Shown one piece after another: positions 1 to 44,933 of a stretch of DNA of 44,933 bases. The stretch comes from Candidatus Taylorbacteria bacterium RIFCSPLOWO2_02_FULL_44_35. Its GTDB lineage: Bacteria; Patescibacteriota; Minisyncoccia; Phycocordibacterales; DSPV01. Both the position numbers and the translations under genes were made by a program. Position 1 is the first letter of the stretch; the number at the start of each line of letters is the position of its first letter. The DNA lies in contig MHSF01000021.1 in NCBI GenBank assembly GCA_001822695.1, positions 993-45,925 of the forward strand, read 5' to 3'. Below the pieces are notes generated by a model that did no database searches, was not told where the DNA came from, and saw only the letters and a list, made by a program, of their open reading frames with translations.

Positions 1-475
1 CTCCTTCCTGCAATACGATAACATCCCCTGGCATTACCACGGTATCTGGGACTATAAGTTCTTTTCCATCTCGCAATACAGTTGCCGAAGTTTCGGCAAA
101 CTTTTTCAAAGCAAGTAGGGTATTTTGCGCCTTGCCCTCCTGAATTGTTCCTACAATCGCATTAAAAAGAAGCACCGCAAAGATAATCGAAGCGTCAATA
201 ACTTCTCCCATCGCAAAAACAATACCTGCCGCGGCAAAGAGAATATAAATCAGTGGACTTTGAAATTGCCGCAAAAAAATAAGGAGCAGGCTGTCTACTT
301 TCCCTTCGGGAAGTTTATTGAATCCGTATTCTTGAAAACGCTTGACCGCTTCTTCTTTTGTTAAACCGCGTTCATGAGAATGGAGCAAATCAAGAACCTC
401 GGGGACTGTTTTTGTATGCCACCCCACCTGCGCCGAGGCTTCGGCGGGCAGGGAAATTTGTTGCATTATTGCCAT
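1..475 (-). CDS. P-type (E1-E2) cation-transporting ATPase, N-terminal part; the gene runs off the window edge
   Basis: Open minus-strand frame from ATG at 475 to position 1; it is open-ended, so it is absent from the ORF track. My translation is MAIMQQISLPAEASAQVGWHTKTVPEVLDLLHSHERGLTKEEAVKRFQEYGFNKLPEGK...TVLRDGKELIVPDTVVMPGDVIVLQEG, the conserved N-terminal/actuator region of P-type II ATPases. Confidence 0.85.
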   Translation of the reverse strand, partial: MAIMQQISLPAEASAQVGWHTKTVPEVLDLLHSHERGLTKEEAVKRFQEYGFNKLPEGKVDSLLLIFLRQFQSPLIYILFAAAGIVFAMGEVIDASIIFAVLLFNAIVGTIQEGKAQNTLLALKKFAETSATVLRDGKELIVPDTVVMPGDVIVLQEG

Positions 476-479
476 AGAA

Positions 480-683
480 TTATTTGATCAGATCCTCAAT
501 TGCGACATTAAGAGCTTTAGCAATTTTACTCACCACAAAAACCGACGGCTTTTTAATAACACTTGTTTCAATCTTGGTAAGTGTTGTATAAGCCACATCC
601 GCCTTACGAGCAAAATCGTCTTGGGAAAGCCCTATTTTTTGTCGCAATTTCCTTATTCTTTGTCCTAGTTGATTACTTTCCAT
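480..683 (-). CDS. XRE-family helix-turn-helix transcriptional regulator
   Basis: 67 aa. LGQRIRKLRQKIGLSQDDFARKADVAYTTLTKIE is a canonical Cro/XRE HTH. Its stop lies 4 nt upstream of the ATPase ATG, so the two are probably co-transcribed. Confidence 0.85.
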   Translation of the reverse strand: MESNQLGQRIRKLRQKIGLSQDDFARKADVAYTTLTKIETSVIKKPSVFVVSKIAKALNVAIEDLIK

Positions 684-851
684 ATATTGATAACATATAA
701 CTGTTGCTTATTTTCGGACGCAGTATTATACTAACAGATATGAGGACTTTTTTCAAAGTTATCGTTACAAATAATCCCGCCCGAATACTTGGGGGGCTGA
801 TTCATTCGTTCAGTTTCCGCTCGAAAAAAGTTCGCGCAAAGGCTACTATTT

Positions 852-1179
852 CACCGCCAATTGGGAAAATGCAAATTTGAAGAGGTCAGCTCGCGGCGCG
901 TTTCGCGCCGCGAGGTTGAGCTTTTTTTCTTGCAAAATTCCAATTGGCGGTGTTTTTTGATTGATGTTCGAACTTTTTTTGAGCAAAACCCCCAATAAGG
1001 AAGCCAGCCCCGCCACTGCTCGACAAGCTCGCCACCCCGCAAAAAAGTTTTCTTCACAATTTTTTATTTGCGCGCGCCGATTTTTTTCTTCTAAAAGGAA
1101 AAGAAAACTTTTGTGCGGGGTTCTGCTCTGAACGAGCAGGACGGCGGGGCTTCGGAAATTCAAAACAAGGCGGCTGAAA
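852..1179 (+). repeat. Left copy of a ~330-bp diverged inverted repeat; it begins with the last 8 nt of tRNA-Ser (caccgcca)
   Basis: 852-915 is identical to the reverse complement of 2791-2854 (64 nt). 1143-1179 is identical to the reverse complement of 2522-2558 (37 nt). The interior aligns by eye at lower identity. It contains a perfect hairpin ctcgcggcgcg-ttt-cgcgccgcgag. Confidence 0.85.
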
Positions 1180-1181
1180 AT

Positions 1182-2453
1182 TTATTCTCTAGTACCTTTA
1201 TAACCCTTGGGTACCAAGGTTATCAATCCAATTTTTCCCTTTCCATCAGACTTGTTCAGAGTCTTAACATTATCACTAAAATCATGACTTGTTCCGTAGA
1301 GCATAGGTATTACACCATGCTCCACTTTTTGCTCCGATGTCGCACCCTTGATAAGCTCAACAGCAAAGTTTTCTCTAGCGTCCAACACTTTTTCTCTATG
1401 AAGTTGTGCATTGATTATATTATATTGCATCGCAACCTCTCCATATTCCGCACTAGCTTCTTTCGATCCTTTGTTTGCCAATTCCGCTAATTTGCCAAGT
1501 TTATCGGCAAGTGGAGATAGGACCGCTTCTCCTTTTCTGATTTCGTCTCTTATTGCCGATGATTCAACGGGAGCAATTTTATATTCACCATCGATAAATG
1601 TTTTCATCGCCGCCCCCTCTTTTATCATTCGCTCGCCGACGGATTGCATATCAAATGAACCGAGTTTTTGCCTGCAAATATTTTGGAGTGCAGAAAGTTG
1701 ATCGTTGCTTATCGAGATATTATTTCGAGAAAGTTCAGAGAGTTTTTTTGACACTAGATACTCAAAAGAAGTTCTGGCATCTCTCGGTAGTTCATTTTGT
1801 GCCGGCAAACCGCTGATGATGTCAGTCAATTTTTTAACTGCTCCTTCGTTGGTTTCGACCGATATAATTTTGTTCCTCTCTGAAGAAACAAATTCGAGAA
1901 ATCCAGCACTTTGTTCGTCATATCCCTCTGTAAATACGACAGACGCAACGGCACCTTTTTCTTTAAGGGAGAGCAATAATTGTTCAGCATCCTTATTGCC
2001 TTTCACAATAACATCGTGCGCCAGCATATTCAGCAACTCGGCCGAGGGAGTATTTGCAGTAAAAGAGTGCGTATATCCGATATGTGCTATATATGGACCA
2101 TTACCATTAGGCACATCGACTTTTAGATCAAATCCAGCTTTTTCTGCTTTTTCTTGTAGACCGCTTTTCAAAACATATTCTATGGTCTCCTGCTCCTCTG
2201 TGTGTTCTTCGTATTTTTCATAAATCATTTTGCCACCAAAAGTAAGCACCGCACCGGCTAACAAAATTCTTAAATACTTTTTTGCTCGATCGAGAGAATT
2301 TTTTGTTTTGCTACCAGGTTCTCTATCAAAACGAGCCATTTCCTCTTGATGTTCAAGAAGTTCTTTTGGTAAGTCTGCTTCTGGCTTTGTTAGCTCGTTA
2401 CCCCCAATTTTAGGCTCATTTTCTTCGGGGTTGTGAGTTGGAAATTTTTCCAT
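1182..2453 (-). CDS. Hypothetical membrane-anchored protein (423 aa); possibly a TraB/GumN/Tiki-like fold
   Basis: Long ORF with one predicted TM helix (YLRILLAGAVLTFGG). Two G-x-x-H-like motifs (HIGYTHSF, LYGTSHDF) weakly recall the TraB/GumN family. No confident family assignment. Confidence 0.6.
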   Translation of the reverse strand: MEKFPTHNPEENEPKIGGNELTKPEADLPKELLEHQEEMARFDREPGSKTKNSLDRAKKYLRILLAGAVLTFGGKMIYEKYEEHTEEQETIEYVLKSGLQEKAEKAGFDLKVDVPNGNGPYIAHIGYTHSFTANTPSAELLNMLAHDVIVKGNKDAEQLLLSLKEKGAVASVVFTEGYDEQSAGFLEFVSSERNKIISVETNEGAVKKLTDIISGLPAQNELPRDARTSFEYLVSKKLSELSRNNISISNDQLSALQNICRQKLGSFDMQSVGERMIKEGAAMKTFIDGEYKIAPVESSAIRDEIRKGEAVLSPLADKLGKLAELANKGSKEASAEYGEVAMQYNIINAQLHREKVLDARENFAVELIKGATSEQKVEHGVIPMLYGTSHDFSDNVKTLNKSDGKGKIGLITLVPKGYKGTRE

Positions 2454-2521
2454 GATGTAATATTAGCAAAAATTACAATTTAAATAAATGGGAGTTGTAA
2501 TAATTTTTAGACTTTCAATTA

Positions 2522-2854
2522 TTTCAGCCGCCTTGTTTTGAATTTCCGAAGCCCCGCCGCCTGCCGAACATTCTCGGCAGAGACCCGCAGAAAAATGTTC
2601 TCTTCCATTTAGAAGAAAAAATCTGGCGCGCGCAAAATCAGAAATAGCGGAGAACATTTTTCTGCGGGGCACGCGAGCGGAGCGAGCGGCGGCGGGGCGG
2701 TTCAGTCCTCGTCCGGATGTTCGTCAAAGTAGGTTCGGATTTTAACCAAAAGGTACCGCCAGTCAGGATTTCGCAAGTGTAAAGAAGATGCCTCGCGGCG
2801 CGAAACGCGCCGCGAGCTGACCTCTTCAAATTTGCATTTTCCCAATTGGCGGTG
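2522..2854 (-). repeat. Right copy of the ~330-bp inverted repeat, contiguous with the real tRNA-Ser 3' end
   Basis: Reverse complement matches 852-1179 (blocks 2791-2854 and 2522-2558 identical). Track ORFs 2463..2672 and 2638..2874 lie entirely in this repeat and look spurious. Confidence 0.85.
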
Positions 2855-2936
2855 GGGGTGAGATTCGAACTCACGACACCCTTTCGGATGTGACGGTTTT
2901 CAGGACCGTTCCGTTAGACCGCTCCGGCACCCCACC
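2847..2936 (-). tRNA. tRNA-Ser (anticodon UGA), class II with long variable arm and encoded CCA; unusual C at position 33
   Basis: Reverse complement folds as GGTGGGG/CCCCACC acceptor, 3-bp D stem, ACGGT/ACCGT anticodon stem, loop CCUGAAA, variable arm CATCC-GAAA-GGGTG, T arm GTGAG-TTCGAAT-CTCAC, then G-CCA. Confidence 0.8.
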
Positions 2937-2997
2937 AATTTTAAAGTCATCATACCATAAATTTTACATTTTACATTTTTCGTTTTACTCTTGCGTT

Positions 2998-3429
2998 ATG
3001 AGATATTTGGGTATTGATTATGGGATGAAACGAGTGGGCGTGGCGCTCAGCGACGAAACCGGCGAGTTTGCTCTGCCGTTCTCGGTTTTGCCGAACGGTG
3101 GAGGACTTTTGACCGCTATGGCGGGAATTTGCCGCGATAAAAATATCGGGGCGATTGTTTTGGGTGAATCCAAAAATTTCGCCGGTGAAGATAATCCGCT
3201 CCAGGAAAAAATTAATCAATTCAAAAAAGCGCTGGAGCAGACAACTGGCTTGCCGGTGAAACTGGAGCCGGAATTTTTTACCAGCGCCGAAGCGGCGCGG
3301 CTTCAACTCCGATACCCCGACGGCCGTCGGAGGGCAAACAAAATGTTAGATGCCTCGGCCGCCGCCCTAATTCTTAAAAGTTTTTTGGATAAGTTTTCGC
3401 AAAAAAAGCCACCGGTGAAAGTGGCTTGA
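2998..3429 (+). CDS. ruvX: Holliday-junction resolvase-like / pre-16S rRNA nuclease RuvX (YqgF)
   Basis: MRYLGIDYGMKRVGVALSDE... is the YqgF N-terminal signature. I chose the internal ATG at 2998 rather than the track start at 2890, which overlaps the tRNA. Confidence 0.85.
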   Translation: MRYLGIDYGMKRVGVALSDETGEFALPFSVLPNGGGLLTAMAGICRDKNIGAIVLGESKNFAGEDNPLQEKINQFKKALEQTTGLPVKLEPEFFTSAEAARLQLRYPDGRRRANKMLDASAAALILKSFLDKFSQKKPPVKVA

Positions 3430-3445
3430 TTGAAGAGGAAAGCGA

Positions 3446-3826
3446 TTAGGCCGCAATGGCGAATCGCCGTTCCTCGTGTCTGCCGTCTGGTTCATATCCG
3501 GTGATGAATTCCGGATATAAAGACGCCACTACTTCTGTGGCAGTCGGCATTTTACTGCCGAGAGCGCCGAGAGCAATGACGAATTCAAACTTTCCGATGA
3601 CCGGAGGCTTGCTGTAACAATTCTGTCTGATCAAAGAGCAAGTGAGGTGGAATGGGTCCACCAAGCCCAACTCCCAACACCGGCGTTCATCATCATCCCT
3701 GTTGATGATTGTGTGGTGTTTGATGAACTCTTCCAGTTCTCGGGCAAATCTTTGGAACTTTTCGAGTGGGCCGCGAACGGCCTCTCTTTGAAGTTCGGTT
3801 ATCTCAATAACGGCGGTACTTTTCAT
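3446..3826 (-). CDS. Hypothetical protein (126 aa)
   Basis: Intact ORF filling the ruvX-dedA gap. No recognisable motif. By eye it is somewhat more G+C-rich than its neighbours. Confidence 0.5.
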   Translation of the reverse strand: MKSTAVIEITELQREAVRGPLEKFQRFARELEEFIKHHTIINRDDDERRCWELGLVDPFHLTCSLIRQNCYSKPPVIGKFEFVIALGALGSKMPTATEVVASLYPEFITGYEPDGRHEERRFAIAA

Positions 3827-3930
3827 AAGACCTTTCTGTTGTCCTAACTAATTCAATGTATAGCAAATCCACTTTCAAATGTCAATGGTGCATTGGGGAT
3901 AATAAATGGTGTGATATGATACAAAGTCAA

Positions 3931-4521
3931 ATGACCTTTTTTGAATTTTTGGAGCCAATGTTTTTGATAAAAGCCGCTGGTTTAATCGGCGTAATCATCA
4001 TTGTTTTTGCCGAATCGGGTTTGTTTTTCGGTTTTTTCTTTCCTGGTGATTCATTGCTTTTTACTGCCGGTTTTTTGGCGTCGCAGGGAATTTTGCCGAT
4101 TGGTTGGCTAACGCTGGGTTGTTTTTTCGCCGCAGTCGCCGGCGATTCGGTTGGTTATGCTTTTGGCAAGGCGGTCGGCGAAAAGTTTTTTACCCGTGAT
4201 GATTCTTTCTTTTTCAAAAAACGCTATGCCGAGAAGGCGCGGCTCTTTTACGAAAAACGCGGCGCGCCGGCGATTTTTTTGGCACGCTTTGTTCCGATTG
4301 TCAGAACTTTCGCGCCGATTGCCGCCGGTATCGGTTTGATGAAGTATCGGACTTTTATTGTTTTCAACGTGGCCGGCGGTCTGGTTTGGTCTTTCGGCTT
4401 TATTCTCACCGGCTATTTTCTGGGCCGGACGGTGCCGGGTATTGACCAGTATATTTTGCCGATTGTTTTGCTGATAATCATTATTTCAGTTCTACCCGGA
4501 CTCTTTCGCCTCCGCCGTTGA
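3931..4521 (+). CDS. dedA: DedA/SNARE-associated family membrane protein
   Basis: FAESGLFFGFFFPGDSLLFTAGFLA and FLARFVPIVRTFAPIAAG are DedA signatures. The start is uncertain (3856, 3916 or 3931). I favour 3931 because TGaTATGAT at 3912-3920 sits 10 nt upstream. Confidence 0.8.
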   Translation: MTFFEFLEPMFLIKAAGLIGVIIIVFAESGLFFGFFFPGDSLLFTAGFLASQGILPIGWLTLGCFFAAVAGDSVGYAFGKAVGEKFFTRDDSFFFKKRYAEKARLFYEKRGAPAIFLARFVPIVRTFAPIAAGIGLMKYRTFIVFNVAGGLVWSFGFILTGYFLGRTVPGIDQYILPIVLLIIIISVLPGLFRLRR

Positions 4522-4524
4522 AAG

Positions 4525-5598
4525 TTGTATAATAAACAGGTGATTGGGAACGGATTTTTAAAATATTTTCCGACGCCGCGTTTTTTGGCCCAGCCGGCCG
4601 TCGGTTTGGCGATTTCCGACCAAGCCGTTAGGTTTGTTTTACTCAAGCATTTTGACGATGGTGGTTTGAAGCCGATTATTTACGGGGAACGGCTACTGCC
4701 GGCCGGCGCTCTTTTGGGTGGTGATATCGCCAGAGCCAAAGAAATTATTGAAATCCTCAAAGAGTTGAAAAAGGGTTGGCCAACCCCTTATGTGGCGGTT
4801 TCCGTACCGGAAGAGAAAGCTTTTTTGTTTAAGACCGAAGTGCCAATGATGGCTGAAAAATATATCCGCGGCAATTTGGATTTGCATTTGGAAGAATTCG
4901 TGCCGATTGCCTCCCACGAGGCGGTATTTGATTTTGAATTAATCGGGCCGTCAAAAATTAAAACCGACTCGTTGGATATTGGAGTAGCGGTTTTGTCGCA
5001 GAAAATCGTTTCTCATTTTGTTGGTGTTTTGGAAGTCGCCGGTATCAAACCGCTCTCTTTGGAAGTTGAACCGCAAGCGGTGGCTCGTTCACTTATTCGT
5101 CAGGGCGACCAGAGGACGGTCTTAATCATCAATTTCGGCGGCGTTTCCACCGGTTTGGCAATTGTTGGTCACAATGTCGTCCAATACAGTTCCACTTTGA
5201 ATATCGGCGGCAACACCTTCTCTTCCGCCTTAAGAAAATCAATCACAACGACCGACAAGGAAGCCGACGGCAATATCGAAAAGTTTTCTTCCTTGCTCGG
5301 CACGCTTTCCGTGTTACGCGACGAGATCAATCGGCTGTTGGTTTATTGGAGAGAGCACCGAGTGTTGGCCGATGGTGGCACCGGAAACAAAATCGAATTG
5401 ATAATTCTTTGCGGTCGCGATTCAAGCATCAACGGTTTCAGGGAATATATTAGCGCTAGTGTTAATTTGCCAGTAACAGTGGGCAATGTTTGGGCTAACA
5501 CTTTTTCTTTTGACGATTATGTGCCGTCGATTCAATTTAGTGATTCTTTGGGTTATGCCGCCGCCATCGGTCTGGCTCTGCGCCGTCCCAGCGCTTAA
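4525..5598 (+). CDS. pilM: Type IV pilus assembly protein PilM (actin-like ATPase fold)
   Basis: 357 aa with PilM-like layout (GLAISDQAVRFVLLK..., LSLEVEPQAVARSL, INFGGVSTGLAIV), followed by pilN/pilO-like genes. The track start is TTG; GTG at 4539 is an alternative. Confidence 0.75.
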   Translation: MYNKQVIGNGFLKYFPTPRFLAQPAVGLAISDQAVRFVLLKHFDDGGLKPIIYGERLLPAGALLGGDIARAKEIIEILKELKKGWPTPYVAVSVPEEKAFLFKTEVPMMAEKYIRGNLDLHLEEFVPIASHEAVFDFELIGPSKIKTDSLDIGVAVLSQKIVSHFVGVLEVAGIKPLSLEVEPQAVARSLIRQGDQRTVLIINFGGVSTGLAIVGHNVVQYSSTLNIGGNTFSSALRKSITTTDKEADGNIEKFSSLLGTLSVLRDEINRLLVYWREHRVLADGGTGNKIELIILCGRDSSINGFREYISASVNLPVTVGNVWANTFSFDDYVPSIQFSDSLGYAAAIGLALRRPSA

Positions 5599-5606
5599 AT
5601 TTTTTT

Positions 5607-6152
5607 ATGAACCTCTTGCCGCCAAAAGAAAAAATAGAAAACCAGCGTAATTACTTTTATCGCTTTTTGGCTGGTTTAACCGGTGCGGTCTTGGCGAGTT
5701 TGCTTCTTGGTTGCGGTTTGCTTTTACCATCATATATTTTGATCAAGGCCAAGCAAGCGGAGCTTAAGGCAAATTTGGTTTCGCTTAAAAATTTGCGCCA
5801 AGCGGACGGCGGCGAAAAGGTTTATAAAATTTTGGAGGCAGCGGACCAAAGGGTTGATTTTTTATTATTCCAACCGGCTCCGTCTTTAACGGCGGCGGTA
5901 AAAGAAATTTTAGTTCGCCGGCCGGCCGGCGTGAAAATCACTGGTTTGACTTATCATCCGCAAGCGGACGCCGCCGGTCGGTCGGTGGCGATGGCTTTGA
6001 CCGGCGTCGCCGCCAGTCGGGAAGCGATTGTCGCTTTTGTTAAAGAACTTCAAACCGAGCCGTCTTTTTCCAGTATCAATGTGCCGGTGTCTAGTTTTGC
6101 CAAAGGCCGGAATATAGAGTTTTCTTTAACCTTAGTCCAAAATGAAAAATAA
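5607..6152 (+). CDS. pilN: PilN-like pilus assembly protein
   Basis: N-terminal MNLLPPKEK (the 'NLLP' motif) followed by a single TM helix, immediately after pilM. Confidence 0.65.
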   Translation: MNLLPPKEKIENQRNYFYRFLAGLTGAVLASLLLGCGLLLPSYILIKAKQAELKANLVSLKNLRQADGGEKVYKILEAADQRVDFLLFQPAPSLTAAVKEILVRRPAGVKITGLTYHPQADAAGRSVAMALTGVAASREAIVAFVKELQTEPSFSSINVPVSSFAKGRNIEFSLTLVQNEK

Positions 6153-6666
6153 CCGCTCAAAAATTTTTCTGTTTGTTTTGGTCGCCGCCGCGGCGGTGAC
6201 TGCCGCGGCGGCTTATGTCTGGTTCTGGCGTTCGGCCAGCGCGGCCAATGACGAAACCTCCTATATCCGTGGCGACATTGAATCACAACTTAAAAAAAAT
6301 GAAATCACCGGCGCTTTGGAAAAGTTGGTCAATGATACCGAAACTGCCCGTCGGCAAATTGACTCTTATTTCGTCGGCGCCGACCAGACCGTTGACTTTG
6401 TAGAATACTTGGAATCATTGGCGCGCGCCGCCGGTGTTAATTTTACAATTGTCTCGTTGGGGGTCGATCAGGCCAAAGACGATTTCAAGGACCAAATCAT
6501 TTTGCGCGGCGAAGTGACTGGTAACTGGTCGCCGACGATGAATTTTTTGTCGTTTCTGGAAAACGCGCCCTACCGGTTGGACTTGGCGGATGTGGCCATC
6601 ACCAAACCGGAGAAAGTTGATTGGGAAACGAAAATTTTAATCAAGGCGTTTCAGCTTAAAAAATAA
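6142..6666 (+). CDS. pilO: PilO-like pilus assembly protein
   Basis: Single N-terminal TM helix plus a coiled-coil region. It overlaps the pilN stop by 11 nt. Assignment rests on position and architecture only. Confidence 0.5.
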   Translation: MKNNRSKIFLFVLVAAAAVTAAAAYVWFWRSASAANDETSYIRGDIESQLKKNEITGALEKLVNDTETARRQIDSYFVGADQTVDFVEYLESLARAAGVNFTIVSLGVDQAKDDFKDQIILRGEVTGNWSPTMNFLSFLENAPYRLDLADVAITKPEKVDWETKILIKAFQLKK

Positions 6667-6669
6667 TTT

Positions 6670-6999
6670 TTGCTTATGAATTTTTTCGGAAAAATTTTGA
6701 AAAAATATCGGCTGTTATGGGAAAACCGTTATCATTTTGGCAATGACAGCGCCGCTGATTGGTTGGTGATTGTCTCGGTTTTTGCTGTCTTGTCGATAGT
6801 TTTTATCGCGTTGGCTTTTTACCAGTTTTCCAGTTACCGGAAAGGTAACACAGCGAAACGTTTAGTAGTAGCAACTTCCACCGCTGTTTTGTTTGACCGG
6901 GCCAAGCTTGATGCGACGGTGGAATATTTCGCCGAGCGAAAACAAAAGTTCAATGAAATCAAAACCACCAAGCCGCGCTTCGCCGACCCGTCAAAATAA
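6670..6999 (+). CDS. Small membrane protein (109 aa), last gene of the pilMNO cluster
   Basis: One TM helix (WLVIVSVFAVLSIVFIALAFY), tightly spaced after pilO. No family recognised. Confidence 0.5.
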   Translation: MLMNFFGKILKKYRLLWENRYHFGNDSAADWLVIVSVFAVLSIVFIALAFYQFSSYRKGNTAKRLVVATSTAVLFDRAKLDATVEYFAERKQKFNEIKTTKPRFADPSK

Positions 7000-7003
7000 T
7001 TAA

Positions 7004-7150
7004 CGACTGATTAATCCAGCCCTTGTTCTTGCCCAGGAATACGAAACGCTTGAGTGCTCGCGGAAGATTGAACGGAAATTGAAAAAGTTAAAGAGGAAGG
7101 ATTATATTGAGAAAATGGTCAAAGACGGTTATATTAAAATGACCCCCTCG
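7004..7150 (+). pseudogene. Possible 3' remnant of a small GIY-YIG (URI-domain) nuclease gene
   Basis: Start-less open frame ...NPALVLAQEYETLECSRKIERKLKKLKRKDYIEKMVKDGYIKMTPS*. It resembles the C-terminal 'yyE-f..eA..rE..lKk' end of small GIY-YIG proteins. Its stop lies inside the tRNA-Arg 5' end. Confidence 0.3.
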
Positions 7151-7215
7151 TAGTTCAATGGATAGAACCGCGGACTTCTAAACCGCTGATGGGTGTTCAA
7201 TTCACCCCGAGGGGA
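7144..7215 (+). tRNA. tRNA-Arg (anticodon UCU)
   Basis: CCCCTCG/CGAGGGG acceptor, GTTC/GAAC D stem, anticodon loop CTTCTAA (A31-A39 mismatch), T arm GGGTG-TTCAATT-CACCC, discriminator A, no encoded CCA. Confidence 0.8.
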
Positions 7216-7294
7216 CAATAAAAAGGTTTAATCATATGAATTTAGAAAAACCAAATTCTGATAACAAACCCTTTTTAATGGTGAATAAGATTTT

Positions 7295-7368
7295 GGGCGA
7301 TTAGCTCAGTTGGCTAGAGCGTTCGATTTACACTCGAAAGGTCGCAGGTTCAAGCCCTGCATCGCCCA
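7295..7368 (+). tRNA. tRNA-Val (anticodon UAC)
   Basis: GGGCGAT/ATCGCCC acceptor, GCTC-AGTTGGCTA-GAGC D arm, TTCGA-TTTACAC-TCGAA anticodon arm, GCAGG-TTCAAGC-CCTGC T arm. Confidence 0.9.
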
Positions 7369-7470
7369 CAACACAGGACTACGCAATTTTGGAGAAGCGG
7401 AAATGCGGAGAGAAGTGTTGCGCTTAGAGTTAGAACTGGGGCTTGGTTAATTTTTTATGAATTTGGTATA

Positions 7471-7950
7471 ATGTCTAGCATGAGTATTTACTTCTACGTG
7501 ATAATAACGATTACGGCCTTCGGCGGATTATCAATCGCCAATTTGATTCACCGCAAGAAAAAATACGGCCACCCGTTGATTTGCCCTATTGGCGCTGATT
7601 GTGACCCGGTAATTTACAGCAAATATTCTCAACTTTTTCGTATTCCTTTAGAGACCGTCGGCGCGATTTATTACACCATTATCGTCCTAACCTACGGCGC
7701 TTTCCAAGTTGCGCCAGGCCTGCATTCGCCCGGCGCGGCGCTGGTGCTGCTCGAACTCACCACTGTCGCCCTGCTTTTTTCAATTTACCTGACCGGTATC
7801 CAAGCTTTCGTTTTGAAACAATGGTGTACTTGGTGTCTTTTTTCGGCTGCCATTTGCCTCATCGTCTTCTTAATTGAATTCCAATTTGCCGGCTTTTTTG
7901 ATATTGTAAAAGTCGCCAAACAATTATTGGCAATCACACTAGAAATCTAA
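7471..7950 (+). CDS. Vitamin K epoxide reductase (VKOR) family membrane protein
   Basis: Four-TM protein with the cysteine pairs CPIGADCD and WCTWCLFSA typical of bacterial VKOR homologues. The real start may be the second ATG at 7480. Confidence 0.75.
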   Translation: MSSMSIYFYVIITITAFGGLSIANLIHRKKKYGHPLICPIGADCDPVIYSKYSQLFRIPLETVGAIYYTIIVLTYGAFQVAPGLHSPGAALVLLELTTVALLFSIYLTGIQAFVLKQWCTWCLFSAAICLIVFLIEFQFAGFFDIVKVAKQLLAITLEI

Positions 7951-8002
7951 TGGGGTTGAGCGTTATTTGTTAAAATTAAACATTGGTTAAATTTCTAACG
8001 GG

Positions 8003-8470
8003 ATGGAAACCAAAAAAACTATCGCCTGGCAAACTCTTGAATATCAACTGCGCGCCCGCAGCGGCGATTGGTTTTGGGCTATCGGCATTGTCGCTGTTTC
8101 ACTTGCTATTACCGCCATCCTGTTCAAAAATTTTTTGTTCGGCATTCTGATAATTATCGCCGCTTTCGCTTTGATTCTCCAAGCGGTCAGAAAACCCCGG
8201 CTTATTCAGTTTACCATCAAACAAACCGCCGTCGTTGCCGGCCAAGTGGTTTATCCTTTTTCATCATTGGAATCTTTTTGGCTTGATGAAACAAATCCCG
8301 CCGATGTTCGGCTGCTCCTGAAATCAAAAAACCTTACGGCGATGCTAATTGTCATTCCGCTCGGCGATACCGAGTCGCAAACAGTCAAAGATTTTCTTGC
8401 TCAATATATCAACGAGGAAGAACTCCACGAGCCCTTGGCCCAAAAAATTATGGAAGCGTTGGGTTTTTGA
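8003..8470 (+). CDS. Hypothetical membrane protein (155 aa)
   Basis: Two adjacent TM helices (WFWAIGIVAVSLAITAILF / LFGILIIIAAFALILQA). No family recognised. Confidence 0.55.
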   Translation: METKKTIAWQTLEYQLRARSGDWFWAIGIVAVSLAITAILFKNFLFGILIIIAAFALILQAVRKPRLIQFTIKQTAVVAGQVVYPFSSLESFWLDETNPADVRLLLKSKNLTAMLIVIPLGDTESQTVKDFLAQYINEEELHEPLAQKIMEALGF

Positions 8471-8508
8471 CGAATTAGTTTTTAGCTGATAGCTTTTAGC
8501 TGTTAGGA

Positions 8509-8580
8509 CTCCCCGTCGTTCAACGGATAGGACACTTCCCTGCGAAGGAAGAAATGCTGGTTCAATTCCAACCGGGGAGA
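8509..8580 (+). tRNA. tRNA-Arg (anticodon GCG)
   Basis: CTCCCCG/CGGGGAG acceptor, anticodon arm CTTCC-CTGCGAA-GGAAG, T arm GCTGG-TTCAATT-CCAAC with one C-A mismatch. Confidence 0.7.
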
Positions 8581-8844
8581 TTAGATAGCTTTATTAATAA
8601 GTTTCGCCAACCGAGATTTTTTGCGGGCAGCGGTATTTTTCTTTAAAAATTTGGTTTTGGCGGCCTTATCTATCGCTTGGTAAACCATTGGCAAAAGCGT
8701 TTGGGCTTCTTTGTTTTTTTTTTCTTTAATCAGCCGCTTGATTTTTTTGACGGCATTGGTAACAGCATTTTTTCGGCGCAAATTAAAAACCCGCTTTCGG
8801 GCGGCTACTCGGATTGCTTTTTTTGCTGAACTGGTTATCGCCAT
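8581..8844 (-). CDS. rpsT: 30S ribosomal protein S20
   Basis: MAITSSAKKAIRVAARKRVFNLRRKNAV... is the bS20 signature. 87 aa. Confidence 0.9.
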   Translation of the reverse strand: MAITSSAKKAIRVAARKRVFNLRRKNAVTNAVKKIKRLIKEKKNKEAQTLLPMVYQAIDKAAKTKFLKKNTAARKKSRLAKLINKAI

Positions 8845-8847
8845 AAT

Positions 8848-8947
8848 CTTGTAACTCGCAACTTATAACATGTAACTTAAGACAAGAAAAATCCTAGCAA
8901 GAACTCAAAGAAAACGCAAACTTATGTTACAAGTTATATGTTACAAG
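8848..8947. repeat. 'GTAAC-word' palindromic spacer element (family A), rpsT/ruvA divergent spacer
   Basis: Left arm cttgtaactcgcaacttataacatgtaactt (8848-8878) and right arm cttatgttacaagttatatgttacaag (8921-8947) are imperfect reverse complements. The same words recur at 19838-19868, 44501-44540 and 44908-44933. Confidence 0.7.
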
Positions 8948-8967
8948 TTTCGTGATATCATGTCTTT

Positions 8968-9531
8968 ATGATTTCCTCGCTTAAAGGAATAGTGACGGGC
9001 AAAGATCGAAAATCGCTGGTGGTGGAGGTCAGCGGTGTGGGCTTGCGGGTCTTCAGCGCCAGCGATACTTTGACCAAAGCCAAAAAAGGCGCGGCGGTCG
9101 CTTTATTTACTCACCTCGCCGTCCGCGAAGATGCACTGACACTTTACGGTTTTACCGATAAAGAGACCTTGGAATTTTTTGAATTGCTCATTGGCATTAG
9201 TGGCATCGGACCGAAAACCGCTGTGGCAATTTTGAATGTTGCCAGTCCAGAAACTATTCGCAAGGCAGTGGCTTCCGGCGACACTTCCTATCTCACCAAA
9301 GTTTCTGGTATCGGCAAAAAAACCGCCGACCGAATTGTCCGCGAACTGGAAGATAAAATCGGCGTCTTGGAAGAAGGGGCGAGTATTTCCGATGAAGTGG
9401 ACGCGGTGGAGGCCTTGCGCTCACTCGGCTATTCACAAAGTGAAGCCCGCGAAGCGCTCAAAAAAGTACCTCAACTGGTCATCGGCGCCGGCGAGCGCGT
9501 CAAAGCAGCGTTAAAAATCCTAGGCCGGTAG
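8968..9531 (+). CDS. ruvA: Holliday junction branch-migration complex subunit RuvA
   Basis: MISSLKGIV..., HhH motifs (GIGPKTAVAIL, VSGIGKKTADRIV) and C-terminal domain III (EALRSLGYSQSEAREAL). Confidence 0.9.
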   Translation: MISSLKGIVTGKDRKSLVVEVSGVGLRVFSASDTLTKAKKGAAVALFTHLAVREDALTLYGFTDKETLEFFELLIGISGIGPKTAVAILNVASPETIRKAVASGDTSYLTKVSGIGKKTADRIVRELEDKIGVLEEGASISDEVDAVEALRSLGYSQSEAREALKKVPQLVIGAGERVKAALKILGR

Positions 9532-9536
9532 CTGTA

Positions 9537-9564
9537 TTGACAATGTCCTTACATCTGCTAGAAT
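9537..9564 (+). promoter_or_regulatory. Canonical sigma70-type promoter for the toxin-antitoxin pair
   Basis: TTGACA (9537-9542), 16-nt spacer, TAGAAT (9559-9564), about 30 nt upstream of the ATG at 9594. Confidence 0.55.
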
Positions 9565-9593
9565 AAAGATCATTAACATTAAATAATAAAAAT

Positions 9594-9869
9594 ATGTCTT
9601 CAACCTTATCAATTCGCATCAACCCTAAAACCAAAAGGGCGGCGCAAAAAACTCTGCGTTCGCTCGGTTTGGACTTGTCTGCTGGTGTCAAAATGTTTCT
9701 GGAACAAGTTGCCACTACCGACTCTATCCCCTTCTATACCGCCACTGGAACTGGCCATAAATTGCGCCGCGCCAGCATCTATCGAAAGGAAATTGCTGAA
9801 ACCCTTAAGGGGGGGAAAAGTTATGCAACGGCTCAAGAAATGCATGTTGATATTCTTAAGGATAAGTGA
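9594..9869 (+). CDS. RelB/DinJ-family antitoxin
   Basis: LSIRINPKTKRAAQKTLRSLGLDLSAGVKMFLEQV is the ribbon-helix-helix N-terminus of DinJ/RelB antitoxins. Its stop lies 3 nt before the toxin ATG. Confidence 0.8.
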   Translation: MSSTLSIRINPKTKRAAQKTLRSLGLDLSAGVKMFLEQVATTDSIPFYTATGTGHKLRRASIYRKEIAETLKGGKSYATAQEMHVDILKDK

Positions 9870-9872
9870 TAA

Positions 9873-10151
9873 ATGTATATCACCAGACCAACAAAACAGT
9901 ATCGGAGGTCATTAAAAAATCTCCTACGGTCAGGTTCTTTTGATGATAACGAATTGCAAAAAGTAATTGACACTTTGTCTTGCGGTAAAATGCTGGAACT
10001 AAAGTATAGAAATCATAAATTACAAGGTGAGTTTTCTGACTGCTTCGAATGCCACCTCAACAATAACTTATTGTTCATCTATCGAATTGATGAGAAACTC
10101 AAGATCTTAAGCATAATTGACATCGGCACTCATTCCGATTTGTTTGAATAA
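9873..10151 (+). CDS. yafQ: YafQ/RelE-family mRNA interferase toxin
   Basis: YRNHKLQGEFSDCFECHLNNNLLFIYRIDE...IGTHSDLFE matches the YafQ pattern (H-x-L-x-G....R/F-E-C-H-I....LL-I-Y...G-T/S-H-S-D-L-F). Confidence 0.8.
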   Translation: MYITRPTKQYRRSLKNLLRSGSFDDNELQKVIDTLSCGKMLELKYRNHKLQGEFSDCFECHLNNNLLFIYRIDEKLKILSIIDIGTHSDLFE

Positions 10152-10195
10152 AAATTTTAGGGAAATGAACAAGATTTTAAATTTTTTAAAAAAAC

Positions 10196-11191
10196 TCATA
10201 CCGCGAAAAATTTTTCCATCAATCTTTGTTTTAATCTCCAACTTTCACAATGCGACAAAAGCCCCAGATAGGAAAACAAGTTTCTATTATTTATCATCCT
10301 AAACATTCTATTTTTAGTTCTTGTCCGCAAAACCACCCGATGGGGCAAAACCACATAGTCAAGAAAATCCGTTCCCCGGTGAATCTTCCGAACTATTGTC
10401 TTTCGGTCATGTAAATCCAACAAAAGAAATTCCCGACAAAACTTTTTGATTTCCTCCGCCCACTCCAATAAAATCTCGCGCGATTGATGTAAAATCACAA
10501 AATCATCGCAATAACGAATATAATATCTTGCTTTTAATTCATGTTTAATAAACTGGTCAAGCTCATTCAGATAAATGTTAGCGAATAGCTGACTGGTAAC
10601 ATTGCCTAACGGCAAACCTTTCCTATGCGAATACTCAAAAGAGCAAACGATTTTCTTAACAAGGAATAGCAACTTTCTGTCATTTATTTTCCTTGCAATC
10701 AACGAGAGTAAAATTTGATGATCAATTGAATCAAAAAACCTCTTGATGTCGCATTTCAAGACAAAGCTCGTGCTTCTGTGATTCATTGAAACTTTCCGAG
10801 CAAAAACAACGAACCTTTTTACCCCAGAGTGTGTTCCCTTTTGGAACCGCGACGAATATAAATCGTGAATAAAACTCGGGTCAAAGACTTGGTATAGCTT
10901 GTGATAAACCGCTTGAAACAAAACTCGGTCGCGAACACTCGCTTTATGAATAATTCTTGGTTTGGGATCGTCTACCTTAAAAACAACATAGGGGTCATTC
11001 CGCCAATTTCCCTCCACCAATTTGCGATGTAATTCAAAAATGTTATCCTCCAGGTTAAGCTCAAAAGCAACGACATCGGGTTTCCTTCTTTTCCCTCTCC
11101 GAAAATCTCGCCAGGCCGCAAATAAATTATCGAGCGAAATTACATCATAAAAATCACAACTATGACGCCCCCCCCCCAGCGATTTGCCCAT
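10196..11191 (-). CDS. Reverse transcriptase of the DGR type
   Basis: RT motifs VLKCDIKRFFDSIDH, LPLGNVTSQLFANIYLNELD (the DGR-typical [LI]GxxxSQ instead of the group II intron QGxxxSP) and YIRYCDDFVIL. The N-terminus NLFAAWRDFRRGKRRK is typical of DGR RTs. Confidence 0.85.
   Translation of the reverse strand: MGKSLGGGRHSCDFYDVISLDNLFAAWRDFRRGKRRKPDVVAFELNLEDNIFELHRKLVEGNWRNDPYVVFKVDDPKPRIIHKASVRDRVLFQAVYHKLYQVFDPSFIHDLYSSRFQKGTHSGVKRFVVFARKVSMNHRSTSFVLKCDIKRFFDSIDHQILLSLIARKINDRKLLFLVKKIVCSFEYSHRKGLPLGNVTSQLFANIYLNELDQFIKHELKARYYIRYCDDFVILHQSREILLEWAEEIKKFCREFLLLDLHDRKTIVRKIHRGTDFLDYVVLPHRVVLRTRTKNRMFRMINNRNLFSYLGLLSHCESWRLKQRLMEKFFAV
11168..11177 (-). repeat. G10 homopolymer (C10 on the plus strand) inside codons 5-8 of the RT
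   Basis: The minus strand reads atg ggc aaa tcg ctG GGG GGG GGG cgt. It is also only 7-19 nt upstream of the possible TTG starts of the divergent avd-like ORF. Confidence 0.95.
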
Positions 11192-11528
11192 TATTTTGAA
11201 AATCAGGCTTTTGCATAAAAATATCTATACTGTTGGCGAAAAATTAAACAAGCGAGACAAACTTGGTATTCATAAAGAAATTGATAACTTATGTATCCAA
11301 TGCCTAGCTTTAGCAATTGAAGCCAAGTTTTGCCCACCTCAAACAAAAAATATCCCCCTGGAAACATTGAGAATCAAAATCTCTGTCCTGAAAAATCTGA
11401 TCCGCACAGAGAGCGAGCTTAACATTATCAATGAAAAAATTTATCTTCGGCTAGCAGAACAAGCGGTGGAAATTTCAAAAATGACAAGCGGATGGCTTAG
11501 TTCCCTAACGCAAAAAGGACTTTGGTAG
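11184..11528 (+). CDS. avd: Avd-like four-helix-bundle protein (23S rRNA intervening-sequence protein family)
   Basis: 114 aa. IYTVGEKLNKRDKLGIHKEIDNLCIQ...LRIKISVLKNLIRTESELNIINEKIYLRLAEQAVEISKMTSGWLSSL has the family pattern, including the C-terminal E-I-x-K-M-x-x-G-W. It is divergent from the RT and overlaps it by 8 nt. TTG start. Confidence 0.7.
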   Translation: MPIILKIRLLHKNIYTVGEKLNKRDKLGIHKEIDNLCIQCLALAIEAKFCPPQTKNIPLETLRIKISVLKNLIRTESELNIINEKIYLRLAEQAVEISKMTSGWLSSLTQKGLW

Positions 11529-12277
11529 TCCTTTCGGCGAGAAATTTCTAGGCGGAAACGCAAGTAGTCACAGTCATAGTGCGGATACCAGTAGCTGACA
11601 GAGACCTTGCGAGAGGGCGAGTCGAAATTAACACTCGGAACATTGCCACTCGCGGTACGCGAACCGGCACAGAGTGTGATCACTTTCCGGTCAAGGTGTT
11701 TGCCTGTCTTCAAGAGATAGGTATCACCGTCGATGAGCCGCTCGGGCAATGTTGTCGTGGCGATGCTTCGGTCCCAGATCTGCTGGGAAGAGAGATTTTC
11801 TCCGTTGACATTGCCAAACTCGGCTTCCTGCGTATCCCGGACCCTGATGGCATAGGTGCCGCTCCGGGCGTGGCGAGTAACCACCGAGTCGAGATTGTCG
11901 TTGAACTGCCGCCAATAGAAACCTTTGTCGACACAGCGCTTCTTGTAGACCGAAGCGATGGGATTGCATTTGTTGGCAATCGCCTCATGCATAACAATGA
12001 GACGGGTCGGGTAATCCGCAGGTGCGGGCACTTGGAGTTCGCTGAAATCGGCAGCGATGTTGTAGTTGTCGAGGTAGTATTCCTGCCACCACTGGGCTTC
12101 CTTGGGAGAGATTTTCATCCGTTTTGGGAAACCGCTATTCCTGATGACACCAAGTACCGTCTGGCATAGTGACTCATTTTGGGCGAGCGTTGTGAAGTCA
12201 ATGATCTCCCACCCTGTTTTCGCACAAGTAATTGCCAGCTCATGGGCTTCACTACAACCGAATTCTGATGCTTTCAT
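11441..12277 (-). CDS. Putative DGR target protein (278 aa) with a VR-like C-terminal segment
   Basis: C-terminus CAGSRTASGNVPSVNFDSPSRKVSVSYWYPHYDCDYLRFRLE is built mostly of NNY codons and ends in hydrophobic-R-F-R, like C-type-lectin-fold variable regions. It is G+C-rich (line 11821-11880 has 40/60 G+C, versus 20/60 in RT line 10201-10260). The last 29 codons run antisense through the avd 3' end. Confidence 0.6.
   Translation of the reverse strand: MKASEFGCSEAHELAITCAKTGWEIIDFTTLAQNESLCQTVLGVIRNSGFPKRMKISPKEAQWWQEYYLDNYNIAADFSELQVPAPADYPTRLIVMHEAIANKCNPIASVYKKRCVDKGFYWRQFNDNLDSVVTRHARSGTYAIRVRDTQEAEFGNVNGENLSSQQIWDRSIATTTLPERLIDGDTYLLKTGKHLDRKVITLCAGSRTASGNVPSVNFDSPSRKVSVSYWYPHYDCDYLRFRLEISRRKDYQSPFCVRELSHPLVIFEISTACSASRR
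11514..11534. terminator. 8-bp stem / 5-nt loop hairpin at the avd stop, downstream of the VR-like segment
   Basis: aaaggact-ttggt-agtccttt. It could be a bidirectional terminator, or the hairpin found 3' of DGR variable repeats. Confidence 0.5.
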
Positions 12278-12439
12278 GTTTTTCCTTTTTCTTTTTGGAC
12301 TTATTCTCTTTTATCATCCGCTCCACCTTAGGTGGGCGGTAAAAGAAAACTTATCCGCTTGTTTTCAAAGGACCGCTAATAGGATAGCATATATGAATAA
12401 TTAAGTCAAGTAGAAAATGGCTATAATAACCGCTATCAT

Positions 12440-13756
12440 TTGGATGTGAATAAACTCTTATTTCTAGCCAAAAAATTGATACCCGAAAGAATTTTTGTAT
12501 TTTTTCAGCCGGCCTATCACTGGCTGCTGGCAATGCTGGCGGCAATCATTTATCGCTTCCCTTCCCGAAAAATTAAAGTAATTGCCGTTACCGGCACCAA
12601 AGGTAAAAGTTCGGTTTGTGAATTAGTGAACGCAATTTTGGAAGAAGCCGGTTATCAAACGGCGCTGGCTTCCACTATCCGCTTCAAAATCGGCGAGCGG
12701 ACAGCGCGCAATTTTTTCAAAATGACTATGCCCGGCCGATTTTTTGTCCAGAAATTTTTGCGACAGGCGGTAAAAGAAAATTGCGATTGGGTGATTTTGG
12801 AAATAACCAGCGAGGGCGCCCGGCAATTCCGGCACAAATTTATTGACTTGGATTCGCTGATTTTCACCAATCTGGCGCCGGAACATATTGAATCGCACGG
12901 CTCTTACGAAAAATATCGCGACGCTAAACTTTCCATTGCCCGGTCTTTGGAAAAATCACCAAAATTAAACAAAACAATAATTGCCAACATAGACGACAAA
13001 GAGGGCGCGAAATTTTTAGTGGTTAATGTGCAAAATAAAGTTCCCTATCAATTGGAAGACGCCAAACTTTACGGCCTAAAATCAGATGGTTTGGAAATGA
13101 TGTTTGATGGCGAGAAAATAACCTCGCGCCTGCGCGGAATTTTCAATATCAATAACATTCTCGCCGCCGCCAATTTCGGTAAAGTATTGGGAATTTCTAC
13201 TTTAGCGATTAAAAGAGCGATTGAAAAAGTTGAAGAAATAAAAGGCCGGGCACAGATTATAAAAACCGACAAATTTGAGGTGGTGGTTGATTACGCCCAC
13301 ACACCCGATTCGCTTCGCGCAATTTATCAAGCATTTCCCAATAAAAAAAAGATTTGCGTTTTGGGCAATACCGGCGGCGGCCGCGACAAATGGAAACGGC
13401 CAGCTATGGGCAAAATTGCCGACGAATTTTGCGATGAAATAATTTTAACCAATGAAGACCCTTACGACGAAGACCCTCGCGCGATTCTCGCTGATATGGA
13501 AAAAGGTTTTAGCCGGCATAAGCCGGAAATTATTATGGACAGAAGGGAGGCCATTAGAGAAGCCCTTCGATTCGCGAACGGCACCCTAAATCCGCCCGTT
13601 GGTGGATCGGGTGCCCGTAATCAAAACGACGCAGTCGTTTTGATTACGGGCAAGGGCACCGACCCGTTTATTATGAGTCCGCGCGGCAGTAAAATTCCCT
13701 GGGACGACGAAGAAGTGGCAAGAGAAGAATTGGAAAAATATGCCAGAATTGCCTGA
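12440..13756 (+). CDS. murE: Mur ligase, MurE-like (UDP-N-acetylmuramoyl-tripeptide synthetase)
   Basis: IAVTGTKGKSSVCELV (P-loop), DYAHTPDSL and LTNEDPYDEDPRAIL are Mur ligase/MurE motifs. TTG start in the track. Confidence 0.75.
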   Translation: MDVNKLLFLAKKLIPERIFVFFQPAYHWLLAMLAAIIYRFPSRKIKVIAVTGTKGKSSVCELVNAILEEAGYQTALASTIRFKIGERTARNFFKMTMPGRFFVQKFLRQAVKENCDWVILEITSEGARQFRHKFIDLDSLIFTNLAPEHIESHGSYEKYRDAKLSIARSLEKSPKLNKTIIANIDDKEGAKFLVVNVQNKVPYQLEDAKLYGLKSDGLEMMFDGEKITSRLRGIFNINNILAAANFGKVLGISTLAIKRAIEKVEEIKGRAQIIKTDKFEVVVDYAHTPDSLRAIYQAFPNKKKICVLGNTGGGRDKWKRPAMGKIADEFCDEIILTNEDPYDEDPRAILADMEKGFSRHKPEIIMDRREAIREALRFANGTLNPPVGGSGARNQNDAVVLITGKGTDPFIMSPRGSKIPWDDEEVAREELEKYARIA

Positions 13757-14615
13757 AGTGCAAACGACGGTCAATGGTTTGAACCGTTATGTCCGCGGTT
13801 TGGTGATTAAAGATGTCTGGACTGATTATTATTCGGAATTTCATGTCGGCAAACCAAATATCAAGGATAAGAAATTTTTCAGAAAGTTTCGCGTGGCAGT
13901 AATTGGCAAAAAAATTTTGAGCGCCTCGCGACGCGGTAAAAATGTTTTGATTCATCTCTCCGGCGAGCAAACGATTCTTGTCCACATGAAATTAACCGGC
14001 TCGCTTTTGTATGGAACATACAAAAAAATTTCTAATGAAAACAAAAACAAATTTATTCACGTCATATTTAACCTATCAAATGGAAAAGATTTGGCCCTGT
14101 CGGATTTACGAAAATTTGCCAAAGTGACGCTGGTGGACACTGATAAACTTGAAAAATCGCCGGACTTGAAAAATCTTGGACCGGAGCCACTCGCGCCGGA
14201 TTTCACTTGGGAAAAATTCAAAGAACGGCTGTTCAAAAAACCTAACGGCAAAATCAAGCGGGTCTTAATGGACCAAACTATCATCGCCGGCATCGGCAAC
14301 ATTTATTCCGACGAAATACTCTGGCATATCAGTGTCCACCCGCTCCAAAAAGTGGAAAAAATTCCACCGGCAAAAATCAAAAAAATGTATGGAGCGATGC
14401 GGAAAATTCTCCGATATTCAATCAAAATCGGCGGCGATTCCGAATCGGATTATCGCAATATTCTCGGCCAGCGCGGGCGTTTTCAAAACAAAACTCGCGC
14501 CTATGGCCGCGAAGGCGAACATTGCTCAAAACCAAACTGCCGCGGCATCATCAAACGAATAAAAATCGCCAGCCGAAGCGCCCATTTTTGCCCAGTTCAT
14601 CAAAAAAAATATTAA
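13740..14615 (+). CDS. mutM: Formamidopyrimidine-DNA glycosylase (Fpg/MutM)
   Basis: MPELPEVQTTVNGL N-terminus, H2TH region (GIGNIYSDEILWHISVHP) and C-terminal zinc finger (CSKPNCRG...CPVHQ). Confidence 0.9.
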   Translation: MPELPEVQTTVNGLNRYVRGLVIKDVWTDYYSEFHVGKPNIKDKKFFRKFRVAVIGKKILSASRRGKNVLIHLSGEQTILVHMKLTGSLLYGTYKKISNENKNKFIHVIFNLSNGKDLALSDLRKFAKVTLVDTDKLEKSPDLKNLGPEPLAPDFTWEKFKERLFKKPNGKIKRVLMDQTIIAGIGNIYSDEILWHISVHPLQKVEKIPPAKIKKMYGAMRKILRYSIKIGGDSESDYRNILGQRGRFQNKTRAYGREGEHCSKPNCRGIIKRIKIASRSAHFCPVHQKKY

Positions 14616-14665
14616 CTATTCGCAAATAACTTTACATTTTACGCTTTTAATTTTAAACTTTTCTT

Positions 14666-15646
14666 ATGACTCCCAAAAACACCATCCTTTTCTTCATAAT
14701 CTTTACTGTCATTGTTGGTGGCGGGGTATGGTTCTTGGTTGGCAGCAAAAGCGACTCCGGACAAAACTTTACAGAGAATTTACCGCCGGCGCGAGACCCC
14801 AACACCAAAAACAAATCTATCGGCTCATTCTTTTCTAATTTTTTCTCTCTGAATCTTTTTCCTTCAACCACCGATTTCTTCCCTCTTCCCGAAATAAACA
14901 CTCCGATTGGCGGCCAATCACCAAATTCAAATGAAAACATTTCGCCGGAAACCAATTCCGCCTTTTCGTCATTCAAGGGCAAAATTCGCCTTGGCTATGA
15001 TCGCTCCACTTATTATGGTTACGGCGACAAAGACGCCGCCGACCAGGAATATCTTTCCATTCAAACCGAATCGGGCATCACCGAAAAAATCCGCCTCACC
15101 GGTTTGACTCTCAAAAGCGCAATTACCGGCGTTAAAGTTGAAATCGGCCGGGGCGTCTATCTGTATTTCTCCGGCACGATTAATTCGCCACAGGATATTT
15201 ATCTTGGCCCAGGCGAAACCGCTTATATTGTTACCGGCCGCTCGCCTTTGGGCGTTTCCTTACGAGTTAATAAATGTTTGGGTTATTTGGCAAAAAATCA
15301 AAATTTTACTCCTTACTTATACAGCGACTGTCCAGCCGTTCGCAATGAACCGTTGCCCAAAGCGCCCAACAACTTAAACGACAAGTGCTTGGATTATATT
15401 GAAAATTTTCCAACCTGCACAACTTTCACCACCGGCGAATTGGAATTGTCGCCGGAGTGCAACAATTTCCTCATTGAAAAAACCACTTACAGCTATTGCG
15501 TCCAAGCTCATAAAAATGATAAGGGTTTCTATCAAGCCAATTGGCGAATTTATTTATCGCGCGACGAAACGCTTTGGAAAAGCAAACGCGAGACTATTGA
15601 ACTTTTAGATCAAAACGGCAAACTGATTGATTCGGTGTCGTATTAG
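14666..15646 (+). CDS. Hypothetical secreted or membrane-anchored protein (326 aa)
   Basis: N-terminal TM/signal helix. The C-terminal end ETIELLDQNGKLIDSVSY weakly recalls lamin-tail-domain proteins. No confident family. Confidence 0.55.
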   Translation: MTPKNTILFFIIFTVIVGGGVWFLVGSKSDSGQNFTENLPPARDPNTKNKSIGSFFSNFFSLNLFPSTTDFFPLPEINTPIGGQSPNSNENISPETNSAFSSFKGKIRLGYDRSTYYGYGDKDAADQEYLSIQTESGITEKIRLTGLTLKSAITGVKVEIGRGVYLYFSGTINSPQDIYLGPGETAYIVTGRSPLGVSLRVNKCLGYLAKNQNFTPYLYSDCPAVRNEPLPKAPNNLNDKCLDYIENFPTCTTFTTGELELSPECNNFLIEKTTYSYCVQAHKNDKGFYQANWRIYLSRDETLWKSKRETIELLDQNGKLIDSVSY

Positions 15647-15668
15647 GAAAAGACCAAATTCTTTCTTT

Positions 15669-15727
15669 GTTGTGAGATGGATATCAGATATCCACATTTT
15701 GTTGATATCTGATATCCATCTCACAAC
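15669..15727. terminator. Perfect 24-bp stem / 11-nt loop hairpin between convergent genes
   Basis: gttgtgagatggatatcagatatc - cacattttgtt - gatatctgatatccatctcacaac, with no mismatch. Confidence 0.6.
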
Positions 15728-15747
15728 CATGGCGGGGAGGGGGCAGA

Positions 15748-15774
15748 AAAAATTTTGCTACTGCGGCTTCATTT
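15748..15774 (+). repeat. 27-nt dispersed repeat (aaaaattttgctactgcggcttcattt)
   Basis: Identical to the reverse complement of 34094-34120. The shorter aaaattttgctactgcggc also recurs at 34167-34185. Confidence 0.85.
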
Positions 15775-15776
15775 AC

Positions 15777-16262
15777 TTAAACTCCTAAAATCCGAAACAG
15801 CGCGATTCCGGCGGCGACGCTGACATTGAGCGATTCTTTTTTGCCGCGCATCGGAATTTCAGCGACAGTGTCGCAAAGTTTCAAATGGGCCAGCGGAATG
15901 CCCAAGACCTCGCCCCCGAAAACGAAAGTTACTTTCGTTTTCGGGGGCAATTTAATTTTTTTGTAATCAATTGCTATTTTATTTTGCTCCACCGCGATAA
16001 TTTTGAAACCGGTTTTTTTAAGCTCGCGCACCAAGGTCGGAAAATCTTTCCGCCATTCCCAAGCCACCGCCCGCTCCGCCCCAAGCGCGGTCTTGGCAAT
16101 CTCTTTTTGAACGCGCTTAAACCTGTCCAACGGACAGGGTGTCGTCCCAACCAAAAAAATCTTGGCGATGCCAACGGCATCAGCCGTTCGAAAAATCGCC
16201 CCCGCATTATGCGCGCTCCGGATGTTGTCTAAAACCATAAGTATCTCCTTGTCCCCCACCAT
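15777..16262 (-). CDS. SpoU/TrmH-family RNA 2'-O-methyltransferase
   Basis: LDNIRSAHNAGAIFRTADAVG, GGEVLGI and SLNVSVAAGIALF are the three SpoU motifs. I chose the internal ATG at 16262 over the track start at 16316. Confidence 0.8.
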   Translation of the reverse strand: MVGDKEILMVLDNIRSAHNAGAIFRTADAVGIAKIFLVGTTPCPLDRFKRVQKEIAKTALGAERAVAWEWRKDFPTLVRELKKTGFKIIAVEQNKIAIDYKKIKLPPKTKVTFVFGGEVLGIPLAHLKLCDTVAEIPMRGKKESLNVSVAAGIALFRILGV

Positions 16263-16421
16263 ATCCAAAATGTAACATTGGCTGTCAAAAACGTAAATGA
16301 AAAATGCAAAAATCAAAATTAAAAATTATAGTGTAAAATCTTAAAATTTTTTCTTTTTGAATTGTCATTTTTCATTTTGATATTTCAACTTTACATTAAG
16401 GTGTGGTACAATCACACTGTT

Positions 16422-16826
16422 ATGCTAAGCATTTTTCCTTTCCTTTTCAACTTTTCCTTTTTCGGACCAACAATTATCCGGCTGGTTGCTGCTTTAATTT
16501 TCGTCTTGGGCGGTTATCAAAAAACTTTTACTCGCAAGACCGAATGGGTTGCTCATTTTGAATCAGCGGGCATAAAATCCGCCGGGCAAATCATTTTAAT
16601 TGTCGGTATTTTGGAACTCATCGCTGGCGGTTTTCTGTTGGTTGGATTTTTAACCCAAGCGGCCGCCTTAACCTTGACGGTAATGTCTCTCGCTGCCATC
16701 GCCCTCAAAATCAAAAAACCGTCAGCCCTGCCGAATAAAGTCAGTTTCTATCTTTTGCTTTTGGCAATCAATCTTTCGCTCTTGCTCACCGGCCCCGGCG
16801 CCCTCGCTTTTGATTGGCCATTATAA
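16422..16826 (+). CDS. DoxX-family membrane protein
   Basis: Four TM helices with LIFVLGGYQKTF and GFLTQAAALTLTVM, typical of DoxX. I chose ATG 16422, preceded by TGgTACAAT at 16404-16412. Confidence 0.7.
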   Translation: MLSIFPFLFNFSFFGPTIIRLVAALIFVLGGYQKTFTRKTEWVAHFESAGIKSAGQIILIVGILELIAGGFLLVGFLTQAAALTLTVMSLAAIALKIKKPSALPNKVSFYLLLLAINLSLLLTGPGALAFDWPL

Positions 16827-16827
16827 A

Positions 16828-16943
16828 ATCTCCATTTGTAAAAGGGAGTATCCCGCCGCATAGGCGGGAGGAGGGATTTTAAAAAACAGAAAATCCCCCG
16901 CCCCGATGGACATCGGGGCACCCCCTTTTTCAAAGGGGGAATT
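16828..16943. repeat. Composite GC-hairpin repeat, modules X then Y
   Basis: X = atctccatttgtaaaagggagta[hairpin tcccgcc-gcata-ggcggga]ggagggatttt. Y = aaaatcccccg[hairpin ccccgat-ggac-atcgggg]cacccccttt-ttc-aaagggggaatt. The same modules occur in the order Y then X at 38831-38942. Track ORF 16748..16948 is a by-product. Confidence 0.8.
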
Positions 16944-17031
16944 AACAAAACTGGATTTTTGATATTTTCTCTGTTATATTTGTCTGGAGATTAAAATTTT
17001 TCATTTTGATTTTTACATTTTAAATTCTTGA

Positions 17032-17104
17032 CCGCCCATAGCTCAGTTGGTAGAGCAATCGCCTTTTAAGCGAGAGGTCGTAGGTTCGATTCCTACTGGG
17101 CGGA
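17032..17104 (+). tRNA. tRNA-Lys (anticodon UUU)
   Basis: CCGCCCA/TGGGCGG acceptor, GCTC-AGTTGGTA-GAGC D arm, anticodon loop CTTTTAA, T arm GTAGG-TTCGATT-CCTAC. Confidence 0.9.
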
Positions 17105-17106
17105 AT

Positions 17107-17784
17107 TCAAATCTCCAAAATCAGGCGTTCCAAGGCAACATCCAAATCAGGGCCGATGCGACGAGAATTATGATAAACAGCAACCATTTTTGATGATAAA
17201 TTTTTGAGCTCGGCGAGGGAATAATTTTTGGCAAAAACTCGTGATTTTTGAAAAACAAAAGGTTTCAAACCCGACTCCTCGGCGGTTTTCGCCAAAACCG
17301 CCGCCAGCATCGCTTTAATTTGCCAGAATAAAATACCGTGAATTTCTTCCGGCGCCAGCCCTTCGGCCAACGCTTTTTGATAAAGAATCCAAAGTCCCCT
17401 CTTGTCCCGCCGGCCCAATTTTTCTGTCAAAGAAAAAACATTAAAGGGTTTTTCTTTATTTGTCGCGCCGGAAAATTTCTGAACTTTCTTGGCAAATTTT
17501 TCTAATTCTTTTAAATCAGCTTTGCCTAACTCATCTTCCAGAAAAATAAAAACATTTTCGGAATCGGCCAGTGATTTAAGTTTTTTAAGAACGATTTCTT
17601 TGGCTTCCGCTGAACGAAAAACATTGTCGGCGAAAACGATATATTTTCTTTCAAAGAGCCCTTGCCCGCCACTCAACTCGTCTAATTTTCCGGCATTAGG
17701 TTTCCTTTTTTGTAAATCAGCAATCAGCTCTCGCGCTTTACCTCGCGCTTTTTCAAAATCATTTCCATAAATTAAGTACAACAT
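17107..17784 (-). CDS. holA: DNA polymerase III delta subunit (HolA)-like, short form
   Basis: MLYLIYGNDFEKARGKARELI... N-terminus and overall helical C-terminal half resemble HolA. 225 aa, shorter than in model bacteria. Confidence 0.6.
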   Translation of the reverse strand: MLYLIYGNDFEKARGKARELIADLQKRKPNAGKLDELSGGQGLFERKYIVFADNVFRSAEAKEIVLKKLKSLADSENVFIFLEDELGKADLKELEKFAKKVQKFSGATNKEKPFNVFSLTEKLGRRDKRGLWILYQKALAEGLAPEEIHGILFWQIKAMLAAVLAKTAEESGLKPFVFQKSRVFAKNYSLAELKNLSSKMVAVYHNSRRIGPDLDVALERLILEI

Positions 17785-17820
17785 ATTTAAATTCTTATTT
17801 CGGCAAAATTGTAAAAATGC

Positions 17821-19194
17821 TTACCCGAACTTTTTCATCATACCCCAATTGTCGCCCACTGACACATCGGCGACAATCGGCACTTCCTTGGTTTCCGAAA
17901 GCGGCAGGACATTTTCCATAATTTCTTTAATTTTCGGCGCTACCGCGCTGACCAAATTTTCGGCGGTTTCATAGACCAATTCGTCATGAACTTGGAGCAG
18001 GAGAAAAACTTTTTCCAACAACTTTTCCTTGCGCAAAAATTCAGCCACCTGCGCCATCGCGATTTTAATGACATCCGCTTCTGTCCCTTGAATCGGCGCG
18101 TTAATAGCCATCCGTTCAGCGGCGGCGCGAATAAAAGGAAGGGGTGATTTGAAACCTTCAAAGTAGCGCCGCCTACCAAAATAGGTCTCGGTGAAGCCCC
18201 GTCGCGCCGCTGCTGCTCTGGTTTCGTCCAGATATTTTGCTAAACCAACGAAGGTTTGAAAATAATTTTCGTAAAATTTTTGCGCCTCTTTTCTGTCCGT
18301 GCCTAATTGTTGCCGCAAAGCGTTTACCCCCATGCCATACATCACGCCAAAATTAATGACCTTCGCCCGCCGGCGCATTTCTTTAGAAACTTCATCCAAC
18401 GGCACATTGAAAACCCGCGAAGCTACCGCCGCGTGAACATCAGCGCCGGCTTTGAAAATTTCAATCAATTTTTTATCGCCCGACAAAAAAGCGGCAATTC
18501 GCAACTCTATCTGTGAATAATCAAAACTCACCAATTCAAAACCAGGTGTCGCCACAAAACCTTCCCTGATTTCTCGCCCAACATCGGTTTTGTTGGGAAT
18601 ATTTTGAAGATTGGGCTCGCGCGAAGCCATTCTGCCCGTAGTTGTTCCGGCTTGAATAAAAGTGGTGTGCAATCGTCCGGTCTTATCCACCAACGCCGGC
18701 AGCGGAACAATATAGGTGCCGAGCAATTTCGCCAATTCGCGATGCTCCAAAATCAAAGGAATAATCTGGTGGACTTCGCGTAACTTTTCCAGTTCCGATT
18801 CTTTGGTGGAAAGCATTCCAGTTTTTGCGGTTTTTTTCTGATTCTTGGCTTTCAAGCCCAATTTGACAAAAAGCACTTCGCCAAGCTGTTTCGGAGAACT
18901 AACATTAAAATTAACGCCGGCCAGTTTCCAAATTTGCTTTTCCAATTCAGCCAGCCGCGCCCGATATTTTTCTGATAATTTTTTAAAAATATTTTTGTCC
19001 AACAAAACTCCTCGTTCATTCATCTCTTTCACCACCGGCAAAAGCGGTTTTTCTATTTCCTCAAAAATTTTCAGCAAATTTTTCTTTTTCAGTTCTTCAA
19101 ATAAAATCTGGCGGGCTTCATCGGCTTTTTTGGTTTTAGTAAATTCTAAAATTTCCTCTGTTTGGGGTCGGTCTTGGCCGAATTCAATAACCAA
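17821..19194 (-). CDS. polA: DNA polymerase I, polymerase (palm/fingers/thumb) part; downstream half of a frame-split polA
   Basis: Family A motifs RLHTTFIQAGTTTGRMASREPNLQNIP, SFDYSQIELRIAAFLSGD, RRRAKVINFGVMYGM, LLLQVHDELVYE. The track 'start' is a TTG with no ATG nearby, and the frame continues homology begun in 19146..20234. Confidence 0.85.
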   Translation of the reverse strand: MVIEFGQDRPQTEEILEFTKTKKADEARQILFEELKKKNLLKIFEEIEKPLLPVVKEMNERGVLLDKNIFKKLSEKYRARLAELEKQIWKLAGVNFNVSSPKQLGEVLFVKLGLKAKNQKKTAKTGMLSTKESELEKLREVHQIIPLILEHRELAKLLGTYIVPLPALVDKTGRLHTTFIQAGTTTGRMASREPNLQNIPNKTDVGREIREGFVATPGFELVSFDYSQIELRIAAFLSGDKKLIEIFKAGADVHAAVASRVFNVPLDEVSKEMRRRAKVINFGVMYGMGVNALRQQLGTDRKEAQKFYENYFQTFVGLAKYLDETRAAAARRGFTETYFGRRRYFEGFKSPLPFIRAAAERMAINAPIQGTEADVIKIAMAQVAEFLRKEKLLEKVFLLLQVHDELVYETAENLVSAVAPKIKEIMENVLPLSETKEVPIVADVSVGDNWGMMKKFG

Positions 19195-20234
19195 ACCATT
19201 ACTCCCAATTCTATTTCTTCCTCTCTTGAGAATTTATCTGTTTTTAAAGCTATTGAAGCTTCAGCAGCTAAGGAAGCCTCGCCTAACGGACGGGCAGGTA
19301 TCTTGCTACCACCCAACATCTGTTCAAACCTCGCCCCCAGTGTCCGAAATTCTAACTCATTGAAAATTCTTTTAACTTTTCCCAAATCAACCGACTGGCG
19401 CCAGTTTTGCGCCGGCAATTTAAAATCAATCGGCGCGTCGGTTCTGATGGTTGCCAAGGTTTTGGAAAACAATGCTTCCTCCTCGTTTTTTTCCAAAAGT
19501 TCAATAATCCTCGGTTTGATGCCCGCTTCGGCAAAAACTTTTTTATCTTGCCGCAATTTTTCATAAATTTCTTCAATGGCGCCGAAATTTACGATTAAAT
19601 TGGTTGCCGTTTTTTCACCGATACCCGAAACACCGATAATATTGTCCGACGGGTCACCAGCCAAACCCTTGTAATCAGGCAGAAGTTTCGGCCCAAAACC
19701 GAATCGTTCCAAAACTTTTTTTTCGTCATACAAAATCGTGTCGGAAATTCCCTTACGCAAAGTAAATACCAGCACCTTATCGCCGGAAACAAGCTGTAGC
19801 GTATCCATATCTCCTGACGCAATAATTATTTCAATCTCTTGTAACGTGTAACTTATAACTTGTAACTTTTGGACAATCGTGCCGAGAATATCGTCAGCTT
19901 CAAAACCCGGACAGTCGTAAATGGGAATATTAAAAGCGGCAAAAATATCGCGGGAGCGTTTTAATTGGTTAATTAAATTGCCTTCGGCTTTCGGCCGCTG
20001 GGCTTTATAGCCTTCGTAGGCGACATGGCGATGAGTCGGACCCGGCAAATCGTAAGCGGCAACAAGATAATCCGGTTTTAAATCGGCAATCAGTTTTATG
20101 AGCATCGCCGCCAAGCCATATAATCCACCTGTTGGCTCGCCTTTGGCGGTCGCAAAATCCGGTAGGGCGTGATAAGCACGATGAATTATGGCGTGGGCGT
20201 CCAAAAGCACCAGACGTTTTTTCTTATCAGTCAT
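19146..20234 (-). CDS. polA: DNA polymerase I, 5'-3' exonuclease part plus linker; upstream half of the frame-split polA
   Basis: LLDAHAIIHRAYHAL, GFEADDILGT, SGDMDTLQLV, DNIIGVSGIGEKTA (5' nuclease/HhH motifs). It ends ...VWLLNSAKTDPKQRKF*, where the other frame reads ...QTEEILEFTK. Confidence 0.85.
   Translation of the reverse strand: MTDKKKRLVLLDAHAIIHRAYHALPDFATAKGEPTGGLYGLAAMLIKLIADLKPDYLVAAYDLPGPTHRHVAYEGYKAQRPKAEGNLINQLKRSRDIFAAFNIPIYDCPGFEADDILGTIVQKLQVISYTLQEIEIIIASGDMDTLQLVSGDKVLVFTLRKGISDTILYDEKKVLERFGFGPKLLPDYKGLAGDPSDNIIGVSGIGEKTATNLIVNFGAIEEIYEKLRQDKKVFAEAGIKPRIIELLEKNEEEALFSKTLATIRTDAPIDFKLPAQNWRQSVDLGKVKRIFNELEFRTLGARFEQMLGGSKIPARPLGEASLAAEASIALKTDKFSREEEIELGVMVWLLNSAKTDPKQRKF
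19838..19868. repeat. Family A 'GTAAC-word' element lying in frame inside the polA 5'-nuclease domain
   Basis: cttgtaacgtgtaacttataacttgtaactt. 26/31 identical to 8848-8878. 19848-19868 is identical to 44510-44530. It encodes KLQVISYTLQ between the conserved ADDILGT and SGDMDTLQL motifs. Confidence 0.8.
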
Positions 20235-20371
20235 AATCGTATTCTACCCCTTTATTAAAAAAGAAAAAATGACTGGTTTTTAATTCGCGTTTTAATTCGC
20301 AACTAACAGTTTATAATCGATTGGTTTACCGTATATGCTTATTATTCCCCATGGAAAATTATAAGTGTATT

Positions 20372-20803
20372 TTAGAGAACTATTTTTCTGGTATTCTCAT
20401 CTATGAACTCAAAACTAATCTTCGGGATATCCTTCGGCAAAACATTTTTAACATTCTCCGGCCATTCCAAAAAAATTAAATTTCTTGGTTCAGCGACGAT
20501 TTCCTCCAAACCAAGTTTGGCCAGTTCTTCTCCTCTTTCTAATCTGTAAGCATCTAGGTGATAGAGATTTGAAAATTGAAAATTGAAAATTGAAAATTTC
20601 TTCATAATTACAAAGGTGGGGCTGGTGATATTTTCCTGAACGCCTAGAGTGCGAGCGACACATTGAACGAAAGTTGTTTTGCCCGAACCAAGTTCGCCTG
20701 AAAGCGCGACCAAAGTGGCCTCGTCTTTTTTAGGTATCAATTTTGCCACAAAATCTTGGGCAAACTTTTCCGTTTCCGCCAAACTTCTACTGATTATTTT
20801 CAT
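20372..20803 (-). CDS. tsaE: tRNA t6A biosynthesis ATPase TsaE (YjeE)
   Basis: LSGELGSGKTTFVQCVARTLGV, SPTFVIM and LYHLDAYRL are TsaE signatures. I chose ATG 20803 (TGtTATAGT lies 6 nt upstream) over the track start at 20830. Confidence 0.85.
   Translation of the reverse strand: MKIISRSLAETEKFAQDFVAKLIPKKDEATLVALSGELGSGKTTFVQCVARTLGVQENITSPTFVIMKKFSIFNFQFSNLYHLDAYRLERGEELAKLGLEEIVAEPRNLIFLEWPENVKNVLPKDIPKISFEFIDENTRKIVL
20569..20596. repeat. Four perfect tandem copies of the heptamer TTGAAAA inside tsaE
   Basis: ttgaaaa x4 on the plus strand. It encodes FSIFNFQFS between the SPTF and LYHLD motifs. Confidence 0.95.
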
Positions 20804-20971
20804 AAACAAACTATAACACTTTTTGCGCAAAAAAATAAAAACCAGCAGATATTTGCTATCGCTAACATCTGCTAAAAATTGTTATCAAGCCATATCGGCA
20901 TAAAAATAAAAAAGACGCGCTGGAACTCTCCAAACGCGTCTTGCGAAATCCGCTTCTTCAGCCGTCGTCAC

Positions 20972-21691
20972 CTAACGATGGCCACGATGATGACGCTCTT
21001 GTTGCCTTCCTGGCCCCCAGGTCCGGTGACGGACAAGCCGTCCGCTCTGCCACTCAAACCCAGCCGAGTAGGATGGGTACGAGTAGTAAACATCCATCGT
21101 CGGTGCCACATACGCCGGTGTGGTGTATGTCGCCGACCAACTCGTGGAAGTGTAAGGAATAATTCCAAACAACTTCCCCGTCGACACTCTTACGGCACCG
21201 TTGCCATAACCATTGCCATATCCATACGATGCCGGTGGTAGTGGTGCTGGCGCTGGCTGATAAGTCGGCATATTCCCGGTAGCTTGGCTCCAGGAAATCG
21301 GCTGTCCACCGTTGCCCCAATTCTTCTGGGGTTCGGTTAATGCCGTAGGAACTGGCGCCGGAGCTGGTGGGTTGGTCGGGACAGAAAATCCTAACTCTTT
21401 CGCTGCCTTAATTTCCTCGGCTCGATGCTCCAGATCCGCAAGAGCCCGTTCGTGCCGAAGATTCTCGGCCTGCACCTCCTTGAGATGCTCTTTGTAATCG
21501 GGACCCCGATACTTCAAGGTCCTCCTTTCCGGATCCTGACTGTACCGGTATCCAGCGCGCGAGGAGGTGTTCACCACCTTCGGCACCGTCGAGCACCCGA
21601 GGAGAGCGAACACCAGCCATACGACAATGGCAAGGGATAGGACCGTTCGAACATCCACATTCCGTATTTTGACTTCTTTCGTTGTTTTCAT
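20972..21691 (-). CDS. Putative lipoprotein (239 aa) in a G+C-rich island
   Basis: Signal peptide with lipobox (VVWLVFALLGCS), a coiled-coil stretch, a Pro-rich linker (PTNPPAPAPVP) and a Gly/Tyr-rich region (YGYGNGYGNG). Line 21001-21060 has 40/60 G+C. Several long shadow ORFs overlap, as expected for high G+C. Confidence 0.65.
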   Translation of the reverse strand: MKTTKEVKIRNVDVRTVLSLAIVVWLVFALLGCSTVPKVVNTSSRAGYRYSQDPERRTLKYRGPDYKEHLKEVQAENLRHERALADLEHRAEEIKAAKELGFSVPTNPPAPAPVPTALTEPQKNWGNGGQPISWSQATGNMPTYQPAPAPLPPASYGYGNGYGNGAVRVSTGKLFGIIPYTSTSWSATYTTPAYVAPTMDVYYSYPSYSAGFEWQSGRLVRHRTWGPGRQQERHHRGHR

Positions 21692-22154
21692 TTTCTGCCT
21701 TTCCGCCTTTCTGTTTTTTGTGTTTTGTTTTCCGAACTCTATGAATCCGCGACTTCTTGCACACGCAAGCTCACGAACTCAATTGAGTGGAGGATGTTAA
21801 GGTACATCCTCCGAAAACCGTGAAGTTGGAATTACTTCTGCAACTTCTCCAACCTCTCACGCGCGGCGGACACATAGTTGTGACCCCCACCGTAACGGTG
21901 GCTCAGTTTCTTGATTCTTTTCACCAACTTGCTTTTTTTGTGTGCTAGGTTCACTTTGTTTCCTGTGTTGTGTCCTACCTTTCGGCAGAGCGAGTTTCTG
22001 TTTATTTGAACTGCCCAATATGTTAGCAGAAAATCGGAAAGTTGTCAAGCAGAAAAAATTTTAAATGCTCAAAATACCCAAAAACTCTTATTTTGAGCCA
22101 TTTTTGGCGAGGAAATTTCTTGAGCAAGACGGCGAGGAGGCGAGCGGGCAAGGT

Positions 22155-22193
22155 GCCCCGTCCTCTGGATTTTCCAAATCCAGAGGACGGGGC
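22155..22193. repeat. Perfect 18-bp stem / 3-nt loop hairpin
   Basis: gccccgtcctctggattt-tcc-aaatccagaggacggggc, in the divergent lipoprotein/pilB spacer, where it cannot serve as a terminator for either gene. Confidence 0.8.
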
Positions 22194-22211
22194 GAGCGAG
22201 CCGAGCGGAAA

Positions 22212-22240
22212 GGAAAAATTCCCCGCTGGGGAATTTTTCC
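22212..22240. repeat. Perfect 13-bp stem / 3-nt loop hairpin
   Basis: ggaaaaattcccc-gct-ggggaatttttcc, 39 nt upstream of the pilB -10 box. Confidence 0.8.
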
Positions 22241-22278
22241 GGTCTTGCGAAAGAAGATTTCCGAGCAAAAACAAATCG

Positions 22279-22287
22279 TGGTAAAAT
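22279..22287 (+). promoter_or_regulatory. Extended -10 box (TGgTAAAAT) 6 nt upstream of the pilB ATG
   Basis: tg-g-taaaat, then aaaacc, then ATG at 22294. No Shine-Dalgarno-like purine run. Confidence 0.5.
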
Positions 22288-22293
22288 AAAACC

Positions 22294-23988
22294 ATGTCCA
22301 TCCAATTTGACGAGGAAAAACAAAAGCAAAAACTGGAAAGCGTGCGTCATAAAGAAGAAGAGGATTTAGCTCAAACTTTGTCGACGAAATACGCTGTGCC
22401 TTATATCAACTTGTCTGGCGTTGCTATTGCCACCGACGCTCTTCGATTGATAGACGAAAAAACTGCCCGCGATTTGAAAGTCGCGCCCTTCAGTTTAATC
22501 GGCAAAAAAGTCGCCGTCGGCGCGCTCTCTCCGATTAGAGCCGGCATTTCGCAACTAATTCAAAAATTAAAAGATGACGGCTACGAACCGGAACTTTATA
22601 TCATTTCCAACGATAGTTTAGAGAAAACTTGGGGGCGCTACCAAGACCTGTCGTTCGCCAAAAGAACCGAAGCCGGTTCTTTGGAAATTTCCAGCGAAGA
22701 AGTGAGTATTCGGGCCAAGGAATTGGCAACCATCAAAGACACGGCCGTCTTGATTAAAAAAACCATAGATGAAAAACAACGTCTGCGGGTGTCGCACATT
22801 ATGGAAATTATTTTAGCCGGCGCTTTGGCCGCCGAAGCCTCTGACATTCACATTGAACCGGAAGAATCTTATGTCCGAATGCGTTACCGTTTGGATGGTG
22901 TTCTAAATGATGTTTTAAATTTTGACCACGATACTTATAATTTACTCTCATCGCGCATTAAACTGCTTTCCGGTTTGAAGCTCAACATCAAAAGTGAAGC
23001 CCAGGATGGACGGTTTAGTGTCAAAATCGGTGAGGTTGACATCGAAATCAGAACTTCCGTCCTTCCCGGCAATTACGGCGAATCAATCGTACTCCGAGTG
23101 TTAAATCCAAAAACCATCGCCGTACCTTTTGAAGAATTGGGTATGGATCAAAAACTCCGTGATGTCATCGCTCTTGAACTCAATAAACCGAACGGCATGA
23201 TTTTGACTACCGGCCCGACTGGTTCCGGAAAAACCACCACCCTTTACGCTTTTTTGAAAAAAATCCACACCTCAGCGGTAAAAATCATCACCATTGAAGA
23301 CCCAATTGAGTATCATTTGCCGGGCATCGTCCAAACCCAGACCGACGACAAGGAATACACTTTTGCCAACGGCTTACGTTCGTCGCTCCGCCAGGACCCC
23401 GATGTGATAATGGTTGGCGAAATTCGCGACAACGAAACCGCTGATATCGCTATCAACGCCTCCTTGACCGGCCACTTGGTTTTTTCCACTCTCCACACCA
23501 ATGACGCCGCCGGCGCTTACCCGCGACTCATCGATCTCGGCATCAATCCGAAAATTCTCGGCTCGGCCGTCACCTTGACAATGGCTCAGCGATTGGTGCG
23601 CCGTCTTTGCCCTGTTTGCAAGAAAAAAACACCACCCAACGCCATCGATAAAGAAAAGATTGAAAAAATACTGAAGACACTGCCGTCCAATGAGGCCGCG
23701 CCAAAAGATTGGCAAACCTTCGAACCGGTCGGTTGCGCCAAATGCAATCATACCGGCTTCAGGGGCCGCATCGGCGTCTTTGAAGGCATCAAAACCGACG
23801 AGGCAATTGAAAAATTAATCAACGAAAACCCCAGCGACCGCGAAATCCGCAAGTTAGCCAAACCCCAAGGCCTGTTGACTATGCAACAGGACGGTATTAT
23901 TAAAGTTTTGGGGGGTGTCACTTCGCTGGAGGAGCTTGCTCGCGTCGTTGATTTAGAACAAGACACGGAACAAGAAATCGTCAATTGA
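22294..23988 (+). CDS. pilB: Type IV pilus/type II secretion assembly ATPase (PilB/GspE family)
   Basis: Walker A TTGPTGSGKTTTL, Asp box, Walker B DPDVIMVGEIRD, His box LVFSTLHTNDAAG and a tetracysteine motif (CPVCKK...CAKCNHTG). Confidence 0.9.
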   Translation: MSIQFDEEKQKQKLESVRHKEEEDLAQTLSTKYAVPYINLSGVAIATDALRLIDEKTARDLKVAPFSLIGKKVAVGALSPIRAGISQLIQKLKDDGYEPELYIISNDSLEKTWGRYQDLSFAKRTEAGSLEISSEEVSIRAKELATIKDTAVLIKKTIDEKQRLRVSHIMEIILAGALAAEASDIHIEPEESYVRMRYRLDGVLNDVLNFDHDTYNLLSSRIKLLSGLKLNIKSEAQDGRFSVKIGEVDIEIRTSVLPGNYGESIVLRVLNPKTIAVPFEELGMDQKLRDVIALELNKPNGMILTTGPTGSGKTTTLYAFLKKIHTSAVKIITIEDPIEYHLPGIVQTQTDDKEYTFANGLRSSLRQDPDVIMVGEIRDNETADIAINASLTGHLVFSTLHTNDAAGAYPRLIDLGINPKILGSAVTLTMAQRLVRRLCPVCKKKTPPNAIDKEKIEKILKTLPSNEAAPKDWQTFEPVGCAKCNHTGFRGRIGVFEGIKTDEAIEKLINENPSDREIRKLAKPQGLLTMQQDGIIKVLGGVTSLEELARVVDLEQDTEQEIVN

Positions 23989-24029
23989 CCAAAATCTGGC
24001 CGCCGACTAATATCGGAAGAAAGTTCGTT

Positions 24030-24183
24030 GCCAGAAATCTCTAAGCAATACTTCCGATGTAAACATCAGAAGTTAAACGATTTTTATAAGGGGCGTTTGA
24101 GTAAATACGCAAAGCGCAAAACAAAAATGCCCTCTAAAAAGGTCAATCGGCCTGTGCGGCTTAATTGCTTAGAGATTTATGGC
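24030..24183 (+). ncRNA. Candidate structured RNA or MITE-like element closed by a 20-bp stem
   Basis: gccagaaatctctaagcaat (24030-24049) pairs with attgcttagagatttatggc (24164-24183) at 19 of 20 positions. The 114-nt interior can form further helices (ccgat/atcgg, ttttt/aaaaa, gggg/ccc). Strand unknown. Confidence 0.3.
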
Positions 24184-24235
24184 AAAGAAAAATCCCGTTT
24201 GGGGACTGCCGCAAGCTTAGCATAGTTTATAATTT

Positions 24236-25225
24236 ATGTCAATAAAAGAAAAAATCTCGCCGGCGCCGATTTTTGAGGAAGGTTTTCTGGACCAAACCCT
24301 GCGACCCGATAATTTCAACGATTATGTTGGTCAAGAAAACATTAAAGACAATTTGCGCATTTTGTTAGGGGCAGCGGCCGAACGCCATCATCCGCCAGAG
24401 CACCTGCTTTTCTACGGTCCGCCAGGCCTAGGCAAGACCACCCTCGCTCACTTGATTGCCAAAGAAGCCAAAACATCAATTAAAGTGACGGCTGGACCGG
24501 CCATTGAAAAAGTCGGCGATCTCGCTTCCATTCTAACTAATCTTTCGCCGGGTGATGTGTTATTTATTGATGAAGTTCACCGCTTAAGCAAAGTGATTGA
24601 GGAAGTGCTTTACCCGGCGATGGAATCCGGCTCGCTCAACATTATCATCGGCAAGGGACCGTCGGCGCGGACAATTCAATTGGAACTGCCGCCGTTCACT
24701 TTAATCGCCGCCACTACCAAAATCGGCGGCGTATCTTCGCCGTTGCGTTCGCGTTTTTCCGGCGGAGTGTTTAAGTTAGAATTTTACACCAACGAAGAAA
24801 TTAAAAAAATCGTCGCTCGTTCGGCAAAAATCCTAGCAACGGCAATTGACGGCGAAGCCGCTGAAGAAATCGCCCGCCGCAGCCGTTACACCCCACGCAC
24901 CGCTAATTATCTTTTGAAACGATGCCGCGACTTCGCCCAAATCAAAAAAGAAAAACTGCGGGTGGAAATTGTCAGAAAGGCCTTGGAACTTTTGGGTATA
25001 GATGAAATGGGATTAAATCAATCAGACCGAATGATTCTAAAAGCCATTGCCGAAAAATTTTCTGGCGGACCGGTCGGTTTGGGCACTCTAGCGGCTTCTT
25101 TAGGCGACGAGACCGGCACTATTGAGGAATACAATGAACCCTACCTGATGCAAATCGGTTTTCTGGAACGCACCCCCAGGGGCCGCTTAGTCACTCCAAA
25201 AGGTTATCAGCATATTTCCAAATGA
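24236..25225 (+). CDS. ruvB: Holliday junction branch-migration ATPase RuvB
   Basis: LLFYGPPGLGKTTLAHLIA (Walker A), VLFIDEVHRL (Walker B), TLIAATT, RTPRGR. Confidence 0.95.
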   Translation: MSIKEKISPAPIFEEGFLDQTLRPDNFNDYVGQENIKDNLRILLGAAAERHHPPEHLLFYGPPGLGKTTLAHLIAKEAKTSIKVTAGPAIEKVGDLASILTNLSPGDVLFIDEVHRLSKVIEEVLYPAMESGSLNIIIGKGPSARTIQLELPPFTLIAATTKIGGVSSPLRSRFSGGVFKLEFYTNEEIKKIVARSAKILATAIDGEAAEEIARRSRYTPRTANYLLKRCRDFAQIKKEKLRVEIVRKALELLGIDEMGLNQSDRMILKAIAEKFSGGPVGLGTLAASLGDETGTIEEYNEPYLMQIGFLERTPRGRLVTPKGYQHISK

Positions 25226-25258
25226 AATTTCTAATTACTAATTTCTAATTTCTAAAAA

Positions 25259-25795
25259 ATGTCAGGACATAATCGTTGGACACAAATCAAGCATCAAAAG
25301 GAAAAAACTGACGCCTATAAATCAAAAATCTTCGGCAAATTCGCCAAATTAATTAGCGCTGAAGCGAAAAAATCCAAAGGCAACATCAGTGAACCCAGCC
25401 TAAAGGCGGCGATTGAAAAAGCTAGAGCGGCCAACATGCCCGGCGACAATATTGAGAGAGCTATTAAAAAAGCTGGTGGCGATAGCGGTGTAGCAATGGA
25501 AGAAATTATTTATGAGGCCTACGGACCCGGCGGCGTGGCTTTGATGATTAAGGCGTTAACCGACAATCGCAATAAAGCCGCTCAAGAGGTTAAACACGTT
25601 CTGAGTGAAAATGGTTTCGCCATCGCCGCCCCCGGCTCGGCCTCTTGGGTGTTTAAAAAAGAACCGACAACCAATAACTTACAACCAATAACGACCGTGC
25701 CGATAGAGAAAAAAGATTTGGAAAAATTGGACAAGTTGGTGGAGGATTTGGAAAATTGCGAGGAAGTGCAGGAAGTTTTTACCAACGCGGAGTAG
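25259..25795 (+). CDS. yebC: YebC/PmpR-family transcriptional regulator (short, 178 aa)
   Basis: MSGHNRWTQIKHQKEKTDAYKSKIFGKFAKLI and AANMPGDNIERAIKKA are YebC signatures. Confidence 0.85.
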   Translation: MSGHNRWTQIKHQKEKTDAYKSKIFGKFAKLISAEAKKSKGNISEPSLKAAIEKARAANMPGDNIERAIKKAGGDSGVAMEEIIYEAYGPGGVALMIKALTDNRNKAAQEVKHVLSENGFAIAAPGSASWVFKKEPTTNNLQPITTVPIEKKDLEKLDKLVEDLENCEEVQEVFTNAE

Positions 25796-25805
25796 GGCTT
25801 CGCGT

Positions 25806-25906
25806 AAGTTCCAAATCTCAAATTCCAAGTTCCAAACAAATTTCAAATTTTTAATATTTAATTTTTAACCATTGTTTGTGATTTGGATTTTGGAGCTTGG
25901 AATTTA
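25806..25906. repeat. 'TTCCAA-word' palindromic element (family B), copy B1
   Basis: Left arm aagttccaaatctcaaattccaagttccaaacaa, AT-only loop, right arm ttgtttgtgatttggattttggagcttggaattt. Confidence 0.75.
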
Positions 25907-25911
25907 ATCAT

Positions 25912-26418
25912 ATGCGCATTATTGCTATTGATCCTGGATATGAAAGATTAGGTATCGCCATCCTTGAAGATGCCGCGAGGCCGTTGGTGGTTTTTTCTTG
26001 TTGTTTTAAAACTTTGGCAACTTGGCCCCACCAAGAACGACTGGCGGCAATCAGTAAAAAAATTGATGGTGTTATAAAAAAATGGCAACCAACAGAATTG
26101 GCAATAGAAAAACTTTTCTTCAATGTTAATCAAAAAACCGCCCTTAAAGTTGCCGAGGCGCGCGGTGTGATTTTAAACGCCGGCGCCGAGGCCGGCCTCG
26201 TTGTCGCTGAATACACACCACTCCAAGTAAAAATCGCTGTGACCGGTTACGGCCGCGGCGACAAAAAACAAGTGATTGATATGGTTTCAAAATTAGCAGA
26301 GTTTAACAAGAAACAAAAAAAAAGAGGGGATAAAAAAATGTTCAGTGACGACGAAATGGACGCGGTGGCTATTGGCCTGACTCATCTCGCCTGCCGGAAA
26401 AGTTTTTCTATAAAATAA
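25912..26418 (+). CDS. ruvC: Crossover junction endodeoxyribonuclease RuvC
   Basis: MRIIAIDPGYERLGIAILE, LAIEKLFF, EYTPLQVKIAVTGYGRGDKKQV and DEMDAVAIGLTH carry the RuvC catalytic D/E/D/D pattern. Confidence 0.9.
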   Translation: MRIIAIDPGYERLGIAILEDAARPLVVFSCCFKTLATWPHQERLAAISKKIDGVIKKWQPTELAIEKLFFNVNQKTALKVAEARGVILNAGAEAGLVVAEYTPLQVKIAVTGYGRGDKKQVIDMVSKLAEFNKKQKKRGDKKMFSDDEMDAVAIGLTHLACRKSFSIK

Positions 26419-26427
26419 TTATCCACA
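26419..26427 (+). promoter_or_regulatory. Isolated perfect DnaA-box consensus (TTATCCACA)
   Basis: Exact 9-mer immediately after the ruvC stop. A single copy, so functional significance is unknown. Confidence 0.25.
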
Positions 26428-26531
26428 GTTTGGACTTATTCACCGTTGCGCGAATTTTTAAATTTGCTACAAATTAAGCGCGGCGTCTAAAATCCGCTGC
26501 CGGTCGTTTAAAAAAATAAATAATTATTATC

Positions 26532-26633
26532 ATGAGCCCAGATGAAATGGGTATTCCGCCCGGCGACGGGACGGGAATAGACGACGAAGAAGAAACTACT
26601 GAACCAACAACGAGCGACGAAGAGAGTTTTTAG
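26532..26633 (+). CDS. Possible small acidic protein (33 aa)
   Basis: My translation: MSPDEMGIPPGDGTGIDDEEETTEPTTSDEESF*. It is too short for the ORF track. It sits in a locally G+C-richer patch, followed by a hairpin at 26679-26702. No homology evidence. Confidence 0.2.
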   Translation: MSPDEMGIPPGDGTGIDDEEETTEPTTSDEESF

Positions 26634-26678
26634 TGGAGTGCCCCAAAATTCTTTTTCGGCACACATCTCACGGAACAC

Positions 26679-26702
26679 GAAACCCGCCTGCTGGCGGGTT
26701 TC
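26679..26702. terminator. 10-bp GC-rich hairpin between convergent reading frames
   Basis: gaaacccgcc-tgct-ggcgggtttc. It lies 61 nt beyond the tyrS stop. The U tract is weak on both strands. Confidence 0.45.
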
Positions 26703-26762
26703 TCTGTCCGGCGCCGTCGCGCCTACCAAGTTTCCGCTCGATATGTGCCTCAACGAATTTGG

Positions 26763-27956
26763 TCAACCCACAACAATTTTCAAAAATCGAAGTGGGCCGA
26801 TGCGGATAATAACATCGTCGGTAATTTTGAAAAACGGGTCGGTGATTTTTTCTTTGGTTTCGGCATTGGAAACCGCCCCCTCGGCAATCAATCGGCGAAA
26901 ATCGGACTTGGAAGAAACCAATTTTTCGCGCGAGACAACATCCATCAACAACTTCCCAGTTTTCACTTTCACTTCCTTAATATTTTCCGGCAGATTGCCG
27001 GACTTGAAAGTATTATCGAAATCTTTACTCGCCAACCTCGCTTTTTCTTCTCCGTGATAAATTTTTGTAATCTCAAACGCCAAACACGTCTTGGCGTCAC
27101 GAGGATTGTCCACACCCAAAATATGCTCAATGTCCTCCAAATCTAACCATGTGCAATCCACAAACAATTGACGCGTGTTCTCATCGTCCTGAGCCATTAG
27201 CGAACCATACATTTTCCCTGCTTCAAAATCAAGAAATACACCCGTACCCAATGATTTTGACATCATTTTTTCTTTCGTTTTTGGATTTTCTAGTAAGGTT
27301 GTAATGAACACAAATTTTTCCTTGTTCTTAATTTTTTTCAACAATGTGCGCCCGGCAAGCGCGTTGAATTTCTGATCCATTCCACACATCTCAATGTCAA
27401 CATCCATCGCAACAGAATCATAACCCTGCATCAATGGGTAAAAAAGTTCGTGCAAATATAGCGGTTTTTTATCTTGAATGCGCTTTTGAAACATATCTCT
27501 CTCAATCATTTGTTGAACGGTAAAGTTCGATGCAAGGTTTATAACATCTTCAAAAGACAAGGTGGACAACCAATCATAATTGTAAAGAACTTTCACTGGA
27601 TTCTCTTTGTTATTTATATCAATAACAGGTCTTACTTGTTCAATCCATGTTTTAACATTCTCTGTAACTTGCTTGCGTGTAAGCTGTTTGCGCGCTGATT
27701 CGCTTTTGTCGGTCGGATCACCAATTCGCGCGGTAAAATCTCCCACAAGAAAAATAACCTCGTGGCCTAACCTGCGAAACTTTTCCAAAATCATATAATT
27801 TGTGGCGTGCCCAAGATGAAGTGATGTCCCCGTTGCGTCTGTGCCAATGTATATTCGAAGGCGTTTACCTGATTCTAGCGCTTCACGCAAACCTTCTTTG
27901 GTGGGTAATATTTCCGCGACAGAGCGCGTTAGAAGTTCATTAATTTCTTTTTCCAT
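26763..27956 (-). CDS. tyrS: Tyrosyl-tRNA synthetase
   Basis: YIGTDATGTSLHLGH (HIGH), GDFTARIGDP, KMMSKSLGT (KMSKS) and a C-terminal S4-like domain (SKSDFRRLIAEGAV). Confidence 0.9.
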   Translation of the reverse strand: MEKEINELLTRSVAEILPTKEGLREALESGKRLRIYIGTDATGTSLHLGHATNYMILEKFRRLGHEVIFLVGDFTARIGDPTDKSESARKQLTRKQVTENVKTWIEQVRPVIDINNKENPVKVLYNYDWLSTLSFEDVINLASNFTVQQMIERDMFQKRIQDKKPLYLHELFYPLMQGYDSVAMDVDIEMCGMDQKFNALAGRTLLKKIKNKEKFVFITTLLENPKTKEKMMSKSLGTGVFLDFEAGKMYGSLMAQDDENTRQLFVDCTWLDLEDIEHILGVDNPRDAKTCLAFEITKIYHGEEKARLASKDFDNTFKSGNLPENIKEVKVKTGKLLMDVVSREKLVSSKSDFRRLIAEGAVSNAETKEKITDPFFKITDDVIIRIGPLRFLKIVVG

Positions 27957-27962
27957 AACGAT

Positions 27963-27971
27963 ATTTTATCA
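27963..27971 (-). promoter_or_regulatory. Extended -10 box (TGaTAAAAT) 6 nt upstream of the tyrS ATG
   Basis: The minus strand reads tg-a-taaaat, atcgtt, ATG. It overlaps a plus-strand tatcacaat upstream of the PBP gene, within a 24-bp divergent spacer. Confidence 0.45.
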
Positions 27972-27980
27972 CAATTTGAG

Positions 27981-30509
27981 ATGATTATGCTAATATTGAA
28001 AGCGATGAAAAAACGACGATTGCTGAAAAAACGACTGATGGAAGCGGCGGCACTCGCCGCCGGCTTGTTTTTGTTGGGTGGTGGAGCGACTCTGTTGTGG
28101 CTTGGCAATATGGAAATCCCCAATCTGGATACCATCGGCGAGCGCCGCGTCAGCCAATCAACCAAAATTTTTGACCGCACTGGCGAAATCTTGCTTTATG
28201 ATATTCACAAAGATGTCCGACGCACCGTTGTGCCCTTTGACCAAATCTCGCGAAACATAAAAAATGCCACGGTGGCGATTGAGGATGCCAGTTTTTACCA
28301 ACATCGCGGCATTGAACCAAAAGCGATATTGCGCGCCGTTTTTGCTAATCTACTGAATTTCGGCTACAGCCAAGGTGGTTCCACCATCACCCAGCAAGTG
28401 GTGAAAAATTCCATTCTCACCAACGACAAAACCATTACCCGAAAACTTAAAGAATGGGTTTTGGCGCTGAAGTTAGAAAAAACAATGAGCAAGGAAAAAA
28501 TTTTGGCGCTTTATCTTAATGAAATTCCTTACGGCGGCAGTATCTACGGCGTTGAGCAGGCCAGCCAAAGTTATTTTGGGAAAAAGGCCGCCGCTCTTTC
28601 CATTGCCGAAGCCGCCTATCTCGCTTCCCTACCTCAAGCGCCGTCGTATTTTTCGCCTTTCGGCAATAATCGGGATAAATTGGAAGAAAGAAAAAATTTC
28701 ACGCTGGAAAGAATGCTGGCGGAACATTTCATCAGCCAAGAAGAATACGAAACGGCAAAAAAAGAAACGGTCAGTTGGTTGCCGCCGGAAAATACAGGAA
28801 TTCGAGCGCCTCACTTTGTAATGTTTATCAAAGATTATTTAGAAAATAAATACAGCAAAGAAGCGGTGCGCTACGGCGGCTTAAAAGTAACCACCACTTT
28901 GGATTATTCGCTTCAAACCAAAGCGGAAGAACTTGTAAAAAAATGGGCATTGCAAAACAAAATTAATTATAACGCCGAGAACGCAGCGCTGGTGGCAATT
29001 GACCCAAAAACCGGACAAATTTTGGTAATGGTCGGCTCGCGCGACTATTTTGACCAAGAAATTGACGGCAATTTTAATGTGGCGCTGGCCCACCGCCAAC
29101 CTGGTTCGGCTTTCAAACCAATTGTTTACGCCACCGCTTTTACCAAAGGTTATACGCCGGAAACCGTGGTTTTTGATTTGTCAACGGAATTTTCCGCTTA
29201 CTGTAATCCTGATGGCACACCTGTCGTTGCCGACAATGAAGACAAGTGCTATATGCCGGAAAATTATGATTTGATTTATCGCGGACCGATTGATTTGCGC
29301 CACGCCTTGGCCCAATCTGTCAACATTCCCGCTGTCAAGGTTTTGTATTTAGCTGGATTAAAAGAATCTTTGCGCCTCGCTAAGGATTTGGGTATTGAAA
29401 GCTTAACTAATGTTAATCAATACGGTTTGACTTTGGTTTTGGGTGGTGGTGAAGTGTCGTTATTGGATTTGACTAGTGCTTATTCAACCCTCGCCAATAG
29501 TGGCACACGCAACCCTTATGTTGGTATTTTGAAAGTGGAGGATGAAAATGGAAAAATTTTGGAAGAGTTCCAACCCAAACCCTCTGTTGTTCTACCAGAA
29601 AATATCGCTTTGACAATTTCCGATATTCTTTCCGACGAGGAAGCGCGTCAACCAACTTTCGGCATTCACTCTTTCCTTTATGTTGATGATAAGGACGTAG
29701 CGGTAAAAACCGGCACCACCAACGACTACCGCGACGCTTGGATTTTGGGCTATACCCCATCACTAGCGGTTGGCGCTTGGGCCGGCAACAACGACAACAG
29801 CCCGATGGAAAAAAAGGTTGCCGGCTTTATTGTGGCGCCTATGTGGCACGAATTCGTAACCAAAGCATTAAAAAATTATCCGGATGAAAAATTCAAAAAA
29901 CCACCAACGATCGACAATTCCAACCTCAAACCGGTTTTGCGTGGTTTTTGGCAAGGTAATCAATCTTATTTCATCGACAAAATGTCTGGTAAATTAGCCA
30001 CTGAATACACACCAACAGAAACCAAGGAAGAAAAAGTTGTCCGCCAAGTCCACTCCATTCTTTATTGGTTGGATAAAAATAATCCCTGGGGTGCACCACC
30101 AACTAATCCAACCAACGATTCTCAATTCAATTCTTGGGAATACGCCGTTAGAAAGTGGGCGGCGGAAAAAAATCTAGCGGATGAAAACCAAAGCGTTATT
30201 CCCACTGCCCTTGACGACATTCACTCACCTAACCGAGTGCCGATTTTGCAAATTCAGGGCTTGAAAAATTCTTACAGCAAAAACGAAACGGTCTATATCA
30301 CTATTGCCAACAGCGGCGTCTATCCTCTACGAAAAATTGATTTGTTTTTGAATGGTCGGTATGTCGGCTCGGCTATTAAATCGCCGTTTTCCTTAAGTAT
30401 TAAACTCTCCACTCTTGGTGAAACTGGTGATAATAAAATTGAGGTCATTGGTTCCGATGCTGTTTATAACAAAGCCAAAACCGAAGCAACCTTTAGGATT
30501 AGCGAATAG
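27981..30509 (+). CDS. Class A penicillin-binding protein (glycosyltransferase + transpeptidase)
   Basis: GT51 motifs ATVAIEDASFYQHRGIEP, GGSTITQQVVKN and RKLKEW. Transpeptidase motifs SAFKP, (S)VN and KTGTTND. Confidence 0.9.
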   Translation: MIMLILKAMKKRRLLKKRLMEAAALAAGLFLLGGGATLLWLGNMEIPNLDTIGERRVSQSTKIFDRTGEILLYDIHKDVRRTVVPFDQISRNIKNATVAIEDASFYQHRGIEPKAILRAVFANLLNFGYSQGGSTITQQVVKNSILTNDKTITRKLKEWVLALKLEKTMSKEKILALYLNEIPYGGSIYGVEQASQSYFGKKAAALSIAEAAYLASLPQAPSYFSPFGNNRDKLEERKNFTLERMLAEHFISQEEYETAKKETVSWLPPENTGIRAPHFVMFIKDYLENKYSKEAVRYGGLKVTTTLDYSLQTKAEELVKKWALQNKINYNAENAALVAIDPKTGQILVMVGSRDYFDQEIDGNFNVALAHRQPGSAFKPIVYATAFTKGYTPETVVFDLSTEFSAYCNPDGTPVVADNEDKCYMPENYDLIYRGPIDLRHALAQSVNIPAVKVLYLAGLKESLRLAKDLGIESLTNVNQYGLTLVLGGGEVSLLDLTSAYSTLANSGTRNPYVGILKVEDENGKILEEFQPKPSVVLPENIALTISDILSDEEARQPTFGIHSFLYVDDKDVAVKTGTTNDYRDAWILGYTPSLAVGAWAGNNDNSPMEKKVAGFIVAPMWHEFVTKALKNYPDEKFKKPPTIDNSNLKPVLRGFWQGNQSYFIDKMSGKLATEYTPTETKEEKVVRQVHSILYWLDKNNPWGAPPTNPTNDSQFNSWEYAVRKWAAEKNLADENQSVIPTALDDIHSPNRVPILQIQGLKNSYSKNETVYITIANSGVYPLRKIDLFLNGRYVGSAIKSPFSLSIKLSTLGETGDNKIEVIGSDAVYNKAKTEATFRISE

Positions 30510-30756
30510 ATAAAATTTTTGATTTGGGAAATTGTTGGTTGAAGGCAGTTATGATGGCGGCCTTTTTGATAAAAATTTCACTGTGGGCGACCGGACTGAC
30601 ATTCAAATAAACCGCGCCGCCACGCAAGGTCGCGGCGGCAACGTCTATTTCCACGCCGACCACTCCACTGATAATTTTCAAAAGTGTTTTCTTAACCAGC
30701 GTCGCTCCCGCTTCCCCCCTCCGATACTTTTCCAAAAAAATCCCAATTGGCTCCAT
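30499..30756 (-). CDS. DUF721/DciA-like small protein
   Basis: 85 aa directly downstream of dnaN. GGAVYLNVSPVAHSEIFIKKAAIITAFN resembles the DUF721 core. Position is typical for this family. Confidence 0.45.
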   Translation of the reverse strand: MEPIGIFLEKYRRGEAGATLVKKTLLKIISGVVGVEIDVAAATLRGGAVYLNVSPVAHSEIFIKKAAIITAFNQQFPKSKILSIR

Positions 30757-30788
30757 GGTTTTTGGTTTTTCGCTTTTAGTTTTCAGTT

Positions 30789-31886
30789 TTATTTATTCAT
30801 TGGCATTACTAGGTAGGTAAAAGATTTATCACTGATACCACCAAGCACTACCGGCCGACCTAAACCATTGAAACCAACAAAAACACTGTCGGAGTTGATA
30901 GAAGAAAAAGCGTCAGAAAGATAGCGATAGTTAAAATTAATGTCTGTGTCTTCACCTTTAATGGTCGCCTTTAGTTGGTTGATGTTTTCGCCAATGTCGT
31001 TGTTTTTTGTTTTAAGTTCAAATAAGTTCTTTTTTGGCAAACAATGAACACTGACTTGATTGAAATTGTCAGAAAAAATATGGGCCAGTTTTAAGGAATT
31101 GATCAGGTCTTGTTTAAGTAAAATTACTTCCGTTTTAAATTCTTTGGGGATAATTTGTTTGTAATCGGGAAAAACGCCGTCCACCAAACGCGACACCAAG
31201 TACAAACCCTCAATGGTGATTGATAGTTGATTTTTGGAAAAATTTATCTCTAGGTCATCCTCTAAACCACCGAGAATTCTGATAATTTCCTGAATGTTTT
31301 TGTTGGGAATCAAAACTGGTAAAAAATTGTTGTGTTTTTTTACCTTGATTCTCTTTTCTGCCAATCGAAACGAATCGGTTGCCACAAAAATCATTTCTTC
31401 GCTTTGTTCGTAAATATGAACACTAGATAGTTCTGGTTTAATGGTGGAGGTGGAAGCGCTATACCAAACCGAAGTCAGTCCGTTAATAAAATCTTTGGTG
31501 TTGATTTTAATAGAGGACCCCTTGGTTGGGTTGGGGATATTTGGAAAATCATTATGGTTGTGGGTTTTAATAATGGTTTTATTTCTTTCTGTGGTAATAG
31601 CTAAATTATTTTCTTTTTCTTCTAATAAAACAATTCGGTCGTTGATGTTTTCGATAAAATTAGTCACCACATGACCTGGTACCGCCAGTGTTCCTTCCTC
31701 AATTACTTTCACCGGGATTGACACTTCAGCGCCAAAATCAAGATTGGTGGTTTTTATTTTCAATAAACCATTTTTTACCTCAAAAAGAACGCAGGATAAA
31801 ATTGGTAGGGTAAGATTTTTACCGGCGATCTTTGCAACTTTATCTAATCCCCAAGTTAGTTTATCTTTAATACATTCTATTTTCAT
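30789..31886 (-). CDS. dnaN: DNA polymerase III beta sliding clamp
   Basis: MKIECIKDKLTWGLDKVAKIAGKNLTLPILSCVLFEV... and the C-terminal YLVMPMNK are DnaN signatures. I chose ATG 31886 over the track start at 31943. Confidence 0.9.
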   Translation of the reverse strand: MKIECIKDKLTWGLDKVAKIAGKNLTLPILSCVLFEVKNGLLKIKTTNLDFGAEVSIPVKVIEEGTLAVPGHVVTNFIENINDRIVLLEEKENNLAITTERNKTIIKTHNHNDFPNIPNPTKGSSIKINTKDFINGLTSVWYSASTSTIKPELSSVHIYEQSEEMIFVATDSFRLAEKRIKVKKHNNFLPVLIPNKNIQEIIRILGGLEDDLEINFSKNQLSITIEGLYLVSRLVDGVFPDYKQIIPKEFKTEVILLKQDLINSLKLAHIFSDNFNQVSVHCLPKKNLFELKTKNNDIGENINQLKATIKGEDTDINFNYRYLSDAFSSINSDSVFVGFNGLGRPVVLGGISDKSFTYLVMPMNK

Positions 31887-31943
31887 TTTATTAGTATTAG
31901 TACTGTTAATGTGTGGAAAAACTAAAAATACCTTAATTACCAA

Positions 31944-32070
31944 CTTAAATCAAATTAATCATTTCTCACAACCTGTTGAAATTTTTTGAATAATTTTTTT
32001 ACTTTAGGAAAACCGATTTCTTATTGACAATTTTTTAACACAATTTAAACAATCTTATCAACAGGTTTTC
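31944..32070. other. dnaA-dnaN spacer, candidate oriC part
   Basis: AT-rich. It contains TTATCAACA (32055-32063, one mismatch to the DnaA box) and the inverted pair aacctgttga / tcaacaggtt. Confidence 0.3.
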
Positions 32071-33411
32071 CTAAAACATCGCTCTAATTTGGGAAATTTC
32101 TTGAGCTAAGGTGGTGTCGTTTTTTATATCATCTTCTATTTTCTCGCAAGAGTGAATAACTGTGGTATGGTCGCGGCCACCCATTTTTTCACCAATCGAC
32201 GGAAAGGAAATGTTGAAATCTTTTCTTAAAACATACATCGCAATCTGGCGCGGCCGGACTATTTCTTTACGGCGAGTTTTTTCGTAAATAGAGGCCTCCT
32301 CAATATTGTAGAAGTTGGCGATGGTTTTGACCACATCTTTTGGGGCGATGGATTTTTTGGGCCGATCGGTATTTTTAATTAGGTTTTTTACTTCAACCAA
32401 AGAAAGATCTTTATTTTTAAATTGGGACTGGCAAATAATTATGTTTAGGGCGCCTTCTAACTCCCTAATACTACCAACCACCGAGTCGGCCAAATACTCA
32501 ACAATTTCATCAGCTAAGAAAAAATTACTGAACCGCGCTTTGGTTCGCAAAATAGCCAAACGCGACTCGTGGTCTGGTGTTGGAATGTCGACAATCATAC
32601 CCGAAACACACCGTGACTTGAGTCGGTCTTCCAAATTAGGAATGTAATTGGGGTGTTTGTCGGAAGAAAAAATAATCTGGCGATTGTTGTCATGCAAACT
32701 GTTAAACAAATGAAAAAGTTCATCCTGAGTTCGTTCGGTCTTGGAGAAAAACTGGATATCGTCCATTATCAGCACATCATATTTGCGGTATTTTTCTTTG
32801 AAATCGTTCATTTTTTGATTTTGGACAGCGTTAATGTAATCAACGGTAAATTTTTCCGAGGTGATGTAAAAAACTTTCCTTTCCGGCGAATTGATTTTAA
32901 TTTGATTGCCAACCGCTTGAATTAAATGGGTTTTGCCGTGGCCGCTGCCGCCGTAAATGAATAAGGGATTGTAGGCAACTGGTTTTTTAATTATTGACTG
33001 GGAAGCGGCGTGAGCCAGTTCGTTAAACGAACCAACAACAAAAGCGTCAAAGGTATAACGGGGGTTTAAATTATTTTCTTTGTTGATGTAATGTTCTTTC
33101 AGCGGCAATTCAATGGTCGGCGCTAATGAAAACTTTTCGGTTTCGTTAGTTTTCTTCCGCAGTTCTTTTTCGGAGACAACATATTCCACCGCCCTAACAA
33201 AATCAACCAGACCACGCAAGGTTTTCAAAATCGTTTTGTGGTATTTTTGTACTAACCAATCCTTAACAAAAGTGTTGGGCACGGTTAAATAAACTGTGCC
33301 GTCTTGAAGATTGGCAATACTTGTGTTCTTGAACCAAGTGTTGAAAGTGGCCCCAGAAACACCCAACTCAATTTCAGCCAAAACACTATCCCAAAGTTTT
33401 TTATTGTCCAT
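32071..33411 (-). CDS. dnaA: Chromosomal replication initiator DnaA
   Basis: NPLFIYGGSGHGKTHL (Walker A), VLIMDDIQF (Walker B), the sensor region and the C-terminal DNA-binding helix GGRDHTTVIHSCEKI. Confidence 0.95.
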   Translation of the reverse strand: MDNKKLWDSVLAEIELGVSGATFNTWFKNTSIANLQDGTVYLTVPNTFVKDWLVQKYHKTILKTLRGLVDFVRAVEYVVSEKELRKKTNETEKFSLAPTIELPLKEHYINKENNLNPRYTFDAFVVGSFNELAHAASQSIIKKPVAYNPLFIYGGSGHGKTHLIQAVGNQIKINSPERKVFYITSEKFTVDYINAVQNQKMNDFKEKYRKYDVLIMDDIQFFSKTERTQDELFHLFNSLHDNNRQIIFSSDKHPNYIPNLEDRLKSRCVSGMIVDIPTPDHESRLAILRTKARFSNFFLADEIVEYLADSVVGSIRELEGALNIIICQSQFKNKDLSLVEVKNLIKNTDRPKKSIAPKDVVKTIANFYNIEEASIYEKTRRKEIVRPRQIAMYVLRKDFNISFPSIGEKMGGRDHTTVIHSCEKIEDDIKNDTTLAQEISQIRAMF

Positions 33412-33604
33412 TAAGATTATTATACTAATGTTTCTATTATACAGAACTTGTGAACAACTCTTAAATATGTTAGTAATATGTGGACAAATTGTTTACAACA
33501 ATTTGTAAGTTCCAAATCACAAATTCCAAATTCCAAACAATAATTAAAAATTAAATATTGAAATTTGTTTGGAGCTTGATAATTGGAACTTGGAAATTAC
33601 AACC
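33412..33604. other. dnaA/rpmH divergent spacer, candidate oriC part
   Basis: DnaA-box-like 9-mers TGTGGACAA (33479-33487, one mismatch) and TGTGAACAA (33449-33457, two mismatches). It also carries family B repeat copy B2 at 33507-33598. Confidence 0.35.
33507..33598. repeat. Family B palindromic element, copy B2 (loop in opposite orientation)
   Basis: aagttccaaatcacaaattccaaattccaaacaa - taattaaaaattaaatattgaaat - ttgtttggagcttgataattggaacttggaaatt. The loop resembles the reverse complement of the B3/B5 loop. Confidence 0.75.
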
Positions 33605-33745
33605 ATGTCGTTTACCTATCATCCAAAAAAACGAAAACGCGCCAAGACCCACGGCTTTCTTTCCCGCCAAAAGACCTATGGTGGTCGCCGGGCGATTCGC
33701 GAGCGCCGGCGCAAGGGCCGAAAAAAACTTTCAACCTCGCGGTAG
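33605..33745 (+). CDS. rpmH: 50S ribosomal protein L34
   Basis: My translation: [46 protein letters not shown]. It is too short for the ORF track. Confidence 0.9.
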
Positions 33746-33750
33746 TTTTT

Positions 33751-34080
33751 ATGTTGCCTAAAAAACAAAGAGTTTCTAGGAAATTATTTGAGGCCGTTTT
33801 TCGTTCGGCCACCACTTTCAGTTCGCCCTTTTTTGTGTTGAAAATAAAAAAAGAGGAAGCGAGTCGTTTTGCTTTTTCTGTTTCGGTGAAAATTTGCCCC
33901 AAGGCGGTAGACAGAAACAAATTGCGCCGCCGCGGCTACGCGGCGGCGAGGAATCTTTTGCCCGAAATCAAAATCCCAACTATTTGTCTTTTTATCATCA
34001 AAAAAGGCGCCGAAAAATTAACTTTCCAAAAACTCCAAGAAGAAATAAAAAATATCTTACAAAAAGCTGGTATTGTGTAA
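33751..34080 (+). CDS. rnpA: RNase P protein component
   Basis: MLPKKQRVSRKLFEAV... and AVDRNKLRRRGYAA (the RNR motif), directly after rpmH. I chose the internal ATG at 33751. Confidence 0.85.
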   Translation: MLPKKQRVSRKLFEAVFRSATTFSSPFFVLKIKKEEASRFAFSVSVKICPKAVDRNKLRRRGYAAARNLLPEIKIPTICLFIIKKGAEKLTFQKLQEEIKNILQKAGIV

Positions 34081-34093
34081 ATTAAAAATTACG

Positions 34094-34186
34094 CAAATGA
34101 AGCCGCAGTAGCAAAATTTTTATACGCGTCGGAGCCCACCCCGCTTCGGGGAAGGGTAAAGCGGAAAAAATTTTGCTACTGCGGCG
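34094..34186. repeat. 20-bp-stem hairpin built from the 15748-type repeat, between convergent rnpA and jag
   Basis: gccgcagtagcaaaattttt (34102-34121) pairs with aaaaattttgctactgcggc (34166-34185). The loop contains cccaccccgcttcggggaaggg. Confidence 0.8.
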
Positions 34187-34212
34187 AAATGTCGAGAAAG
34201 AGTTTTGCGATA

Positions 34213-34686
34213 TCAACTTCCACTCTCCACATACTTAATCACCACCTTCCTATCTCGGCCGAAGCCGGTTGATTCGGTTTTGATGTCGGGAAATTCTTCC
34301 AACGCCGAGTGGACAATCATTCTTTCGTAAGGAGTCATTGGCTCCAACTCCATATTGGTTTTGAACGAGCGCGCCCGCCCAGCCATAATTTGCGCTTTCA
34401 TTTGTAATTCTTTTGTGTTGTTTTCAAAATAGCCGTTGATGTCTATGAAAAATTTAACGGGCGAGATTTCTGTTCCCACTTTTTTACCAACCATTCGTCG
34501 CGCCACCATCGTTAAAGCGCCCAAATGTTCGCCGTTAGCGCCGATTAAAACACTGGAATCATTGCTTTTGACTAAAAAACGCGGATGAGTATCTTTAGAA
34601 TCAGGCGCCAACTCCACACTTTCCCAATGCATATTCATTTTACCAAGAAGTTCTTTGATGGTTTGAATGATTAGTTCATTGTTCAT
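34213..34686 (-). CDS. jag: Jag/KhpB-like RNA-binding protein (KH + R3H domains)
   Basis: C-terminal MTPYERMIVHSALEEFPDIKTESTGFGRDRKVVIKY is an R3H domain. It lies directly downstream of yidC. Confidence 0.85.
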   Translation of the reverse strand: MNNELIIQTIKELLGKMNMHWESVELAPDSKDTHPRFLVKSNDSSVLIGANGEHLGALTMVARRMVGKKVGTEISPVKFFIDINGYFENNTKELQMKAQIMAGRARSFKTNMELEPMTPYERMIVHSALEEFPDIKTESTGFGRDRKVVIKYVESGS

Positions 34687-34706
34687 AATTTTTGTTAGCC
34701 CAGTTT

Positions 34707-35435
34707 TTAGAGGGGTTGGCCAGTTTTTAATTGTTTGCGGATAATTAATTCTTGAGCGACGGCAAAGATATTACTTGTTGTCCAATATAAAGCAATAGCG
34801 CCAGAAATGCTGTAAGCGATAAAGACCACCACAATGGGAAAAACATAACGCATTTGTAAGCCCATACTCCGCGCCAAATCGGCCTTGAAGTCGGGCTTGT
34901 CGCCACGCGGTTTAATCGGCGGCATTGCCAATTTTGCTTGAAAGAATTGGGAAACGCCGGCCAGAAGCGCCAACAAAATACTTTTTTGGGAAATATCCAA
35001 AAGCCCCAGAAAAAGCATATTAACTTTTTCTGGCGTTGGCACAAAAGAATAAAGCCAATCGGTGTTGATAGTTGGTAAACCGCCCTTAAAAAAAACATAG
35101 TATAAGCCGAAGATAATGGGGATTTGAATCAAAATTACCGCGAAACTGGAAAATGGATTAACATTGTGTTTTTTGTAAAGAGCCATCGTTTGGCGCGCCA
35201 GCTCTTCTTTATTGTTTTTAAATTGCTCTTTGATTTTGGCGGTCTCGGGTTCAATGGCTTTCATCGCCATTTGGGTTTTAACGGCTTTTTTAGATAGTGG
35301 AAAAAGCAAAAATTTGATGACGCAAGTCAAAATTATAACCGCCACGCCAACATCGGCAAATGGGGTGATATCAATCAAAAAAACCAAGCCGTTGTAAATC
35401 GGCTCGAAGATTGTGGTATGGAAGAAGCTTGCCAT
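34707..35435 (-). CDS. yidC: Membrane protein insertase YidC (short, Gram-positive type)
   Basis: FPLSKKAVKTQMAMKAIEPE, YKKHNVNPFSSF, PIIFGLYYVF and ALYWTTSNIFAVAQ are YidC/Oxa1 signatures. Confidence 0.9.
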   Translation of the reverse strand: MASFFHTTIFEPIYNGLVFLIDITPFADVGVAVIILTCVIKFLLFPLSKKAVKTQMAMKAIEPETAKIKEQFKNNKEELARQTMALYKKHNVNPFSSFAVILIQIPIIFGLYYVFFKGGLPTINTDWLYSFVPTPEKVNMLFLGLLDISQKSILLALLAGVSQFFQAKLAMPPIKPRGDKPDFKADLARSMGLQMRYVFPIVVVFIAYSISGAIALYWTTSNIFAVAQELIIRKQLKTGQPL

Positions 35436-35456
35436 TTACCAATTCTAGCTCAAATT

Positions 35457-36707
35457 TTATCTTATATCCAGAACCCAAGGAGTTAGGTCAATTTTATTCA
35501 TAAACAACAAAAAACTTTCACTTTCATTTAATAAGGGGTTTATGACATCAAGAGTTTTTTGGGCGAACGCTTCAGGTGAAATCAGGCGGTTAGTTTCGCC
35601 GGTGGCGGTGTTGATTTTCCAAATATCGTCGCTGAAAGCGATGCCACCCCGATACCAACAATCGGGGTAAGCGCAAGCCGGCACAACTTTCGGCACGGCG
35701 CAATAGAGATTTTCTCCTCCTTTGCTCCAGACGCATTTTTCGGGCAAGGTTTGAAGCGCCGAATCGGTTGAGCGATGCTCGGTTAGGTTATAGAGTTTGG
35801 TTCTGAAAGAATCGCTGACGCTTTCGGAATAAAGCGCCAATTTTTTGTCCGGTGACACCAGAATTGTCAGGCCGTTTTGTCCGCCCAGAATTTTACTTAA
35901 ATTGCCGTTGCTGGTGTTTAAGAAATAGGAAAAACCCTTAGCGCCGGCCGTTGGTTTGGTTGTCAAAACAATAGTCTTATTGTCGGCGAAAGCAGCCAAC
36001 CATTCGCTTAGCGGTGATTCAAAAATCAAGGTTTTTTTGCCACCGTCGGCATTGGCGAAAATACTCCCCACGCCACTGCCGGTCGGGTAAAGATAAAACA
36101 TTTTGCTTTTGTCGGGTGAAATAGTCAAAGCGGAAATTTTCTGCGGCAAATAGACGCCACTCAATTCTTTTTCGGTAGAGCCAGCCCCGCCAACGGCGGG
36201 GCTGGCATTGCCGGACAATTTGGCGGCAAAACTTTCAATCGTTTCATTGTCGTCTTTTAATTGGCGAGTGATGACCACATCGCCGGCGTTGCCCCAGATT
36301 GCCTCGTAAATTTTCGGTATGGTCTTATTGGAAATCCGATTGACGGTTAAGGTGTTGGTGAAAGTTTCAAAAATGTTGCCGTCAGCGCGTTGGATGTAGC
36401 GAATCAGTGTGCTTTTGGTTTTGTCGGTATTTACAATATCAAAAATACCCGCGCCGCCCACCGGCTCACTGGTGATCTGGCGCAATCTGGGAATAACAAC
36501 TCTTGCCTCGGTGCCAGAAGTAGAGGTGCCGGTCGATACCAAAGGCATTGGCGGCAAAACACCACCCGGTCCGAGCGGCAAGGTCGGCGGCACCGGCTCA
36601 CCTTCGCCATCTTTCATAAAGAAGAAATAGTAAGCGACACCCAAGGCAATTGCTACCAACAACACGGCGATGAAAATTATAATTAAGTTTTTTTTATTGG
36701 AGGACAT
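35457..36707 (-). CDS. Hypothetical membrane-anchored extracytoplasmic protein (416 aa)
   Basis: N-terminal TM helix and a Pro-rich linker, then repetitive beta-rich sequence (possibly propeller-like). It lies between the T4SS-like genes and yidC. Confidence 0.55.
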   Translation of the reverse strand: MSSNKKNLIIIFIAVLLVAIALGVAYYFFFMKDGEGEPVPPTLPLGPGGVLPPMPLVSTGTSTSGTEARVVIPRLRQITSEPVGGAGIFDIVNTDKTKSTLIRYIQRADGNIFETFTNTLTVNRISNKTIPKIYEAIWGNAGDVVITRQLKDDNETIESFAAKLSGNASPAVGGAGSTEKELSGVYLPQKISALTISPDKSKMFYLYPTGSGVGSIFANADGGKKTLIFESPLSEWLAAFADNKTIVLTTKPTAGAKGFSYFLNTSNGNLSKILGGQNGLTILVSPDKKLALYSESVSDSFRTKLYNLTEHRSTDSALQTLPEKCVWSKGGENLYCAVPKVVPACAYPDCWYRGGIAFSDDIWKINTATGETNRLISPEAFAQKTLDVINPLLNESESFLLFMNKIDLTPWVLDIR

Positions 36708-36734
36708 TTTGTTATTGTTTTTTATGTTGAGTTG

Positions 36735-37790
36735 TTATCGTGCTCCTTTATAACATACCCCCACCGTTCTTATTATAGTACCCGCCGATGCATCGCGAGA
36801 ATCAGTTTCAGCAGCTGCTTGGTCTACCCTTGTCCAATCTGTTTGGCAGTCTGTCTGTGACAAAAACGGCCCATCAGACCGCAAGGCGTCACTCCCATCT
36901 GCTTGACGTTGGTAATAGGAAAAATAATAACCATCAGCGATTATCCGATCCCGTATGGAATCGATGGTGTTTGTTTGAATTGTCTTAATTTGTTCTACCA
37001 GAGAACGCAATCGGTTTTGTTCAGTTCCACCCGCGTCTTCGGTGGTCGCGATATAATCGATATGGTCTGTTAATCTATCCAGCTCGTCGTTTATCTTACG
37101 ATTGAGAATCATCTTCATGGCTTGGGCGCCAACCAAATTACCACCCCCCAAAGCGATTTGTATACCATCCACTCGACTGTTAAAAGCCCCTATGGCCGAA
37201 ACCTCCTCACGCATTTCCTCGGCAATGTCCAACAGTCGATCTCTTTCCGCAGAATCACTCAGTTCATTAGCTGTAATAACTGCTTGGTTTGTTAGATTTC
37301 CCGCCTCCCTTATGTTTTCGAGAAGAGTAGTAAAAGTAGGAGCTGTCGTTACTGTTGGTGGGGCGGCAGGCGCAGTGATGGTGTCAATGTTGACATTAAA
37401 ATTGACCAACGAAGGGTTGATGGTAAATAAAATAATGTAAGAACCGAGCGCCAAGAGCAAACCGAGAACGGCGTCAAAAATCCACTTTTTGCCTTTGGCC
37501 TTGCCCCCAAGGGATTCCGAGCCCATATAGATAATGCCGCCGAGGACAATCATAATAATTGCCAAAACAGCGGCGATGCCGATGGTCAAATTGAAAGCGC
37601 CTTTGATGTAATTACCGGCGTTTTGCACGGCTGGTTTGCCGCCAACATCCGTGTCTGTAGTCCCTGGCAACGGCGCCAATGGCACATAAGGTGTTTGGGC
37701 GAAGACGGTTGTGAGTGCCAAAAGATTGGCAGTAATGAGTAAGGCCAAACCAATAGCAAATATTTTTTTATTAAAATGAGAGTAAGCCAT
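36735..37790 (-). CDS. T4SS pilin-like (VirB2/TrbC-analogous) membrane protein with a long C-terminal extension
   Basis: Signal peptide, then YVPLAPLPG...NYIKGAFNLTIGIAAVLAIIMIVLGGIIYMGSES...WIFDAVLGLLLALGSYIILFTINPSLV: two hydrophobic helices in the arrangement of the T4SS pilin family described for CPR and Gram-positive systems. ATG 37790 chosen. Confidence 0.5.
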   Translation of the reverse strand: MAYSHFNKKIFAIGLALLITANLLALTTVFAQTPYVPLAPLPGTTDTDVGGKPAVQNAGNYIKGAFNLTIGIAAVLAIIMIVLGGIIYMGSESLGGKAKGKKWIFDAVLGLLLALGSYIILFTINPSLVNFNVNIDTITAPAAPPTVTTAPTFTTLLENIREAGNLTNQAVITANELSDSAERDRLLDIAEEMREEVSAIGAFNSRVDGIQIALGGGNLVGAQAMKMILNRKINDELDRLTDHIDYIATTEDAGGTEQNRLRSLVEQIKTIQTNTIDSIRDRIIADGYYFSYYQRQADGSDALRSDGPFLSQTDCQTDWTRVDQAAAETDSRDASAGTIIRTVGVCYKGAR

Positions 37791-38802
37791 TGTTTTTTTC
37801 ACCGAAAGCGATATTAAGAGTTTTAGCGGCAAACTGGAAGATAGCTTTCAGGTGATTTATCCGGAGGGCGATGGCGGCTGTGCCGGCGTTTCCCCCAACT
37901 TGCCTCAAAGTGATTTGATTGTTTTCGCCGCCGGGCGAAACCGGCTGACTGTTCATTTGCCAAACAAAATTGAGTTTGGCGTCAGCTGCGGCAGTCGCGG
38001 CAAAAAAGTAAGGGACGGCGAAAAGATTAATTTCCTGTTCGGTTAGGGTTGCTGTGTCGGAGAGTTCCTTATTGAATAGAATTCCTAAGCGCGGATTGTC
38101 TTCATAAAAAGCGACTAACGGCGCTTGGGGCTGGGCGGTAATTGTCCCAAAAGCAGAAACCAAACCGTCCAAGGTTGAGACCTCCACCGAAACAGTGGTT
38201 GGTTTTAGGGGCACCGAACCTCTGGCCATTATGGTGTTTTTGCCGGCGCCGGAAGCGTCCTGAATTATTTTATAGTCCACCTTCCATTTGTAAATAAGTT
38301 CATCGTCGCTGAATCTTTGGCCATCCTTGATAATTTCCGGCAGGGCGATGACTTTAACGGGCGAGCCGTAACTGTAAAGCCGTTTGCCTTTGTAAAAAGG
38401 CGGGACATAGGAAGTTGGTTCCCAAATTAAGCTCACCTCGGCGGGCGTGATGGTTACGGTATTGTTTATTTTTGCTCCGTCTGTGGTTTCTATGGTAACT
38501 ATCAAATTAACAGATGCGCCGATTGCGCCGGTTTTGAAACTAAAACTTTTTTCGCCGACCGAGGCCTTTTCCAGCTCGCCGTTCACGAACCAAGAAATTT
38601 TTGAGCGGTCCAAATCAACACCAAGTCCTTCAAGAGTGGCTTTGACAGTTTGATTGGCGCCCGGCGATTCCGGCGAAAGATGAATAGTAACATCTCCGGC
38701 AGTGAGGTAGGACGGCAAAAGCTGGGCGCTAGCAAAAAGCGGCAAAATTACAAAAAGAGCGATTATTGTTTTATGAAAATTGCTAGCAGTCATCATGGTC
38801 AT
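37771..38802 (-). CDS. Hypothetical secreted protein (343 aa)
   Basis: N-terminal signal peptide (IIALFVILPLFASA), beta-rich. It lies directly downstream of the VirB4-like gene. Confidence 0.55.
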   Translation of the reverse strand: MTMMTASNFHKTIIALFVILPLFASAQLLPSYLTAGDVTIHLSPESPGANQTVKATLEGLGVDLDRSKISWFVNGELEKASVGEKSFSFKTGAIGASVNLIVTIETTDGAKINNTVTITPAEVSLIWEPTSYVPPFYKGKRLYSYGSPVKVIALPEIIKDGQRFSDDELIYKWKVDYKIIQDASGAGKNTIMARGSVPLKPTTVSVEVSTLDGLVSAFGTITAQPQAPLVAFYEDNPRLGILFNKELSDTATLTEQEINLFAVPYFFAATAAADAKLNFVWQMNSQPVSPGGENNQITLRQVGGNAGTAAIALRINHLKAIFQFAAKTLNIAFGEKNNGLLSF

Positions 38803-38830
38803 TTTAACATATCAAAAACATTAATTCATT

Positions 38831-38942
38831 AAATCCCCCGGCTTTCGCTTCGCTCAACCCACCCCCTTTTCAAGGGGGATTTCAGGTTATCCAATCTCCT
38901 TTGTAAAGGGAGTACCCGAGTCTGCGAGGGGGAGGGATTTTT
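38831..38942. repeat. Composite GC-hairpin repeat, modules Y then X (swapped order relative to 16828-16943)
   Basis: aaatcccccg[...]cccaccccctttt-caaggggga ttt ... atctcctttgtaaagggagta[cccgagtctgcgaggg]ggagggattttt. Module X supplies the last ~18 codons of the VirB4-like ORF (...SLPLADSGTPFTKEIG*). Confidence 0.8.
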
Positions 38943-41900
38943 CTCCCCCACCTCCCTCCGCCGCCTCCAGCTCTTGACGGGCTTTTTTGATGGCTAAAAT
39001 TTGCGACGGGTCGGAGGTGATAATTTGGTCTTCGGTATAGGAAGCGATGATTTTGATGGCCACATGTTTCAAGCCGGCGAAGAAAATCCCTTCCCCCACA
39101 TCCGATTCCAGCAACAGGAATTTTTCTTCATCGGTCAAATTAAAAATCTGCTGAATTTTATCTATTACCGAAGTGGACTGCTTTAACAAAATCTGAATAG
39201 ACGAGTTGGTGATAATCGGTAAGCCATAAGATGATTTCAAAAAATCATCCACATCCTGGGTAATGGTCGCCAAACCGAGAAAATATTTGCGGCCGCGTTT
39301 TGCCAGTGACAGCAAAAACGATGCCGTGTCCTCGGATTTCATCATCCACCAAGCCTCATCAATCACCAACAGCCGTTTTTTTAATTTTTTCCTGATGGCG
39401 TTCCAAATGAAGTGGGTAACGATATACATCGCCACCGGTTTCAACTCCTCTTCCATATCGCGCAAGGAGAAAACAACGAACTTGCCGTCTATGTCAATGT
39501 TGGAAGGCTGGTTGATGAAACCGGTCCAAGTGCCGTGAGTATATTTGGCGAGCCGCTGGACGAGCGCTTCACCGCCTTCCATTCCCGCCAGCACCATTTC
39601 AAAATCGGACATCAGCGGCGGTTCAACGGCCGCGAAATCGCTGTCAATGTTAATATCTTTTAAAGCGTAGGTTTCGGTAATCGCTCGGTCAGTAATTGAG
39701 TCCTCTTCCGGCGACAAACCGCCGAGCATTATCCGGAACAAGCCGACTAGGTTGATGATGTGGGAACGCAGGACATCGGCCGGCGACTCGTCTTCGCGCG
39801 CCACCGGCAGTTCAAAGGGGTTGATGTGGTGTTCGGAAGTCAGTGAAATGTTGAAATACTTTCCGCCGGTGGCGTTAGCCATATATTCATATTCTCGTTC
39901 CGGGTCAAGCACCAAAATATCCACATCAAACATCAGCGAGCGCAGAATTTCCAATTTAGTCATATAGGAATTGTGAACAAACATTCCGGCGTAACCAGCC
40001 GCGAACACTTCGTTATCCACCGTCAAATCATACACATATTTTTCTTTGTGATTTTTGATTCTCTCAACCCTGACGATGGGGTCCCAAAACAAATCGGCGT
40101 TGGCGAGTTTTTCTAAGGTAGCGATGATTATTTCCGCTTTGGGTAAAGCCGTTGCCAATTTCTCGTAATATTCCATTATTCTTTCAGCTGCCACCCGCAA
40201 GGTTTCGTAAGAAGTATTGCGTTGGGGCATTTGATTGATGGTAACGCCAAGATGGCGGTCAATACTTTTCAGTGGCAAATTTAATTTGTGGCAACCGGTG
40301 GCAATTGCCATTTTTACTTCCCCAACCGTGGGACTGGCGTTATCCAAAACAGACATCAAAGCGAAAGCATTTTGAGCGAGCGGGGCGAATCTTTGGTTTT
40401 TCATAACTGACCAGCTAGTGCCAAGAGTTTGCCAAAGGCGATGATTGATAATTTTATCAGTGCTGGCCTCACTAAGCATTTTTTCCAGTGGCGGTAAATT
40501 AACCAAACATTTGAGCCCAGTTTCCATTTCCCTGAAGGTGACCAATTTTTGTTTGAGTAGCTTAATCACACGGCTTAGCCGGCGTGGCGAGGGATTACTT
40601 TTGCCAGTTCTCAAAACATTGATTTCCGGCAAGCCTCGGGTGGCGAACGGGAAGACGACATTGAGTTCCTCAATCAAATTTCTAACGGTTGGAATGACAT
40701 CAACATTAGTGTTGCTTTCGGCTCTCTCGGCAAGTTGGTGGTTTAAGCCGCATTTTCTTTCGGAAACAAAGCCGATGTTTTTGGCAAAACAGGCAACATT
40801 TTCTTTTCCTGAAATCGCGAGTTGCCAGTATATTCTTTTTCTTCCAGTCATCGGATTTTTCTTGCGGCGGGCTTTAACCCTAGCGATAACATCAAAATAG
40901 AGTAATAGATAGGAGAGATCCGAAATCAAATTTTTTGATTTGGAAACCGCGGAAATAAGATTTTTTTCCACTCCGCCGTCGCCTTCAAAATAGGAAGCGA
41001 GATAAGCAGCAATAATTTTTCGTTCAGAACCGAAGAGAAACGGCGGCACTCGTTTGTCGGCGGATTTACCTCCAACGCCAAGCACTTTAATTAATTGCAG
41101 AAATGGCCGGCTGGCAGCGACAATTCCTCGATTGGCTTCAAAACAGGAGACCGCCAAATTTTCAAATGCTTTTTTGATGTCAGCGATAACTTCTTTGTCC
41201 GTGTTGCTTATCATAATTGCGGTTTCGGTAATTGTTCCTTCCGAAGTGATATAACCGAGGATTTTGGCAAAGTCCTCGGTGATTGGAAAAATAACAGGAA
41301 GTCGGCCGCTGCCGTTGGCGGTAACGATCTCAAGTTTTTGTAATCGGTCATTATTAATTTCTAATCCAATTTTTTTGATGACTTTGAAAAAATAATCAAG
41401 CGGCATTCTCCGGCCGACGCGGTATTTGTAAAGGTATCGGTCAAAACGGTTATCAATCGCACCCCCGGTAATATTTTTGTAATTCTTGTTTATTATTGAA
41501 TCGGCCCCGACGACATAAAGTTTTTCATCTTTTAGCAATTCCAGCAAATTGAAGTTTTTGTTTGGATTTTCCGGCGGTGCGATAAGCCGCGGCAGAGGCG
41601 TCCATTCGCCAACGGCGACATCGGCACTTTTTGTCGCCGCCACCCGACCGTTTTTGATAACCAGCATATTATGGTCGCCGGTGGCCGTAATCATCCGACC
41701 GCTTTGGGTTTGGAATTTGTAAAAAACAACAGGGGCGATTTTTCTGGCGGCAACTGAGACCTCGCTCCACTCGCCCTTCAGTTCTTTGTTGAAACTCCAA
41801 ACTTCAATGGCAGGACTGTGGACACCTTCCAATTCTTCGTCACGGTAAGTAATGCCGTGTTTTTTTATGGAGTCGTCTACAATTTCTTTAATCGGACGAA

Positions 41901-42741
41901 GATTGATGACGCCGTTTTCTTTGGCTAAGACCACTTCATTTCCATGAATGCTTTTACCCGAACCCGATTTGGCGAAAACAATGGAGTTAAAATTTTCTAA
42001 CGAGAAGCGGTCAAACAAAACCAGCGAGGAATTGTGGCGGTTGATGCCGTAGAGGACGCCTTTGTCGGAAGTCAGGTCAAAAGAGACGAAAGGAAAAATA
42101 CCGGACAAGGGCGAGGAATTTAACTTGGTATGAACCAAAAGCTCGTCGTCAGCGGTGGGAATGACGCTGCGGAAACCTTGTTCCTGCTGGAACAGCGCCG
42201 GTTTCAAATAGACCAATTTGGATTCCAACATTGATTTGATTTCCGATTCCAGACGATTGAGTTCGGTTTCATCGTCGGCGAAAATGGAAATGTAAAGGCC
42301 GACGTCAAAAATTTTCTCGGTCGCTTGCTGGAGGGCGTCGCGCAAATTTTCCAAGTCCTGATAAGCGGTGTCCAGTTTCGGGTCGCGCACCATACCCTTT
42401 TCTTCCCGCAAGTGAATTTGGCTCTGGACTTCGGCGACTTTTTTCTGGAATTGGCGCAAAACACGAGAAGTTTCCACCGGATGAATAAAAATGGAAACAT
42501 TAAAAACTTTGTCCAGATTGATGATCGGTGTGAACCAGCTTTCGGACAAGTAGCGCGGATAGGAAATGACGAAGAAAGTCCGAATCAGTTTTTCGCCCAA
42601 GTTAATTTCTTTCGGGTTAACCTTGAAGGCCGACGGGGCGATGATGTCCCGCAATTCCAAAACGCCGGCCTCGTAAATTTCCTGCGGCAAAACCGGCGCA
42701 ACCGGCAATCTATTTTTTTTGAAGATATCAAGAAATCCCAT
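38887..42741 (-). CDS. virB4: VirB4/TrsE/TraC-type T4SS ATPase interrupted by an intein (1284 aa precursor, 623 aa after splicing)
   Basis: N-domain typical of Gram-positive VirB4 homologues. Walker A FAKSGSGK|S...|SYMTKLEIL is split by the intein. Walker B RLLVIDEAWWMM, then GRKYFLGLATITQ. Confidence 0.85.
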   Translation of the reverse strand: MGFLDIFKKNRLPVAPVLPQEIYEAGVLELRDIIAPSAFKVNPKEINLGEKLIRTFFVISYPRYLSESWFTPIINLDKVFNVSIFIHPVETSRVLRQFQKKVAEVQSQIHLREEKGMVRDPKLDTAYQDLENLRDALQQATEKIFDVGLYISIFADDETELNRLESEIKSMLESKLVYLKPALFQQEQGFRSVIPTADDELLVHTKLNSSPLSGIFPFVSFDLTSDKGVLYGINRHNSSLVLFDRFSLENFNSIVFAKSGSGKSIHGNEVVLAKENGVINLRPIKEIVDDSIKKHGITYRDEELEGVHSPAIEVWSFNKELKGEWSEVSVAARKIAPVVFYKFQTQSGRMITATGDHNMLVIKNGRVAATKSADVAVGEWTPLPRLIAPPENPNKNFNLLELLKDEKLYVVGADSIINKNYKNITGGAIDNRFDRYLYKYRVGRRMPLDYFFKVIKKIGLEINNDRLQKLEIVTANGSGRLPVIFPITEDFAKILGYITSEGTITETAIMISNTDKEVIADIKKAFENLAVSCFEANRGIVAASRPFLQLIKVLGVGGKSADKRVPPFLFGSERKIIAAYLASYFEGDGGVEKNLISAVSKSKNLISDLSYLLLYFDVIARVKARRKKNPMTGRKRIYWQLAISGKENVACFAKNIGFVSERKCGLNHQLAERAESNTNVDVIPTVRNLIEELNVVFPFATRGLPEINVLRTGKSNPSPRRLSRVIKLLKQKLVTFREMETGLKCLVNLPPLEKMLSEASTDKIINHRLWQTLGTSWSVMKNQRFAPLAQNAFALMSVLDNASPTVGEVKMAIATGCHKLNLPLKSIDRHLGVTINQMPQRNTSYETLRVAAERIMEYYEKLATALPKAEIIIATLEKLANADLFWDPIVRVERIKNHKEKYVYDLTVDNEVFAAGYAGMFVHNSYMTKLEILRSLMFDVDILVLDPEREYEYMANATGGKYFNISLTSEHHINPFELPVAREDESPADVLRSHIINLVGLFRIMLGGLSPEEDSITDRAITETYALKDINIDSDFAAVEPPLMSDFEMVLAGMEGGEALVQRLAKYTHGTWTGFINQPSNIDIDGKFVVFSLRDMEEELKPVAMYIVTHFIWNAIRKKLKKRLLVIDEAWWMMKSEDTASFLLSLAKRGRKYFLGLATITQDVDDFLKSSYGLPIITNSSIQILLKQSTSVIDKIQQIFNLTDEEKFLLLESDVGEGIFFAGLKHVAIKIIASYTEDQIITSDPSQILAIKKARQELEAAEGGGGEKSLPLADSGTPFTKEIG
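39970..41952 (-). mobile_element. 661-aa intein with a LAGLIDADG homing-endonuclease domain, inserted after the Walker A lysine
   Basis: Begins S-IHGNEVVL (Ser1). Block B is ITATGDHNMLV. LAGLIDADG blocks are AKILGYITSEGTI and AAYLASYFEGDGGV. Blocks F/G are YVYDLTVDNEVFAAGYAGMFVHN, followed by Ser+1. Removal restores GSGKSY. Confidence 0.85.
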
Positions 42742-42750
42742 TTATTTAAA

Positions 42751-42848
42751 AAGTTCCAAGTTCCAAATCACAAGCTCCAAACAAATTTCAATATTTAATA
42801 TTAAATTTTAATTATTGTTTGGAATTTGGATTTTGTAATTTGGAATTT
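42751..42848. repeat. Family B palindromic element, copy B3
   Basis: aagttccaagttccaaatcacaagctccaaacaa - atttcaatatttaatattaaattttaatta - ttgtttggaatttggattttgtaatttggaattt. 42771-42830 is identical to 43991-44050 (60 nt). Confidence 0.85.
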
Positions 42849-42867
42849 ATGCCTTTATTTTACCATT

Positions 42868-43242
42868 TCAAACGCTTTTATTCACAATGGAACTGAATAT
42901 TTTGATAAACTCGGTCGTTTCATTGGCCAACCGCCGTCGTTCTGTTTCTAGTTCTTTATCATTTCCAACATCAATCAAATCTAACCAAAATCAACTTTCT
43001 TTGGCTTCTTTGCGGGAAATTCTGATTCTCATGGCGAAATCTTTCTTACCCAAACATTCATTTGCCTCAATGTAATTCGCGCCGATTGACCCCGACAATC
43101 TGACCAATTGACGAGAGTCCTCGAAATTAGCAACATTTTTTGGGATTTTTTTTACAAAAATTCTGATATTTTTTGCAAAAAGCAAAGTTCTTTCTTCTAA
43201 CTTAAAGGGCACTGGCGTTTCTTTTCTTTGGTCATTCTCCAT
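42868..43242 (-). pseudogene. Four-helix-bundle (Avd / 23S rRNA IVS protein family) gene with an in-frame TGA
   Basis: The track ORF ends ...ANYIEANECLGKKDFAMRIRISRKEAKES*. Reading through the TGA at 42991-42993 continues in frame as FWLDLIDVGNDKELETERRRLANETTEFIKIFSSIVNKSV*, which is the expected rest of the family (KES-x-YWL...L..E..E..KIf..I). Confidence 0.65.
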
Positions 43243-43266
43243 TTAACTTTTTAATTTTATTTAGAT

Positions 43267-43300
43267 TTGTTTGGAATTTGGAGCTTGGAATTTGAAATTT
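43267..43300. repeat. Family B half element (right arm only), copy B4
   Basis: ttgtttggaatttggagcttggaatttgaaattt. Confidence 0.7.
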
Positions 43301-43306
43301 ATCCAG

Positions 43307-43966
43307 CTAATTCTGATTTAGCTGGATGGGTTTTTCCATCTCACCGGGATTGAAAATTTTGTAAAACAATTCAATCACCTCTTCGGTGCCGAGCGAAGCG
43401 GTGCGCAAGCCGCAACGCGCCAACCCTTGATTTACCACCCCAACGCGTTCCTCAATTTGCAGCCGGTCCTCTTCAAATCGTTGGATTTTCGCCACCGCCG
43501 CGTCGGTGGCTTCCTCCCGCCGGCCCAAAAATTGTTTGATCGGATTGCCTTTGACCGCCAACATCGCCGGTGAATAAGGAATGGTCACAAAAAAACTTTT
43601 GCTCATGATGTTGGTGTTCTCGGTGAAATTTTTGATGAAGCCGATGTATTCGTGGGTCTGGATTTTCATCAGGTCGTTGCTCTGTTCTTTGAGCCGCTCT
43701 TCCAGCAGGGCAAGATAAGGTCTAATGTCCAGCCGGCGCGATTGAATAAAAATCTGGACGGAGAAATCCAGCGAGTTAAGAAAATTTTGAAACTGGCCGA
43801 TAATCGCCTGTTGTTCGTCTTCGCCTTTCAGGGCGAAATTGATTGAAGACACCAAAAGAATTGCCCGATAAGAGCCGTTTTTCAAAACAACAATACCGTC
43901 CCGCACTTCTTTGATGGGCACAAAATCCTGGGTCGGTTTGGGCTTAGAAAAATTAAAAATAACCAT
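43307..43966 (-). CDS. Hypothetical protein resembling the N-terminal domain of VirB4-type ATPases
   Basis: FVPIKEVRDGIVVLKNGSYRAILLVSSINFALKGEDEQQAIIGQFQNFLNSLDFSVQIFIQSRRLDI parallels the N-domain pattern of the adjacent VirB4-like protein. ATG 43966 chosen over the track start at 44005. Confidence 0.45.
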   Translation of the reverse strand: MVIFNFSKPKPTQDFVPIKEVRDGIVVLKNGSYRAILLVSSINFALKGEDEQQAIIGQFQNFLNSLDFSVQIFIQSRRLDIRPYLALLEERLKEQSNDLMKIQTHEYIGFIKNFTENTNIMSKSFFVTIPYSPAMLAVKGNPIKQFLGRREEATDAAVAKIQRFEEDRLQIEERVGVVNQGLARCGLRTASLGTEEVIELFYKIFNPGEMEKPIQLNQN

Positions 43967-43984
43967 AAGTTCATTATACTTGGA

Positions 43985-44068
43985 TAAGTTCCAAGCTCCA
44001 AACAAATTTCAATATTTAATATTAAATTTTAATTATTGTTTGGAATTTGGAACTTGATATTTGGAACT
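43985..44068. repeat. Family B palindromic element, copy B5
   Basis: aagttccaagctccaaacaa - atttcaatatttaatattaaattttaatta - ttgtttggaatttggaacttgatatttggaactt. Confidence 0.85.
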
Positions 44069-44496
44069 TACTTCCTCATTGTTTCCTGTGTCCCCGGGTT
44101 TGTTTGGTCGTAAATGTCCAAACTCCAAGTGAGGTCTTTGAGCCGGCTTTCCGACAGGCGCGGCACGGTGATGGGCGTTCCTTCCGTTGCTTTGATGTCT
44201 TTGCCGGTTGGCGTTTTGGGCACTTTGCGCCAGATGTAGAGCCGGCTACCGCGGAAAAAGTGGAAAGCCGATTCCAAAACGGCGATGAAGTTCCGGCCGT
44301 TCAATTTGAAAAAAGCCAAAGCTAAAGCGAAACCGGCAGCGGCTAATATCAAAGGAATGGCGATGAGCAAGGGCAAGAAACGATAAAGGGCGAAACAGAA
44401 ACCGGCGCCGCCGGCAAGGTAAATAAACTGCTTCAGGGTTAGTGGCCCAAAGATTCTGTCTTCTACTTCAATAAATTGCGGGATCTGGAAACGCAT
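44068..44496 (-). CDS. PrgI-family (VirB3-analogous) T4SS membrane protein
   Basis: MRFQIPQFIEVEDRIFGPLTLKQFIYLAGGAGFCF..., followed by two TM helices, is the PrgI-family N-terminal pattern. Confidence 0.65.
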   Translation of the reverse strand: MRFQIPQFIEVEDRIFGPLTLKQFIYLAGGAGFCFALYRFLPLLIAIPLILAAAGFALALAFFKLNGRNFIAVLESAFHFFRGSRLYIWRKVPKTPTGKDIKATEGTPITVPRLSESRLKDLTWSLDIYDQTNPGTQETMRK

Positions 44497-44500
44497 AGTC

Positions 44501-44540
44501 CTATAACATGTAACTTATAACTTGTAACTTAAGATTTGTA
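44501..44540. repeat. Family A 'GTAAC-word' element, left flank of a four-helix-bundle gene
   Basis: ctataacatgtaacttataacttgtaacttaagatttgta. It shares gtaacttataacttgtaactt with 19848-19868. Confidence 0.75.
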
Positions 44541-44542
44541 AT

Positions 44543-44902
44543 TTATAATTTTCTTAAAACACCCCATAACATTGCTCCAATTTTTTCCGTCAAATTTAAT
44601 AATTCATCATATTCTTTATCGTCCAGATATTTTCTTTTGTGAGAAAAATAAATCAGATATTTACTTTCTTTAAGTGAACCATAAGATATCTCTAGGAAAT
44701 TTTTCAAGACGGCATTTCTTTGTCTGGCAAAACCCTCAATGTAATTTAGAATGACTGATAAAGCGGCTCTTCTTATCTGACTTGTAACTCCATAAATCTC
44801 CTCTTTGGGAAAATGCCTCGTCCCATCATAGATCTTATTCACATATTCATCCATTAGCATTTTCAACTTGCTGTGGAAATCATTTTCTTTATTTTCTCTC
44901 AT
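44543..44902 (-). CDS. Four-helix-bundle protein (Avd / 23S rRNA intervening-sequence protein family), intact solo copy
   Basis: FPKEEIYGVTSQIRRAALSVILNYIEGFARQ...FLEISYGSLKESKYLIYFS...EYDELLNLTEKIGAMLWGVLRKL is the textbook pattern of this family. Confidence 0.85.
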   Translation of the reverse strand: MRENKENDFHSKLKMLMDEYVNKIYDGTRHFPKEEIYGVTSQIRRAALSVILNYIEGFARQRNAVLKNFLEISYGSLKESKYLIYFSHKRKYLDDKEYDELLNLTEKIGAMLWGVLRKL

Positions 44903-44907
44903 TTTTT

Positions 44908-44933
44908 AAGGTTACAAGTTACATGTTACAAGT
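44908..44933. repeat. Family A element, right flank of the four-helix-bundle gene (runs to the window edge)
   Basis: aaggttacaagttacatgttacaagt. Its reverse complement acttgtaacatgtaacttgtaacctt is made of the same words as 44501-44540. Confidence 0.7.

Follow-up and report, generated by a model that had tools for sequence, protein, structure and literature searches.

The window, a stretch of 44.9 kb of DNA that was analysed as a whole, contains a reverse transcriptase (RT) gene, a divergent avd (accessory variability determinant) gene and a target gene that converges on avd (Table 1). The original prediction described these genes as a DGR module in which the target carries a C-terminal VR but no separate template repeat (TR) is present, and this description was borne out. 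The Avd-like ORF overlaps the start of the RT by 8 nt and the RT stop codon lies 44 bp from a gene for a YafQ-type toxin, both as had been reported. An Rfam search of the window returned tRNAs only.

Table 1. Features of the DGR-type locus, with positions in the window
Feature	Position	Strand	Remark
DGR-type RT, intact ORF, 331 aa	10196..11191	-	LGNVTSQ...YLNELD and YCDDF; Pfam RVT_1 1.5e-20
G10 homopolymer (C10 on + strand), RT codons 5-8 (L-G-G-G), in frame	11168..11177	-	6 nt upstream of avd start codon
avd, 114 aa, intact, divergent from RT	11184..11528	+	PF22296 and NF033474 matches below cut-off
Target gene, 278 aa: conserved body, fused repeat and 36-aa tail	11441..12277	-	tail absent from intact relatives (245-247 aa)
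36 extra codons (LEISRRKDYQSPFCVRELSHPLVIFEISTACSASRR) and stop	11441..11551	-	read from TR 3' flank and antisense of avd 3' end
TR-side 3' stem-loop	11509..11539	-	-15.3 kcal/mol; avd stop codon in loop
Invariant linker GAAATTTCTC	11539..11548	-	after TR, not VR, in all relatives
Single hybrid VR/TR repeat, 117 nt	11544..11660	-	overlap of two BLAST alignments to L007
18-nt stretch identical in VR and TR (ACTTGCGTTTCCGCCTAG); IMH/IMH*-like core	11548..11565	-	crossover interval for simple deletion
Diversified part of hybrid, 14 substitutions and 1 non-adenine difference	11564..11617	-	alignment with TRs of L012 and L007
5' third of hybrid, identical to TR of L007 and L012	11618..11660	-	all 8 adenines unchanged

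The RT motifs predicted to be diagnostic of DGRs, LPLGNVTSQLFANIYLNELD and YCDDF, are present in the RT ORF. Judged by its sequence, the RT belongs to the DGR clade, with LGNVTSQLFANIY and YCDD at the places of the I/LGxxxSQ and YxDD signatures. Its best match among PDB sequences is 8ub7_A (E=1.8e-37), which outscores the best group II intron RT (4e-21) by 16 orders of magnitude, and its top phage matches include Vibrio phage VP585 and ANMV-1. The 328-aa chain 8ub7_A, which we take to be the Bordetella phage bRT, contains IGSLTSQLFANVY and YMDD. Moreover, orthologues of the window RT adjoin verified TR/VR pairs. Avd matches bAvd PF22296 (7e-8, 33 bits, curated cut-off 40) and NF033474 DivGenRetAVD (6e-10, 39 bits, curated cut-off 80) over its full length, in both cases below the cut-off, and avd orthologues carry precomputed PF22296 matches; on these grounds we assign it as the Avd of a DGR. 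A PDB sequence search with Avd gave no match. The avd gene is 98% identical at the nucleotide level to those of loci L007 and L013 (pN/pS 0.11-0.14), and the pN/pS of the RT in comparison to L013 is 0.21. The GGG-(R/H)-H motif encoded at the poly-G tract is conserved across the RT family. With the same flanks, the tract is 10 G long in the window, 9 in L011 and 11 in L007, it is 8-9 long in L008, L009 and L018, and it is interrupted in L003 and L012/13/16, although these lengths may include homopolymer assembly error. Alternative start codons in other frames are present in some relatives, and the tract might conceivably act as an on/off switch.

The target ORF is rich in G+C, as was noted originally, with 0.51-0.56 versus 0.35-0.41 for RT and avd (by codon position,.52/.42/.63 for the target and.45/.30/.41 for the RT). 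All members of the target family are alike in this respect, and the nearby RuvA has a similar GC3. The reported enrichment of NNY codons at codons 203-242 (11552-11671) is real but modest (32/40, compared with 119/202 elsewhere in the target; Fisher p = 0.012), and the L-R-F-R said to follow these codons is found at 11552-11563. The family comprises 45 members, all from CPR or groundwater. Residues 207-238 vary strongly even between homologues with 85-88% overall identity; this hypervariable region, which coincides with codons bearing TR adenines, is followed by the invariant LRFR. No family was found for the target in Pfam or NCBIfam, and a PDB profile search gave no match. In an AF2 model (mean pLDDT 65) the core, residues 50-160, exceeds 80 and the VR lies between 50 and 80, and a Foldseek search of PDB and BFVD with this model returned nothing at E<0.001. 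The C-type-lectin (CLec) fold suggested originally thus found no backing in these searches, and it is only by eye that the GS...LRFR ending resembles CLec VRs.

Seven orthologous loci (L007, L008/L021, L011/L015, L012/13/16, L018, L026 and L027) have the order and orientation target(+), TR(+), avd(-), RT(+), a genuine TR lying between the target and avd genes. Their TR/VR mismatches fall predominantly at TR adenines, namely 22/22 in L012, 13/13 in L008, 22/25 in L007, 28/30 in L011, 9/9 in L018, 23/24 in L026 and 14/15 in L027, or 88-100% across the seven, a pattern by which we consider these intact relatives to be true DGRs. The spacing from VR to TR is 365 nt in L007 and L012, and the TR lies within ~250 nt of the target in all intact relatives. 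The hosts of the relatives are Candidatus Taylorbacteria, Paceibacterota and Uhrbacteria; CPR and DPANN DGRs were reportedly the subject of work by Paul et al. in 2017. The arrangement TR-(avd)-RT, termed B3, makes up 90% of the CPR set described by Wu et al. (2018, NAR, PMC5758913). In the window, avd is likewise on the strand opposite to the RT, between the RT and the TR position, and the target is upstream on the RT strand; the alternating-strand layout, originally held to be odd, is the same in every intact relative found and in the published B3 loci. The window and the CPR B3 DGRs of Wu et al. (PMC5758913) also share host group, RT family and Avd, and the window target resembles the 'UVR'/ungrouped CPR targets in having a C-terminal VR with no assignable fold. 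By contrast to these DGRs, the window has no separate TR, whose position is now filled by one hybrid repeat in the target 3' end, and it lacks the spacer, TR promoter and leader; its target has a 36-aa tail, and no diversification was detected at the contig level.

In the intact loci the spacer contains the VR-side flank with a GC hairpin/terminator, a putative TR promoter (TATAAT) and a structured leader of ~190 nt. The leader has four covarying helices and an invariant partner of the linker. In total, 28 of its pairs show compensatory changes, whereas shuffling gave 13 +/- 2.4 and slid controls no more than 8. The linker AAUUUCU is predicted to pair with the invariant AGAAAUU of the leader, which is deleted in the window; all 7 pairs of this helix (helix 4) are invariant, and it is therefore silent on covariation. 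An Rfam search with the intact TR RNA of L007 gave no match. A spacer/leader HMM detected L013 at 2.8e-65 and nothing in the window, L001, L002 or L005, and an HMM of the full TR RNA matched the window only at 11659-11482, corresponding to model positions 272-449 of 449.

Consistent with the original prediction, the repeat and its flanks have no second copy in the window. When 11400-12300 was compared, ungapped and with tolerance for adenine mismatches, with both strands of the entire window, the self match alone was recovered; repeat searches and self-BLAST with mismatch-bias scoring revealed no second repeat copy in the window, and the core TTGCGTTTCCGCCTAG occurs once when up to three mismatches are allowed. 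The repeat searches and self-BLAST did detect AT-rich palindromic intergenic repeats and an 852/2854 inverted repeat, and nothing else. No TR, leader or IMH-like core was found elsewhere in the window or in the flanks of loci L001-L006.

Alignment to L007 identifies the single repeat as a hybrid. Window positions 12660 to 11544 align to the L007 target and VR (1-1117), positions 11660 to 10165 align to the L007 TR, avd and RT (1366-2862), and these two collinear BLAST alignments overlap exactly over 11544-11660. All 14 substitutions in the hybrid are at sites with A in the sister TRs, and the remaining difference is GAC versus GCC in the TR (base 11574). Changes at TR adenines are confined to the 3' part of the hybrid (14/23, versus 0/8 in the 5' third; Fisher p = 0.0035). 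Overall, 17/31 adenines are kept in the hybrid versus 9/31 in the L012 VR, the latter calculated from 22 TR-adenine mismatches. On the 3' side, the window repeat is followed by the TR-type flank CTAGAAATTTCTCGC and the TR hairpin. In intact relatives the VR is followed by CTAGCAAT..CTTGTTCCCT, a GC hairpin and a T-run; such recipient-side signals, an IMH-type flank and a downstream GC inverted repeat after the VR, are absent from the window. The hairpin that had been noted past L-R-F-R is real and longer than the 8 bp reported (an outer CGC/GCG stem plus AAAGGACU/AGUCCUUU) and is the TR-side element rather than a VR-side IMH hairpin. Its stem covaries across 9 loci (GGACU/AGUCC, GGAGC/GCUCC, GGAGU/ACUCC and GGGGCU/AGCCCC), as does its outer stem (CGC/GCG versus CAC/GUG). 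The 36-aa tail of the target replaces the native ending LAMLT or LAIC before the stop.

We conclude, with a probability of about 0.85, that the locus is a CPR-type B3 DGR in which a 365-nt deletion merged the TR with the VR, so that RT and avd are intact and the template is gone. It would then be a recently inactivated DGR, ordinary in kind, that shows a recurrent route of decay. Among the three options given originally, our results support loss of the TR with retention of RT and Avd, more precisely a merger of TR and VR through deletion between direct repeats; a remote TR acting in trans and a mode of operation different from described DGRs are unsupported. The position of the avd 3' end antisense to the target 3' end, which had been listed as an anomaly, would simply be a consequence of the deletion. 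In the proposed sequence of events, a chromosomal DGR with the order target(VR), TR, inverted avd and RT would have lost one repeat unit and the spacer, and with the spacer the VR-side flank and GC hairpin/terminator, the TR promoter (TATAAT) and the ~190-nt TR-RNA leader. The remaining hybrid, with VR-type adenine-site substitutions in its 3' two-thirds, would be joined to the target body on its 5' side and to the TR flank (linker, stem-loop and antisense avd) on its 3' side, and the target protein would keep one fixed 'variable' sequence and gain the 36-aa tail. Mutagenic retrohoming has probably stopped, because there is neither a promoter and leader for a template RNA nor a VR-side recipient flank; both leader and VR-side flank are likely to be necessary, judging from their conservation and from the Bordetella phage system. 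RT and avd would still be intact only because the fusion is recent. Arguing against inactivation are the intact RT and avd, the in-frame poly-G tract and low pN/pS values (0.21 and 0.14), a ratio that mostly reflects the time before the fusion. The reverse order of events, with the fused state ancestral and the intact state derived, was rejected, given that lineages 92-96% identical to the fused one, all with one identical TR, surround it; the hybrid also has A-to-N changes relative to this common TR of the sister lineages.

With less certainty, we attribute the deletion to slippage or recombination in the 18-nt core (11548-11565), or to a cDNA-guided event at the same site. A single crossover predicts a VR-type 5' part and a TR-type 3' part, whereas the hybrid shows the opposite. 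Since its 5' third matches the TR and its 3' part is the diversified one, the simple model requires a crossover in the 18-nt core, between the last VR-specific base (11566) and the first TR-flank-specific base (11547), despite the 43-nt identity upstream. A less likely and broader reading is that the collapse of VR and TR at the IMH core is an RT-mediated by-product of retrohoming instead of ordinary recombination.

Over 11441-11700, six contigs, each from a different sample, show 0 differences, and SNPs are present in the RT and neighbouring genes. The identical target protein is encoded on at least 24 contigs, and the one other member of its cluster, P0046 (3 contigs), has E259K in the tail as its sole difference; the 45 homologues include no further VR variant of the window lineage with a tail. 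Intact sister clusters have several VR alleles with few body differences, for example 14 VR versus 3 body differences in P0054, 12 VR differences in P0064 and replacement of only the 3' half of the VR in P0052. Ongoing VR diversification was thus not observed in the window lineage at the level of contig consensus, and the once-variable target protein appears frozen. Identity across contigs alone is no proof of inactivity, because a contig consensus hides minority variants and because the intact lineage L012/13/16 also has the same VR in three contigs.

One alternative, which we regard as unlikely, is that the hybrid is, or for a time after the fusion was, both template and recipient. RT/Avd would copy, with adenine mutagenesis, a target mRNA that terminates with the TR-side linker and stem-loop, and the cDNA would home into the same repeat. 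In its favour, RT and avd retain intact, in-frame ORFs, the linker and covarying hairpin of the TR side still directly follow the repeat, and the polarity of the adenine changes fits partial homing in the 3' to 5' direction, of a kind known in the target family as partial 3'-side replacement (P0052 versus P0005). If the crossover fell in the 43-nt 5' identity and homing into the hybrid came afterwards, the observed substitution pattern would arise naturally, and the restriction of diversification to the 3' two-thirds of a hybrid with a TR flank would be explained. As a precedent for a repeat that is donor and recipient, Doulatov et al. in 2004 reportedly obtained self-homing of the BPP-1 TR when IMH* was replaced by IMH. 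Their construct was engineered and had an IMH flank, whereas the window hybrid is natural, has an IMH*-type flank, is without a leader and gives no sign of activity. Self-templating is further contradicted by the deletion of the leader, of the invariant linker partner within it and of the TR promoter, by the loss of the VR-side flank and GC hairpin, and by the occurrence of one repeat allele on at least 24 contigs, with 3 differing only in the tail. Adenines are no more depleted than in normal VRs, as the counts for the L012 VR illustrate, and the hybrid of the fused relative L020 is still AAY-rich in a locus with a decayed RT.

A TR elsewhere in the genome might instead act in trans on the window repeat or on another target, so that RT and Avd would still be in use. 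In support of this, remote targets are known for some DGRs, both RT and avd have remained intact, and the visible part of the genome amounts to only 45-52 kb, outside which another TR/VR pair served by the same RT may lie. We nevertheless find this very improbable: the cassette's own TR position is taken by a hybrid with the TR's own 3' flank, the repeat has no VR-side flank and no between-contig variation, the searches of the window and of the L001-L006 flanks described above were negative, and the intact relatives without exception keep their TR close to the target. There is hardly any chance, finally, that the assembler collapsed VR and TR of a cassette that is in reality intact. Metagenome assemblies are indeed prone to breaks and confusion at such repeats, many of the relatives are short contigs ending at the repeat, and L010 combines two alleles in a mosaic. 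However, at least 24 contigs, derived from several samples and named under different schemes (k141_..., Ga0209343_..., ANAN16-1 scaffolds and Logan), share the junction, no contig joins the window VR to a VR-type flank, and a collapse would need to pass through only 18 identical bases. Two unrelated lineages also have the same architecture, one with matching downstream decay.

These are L009 (target 48% identical) and L020/L025, in which the TR-type flank likewise follows the only repeat and a TR is absent. Sequence comparison indicates that both fused independently of the window lineage, and the same type of tail is present in P0014/L009 and L020. In L020, avd is cut to 84 aa, the RT is down to its C-terminal 163 aa and the hybrid has remained rich in AAY; we infer that L020/L025, with avd and RT truncated, represent a later stage of decay.

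In the Bordetella phage BPP-1 prototype (mtd-avd-TR-brt), bRT, the presumed identity of 8ub7_A, is the closest relative of the window RT with a solved structure and has an IGxxTSQLFAN motif in common with it. Other likenesses are the Avd-like partner in the window, the adenine-specific TR-to-VR differences in the relatives, and in these also the GC-rich shared core at the repeat 3' ends followed by different flanks (IMH versus IMH*), with a GC hairpin after the VR. Unlike in BPP-1, avd is inverted in the window family, the TR RNA has its own promoter, a family-specific leader and a 3' stem-loop without an Rfam match, the window keeps only the IMH*-type side, and the catalytic motif is YCDD, not YMDD. 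'Degenerate' DGR loci have been described in Thiohalocapsa PB-PSB1, in which key machinery is missing or pseudogenised and other parts persist (PNAS 2024, PMC10907252), and their degradation was attributed to duplication, transposons and MITE-like repeats (PMC10907252). The loss in the window differs from these in being a precise VR-TR deletion that leaves a chimeric repeat, and it has occurred three times in one target family. Apart from the Thiohalocapsa 'degenerate loci', a limited literature search on VR-TR recombination, fusion or decay returned only statements that homing is not RecA recombination, and no description of VR-TR fusion in DGRs.

In summary, the comparison of the window with its relatives yields a model of the CPR B3 DGR template RNA, for which there is no Rfam family. 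The model comprises a dedicated promoter, a leader of ~190 nt whose helices covary, a predicted invariant pairing between leader and 3' flank, and a 3' stem-loop. Our reading explains one class of loci with RT and Avd but no TR, which DGR finders discard or flag, in that the template is absorbed into the target gene rather than being remote. Fusion occurred independently three times in roughly a dozen lineages of a single target family, and one of the fused loci has since lost most of RT and avd. This recurrence suggests that the direct-repeat design of DGRs includes a built-in route to self-destruction, and that a frozen gene whose C terminus is rich in AAY or resembles a VR is in some cases a fossil of VR-TR fusion.

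The diversity-generating retroelement (DGR) of the window has a single chimeric repeat (11544-11660, -), and both its donor-side elements (promoter, leader) and its recipient-side elements (flank of the variable repeat, VR, and hairpin) are gone. Four independent searches found no second copy of this repeat in the window. A BLAST comparison with L007, a contig carrying an intact sister of the locus, returned two collinear blocks that have 117 window bases, 11544-11660, in common (table). VR and template repeat (TR) are spaced by 365 nt in L007 and in L012, a second intact sister, and the window lacks precisely this, the spacer together with a single repeat unit. Within the hybrid repeat, 0 of 8 adenines are changed in the 5' third versus 14 of 23 in the 3' part (p = 0.0035). 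The fused state is derived, because the lineage carrying it falls within a group of lineages 92-96% identical, all of which have one identical TR. The original prediction of an RT, an Avd and a VR-like target without a second repeat was thus borne out, with the ORFs where it had placed them, and its option that the TR was lost while RT and Avd stayed intact proved right, the TR having merged with the VR.

Table. Features of the DGR locus and its relatives (window positions unless a contig is named)
Feature	Position	Strand	Description	Basis
RT ORF	10196-11191	-	331 aa; carries LPLGNVTSQLFANIYLNELD and YCDDF	
Avd-like ORF	11184-11528	+	114 aa; 8-nt overlap with RT start	
Target ORF	11441-12277	-	278 aa	
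Block 1	12660->11544		L007 target and VR (1-1117)	BLAST
Block 2	11660->10165		L007 TR, avd and RT (1366-2862)	BLAST
Repeat upstream	5' of 11660		follows target body	base-by-base alignment with L007, L012
Repeat 5' third	11660-11618		identical to TR of L007 and L012; all 8 adenines kept	same alignment
Repeat 3' part	11617-11566		14 differences, all of them at TR adenines, and one non-adenine (11574)	same alignment
Core	11565-11548		18 nt common to VR and TR	same alignment
Repeat downstream	11547 onward		TR flank (GAAATTTCTCGCC, stem-loop, antisense avd), not VR flank (GCAATGTTAACTTGA...)	same alignment
Decayed locus	L020 4175-4996		fused repeat; avd and RT truncated	
Template-RNA region	L007 1128-1526; L008 6931-7337		equivalents in L026, L018, L027, L011, L012; absent from window	
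VR 3' flank, intact loci			conserved CTTGTTCCCT and GC hairpin with T-run	spacer alignment
Promoter-like element, intact loci			invariant TATAAT; L007 TTGCGA-17-TATAAT	spacer alignment
Leader, intact loci			~190 nt, then TR	spacer alignment
Linker, intact loci			invariant GAAATTTCTC, after TR	spacer alignment
3' stem-loop, intact loci			12-13 bp, after linker	spacer alignment

Intact loci (L007, L008/L021, L011/L015, L012/L013/L016, L018, L026 from Candidatus Taylorbacteria, and L027) have the order target(+), ~250-nt spacer, repeat, inverted avd, RT(+). Their second repeat is a true TR, because its mismatches to the VR sit at TR adenines (22/22, 13/13, 22/25, 28/30, 9/9, 23/24 and 14/15 in the seven loci). 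Wu et al. [quoted passage not shown] The alternating strands, which had been regarded as unusual, are therefore no peculiarity of the window locus.

The window RT matches Pfam RVT_1 (1.5e-20). Its nearest solved structure by sequence is 8ub7_A (E=1.8e-37; best group II intron RT, 4e-21), which we take to be the Bordetella phage bRT; the aligned chain carries ...IGSLTSQLFANVY...YMDD. Vibrio phage VP585 and archaeal virus ANMV-1 are among the top phage tblastn matches. The 114-aa ORF aligns along its whole length with bAvd and with the NCBIfam model for Avd, scoring below the curated cut-off in both cases. Values of pN/pS between the window and L013, 0.21 for RT and 0.14 for avd, mostly reflect pre-fusion history; within the fused lineage, positions of contig differences give four third-position changes and one replacement in RT. 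A G10 homopolymer (11168-11177) spans RT codons 5-8, 6 nt 5' of the avd start. Where the flanks are identical, the tract has 9 G in L011, 11 in L007 and 10 in others, and in the remaining relatives it has 7-9 G or is interrupted; read directly from the L007 sequence, an in-frame TAA blocks the RT N terminus. All three Gly codons there in the window RT are GGG though the gene is AT-rich, and across the RT family GGG-(R/H)-H is a conserved motif. Judged from sequence, the tract may be a slippage-prone switch of RT expression, a homopolymer assembly error being the alternative. Between RuvA and the RT stop lies a RelB (2.7e-9)/YafQ-toxin (6.5e-24) pair (9594-10151). L007 lacks the pair at the orthologous locus, where RuvA directly follows RT; the pair is therefore a recent insertion beside the DGR.

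No Pfam or NCBIfam family was found for the target protein, and the earlier emphasis on a C-type-lectin fold is not supported. The target gene is markedly richer in G+C than its neighbours: by codon position, G+C is 0.52/0.42/0.63 in the target, 0.45/0.30/0.41 in RT and 0.42/0.30/0.37 in avd (window mean 0.436). NNY codons make up 32 of 40 in target codons 203-242 versus 119 of 202 in the rest of the gene (p = 0.012). The protein has 45 homologues, and every named source is groundwater or CPR (Taylorbacteria, Uhrbacteria, Paceibacterota). Their alignment shows a conserved body, residues 207-238 free to differ even at 85-88% overall identity, and an invariant L-R-F-R thereafter. Most homologues end 4-5 residues past LRFR (245-247 aa); the window protein has 36 further residues, whose codons are the TR 3' flank in the target reading frame, and the homologue P0014 has the same tail start (LEISRnqrsYkaPFCV). 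The 1317-nt contig L010 (ERZ27254737 k141_381972) is a mosaic: ~800 nt of target gene match the window allele at 100%, after which the contig matches the L017-type allele, also at 100%, through a VR resembling a copy of the L011-type TR. Either the contig recombined naturally, or the assembly joined co-occurring strains into a chimera.

To judge from the intact loci, this CPR DGR family has a template RNA that appears to form a separate ~310-nt molecule with its own TATAAT promoter, a ~190-nt leader in which four helices covary, and a covarying 3' stem-loop. RNAalifold on six of the seven aligned RNAs predicted 87 pairs, 28 with compensatory changes (shuffles 13 +/- 2.4, with 0/500 reaching 28; slid partners, <=8). 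The bulk of the covariation lies in leader helices 1, 2, 5 and 7, and covariation of the 3' stem-loop extends over nine loci. In the leader, an invariant AGAAAUU has a predicted pairing partner in an invariant AAUUUCU immediately 3' of the TR, and this pairing would close the TR into a loop; the helix is unproven because its sequence never varies. Rfam has no model for this RNA. With HMMs built from the spacer alignment, the leader was found in L013 (2.8e-65), but neither the window nor its sister contigs gave a leader match; the template-RNA HMM matches the window only at model positions 272-449, which are TR and 3' flank. These results show that the window keeps the linker and stem-loop (11509-11548), without promoter, leader or any VR-side signal.

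Six contigs of the fused lineage from six samples (L001-L006) have zero differences from the window at 11441-11700; they differ from it in the RT N terminus, in a Mur ligase gene and by 0.3-0.7% genome-wide. The exact target protein occurs on at least 24 contigs, its 90% cluster has just one further member, on 3 contigs, which is set apart by the tail substitution E259K, and no further VR variants with the LEISRR tail were found among the target homologues. Intact sister clusters have several VR alleles with few body changes: P0054 has 14 VR and 3 body differences, P0064 12 VR differences and P0059 one, and in P0052 only the 3' half of the VR is replaced. This uniformity in the window lineage versus multiple alleles in intact sisters supports a frozen repeat, with the caveats that consensus contigs hide minority variants and that the intact lineage L012/13/16 likewise has one VR in three contigs. 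Retrohoming has probably stopped in the fused lineage, and RT and avd are probably still intact only because the fusion is recent.

If the deletion arose by a plain crossover, this must fall in the 18-nt core, because the sequence 5' of it is diversified and that 3' of it is TR flank; against this placement, a 43-nt perfect match lay upstream. Most likely, a VR that already had a TR-like 5' third underwent slippage at the core, which fits the adenines of the hybrid (17 of 31 kept, not an unusual depletion) and the L020 hybrid, which stayed AAY-rich. Possible alternatives are the bridging of VR and TR flank by a cDNA reaching into the latter, or a 5' crossover followed by one round of homing into the hybrid. 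The polarity of the hybrid is that of partial 3'->5' homing, as P0052 also shows in this target family.

VR-TR fusion arose more than once in the target family. L009, whose target is 48% identical, carries one repeat only, fully diversified, with CTGGAAATTTCTCGC, a stem-loop and avd after it, and no TR was found in this contig. L020/L025 (bin-3722) have a single, still AAY-rich repeat ending in ...NLRFRLEISRNKGLS* with a TR-type stem-loop; in L020, avd is shortened to 84 aa and RT reduced to its C-terminal 163 aa. Other states of decay were seen in L011 (2656-2664), where the TR is intact and RT has a ~98-nt gap, and in L022 (4162-4321), where an orphan target retains only the first half of the TR-RNA leader and is followed by no ORF of avd or RT size.

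Elsewhere in the window, a ~330-nt imperfect inverted repeat (arms 852-1179 and 2522-2854, with perfect 64-nt outer and 38-nt inner arms) encloses a 1.34-kb segment with one 423-aa ORF (1182-2453, -) without a Pfam match, and adjoins a tRNA-Ser (2847-2936). The orientation of the segment in L002 is opposite to that in the window and L001, which points to an invertible cassette or to alternative assemblies. Intergenic repeats that are AT-rich, contain internal palindromes and consist of TTCCAAA/TTTGGAA units occur at 25800-25906, 33497-33603, 42748-42852, 43258-43301 and 43986-44071; each copy measures 80-100 nt, similarity among copies is 70-94%, and both orientations are present.

In conclusion, the window locus is a genuine DGR whose architecture is known and common in CPR bacteria, seen soon after VR-TR fusion destroyed its template. 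The kind of element is already known; for the recurrent fusion and the template-RNA structure, no description was found in the literature searched. Both the recurrent route and the conserved structure are of use in annotating DGRs and in understanding their mechanism.

Follow-up and report, generated by a model that had tools for sequence, protein, structure and literature searches.

How did two solitary genes of the Avd / 23S rRNA intervening-sequence (IVS) protein family come to lie, each between inverted repeats, in the spacers of a T4SS-like operon? The question arises from a stretch of 44,933 nucleotides from Candidatus Taylorbacteria bacterium RIFCSPLOWO2_02_FULL_44_35 (hereafter, the window), in which a sequence-only reading had noticed two such ORFs in addition to one linked to a reverse transcriptase (RT). 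The IVS has long been regarded as an oddity of rRNA genes, with a conserved ORF without assigned function. In the present study, we found the combination of this ORF and a heptamer-array stem between essential genes, in T4SS, accBC, and cas operons, and operon cassettes of this kind occur in Patescibacteria, Cyanobacteria, Gemmatimonadota, and Gammaproteobacteria. What is new is that the arms consist of tandem heptamers in inverted arrays, and that this layout recurs between operon genes across phyla. We consider it probable that the two genes, designated ivpA and ivpB, belong to IVS-type guest cassettes residing in mRNA operons.

Both ORFs are present where the sequence-only reading had placed them, on the minus strand, and both belong to PF05635/TIGR02436 (Table 1). 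In profile searches, ivpA matched PF05635 with an E-value of 4.5e-28 and 98.0 bits (cut-off 33.8) and TIGR02436 with 98.4 bits (cut-off 24). With its stop codon masked, ivpB matched the same profiles with 39.4 bits (E 7.6e-10) and 58.3 bits, respectively. The conserved motif of the PF05635 family, GxxRxxxSxxxNxxE (PMC3936711), reads YGVTSQIRRAALSVILNYIEG in the translation of ivpA and RLSGSIGANYIEA in that of ivpB, where R-x3-S-x3-N-x2-E is retained. ivpA is also similar in sequence to XCC0516, a pentameric protein of solved structure (2GSC; E 2.4e-10). No homologue of these proteins (IVPs) was found in the phage collection, and the IVPs match no defence system in PADLOC. An Rfam scan of the window gave four tRNAs only, with no match at the stems and no 23S or 16S rRNA; both cassettes lie between protein-coding genes, and thus not in an rRNA helix.

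Table 1. Cassette parts, ORF-less hairpins, and host genes in the window (coordinates counted from its first nucleotide)
Feature	Coordinates	Strand	Remarks
ivpA 5' arm (gene orientation)	44903..44933	-	4 tandem heptamers, TTGTAAC/ATGTAAC
ivpA, PF05635/TIGR02436 four-helix-bundle gene	44543..44902	-	intact, 119 aa
ivpA 3' arm (gene orientation)	44497..44542	-	GTTACAA-type heptamers; from ivpA stop codon to ATG of PrgI/VirB3-like gene
Host gene, PrgI/VirB3-like T4SS component	44068..44496	-	
Family-B heptamer hairpin without ORF	43986..44069	.	fills PrgI/TrsD spacer; same operon as ivpA and ivpB
Host gene, TrsD/TraC-like	43307..44005	-	resembles VirB4 N-terminal domain
ivpB 5' arm (gene orientation)	43258..43300	-	ATTCCAA/GCTCCAA heptamers; starts 8 nt past TAG stop of TrsD-like gene
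ivpB, four-helix-bundle pseudogene	42868..43242	-	in-frame TGA at 42991-42993
Complete family-B hairpin 3' of ivpB	42751..42848	.	ends 9 nt ahead of VirB4 ATG
Host gene, VirB4 ATPase with LAGLIDADG intein	38887..42741	-	
Family-A hairpin without ORF	8849..8950	.	between rpsT and ruvA
Family-B hairpin without ORF	25808..25900	.	between yebC-like gene and ruvC
Family-B hairpin without ORF	33505..33600	.	dnaA-rnpA spacer

The arms of both cassettes are inverted arrays of tandem heptamers, TTGTAAC/GTTACAA in ivpA and TTCCAAA/TTTGGAA in ivpB. The duplex of the ivpA arms has a dG of -32.2 kcal/mol, compared with -11.3 +/- 2.9 for dinucleotide shuffles (z -7.1), and that of the ivpB arms has a dG of -28.6 (z -4.5); for each, none of 500 shuffles was as good. 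When the whole ivpA cassette was folded, the MFE and centroid structures both enclosed the ORF with a terminal stem of about 36 bp, which also includes the UAG upstream and the first base of the AUG downstream. As most of the energy of this whole-cassette fold comes from the ORF, its z-score is only -1.67, and the arm-duplex shuffles were substituted for it. Stem boundaries obtained by duplexfold on 90-nt flanks were over-extended and noisy; simple stop-to-ATG gaps were used instead. The flanking arms thus lie where they had been placed from the sequence and pair stably on folding, with two corrections. The ivpA 5' arm is longer than the window: it directly abuts the TAG stop codon of the preceding 274-aa gene and extends 8 nt past the window end. 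The supposed arm on the 3' side of ivpB is a complete hairpin itself. Of its two arms, the outer one (42751-42793) pairs with the ivpB 5' arm, and the inner one (42815-42848) repeats that 5' arm in direct orientation; the layout of ivpB is therefore arm, ORF, and full hairpin. A flank-pairing survey around every gene in the window gave one strong value outside the IVP genes, at a PilN-like gene, and this was a GC-rich chance match within the coding sequence, without heptamers.

Heptamer arrays and hairpins are common in the spacers of the window, with or without an ORF, as would be expected if the repeats were low-complexity features of AT-rich spacers that had nothing to do with the ORFs. The shuffle values above, with z from -4.5 to -7.1, contradict such a coincidence, and so do the relatives of the cassettes. 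The inverted-heptamer layout flanks related genes at about 79 other Patescibacteria loci, which were found by protein similarity and are phylogenetically related, so that the counts are not independent events. In the 79 unique loci, the only flank periods detected were 7 and 8, and under a strict threshold periodicity was seen in roughly half of the flanks, compared with 11 of 316 control segments. The duplexes formed by the flanks of the same locus had a median dG of -35.7, versus -23.6 for flanks swapped between loci (p 4e-17). The unit sequence varies among loci while arm complementarity is kept, that is, the arms co-vary. An independent sample, picked via the TrsD-like gene, again contained the layout, with many different units. 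In the same bacterial group, PF05635 ORFs have also been found within insertions in rRNA (PMC11270868).

The layout is also carried by cyanobacterial and Gemmatimonadota plasmids, where one cassette lies between cas10 and cmr3, and by the order Lysobacterales. In the accB-IVP-accC arrangement of the latter, (GGGAATC)n follows the accB stop codon and (GATTCCC)n runs up to the accC ATG; in two loci (L192 and L193), both arms have changed jointly to GGGATTC/GAATCCC. As the layout thus recurs, with quite different units, in cyanobacteria and in the GC-rich Lysobacterales, the spacer coincidence has a negligible probability, and we regard it as refuted by the shuffles, the arm swaps, and the recurrence across phyla. 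Our search of the literature found no paper linking solo PF05635 genes to inverted heptamer arms, the description of the Coxiella element aside.

The cassettes are inserted in a regular manner. Each fills the space between the stop codon of the preceding gene and the start codon of the following gene. The median distance between the preceding stop codon and the ATG of the IVP gene is 39 nt, and that between the stop codon of the IVP gene and the next ATG is 42 nt. All 55 cassettes between co-directional genes are in sense, as are all those in the orthologous operons. Comparison of orthologous T4SS loci revealed empty sites: five close relatives (L095, L096, L099, L100, and L102) have empty junctions (TAAATG, TAATATG) where the window and the locus L101 have cassettes, and the PrgI/TrsD spacer, filled by a hairpin in the window, is empty in three of them (L095, L100, and L102). 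About 21 of the 80 orthologous operon loci contain at least one cassette. The p274/PrgI junction holds dissimilar cassettes in at least 13 loci, and unrelated hairpin families also occur at junctions that cassettes occupy. This presence and absence at identical stop/start junctions of close relatives supports the earlier idea of a mobile cassette family. The accompanying view that three Avd-like genes in 45 kb are striking for a streamlined genome was overstated; such cassettes are common in Patescibacteria, and this number is not unusual in the group. Scans of the window ORFs revealed no transposase or recombinase, and the only ORF of the cassette is the four-helix-bundle gene. When filled and empty junctions were compared by eye at two sites, no direct repeat was evident, the boundaries being uncertain by a few bases. 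As neither a target-site duplication nor a transposase or recombinase was seen, we infer mobility from the patterns of presence and absence only.

The RT at 10196-11191 had been suggested as the agent of mobilisation. In such a process, the Avd-like proteins would partner the RT, which would copy the hairpin-bounded RNA to new sites. Avd family proteins bind the RTs of diversity-generating retroelements (DGRs), and an RNA intermediate would suit the sense-only orientation. In addition, two ivpA-like loci, L025 (68% identity) and L027 (66%), adjoin a template-like repeat, an ORF-less heptamer hairpin, and an RT. These two are exceptions: no RT lies in the sampled flanks at 157 of the 159 related loci (all 80 operon loci and 77 of the 79 genome loci), and the cassettes of Lysobacterales and cyanobacteria lie in ordinary operons. 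In the window, the RT is 31-34 kb from ivpA and ivpB, and its linked Avd-like ORF lacks flanking heptamers and shows no similarity to either gene by BLAST. A search for a template repeat/variable repeat (TR/VR) pair found none beside the RT; ivpA and ivpB have no such repeats nearby. In NF033474, the DGR Avd equivalog with a cut-off of 80, ivpA scored 28.9 bits and ivpB gave no hit; ivpA gives a bAvd hit below threshold. Mobilisation by this RT is therefore unsupported, and we consider it highly improbable.

The ORF-less family-A hairpin between rpsT and ruvA shares its heptamer unit and its inner boundary (AACTTAAGA) with the ivpA cassette. The family-B hairpins, including that between the yebC-like gene and ruvC, have a common loop and align to both ends of the intact cassette of L101. 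The ORF-less hairpins of the window thus correspond to cassettes with an internal deletion. Elsewhere, 20 of 145 hairpins have 7-mers in common with a cassette of their own locus, versus 4% for cassettes of other loci. Among 69 split periodic arm pairs in all of the DNA sampled, 48 enclose an IVP gene by an automated rule, and inspection showed that 9 of the other 21 also do so (seven Lysobacterales loci, L019, and L061); one of the remaining pairs brackets the host PrgI gene, and the L024 pair, which was examined individually, encloses no ORF. In Xanthomonas, about 70 inverted pairs of GGGAATC have been described (PMC4692102), and the Xanthomonas cassette uses the same heptamer.

Such dispersed, ORF-less copies carrying the unit of the local cassette also agree with a DNA-level foldback element, in which the arrays would act as a hairpin or cruciform on single-stranded DNA and be recognised by a trans factor, the RNA stem being a by-product. 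The four-helix-bundle pentamer could be this factor, as the RAYT transposase is to REP repeats. Two properties of the arms point in the same direction. Arm copy number varies, as expected of replication slippage, and the mismatches in the arms (49 G.U versus 54 A.C) show no excess of G.U and no RNA-specific wobble bias. RNA-level selection on the sense strand predicts such an excess; a DNA-level constraint and a copying process would account equally well for its absence. On the other hand, the strict sense orientation and the purine-rich 5' arm (37 of 50) point to a strand-specific, transcription-tied role, although a replication-strand bias could mimic this, and neither a target-site duplication nor defined ends were found. 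To our knowledge, no catalytic activity is known for the PF05635 protein family. We consider a DNA-level element rather unlikely, though more probable than the other alternatives.

The history of ivpB bears on the question of whether the host needs the cassette. The reading frame of ivpB is open for only 83 aa. Its orthologue in L101 (91% identity) has CGA (Arg) at the codon that is TGA in the window; ivpB of the window is therefore a recent nonsense pseudogene, and it is fixed across all sampled contigs. Compared with L101, the dN/dS of ivpB is 0.13, and the synonymous divergence is 0.28 in ivpB and 0.50 in the adjoining VirB4 segment. Hence the ivpB ORF was under purifying selection and then decayed, and the ivpB cassette is on its way to becoming another ORF-less hairpin.

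The low dN/dS would also be expected if the stem and the protein had been recruited as a host-serving module that tunes the expression or stability of the flanking genes (AccB:AccC or PrgI:TrsD:VirB4). The precise abutment of the arms to the stop and start codons agrees with this explanation, as does the Lysobacterales cassette, which is kept between accB and accC in genera from Xanthomonas to Dokdonella, its proteins being about 75-90% identical and its arms having undergone compensatory changes; by our reading, the Xanthomonas cassette has its own GTG start inside the 5' arm. However, the same junctions are cassette-free in close relatives and elsewhere hold unrelated cassettes or unrelated hairpin families, ivpB of the window is a pseudogene in all sampled contigs, the ORF of Coxiella is decaying as well, and one type of cassette is found in operons as different as cas, T4SS, acc, and rRNA. 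We consider a dedicated host module improbable. The retention across the whole order and the conserved protein suggest host benefit or addiction-like dependence at accB/accC, not plain selfishness.

The preferred reading, that of IVS-type guest cassettes, can be put as follows. The cassette of about 440 nt is a PF05635 gene between two inverted heptamer arrays, inserted from stop to start and in sense. In scans of 38000-44933, the counts of promoters and terminators were not above those of shuffles; the cassette shows no sign of a promoter or terminator of its own. It would be transcribed within the host polycistron. In the transcript, the arms would fold into a duplex of about 25-36 bp, bringing the stop codon of one gene and the start codon of the next together at the base of the stem. 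By analogy with the Coxiella 23S rRNA element, this duplex may be a substrate of RNase III, and processing of the cassette stems by this enzyme is conceivable on the same grounds; no RNase III gene was found among the window ORFs scanned. We propose that, as an RNase III substrate, the insertion would be tolerated both in an rRNA helix and at a tightly coupled operon junction. The protein would most likely act on the heptamer arrays as a nucleic-acid-binding pentamer, a state suggested by the similarity to XCC0516.

A wider generalisation is possible, and we put it forward tentatively. A single, phylum-spanning class of cassettes, consisting of a PF05635 gene and inverted heptamer arrays, may invade both operons and rRNA; its ORF-less derivatives may be the source of unexplained intergenic heptamers (the GGGAATC of Xanthomonas, those of cyanobacteria, and the hairpins of Patescibacteria), and the pentamer may be the trans-acting recogniser of its own arrays. 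If so, this would be a type of mobile element without a known transposase, whose self-closing stem renders the insertion harmless to the host RNA, and guest cassettes would be a general design, of which the rRNA elements are one special case. The Xanthomonas repeats would gain a candidate origin, because the local cassette has the GGGAATC unit. The widespread paralogues annotated as 'four helix bundle protein' would gain a context for study, and their reported 'association' with cas operons would simply reflect insertions. Annotation should then allow for cassettes, which split operons and mimic accessory genes of the host system. A culturable test system would exist in accB-XCC0516-accC of Xanthomonas, the protein of which has already been crystallised.

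Among known systems, DGR Avd (bAvd; NF033474, PF22296) is homologous in its four-helix-bundle fold, and in other genomes two ivpA-like genes are found within DGR-like loci. DGR Avd differs in adjoining an RT and template/variable repeats; ivpA and ivpB have neither and fall below the cut-off.

REP/RAYT systems (REPtrons) and MITEs with their parent transposons are also comparable. There too, one coding copy is flanked by inverted copies of a repeat that is dispersed in intergenic spacers as short ORF-less palindromes, the ORF-less copies resemble internal deletions, and presence or absence varies among relatives; the cassettes show the terminal inverted repeats and insertion polymorphism by which MITEs are defined. 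They differ in that the enclosed gene is not a Y1 (HUH) transposase or any recognisable transposase, the arms are tandem heptamer arrays with a unit that varies among lineages, and no target-site duplication was seen.

The intergenic heptamers described in Xanthomonas (GGGAATC) and Nostoc (GGGGAYT) (PMC4692102) and in Beggiatoaceae (TAACTGA; PMC4679880) are likewise tandem 7-mers in spacers, often in convergent pairs, and the unit of Xanthomonas is identical to that of the arms in the accB-IVP-accC cassette. Unlike here, these papers interpret the heptamers as G-quadruplex or regulatory motifs, and a search of the text of both for names of the PF05635 family found no mention.

A closely similar system is the ORF-bearing 23S rRNA IVS (Coxiella burnetii, also reported in Leptospira; PMC4990558). 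The host of such elements is helix 9, 25, or 45 of 23S rRNA, in contrast to the protein-coding operon of the ivp cassettes, and their ends extend the rRNA helix, whereas those of the ivp cassettes abut stop and start codons. Excision by RNase III is an experimental property of the Coxiella element, the 28-bp terminal stem of which is cut in vitro (PMC4990558), and by analogy conceivable for the cassettes. The geometry of a small ORF in the loop of a long stem, which the sequence-only reading had recognised as that of the ORF-bearing IVS, holds, and the match extends to the tandem heptamers: in Coxiella, GACAGAT heptamers of variable copy number precede the ORF and adjoin the start codon of S23p, which is itself decaying (PMC4990558). 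Thus, the two share the PF05635 'S23p' family, a size of about 430-440 nt, an ORF in an inverted-repeat stem loop, variable heptamers before the start codon, and a tendency of the ORF to decay.

The final 6 kb of the window form a single gene run on the minus strand, which is part of a chromosomal T4SS of Patescibacteria (PMC12102498). Two members of the PF05635/TIGR02436 four-helix-bundle family, ivpA and ivpB, lie in spacers of this operon (see the table). Family membership and the pairing of the surrounding arms confirmed the sequence-only reading of two solo, repeat-flanked Avd-like genes. ivpA is a clear member, similar to the crystallised pentameric protein XCC0516, and ivpB has an in-frame TGA at 42991-42993. 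In L101, a relative of the operon with a 91% identical ivpB orthologue, this codon is CGA (Arg), and dN/dS for the pair of copies is 0.13; the gene was therefore constrained until a recent nonsense mutation. Identical contigs turned up across many groundwater metagenomes as well as in NCBI assembly GCA_001822705.1. Gene calls give a truncated product of 83 aa in all contigs sampled from the population, so the ivpB pseudogene appears to be fixed. Between the window and L101, ivpB has a synonymous divergence of 0.28 and the adjoining VirB4 segment one of 0.50 (a single pair, few sites), which hints that the ivpB cassette may be younger than its host context, or exchanged. The domain resembling the VirB4 N-terminus is encoded apart, in a 232-aa ORF (the TrsD/TraC-like gene), and ivpB divides this ORF from the VirB4 ATPase, whose intein includes a LAGLIDADG_3 endonuclease domain.

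Operon genes (in gene order) and heptamer elements of the window
Feature	Position	Strand	Location and remarks
p274	just past window end	-	274-aa gene; first in operon order
ivpA	44543-44902	-	119 aa; after p274, before PrgI/VirB3-like gene
PrgI/VirB3-like gene	44068-44496	-	between ivpA and TrsD/TraC-like gene
TrsD/TraC-like gene	43307-44005	-	precedes ivpB
ivpB	42868-43242	-	between TrsD/TraC-like gene and VirB4
VirB4 ATPase with LAGLIDADG intein	38887-42741	-	1284 aa; last in listed order
ORF-less family-A hairpin	8849-8950		rpsT-ruvA spacer
ORF-less family-B hairpin	25808-25900		window spacer
ORF-less family-B hairpin	33505-33600		spacer between dnaA (32071-33411, -) and rnpA (+)
ORF-less family-B hairpin	43986-44069		PrgI-TrsD spacer
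Third hairpin family, AAATGAA/TTCATTT type	16286-16380		between SpoU methylase and DoxX genes
Third hairpin family, second site	16985-17021		adjoining tRNA

The arms of both genes sit where they had been placed from the sequence alone, and their computed pairing is far above that of dinucleotide shuffles: -32.2 kcal/mol for ivpA (-11.3 +/- 2.9 in shuffles; z -7.1, 0/500) and -28.6 kcal/mol for ivpB (z -4.5, 0/500). When the whole ivpA cassette is folded, both the MFE and the centroid structure close the ORF with a predicted terminal stem of about 36 bp, which takes in the UAG upstream and the A of the AUG downstream. The earlier description missed that the arms are arrays of tandem heptamers, TTGTAAC...GTTACAA for ivpA (family A) and ATTCCAA...TTGGAAT-type for ivpB (family B) in gene orientation, and the ivpB layout is more complex than it stated. 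The segment 42751-42848 is a complete hairpin 3' of ivpB: its inner arm directly repeats the 5' arm of ivpB (43258-43300), with which its outer arm pairs. Unlike this layout, the L101 orthologue is a simple arm-ORF-arm cassette.

The same layout recurs widely. Among 79 unique Patescibacteria genome loci found by similarity to ivpA, nearly every ORF has tandem 7-mers (some 8-mers) directly before it and their reverse complement after it. The units vary by locus (ATGAAAC/GTTTCAT, CGTACAA/TTGTACG, CTCATAT/ATATGAG, the octamer ACATATTA and others). The only flank periods detected in these loci were 7 and 8; at a strict threshold, about half of the flanks had them, versus 11 of 316 control segments. 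Duplexes of a locus's own flanks had a median dG of -35.7, whereas exchanging flanks among loci gave -23.6 (p 4e-17). In an independent sample of 80 operon loci, picked by the TrsD-like gene and not by the IVP (the protein of such cassettes), we found the same arm layout with further, different units; their IVPs are 27-61% identical to ivpA or ivpB. Heptamer arms were also present on 7 of 8 cyanobacterial or Gemmatimonadota plasmid copies. One plasmid cassette is located between cas10 and cmr3, and insertion of this kind would be a simple way to read the association with cas operons that has been reported for the family (PMC3936711).

We searched all DNA of the collected loci for split periodic inverted arms 150-1600 nt apart. 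An automated rule assigned an IVP-like ORF to 48 of the 69 pairs obtained, and by inspection nine of the remaining 21 (seven Lysobacterales loci, L019 and L061) also enclose an IVP, missed because the ORF boundary extends into the arms. One pair, in L109, lies around the host PrgI gene and uses the 3' arm of a cassette upstream of PrgI. The L024 pair, the sole one of the remaining pairs inspected individually, encloses no ORF; the rest lie in loci that also carry hairpins or cassettes of similar unit. No recurrent cargo besides the IVP was found among the 69 pairs.

The cassettes fill their spacers: the IVP ATG lies a median of 39 nt after the stop codon of the upstream gene, and the ATG of the downstream gene a median of 42 nt after the IVP stop. 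In the operon sample, at most a few bases separate the upstream stop from the 5' arm, and 3' arms finish about 0-8 nt from the downstream ATG. All 55 cassettes between co-directional genes are in sense orientation (binomial p 6e-17), as are all cassettes in the operon orthologues, with zero minus-strand hits. Promoter-like and terminator-like sites were at background level in a scan of 38000-44933.

The earlier interpretation was supported in part. The proposal that these are mobile cassettes held when empty sites were looked for in close relatives (TrsD-like protein 85-94% identical), in which identical junctions are filled or empty. The TrsD-VirB4 junction carries ivpB in the window and L101 and is empty in L095, L096, L099, L100 and L102 (TAAATG, TAGATG). 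The p274-PrgI junction is empty in L100 and L102 (TAATATG) and contains ivpA in the window, a different cassette in L103, a leftover 5' arm of the L103-type cassette in L099, and unrelated hairpin elements in L095, L096, L097 and L101. At PrgI-TrsD, five relatives are empty, the window has a hairpin, and L097 and L101 carry dissimilar cassettes. Among the 80 operon loci, about 13 IVPs lie at p274-PrgI, about seven at PrgI-TrsD and five at TrsD-VirB4. GC-rich nested hairpin repeats (about 230 nt, dG to -91 kcal/mol) were seen at p274-PrgI in L095/L096 (380-650), L101 (1360-1630) and L099 (365-560). Several families of repeats seem to have hot spots at these stop/start junctions. Comparison by eye of filled and empty junctions at two sites revealed no target-site duplication. 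Read by eye, the upstream host gene ends in TAG in about 11 of 13 filled junctions (from L083, L101, L111, L114, L128, L141, L145, L149, L164 and L169), whereas empty junctions mostly have TAA; the 5' end of the cassette may supply or alter the host stop codon.

The ORF-less family-B hairpins look like internally deleted cassettes, as a loop sequence is common to all four copies, which align to both termini of the intact L101 cassette but lack its ORF. The copy beside dnaA, which is followed by dnaN on the minus strand, sits where a replication origin would be expected. No IVP matching the AAATGAA/TTCATTT family is present in the window; in L097, a related unit fills the p274-PrgI spacer and also flanks an IVP. 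ORF-less hairpins of other units occupy further window spacers. In other loci, 20 of 145 hairpins shared 7-mers with the cassette of the same locus, versus 4% for cassettes of other loci. A 4.4-copy TTGTAAC-type run, the ivpA arm unit, lies at 19838-19868 inside the 5'-3' exonuclease coding region (residues ~122-132, QKLQVISYTLQ), where the protein length looks normal; it may reflect chance or convergence. DNA polymerase I is split here into the exonuclease ORF (19146-20234) and a polymerase-domain ORF (17821-19194), overlapping by about 49 nt.

Mobilisation by the reverse transcriptase (RT) at 10196-11191 (minus strand), also suggested earlier, was not supported. An RT occurs in the examined flanks at only L025 and L027. 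The window's RT-linked ORF (11184-11528) gave only sub-threshold Avd matches, and has neither heptamer flanks nor similarity to ivpA or ivpB. No template/variable-like repeat pair was found within 9400-12700, so this RT locus is at most a putative DGR. The ORF is bAvd-like and divergent (plus strand), with a RelB/YafQ toxin-antitoxin pair alongside (context 9594-12277). In L025 (1380-2420) and L027 (Peregrinibacteria-type), an ivpA-like gene with heptamer arms (68% and 66% identity), a template-like repeat, an ORF-less heptamer hairpin sharing the arm unit, and the RT stand in a row; heptamer cassettes can thus sit within DGR-like loci.

We propose that the host transcript would include the cassette, which would lack its own promoter, and that the arms would pair into a long duplex at whose base the host stop and start codons meet. 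By analogy with Coxiella, this duplex could be an RNase III substrate, and the stem design would let both an rRNA helix and a translationally coupled junction tolerate an insertion. The chances for and against RNA-level stem function and processing appear about even. Caution is advisable because the sole discriminating test run, G.U versus A.C arm mismatches (49 versus 54), showed no RNA-specific signature. The 5' arm is somewhat purine-rich in 37 of 50 loci, which weakly suggests a strand-specific role. The low dN/dS of ivpB, together with order-wide retention at accB-accC, indicates that the protein matters to the element or the host. Cassette arm units recur in ORF-less hairpins scattered elsewhere in the genome, as with families A and B of the window and GGGAATC of Xanthomonas. 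Together with the 7-mers shared within other loci, this suggests a REP/RAYT-like relationship; we only hypothesise that the pentamer acts on its own heptamer arrays.

Close XCC0516 homologues are flanked by accB and accC in Xanthomonas, Stenotrophomonas, a Lysobacter-type contig, Dyella, Dokdonella and others. In these Lysobacterales, (GGGAATC)n begins 2-6 nt past the accB stop, and in most the accC ATG is the exact end of (GATTCCC)n. In L192/L193, both arms have switched jointly to GGGATTC/GAATCCC, by sequence comparison a compensatory change at an orthologous site. In a Xanthomonas locus (L184, 1424-1475), 2GSC chain numbering puts the IVP start at a GTG within the GGGAATC array, so that stem formation would cover the cassette's own start codon. 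An earlier study reported enrichment of the GGGAATC heptamer in Xanthomonas, with about 70 convergent pairs among the copies, and made no link to the IVP gene (PMC4692102).

In the searched literature, the bracketing of solo PF05635 genes by co-varying inverted heptamer arrays as a general rule, their sense insertion between a stop codon and a start codon, the ORF-less elements that descend from them and their link to the Xanthomonas GGGAATC repeats appear to be undescribed. The ORF-in-stem geometry is, as first proposed, that of 23S rRNA intervening sequences. The Coxiella element (428 nt) has a 28-bp terminal stem, cut in vitro by RNase III, and two to three tandem GACAGAT heptamers, of strain-variable copy number, just 5' of the S23p start (PMC4990558), and rRNA insertions in the Candidate Phyla Radiation also contain PF05635 ORFs (PMC11270868). 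With a terminal stem and heptamers before the ORF start in common, the rRNA element and the operon cassettes are of one design.
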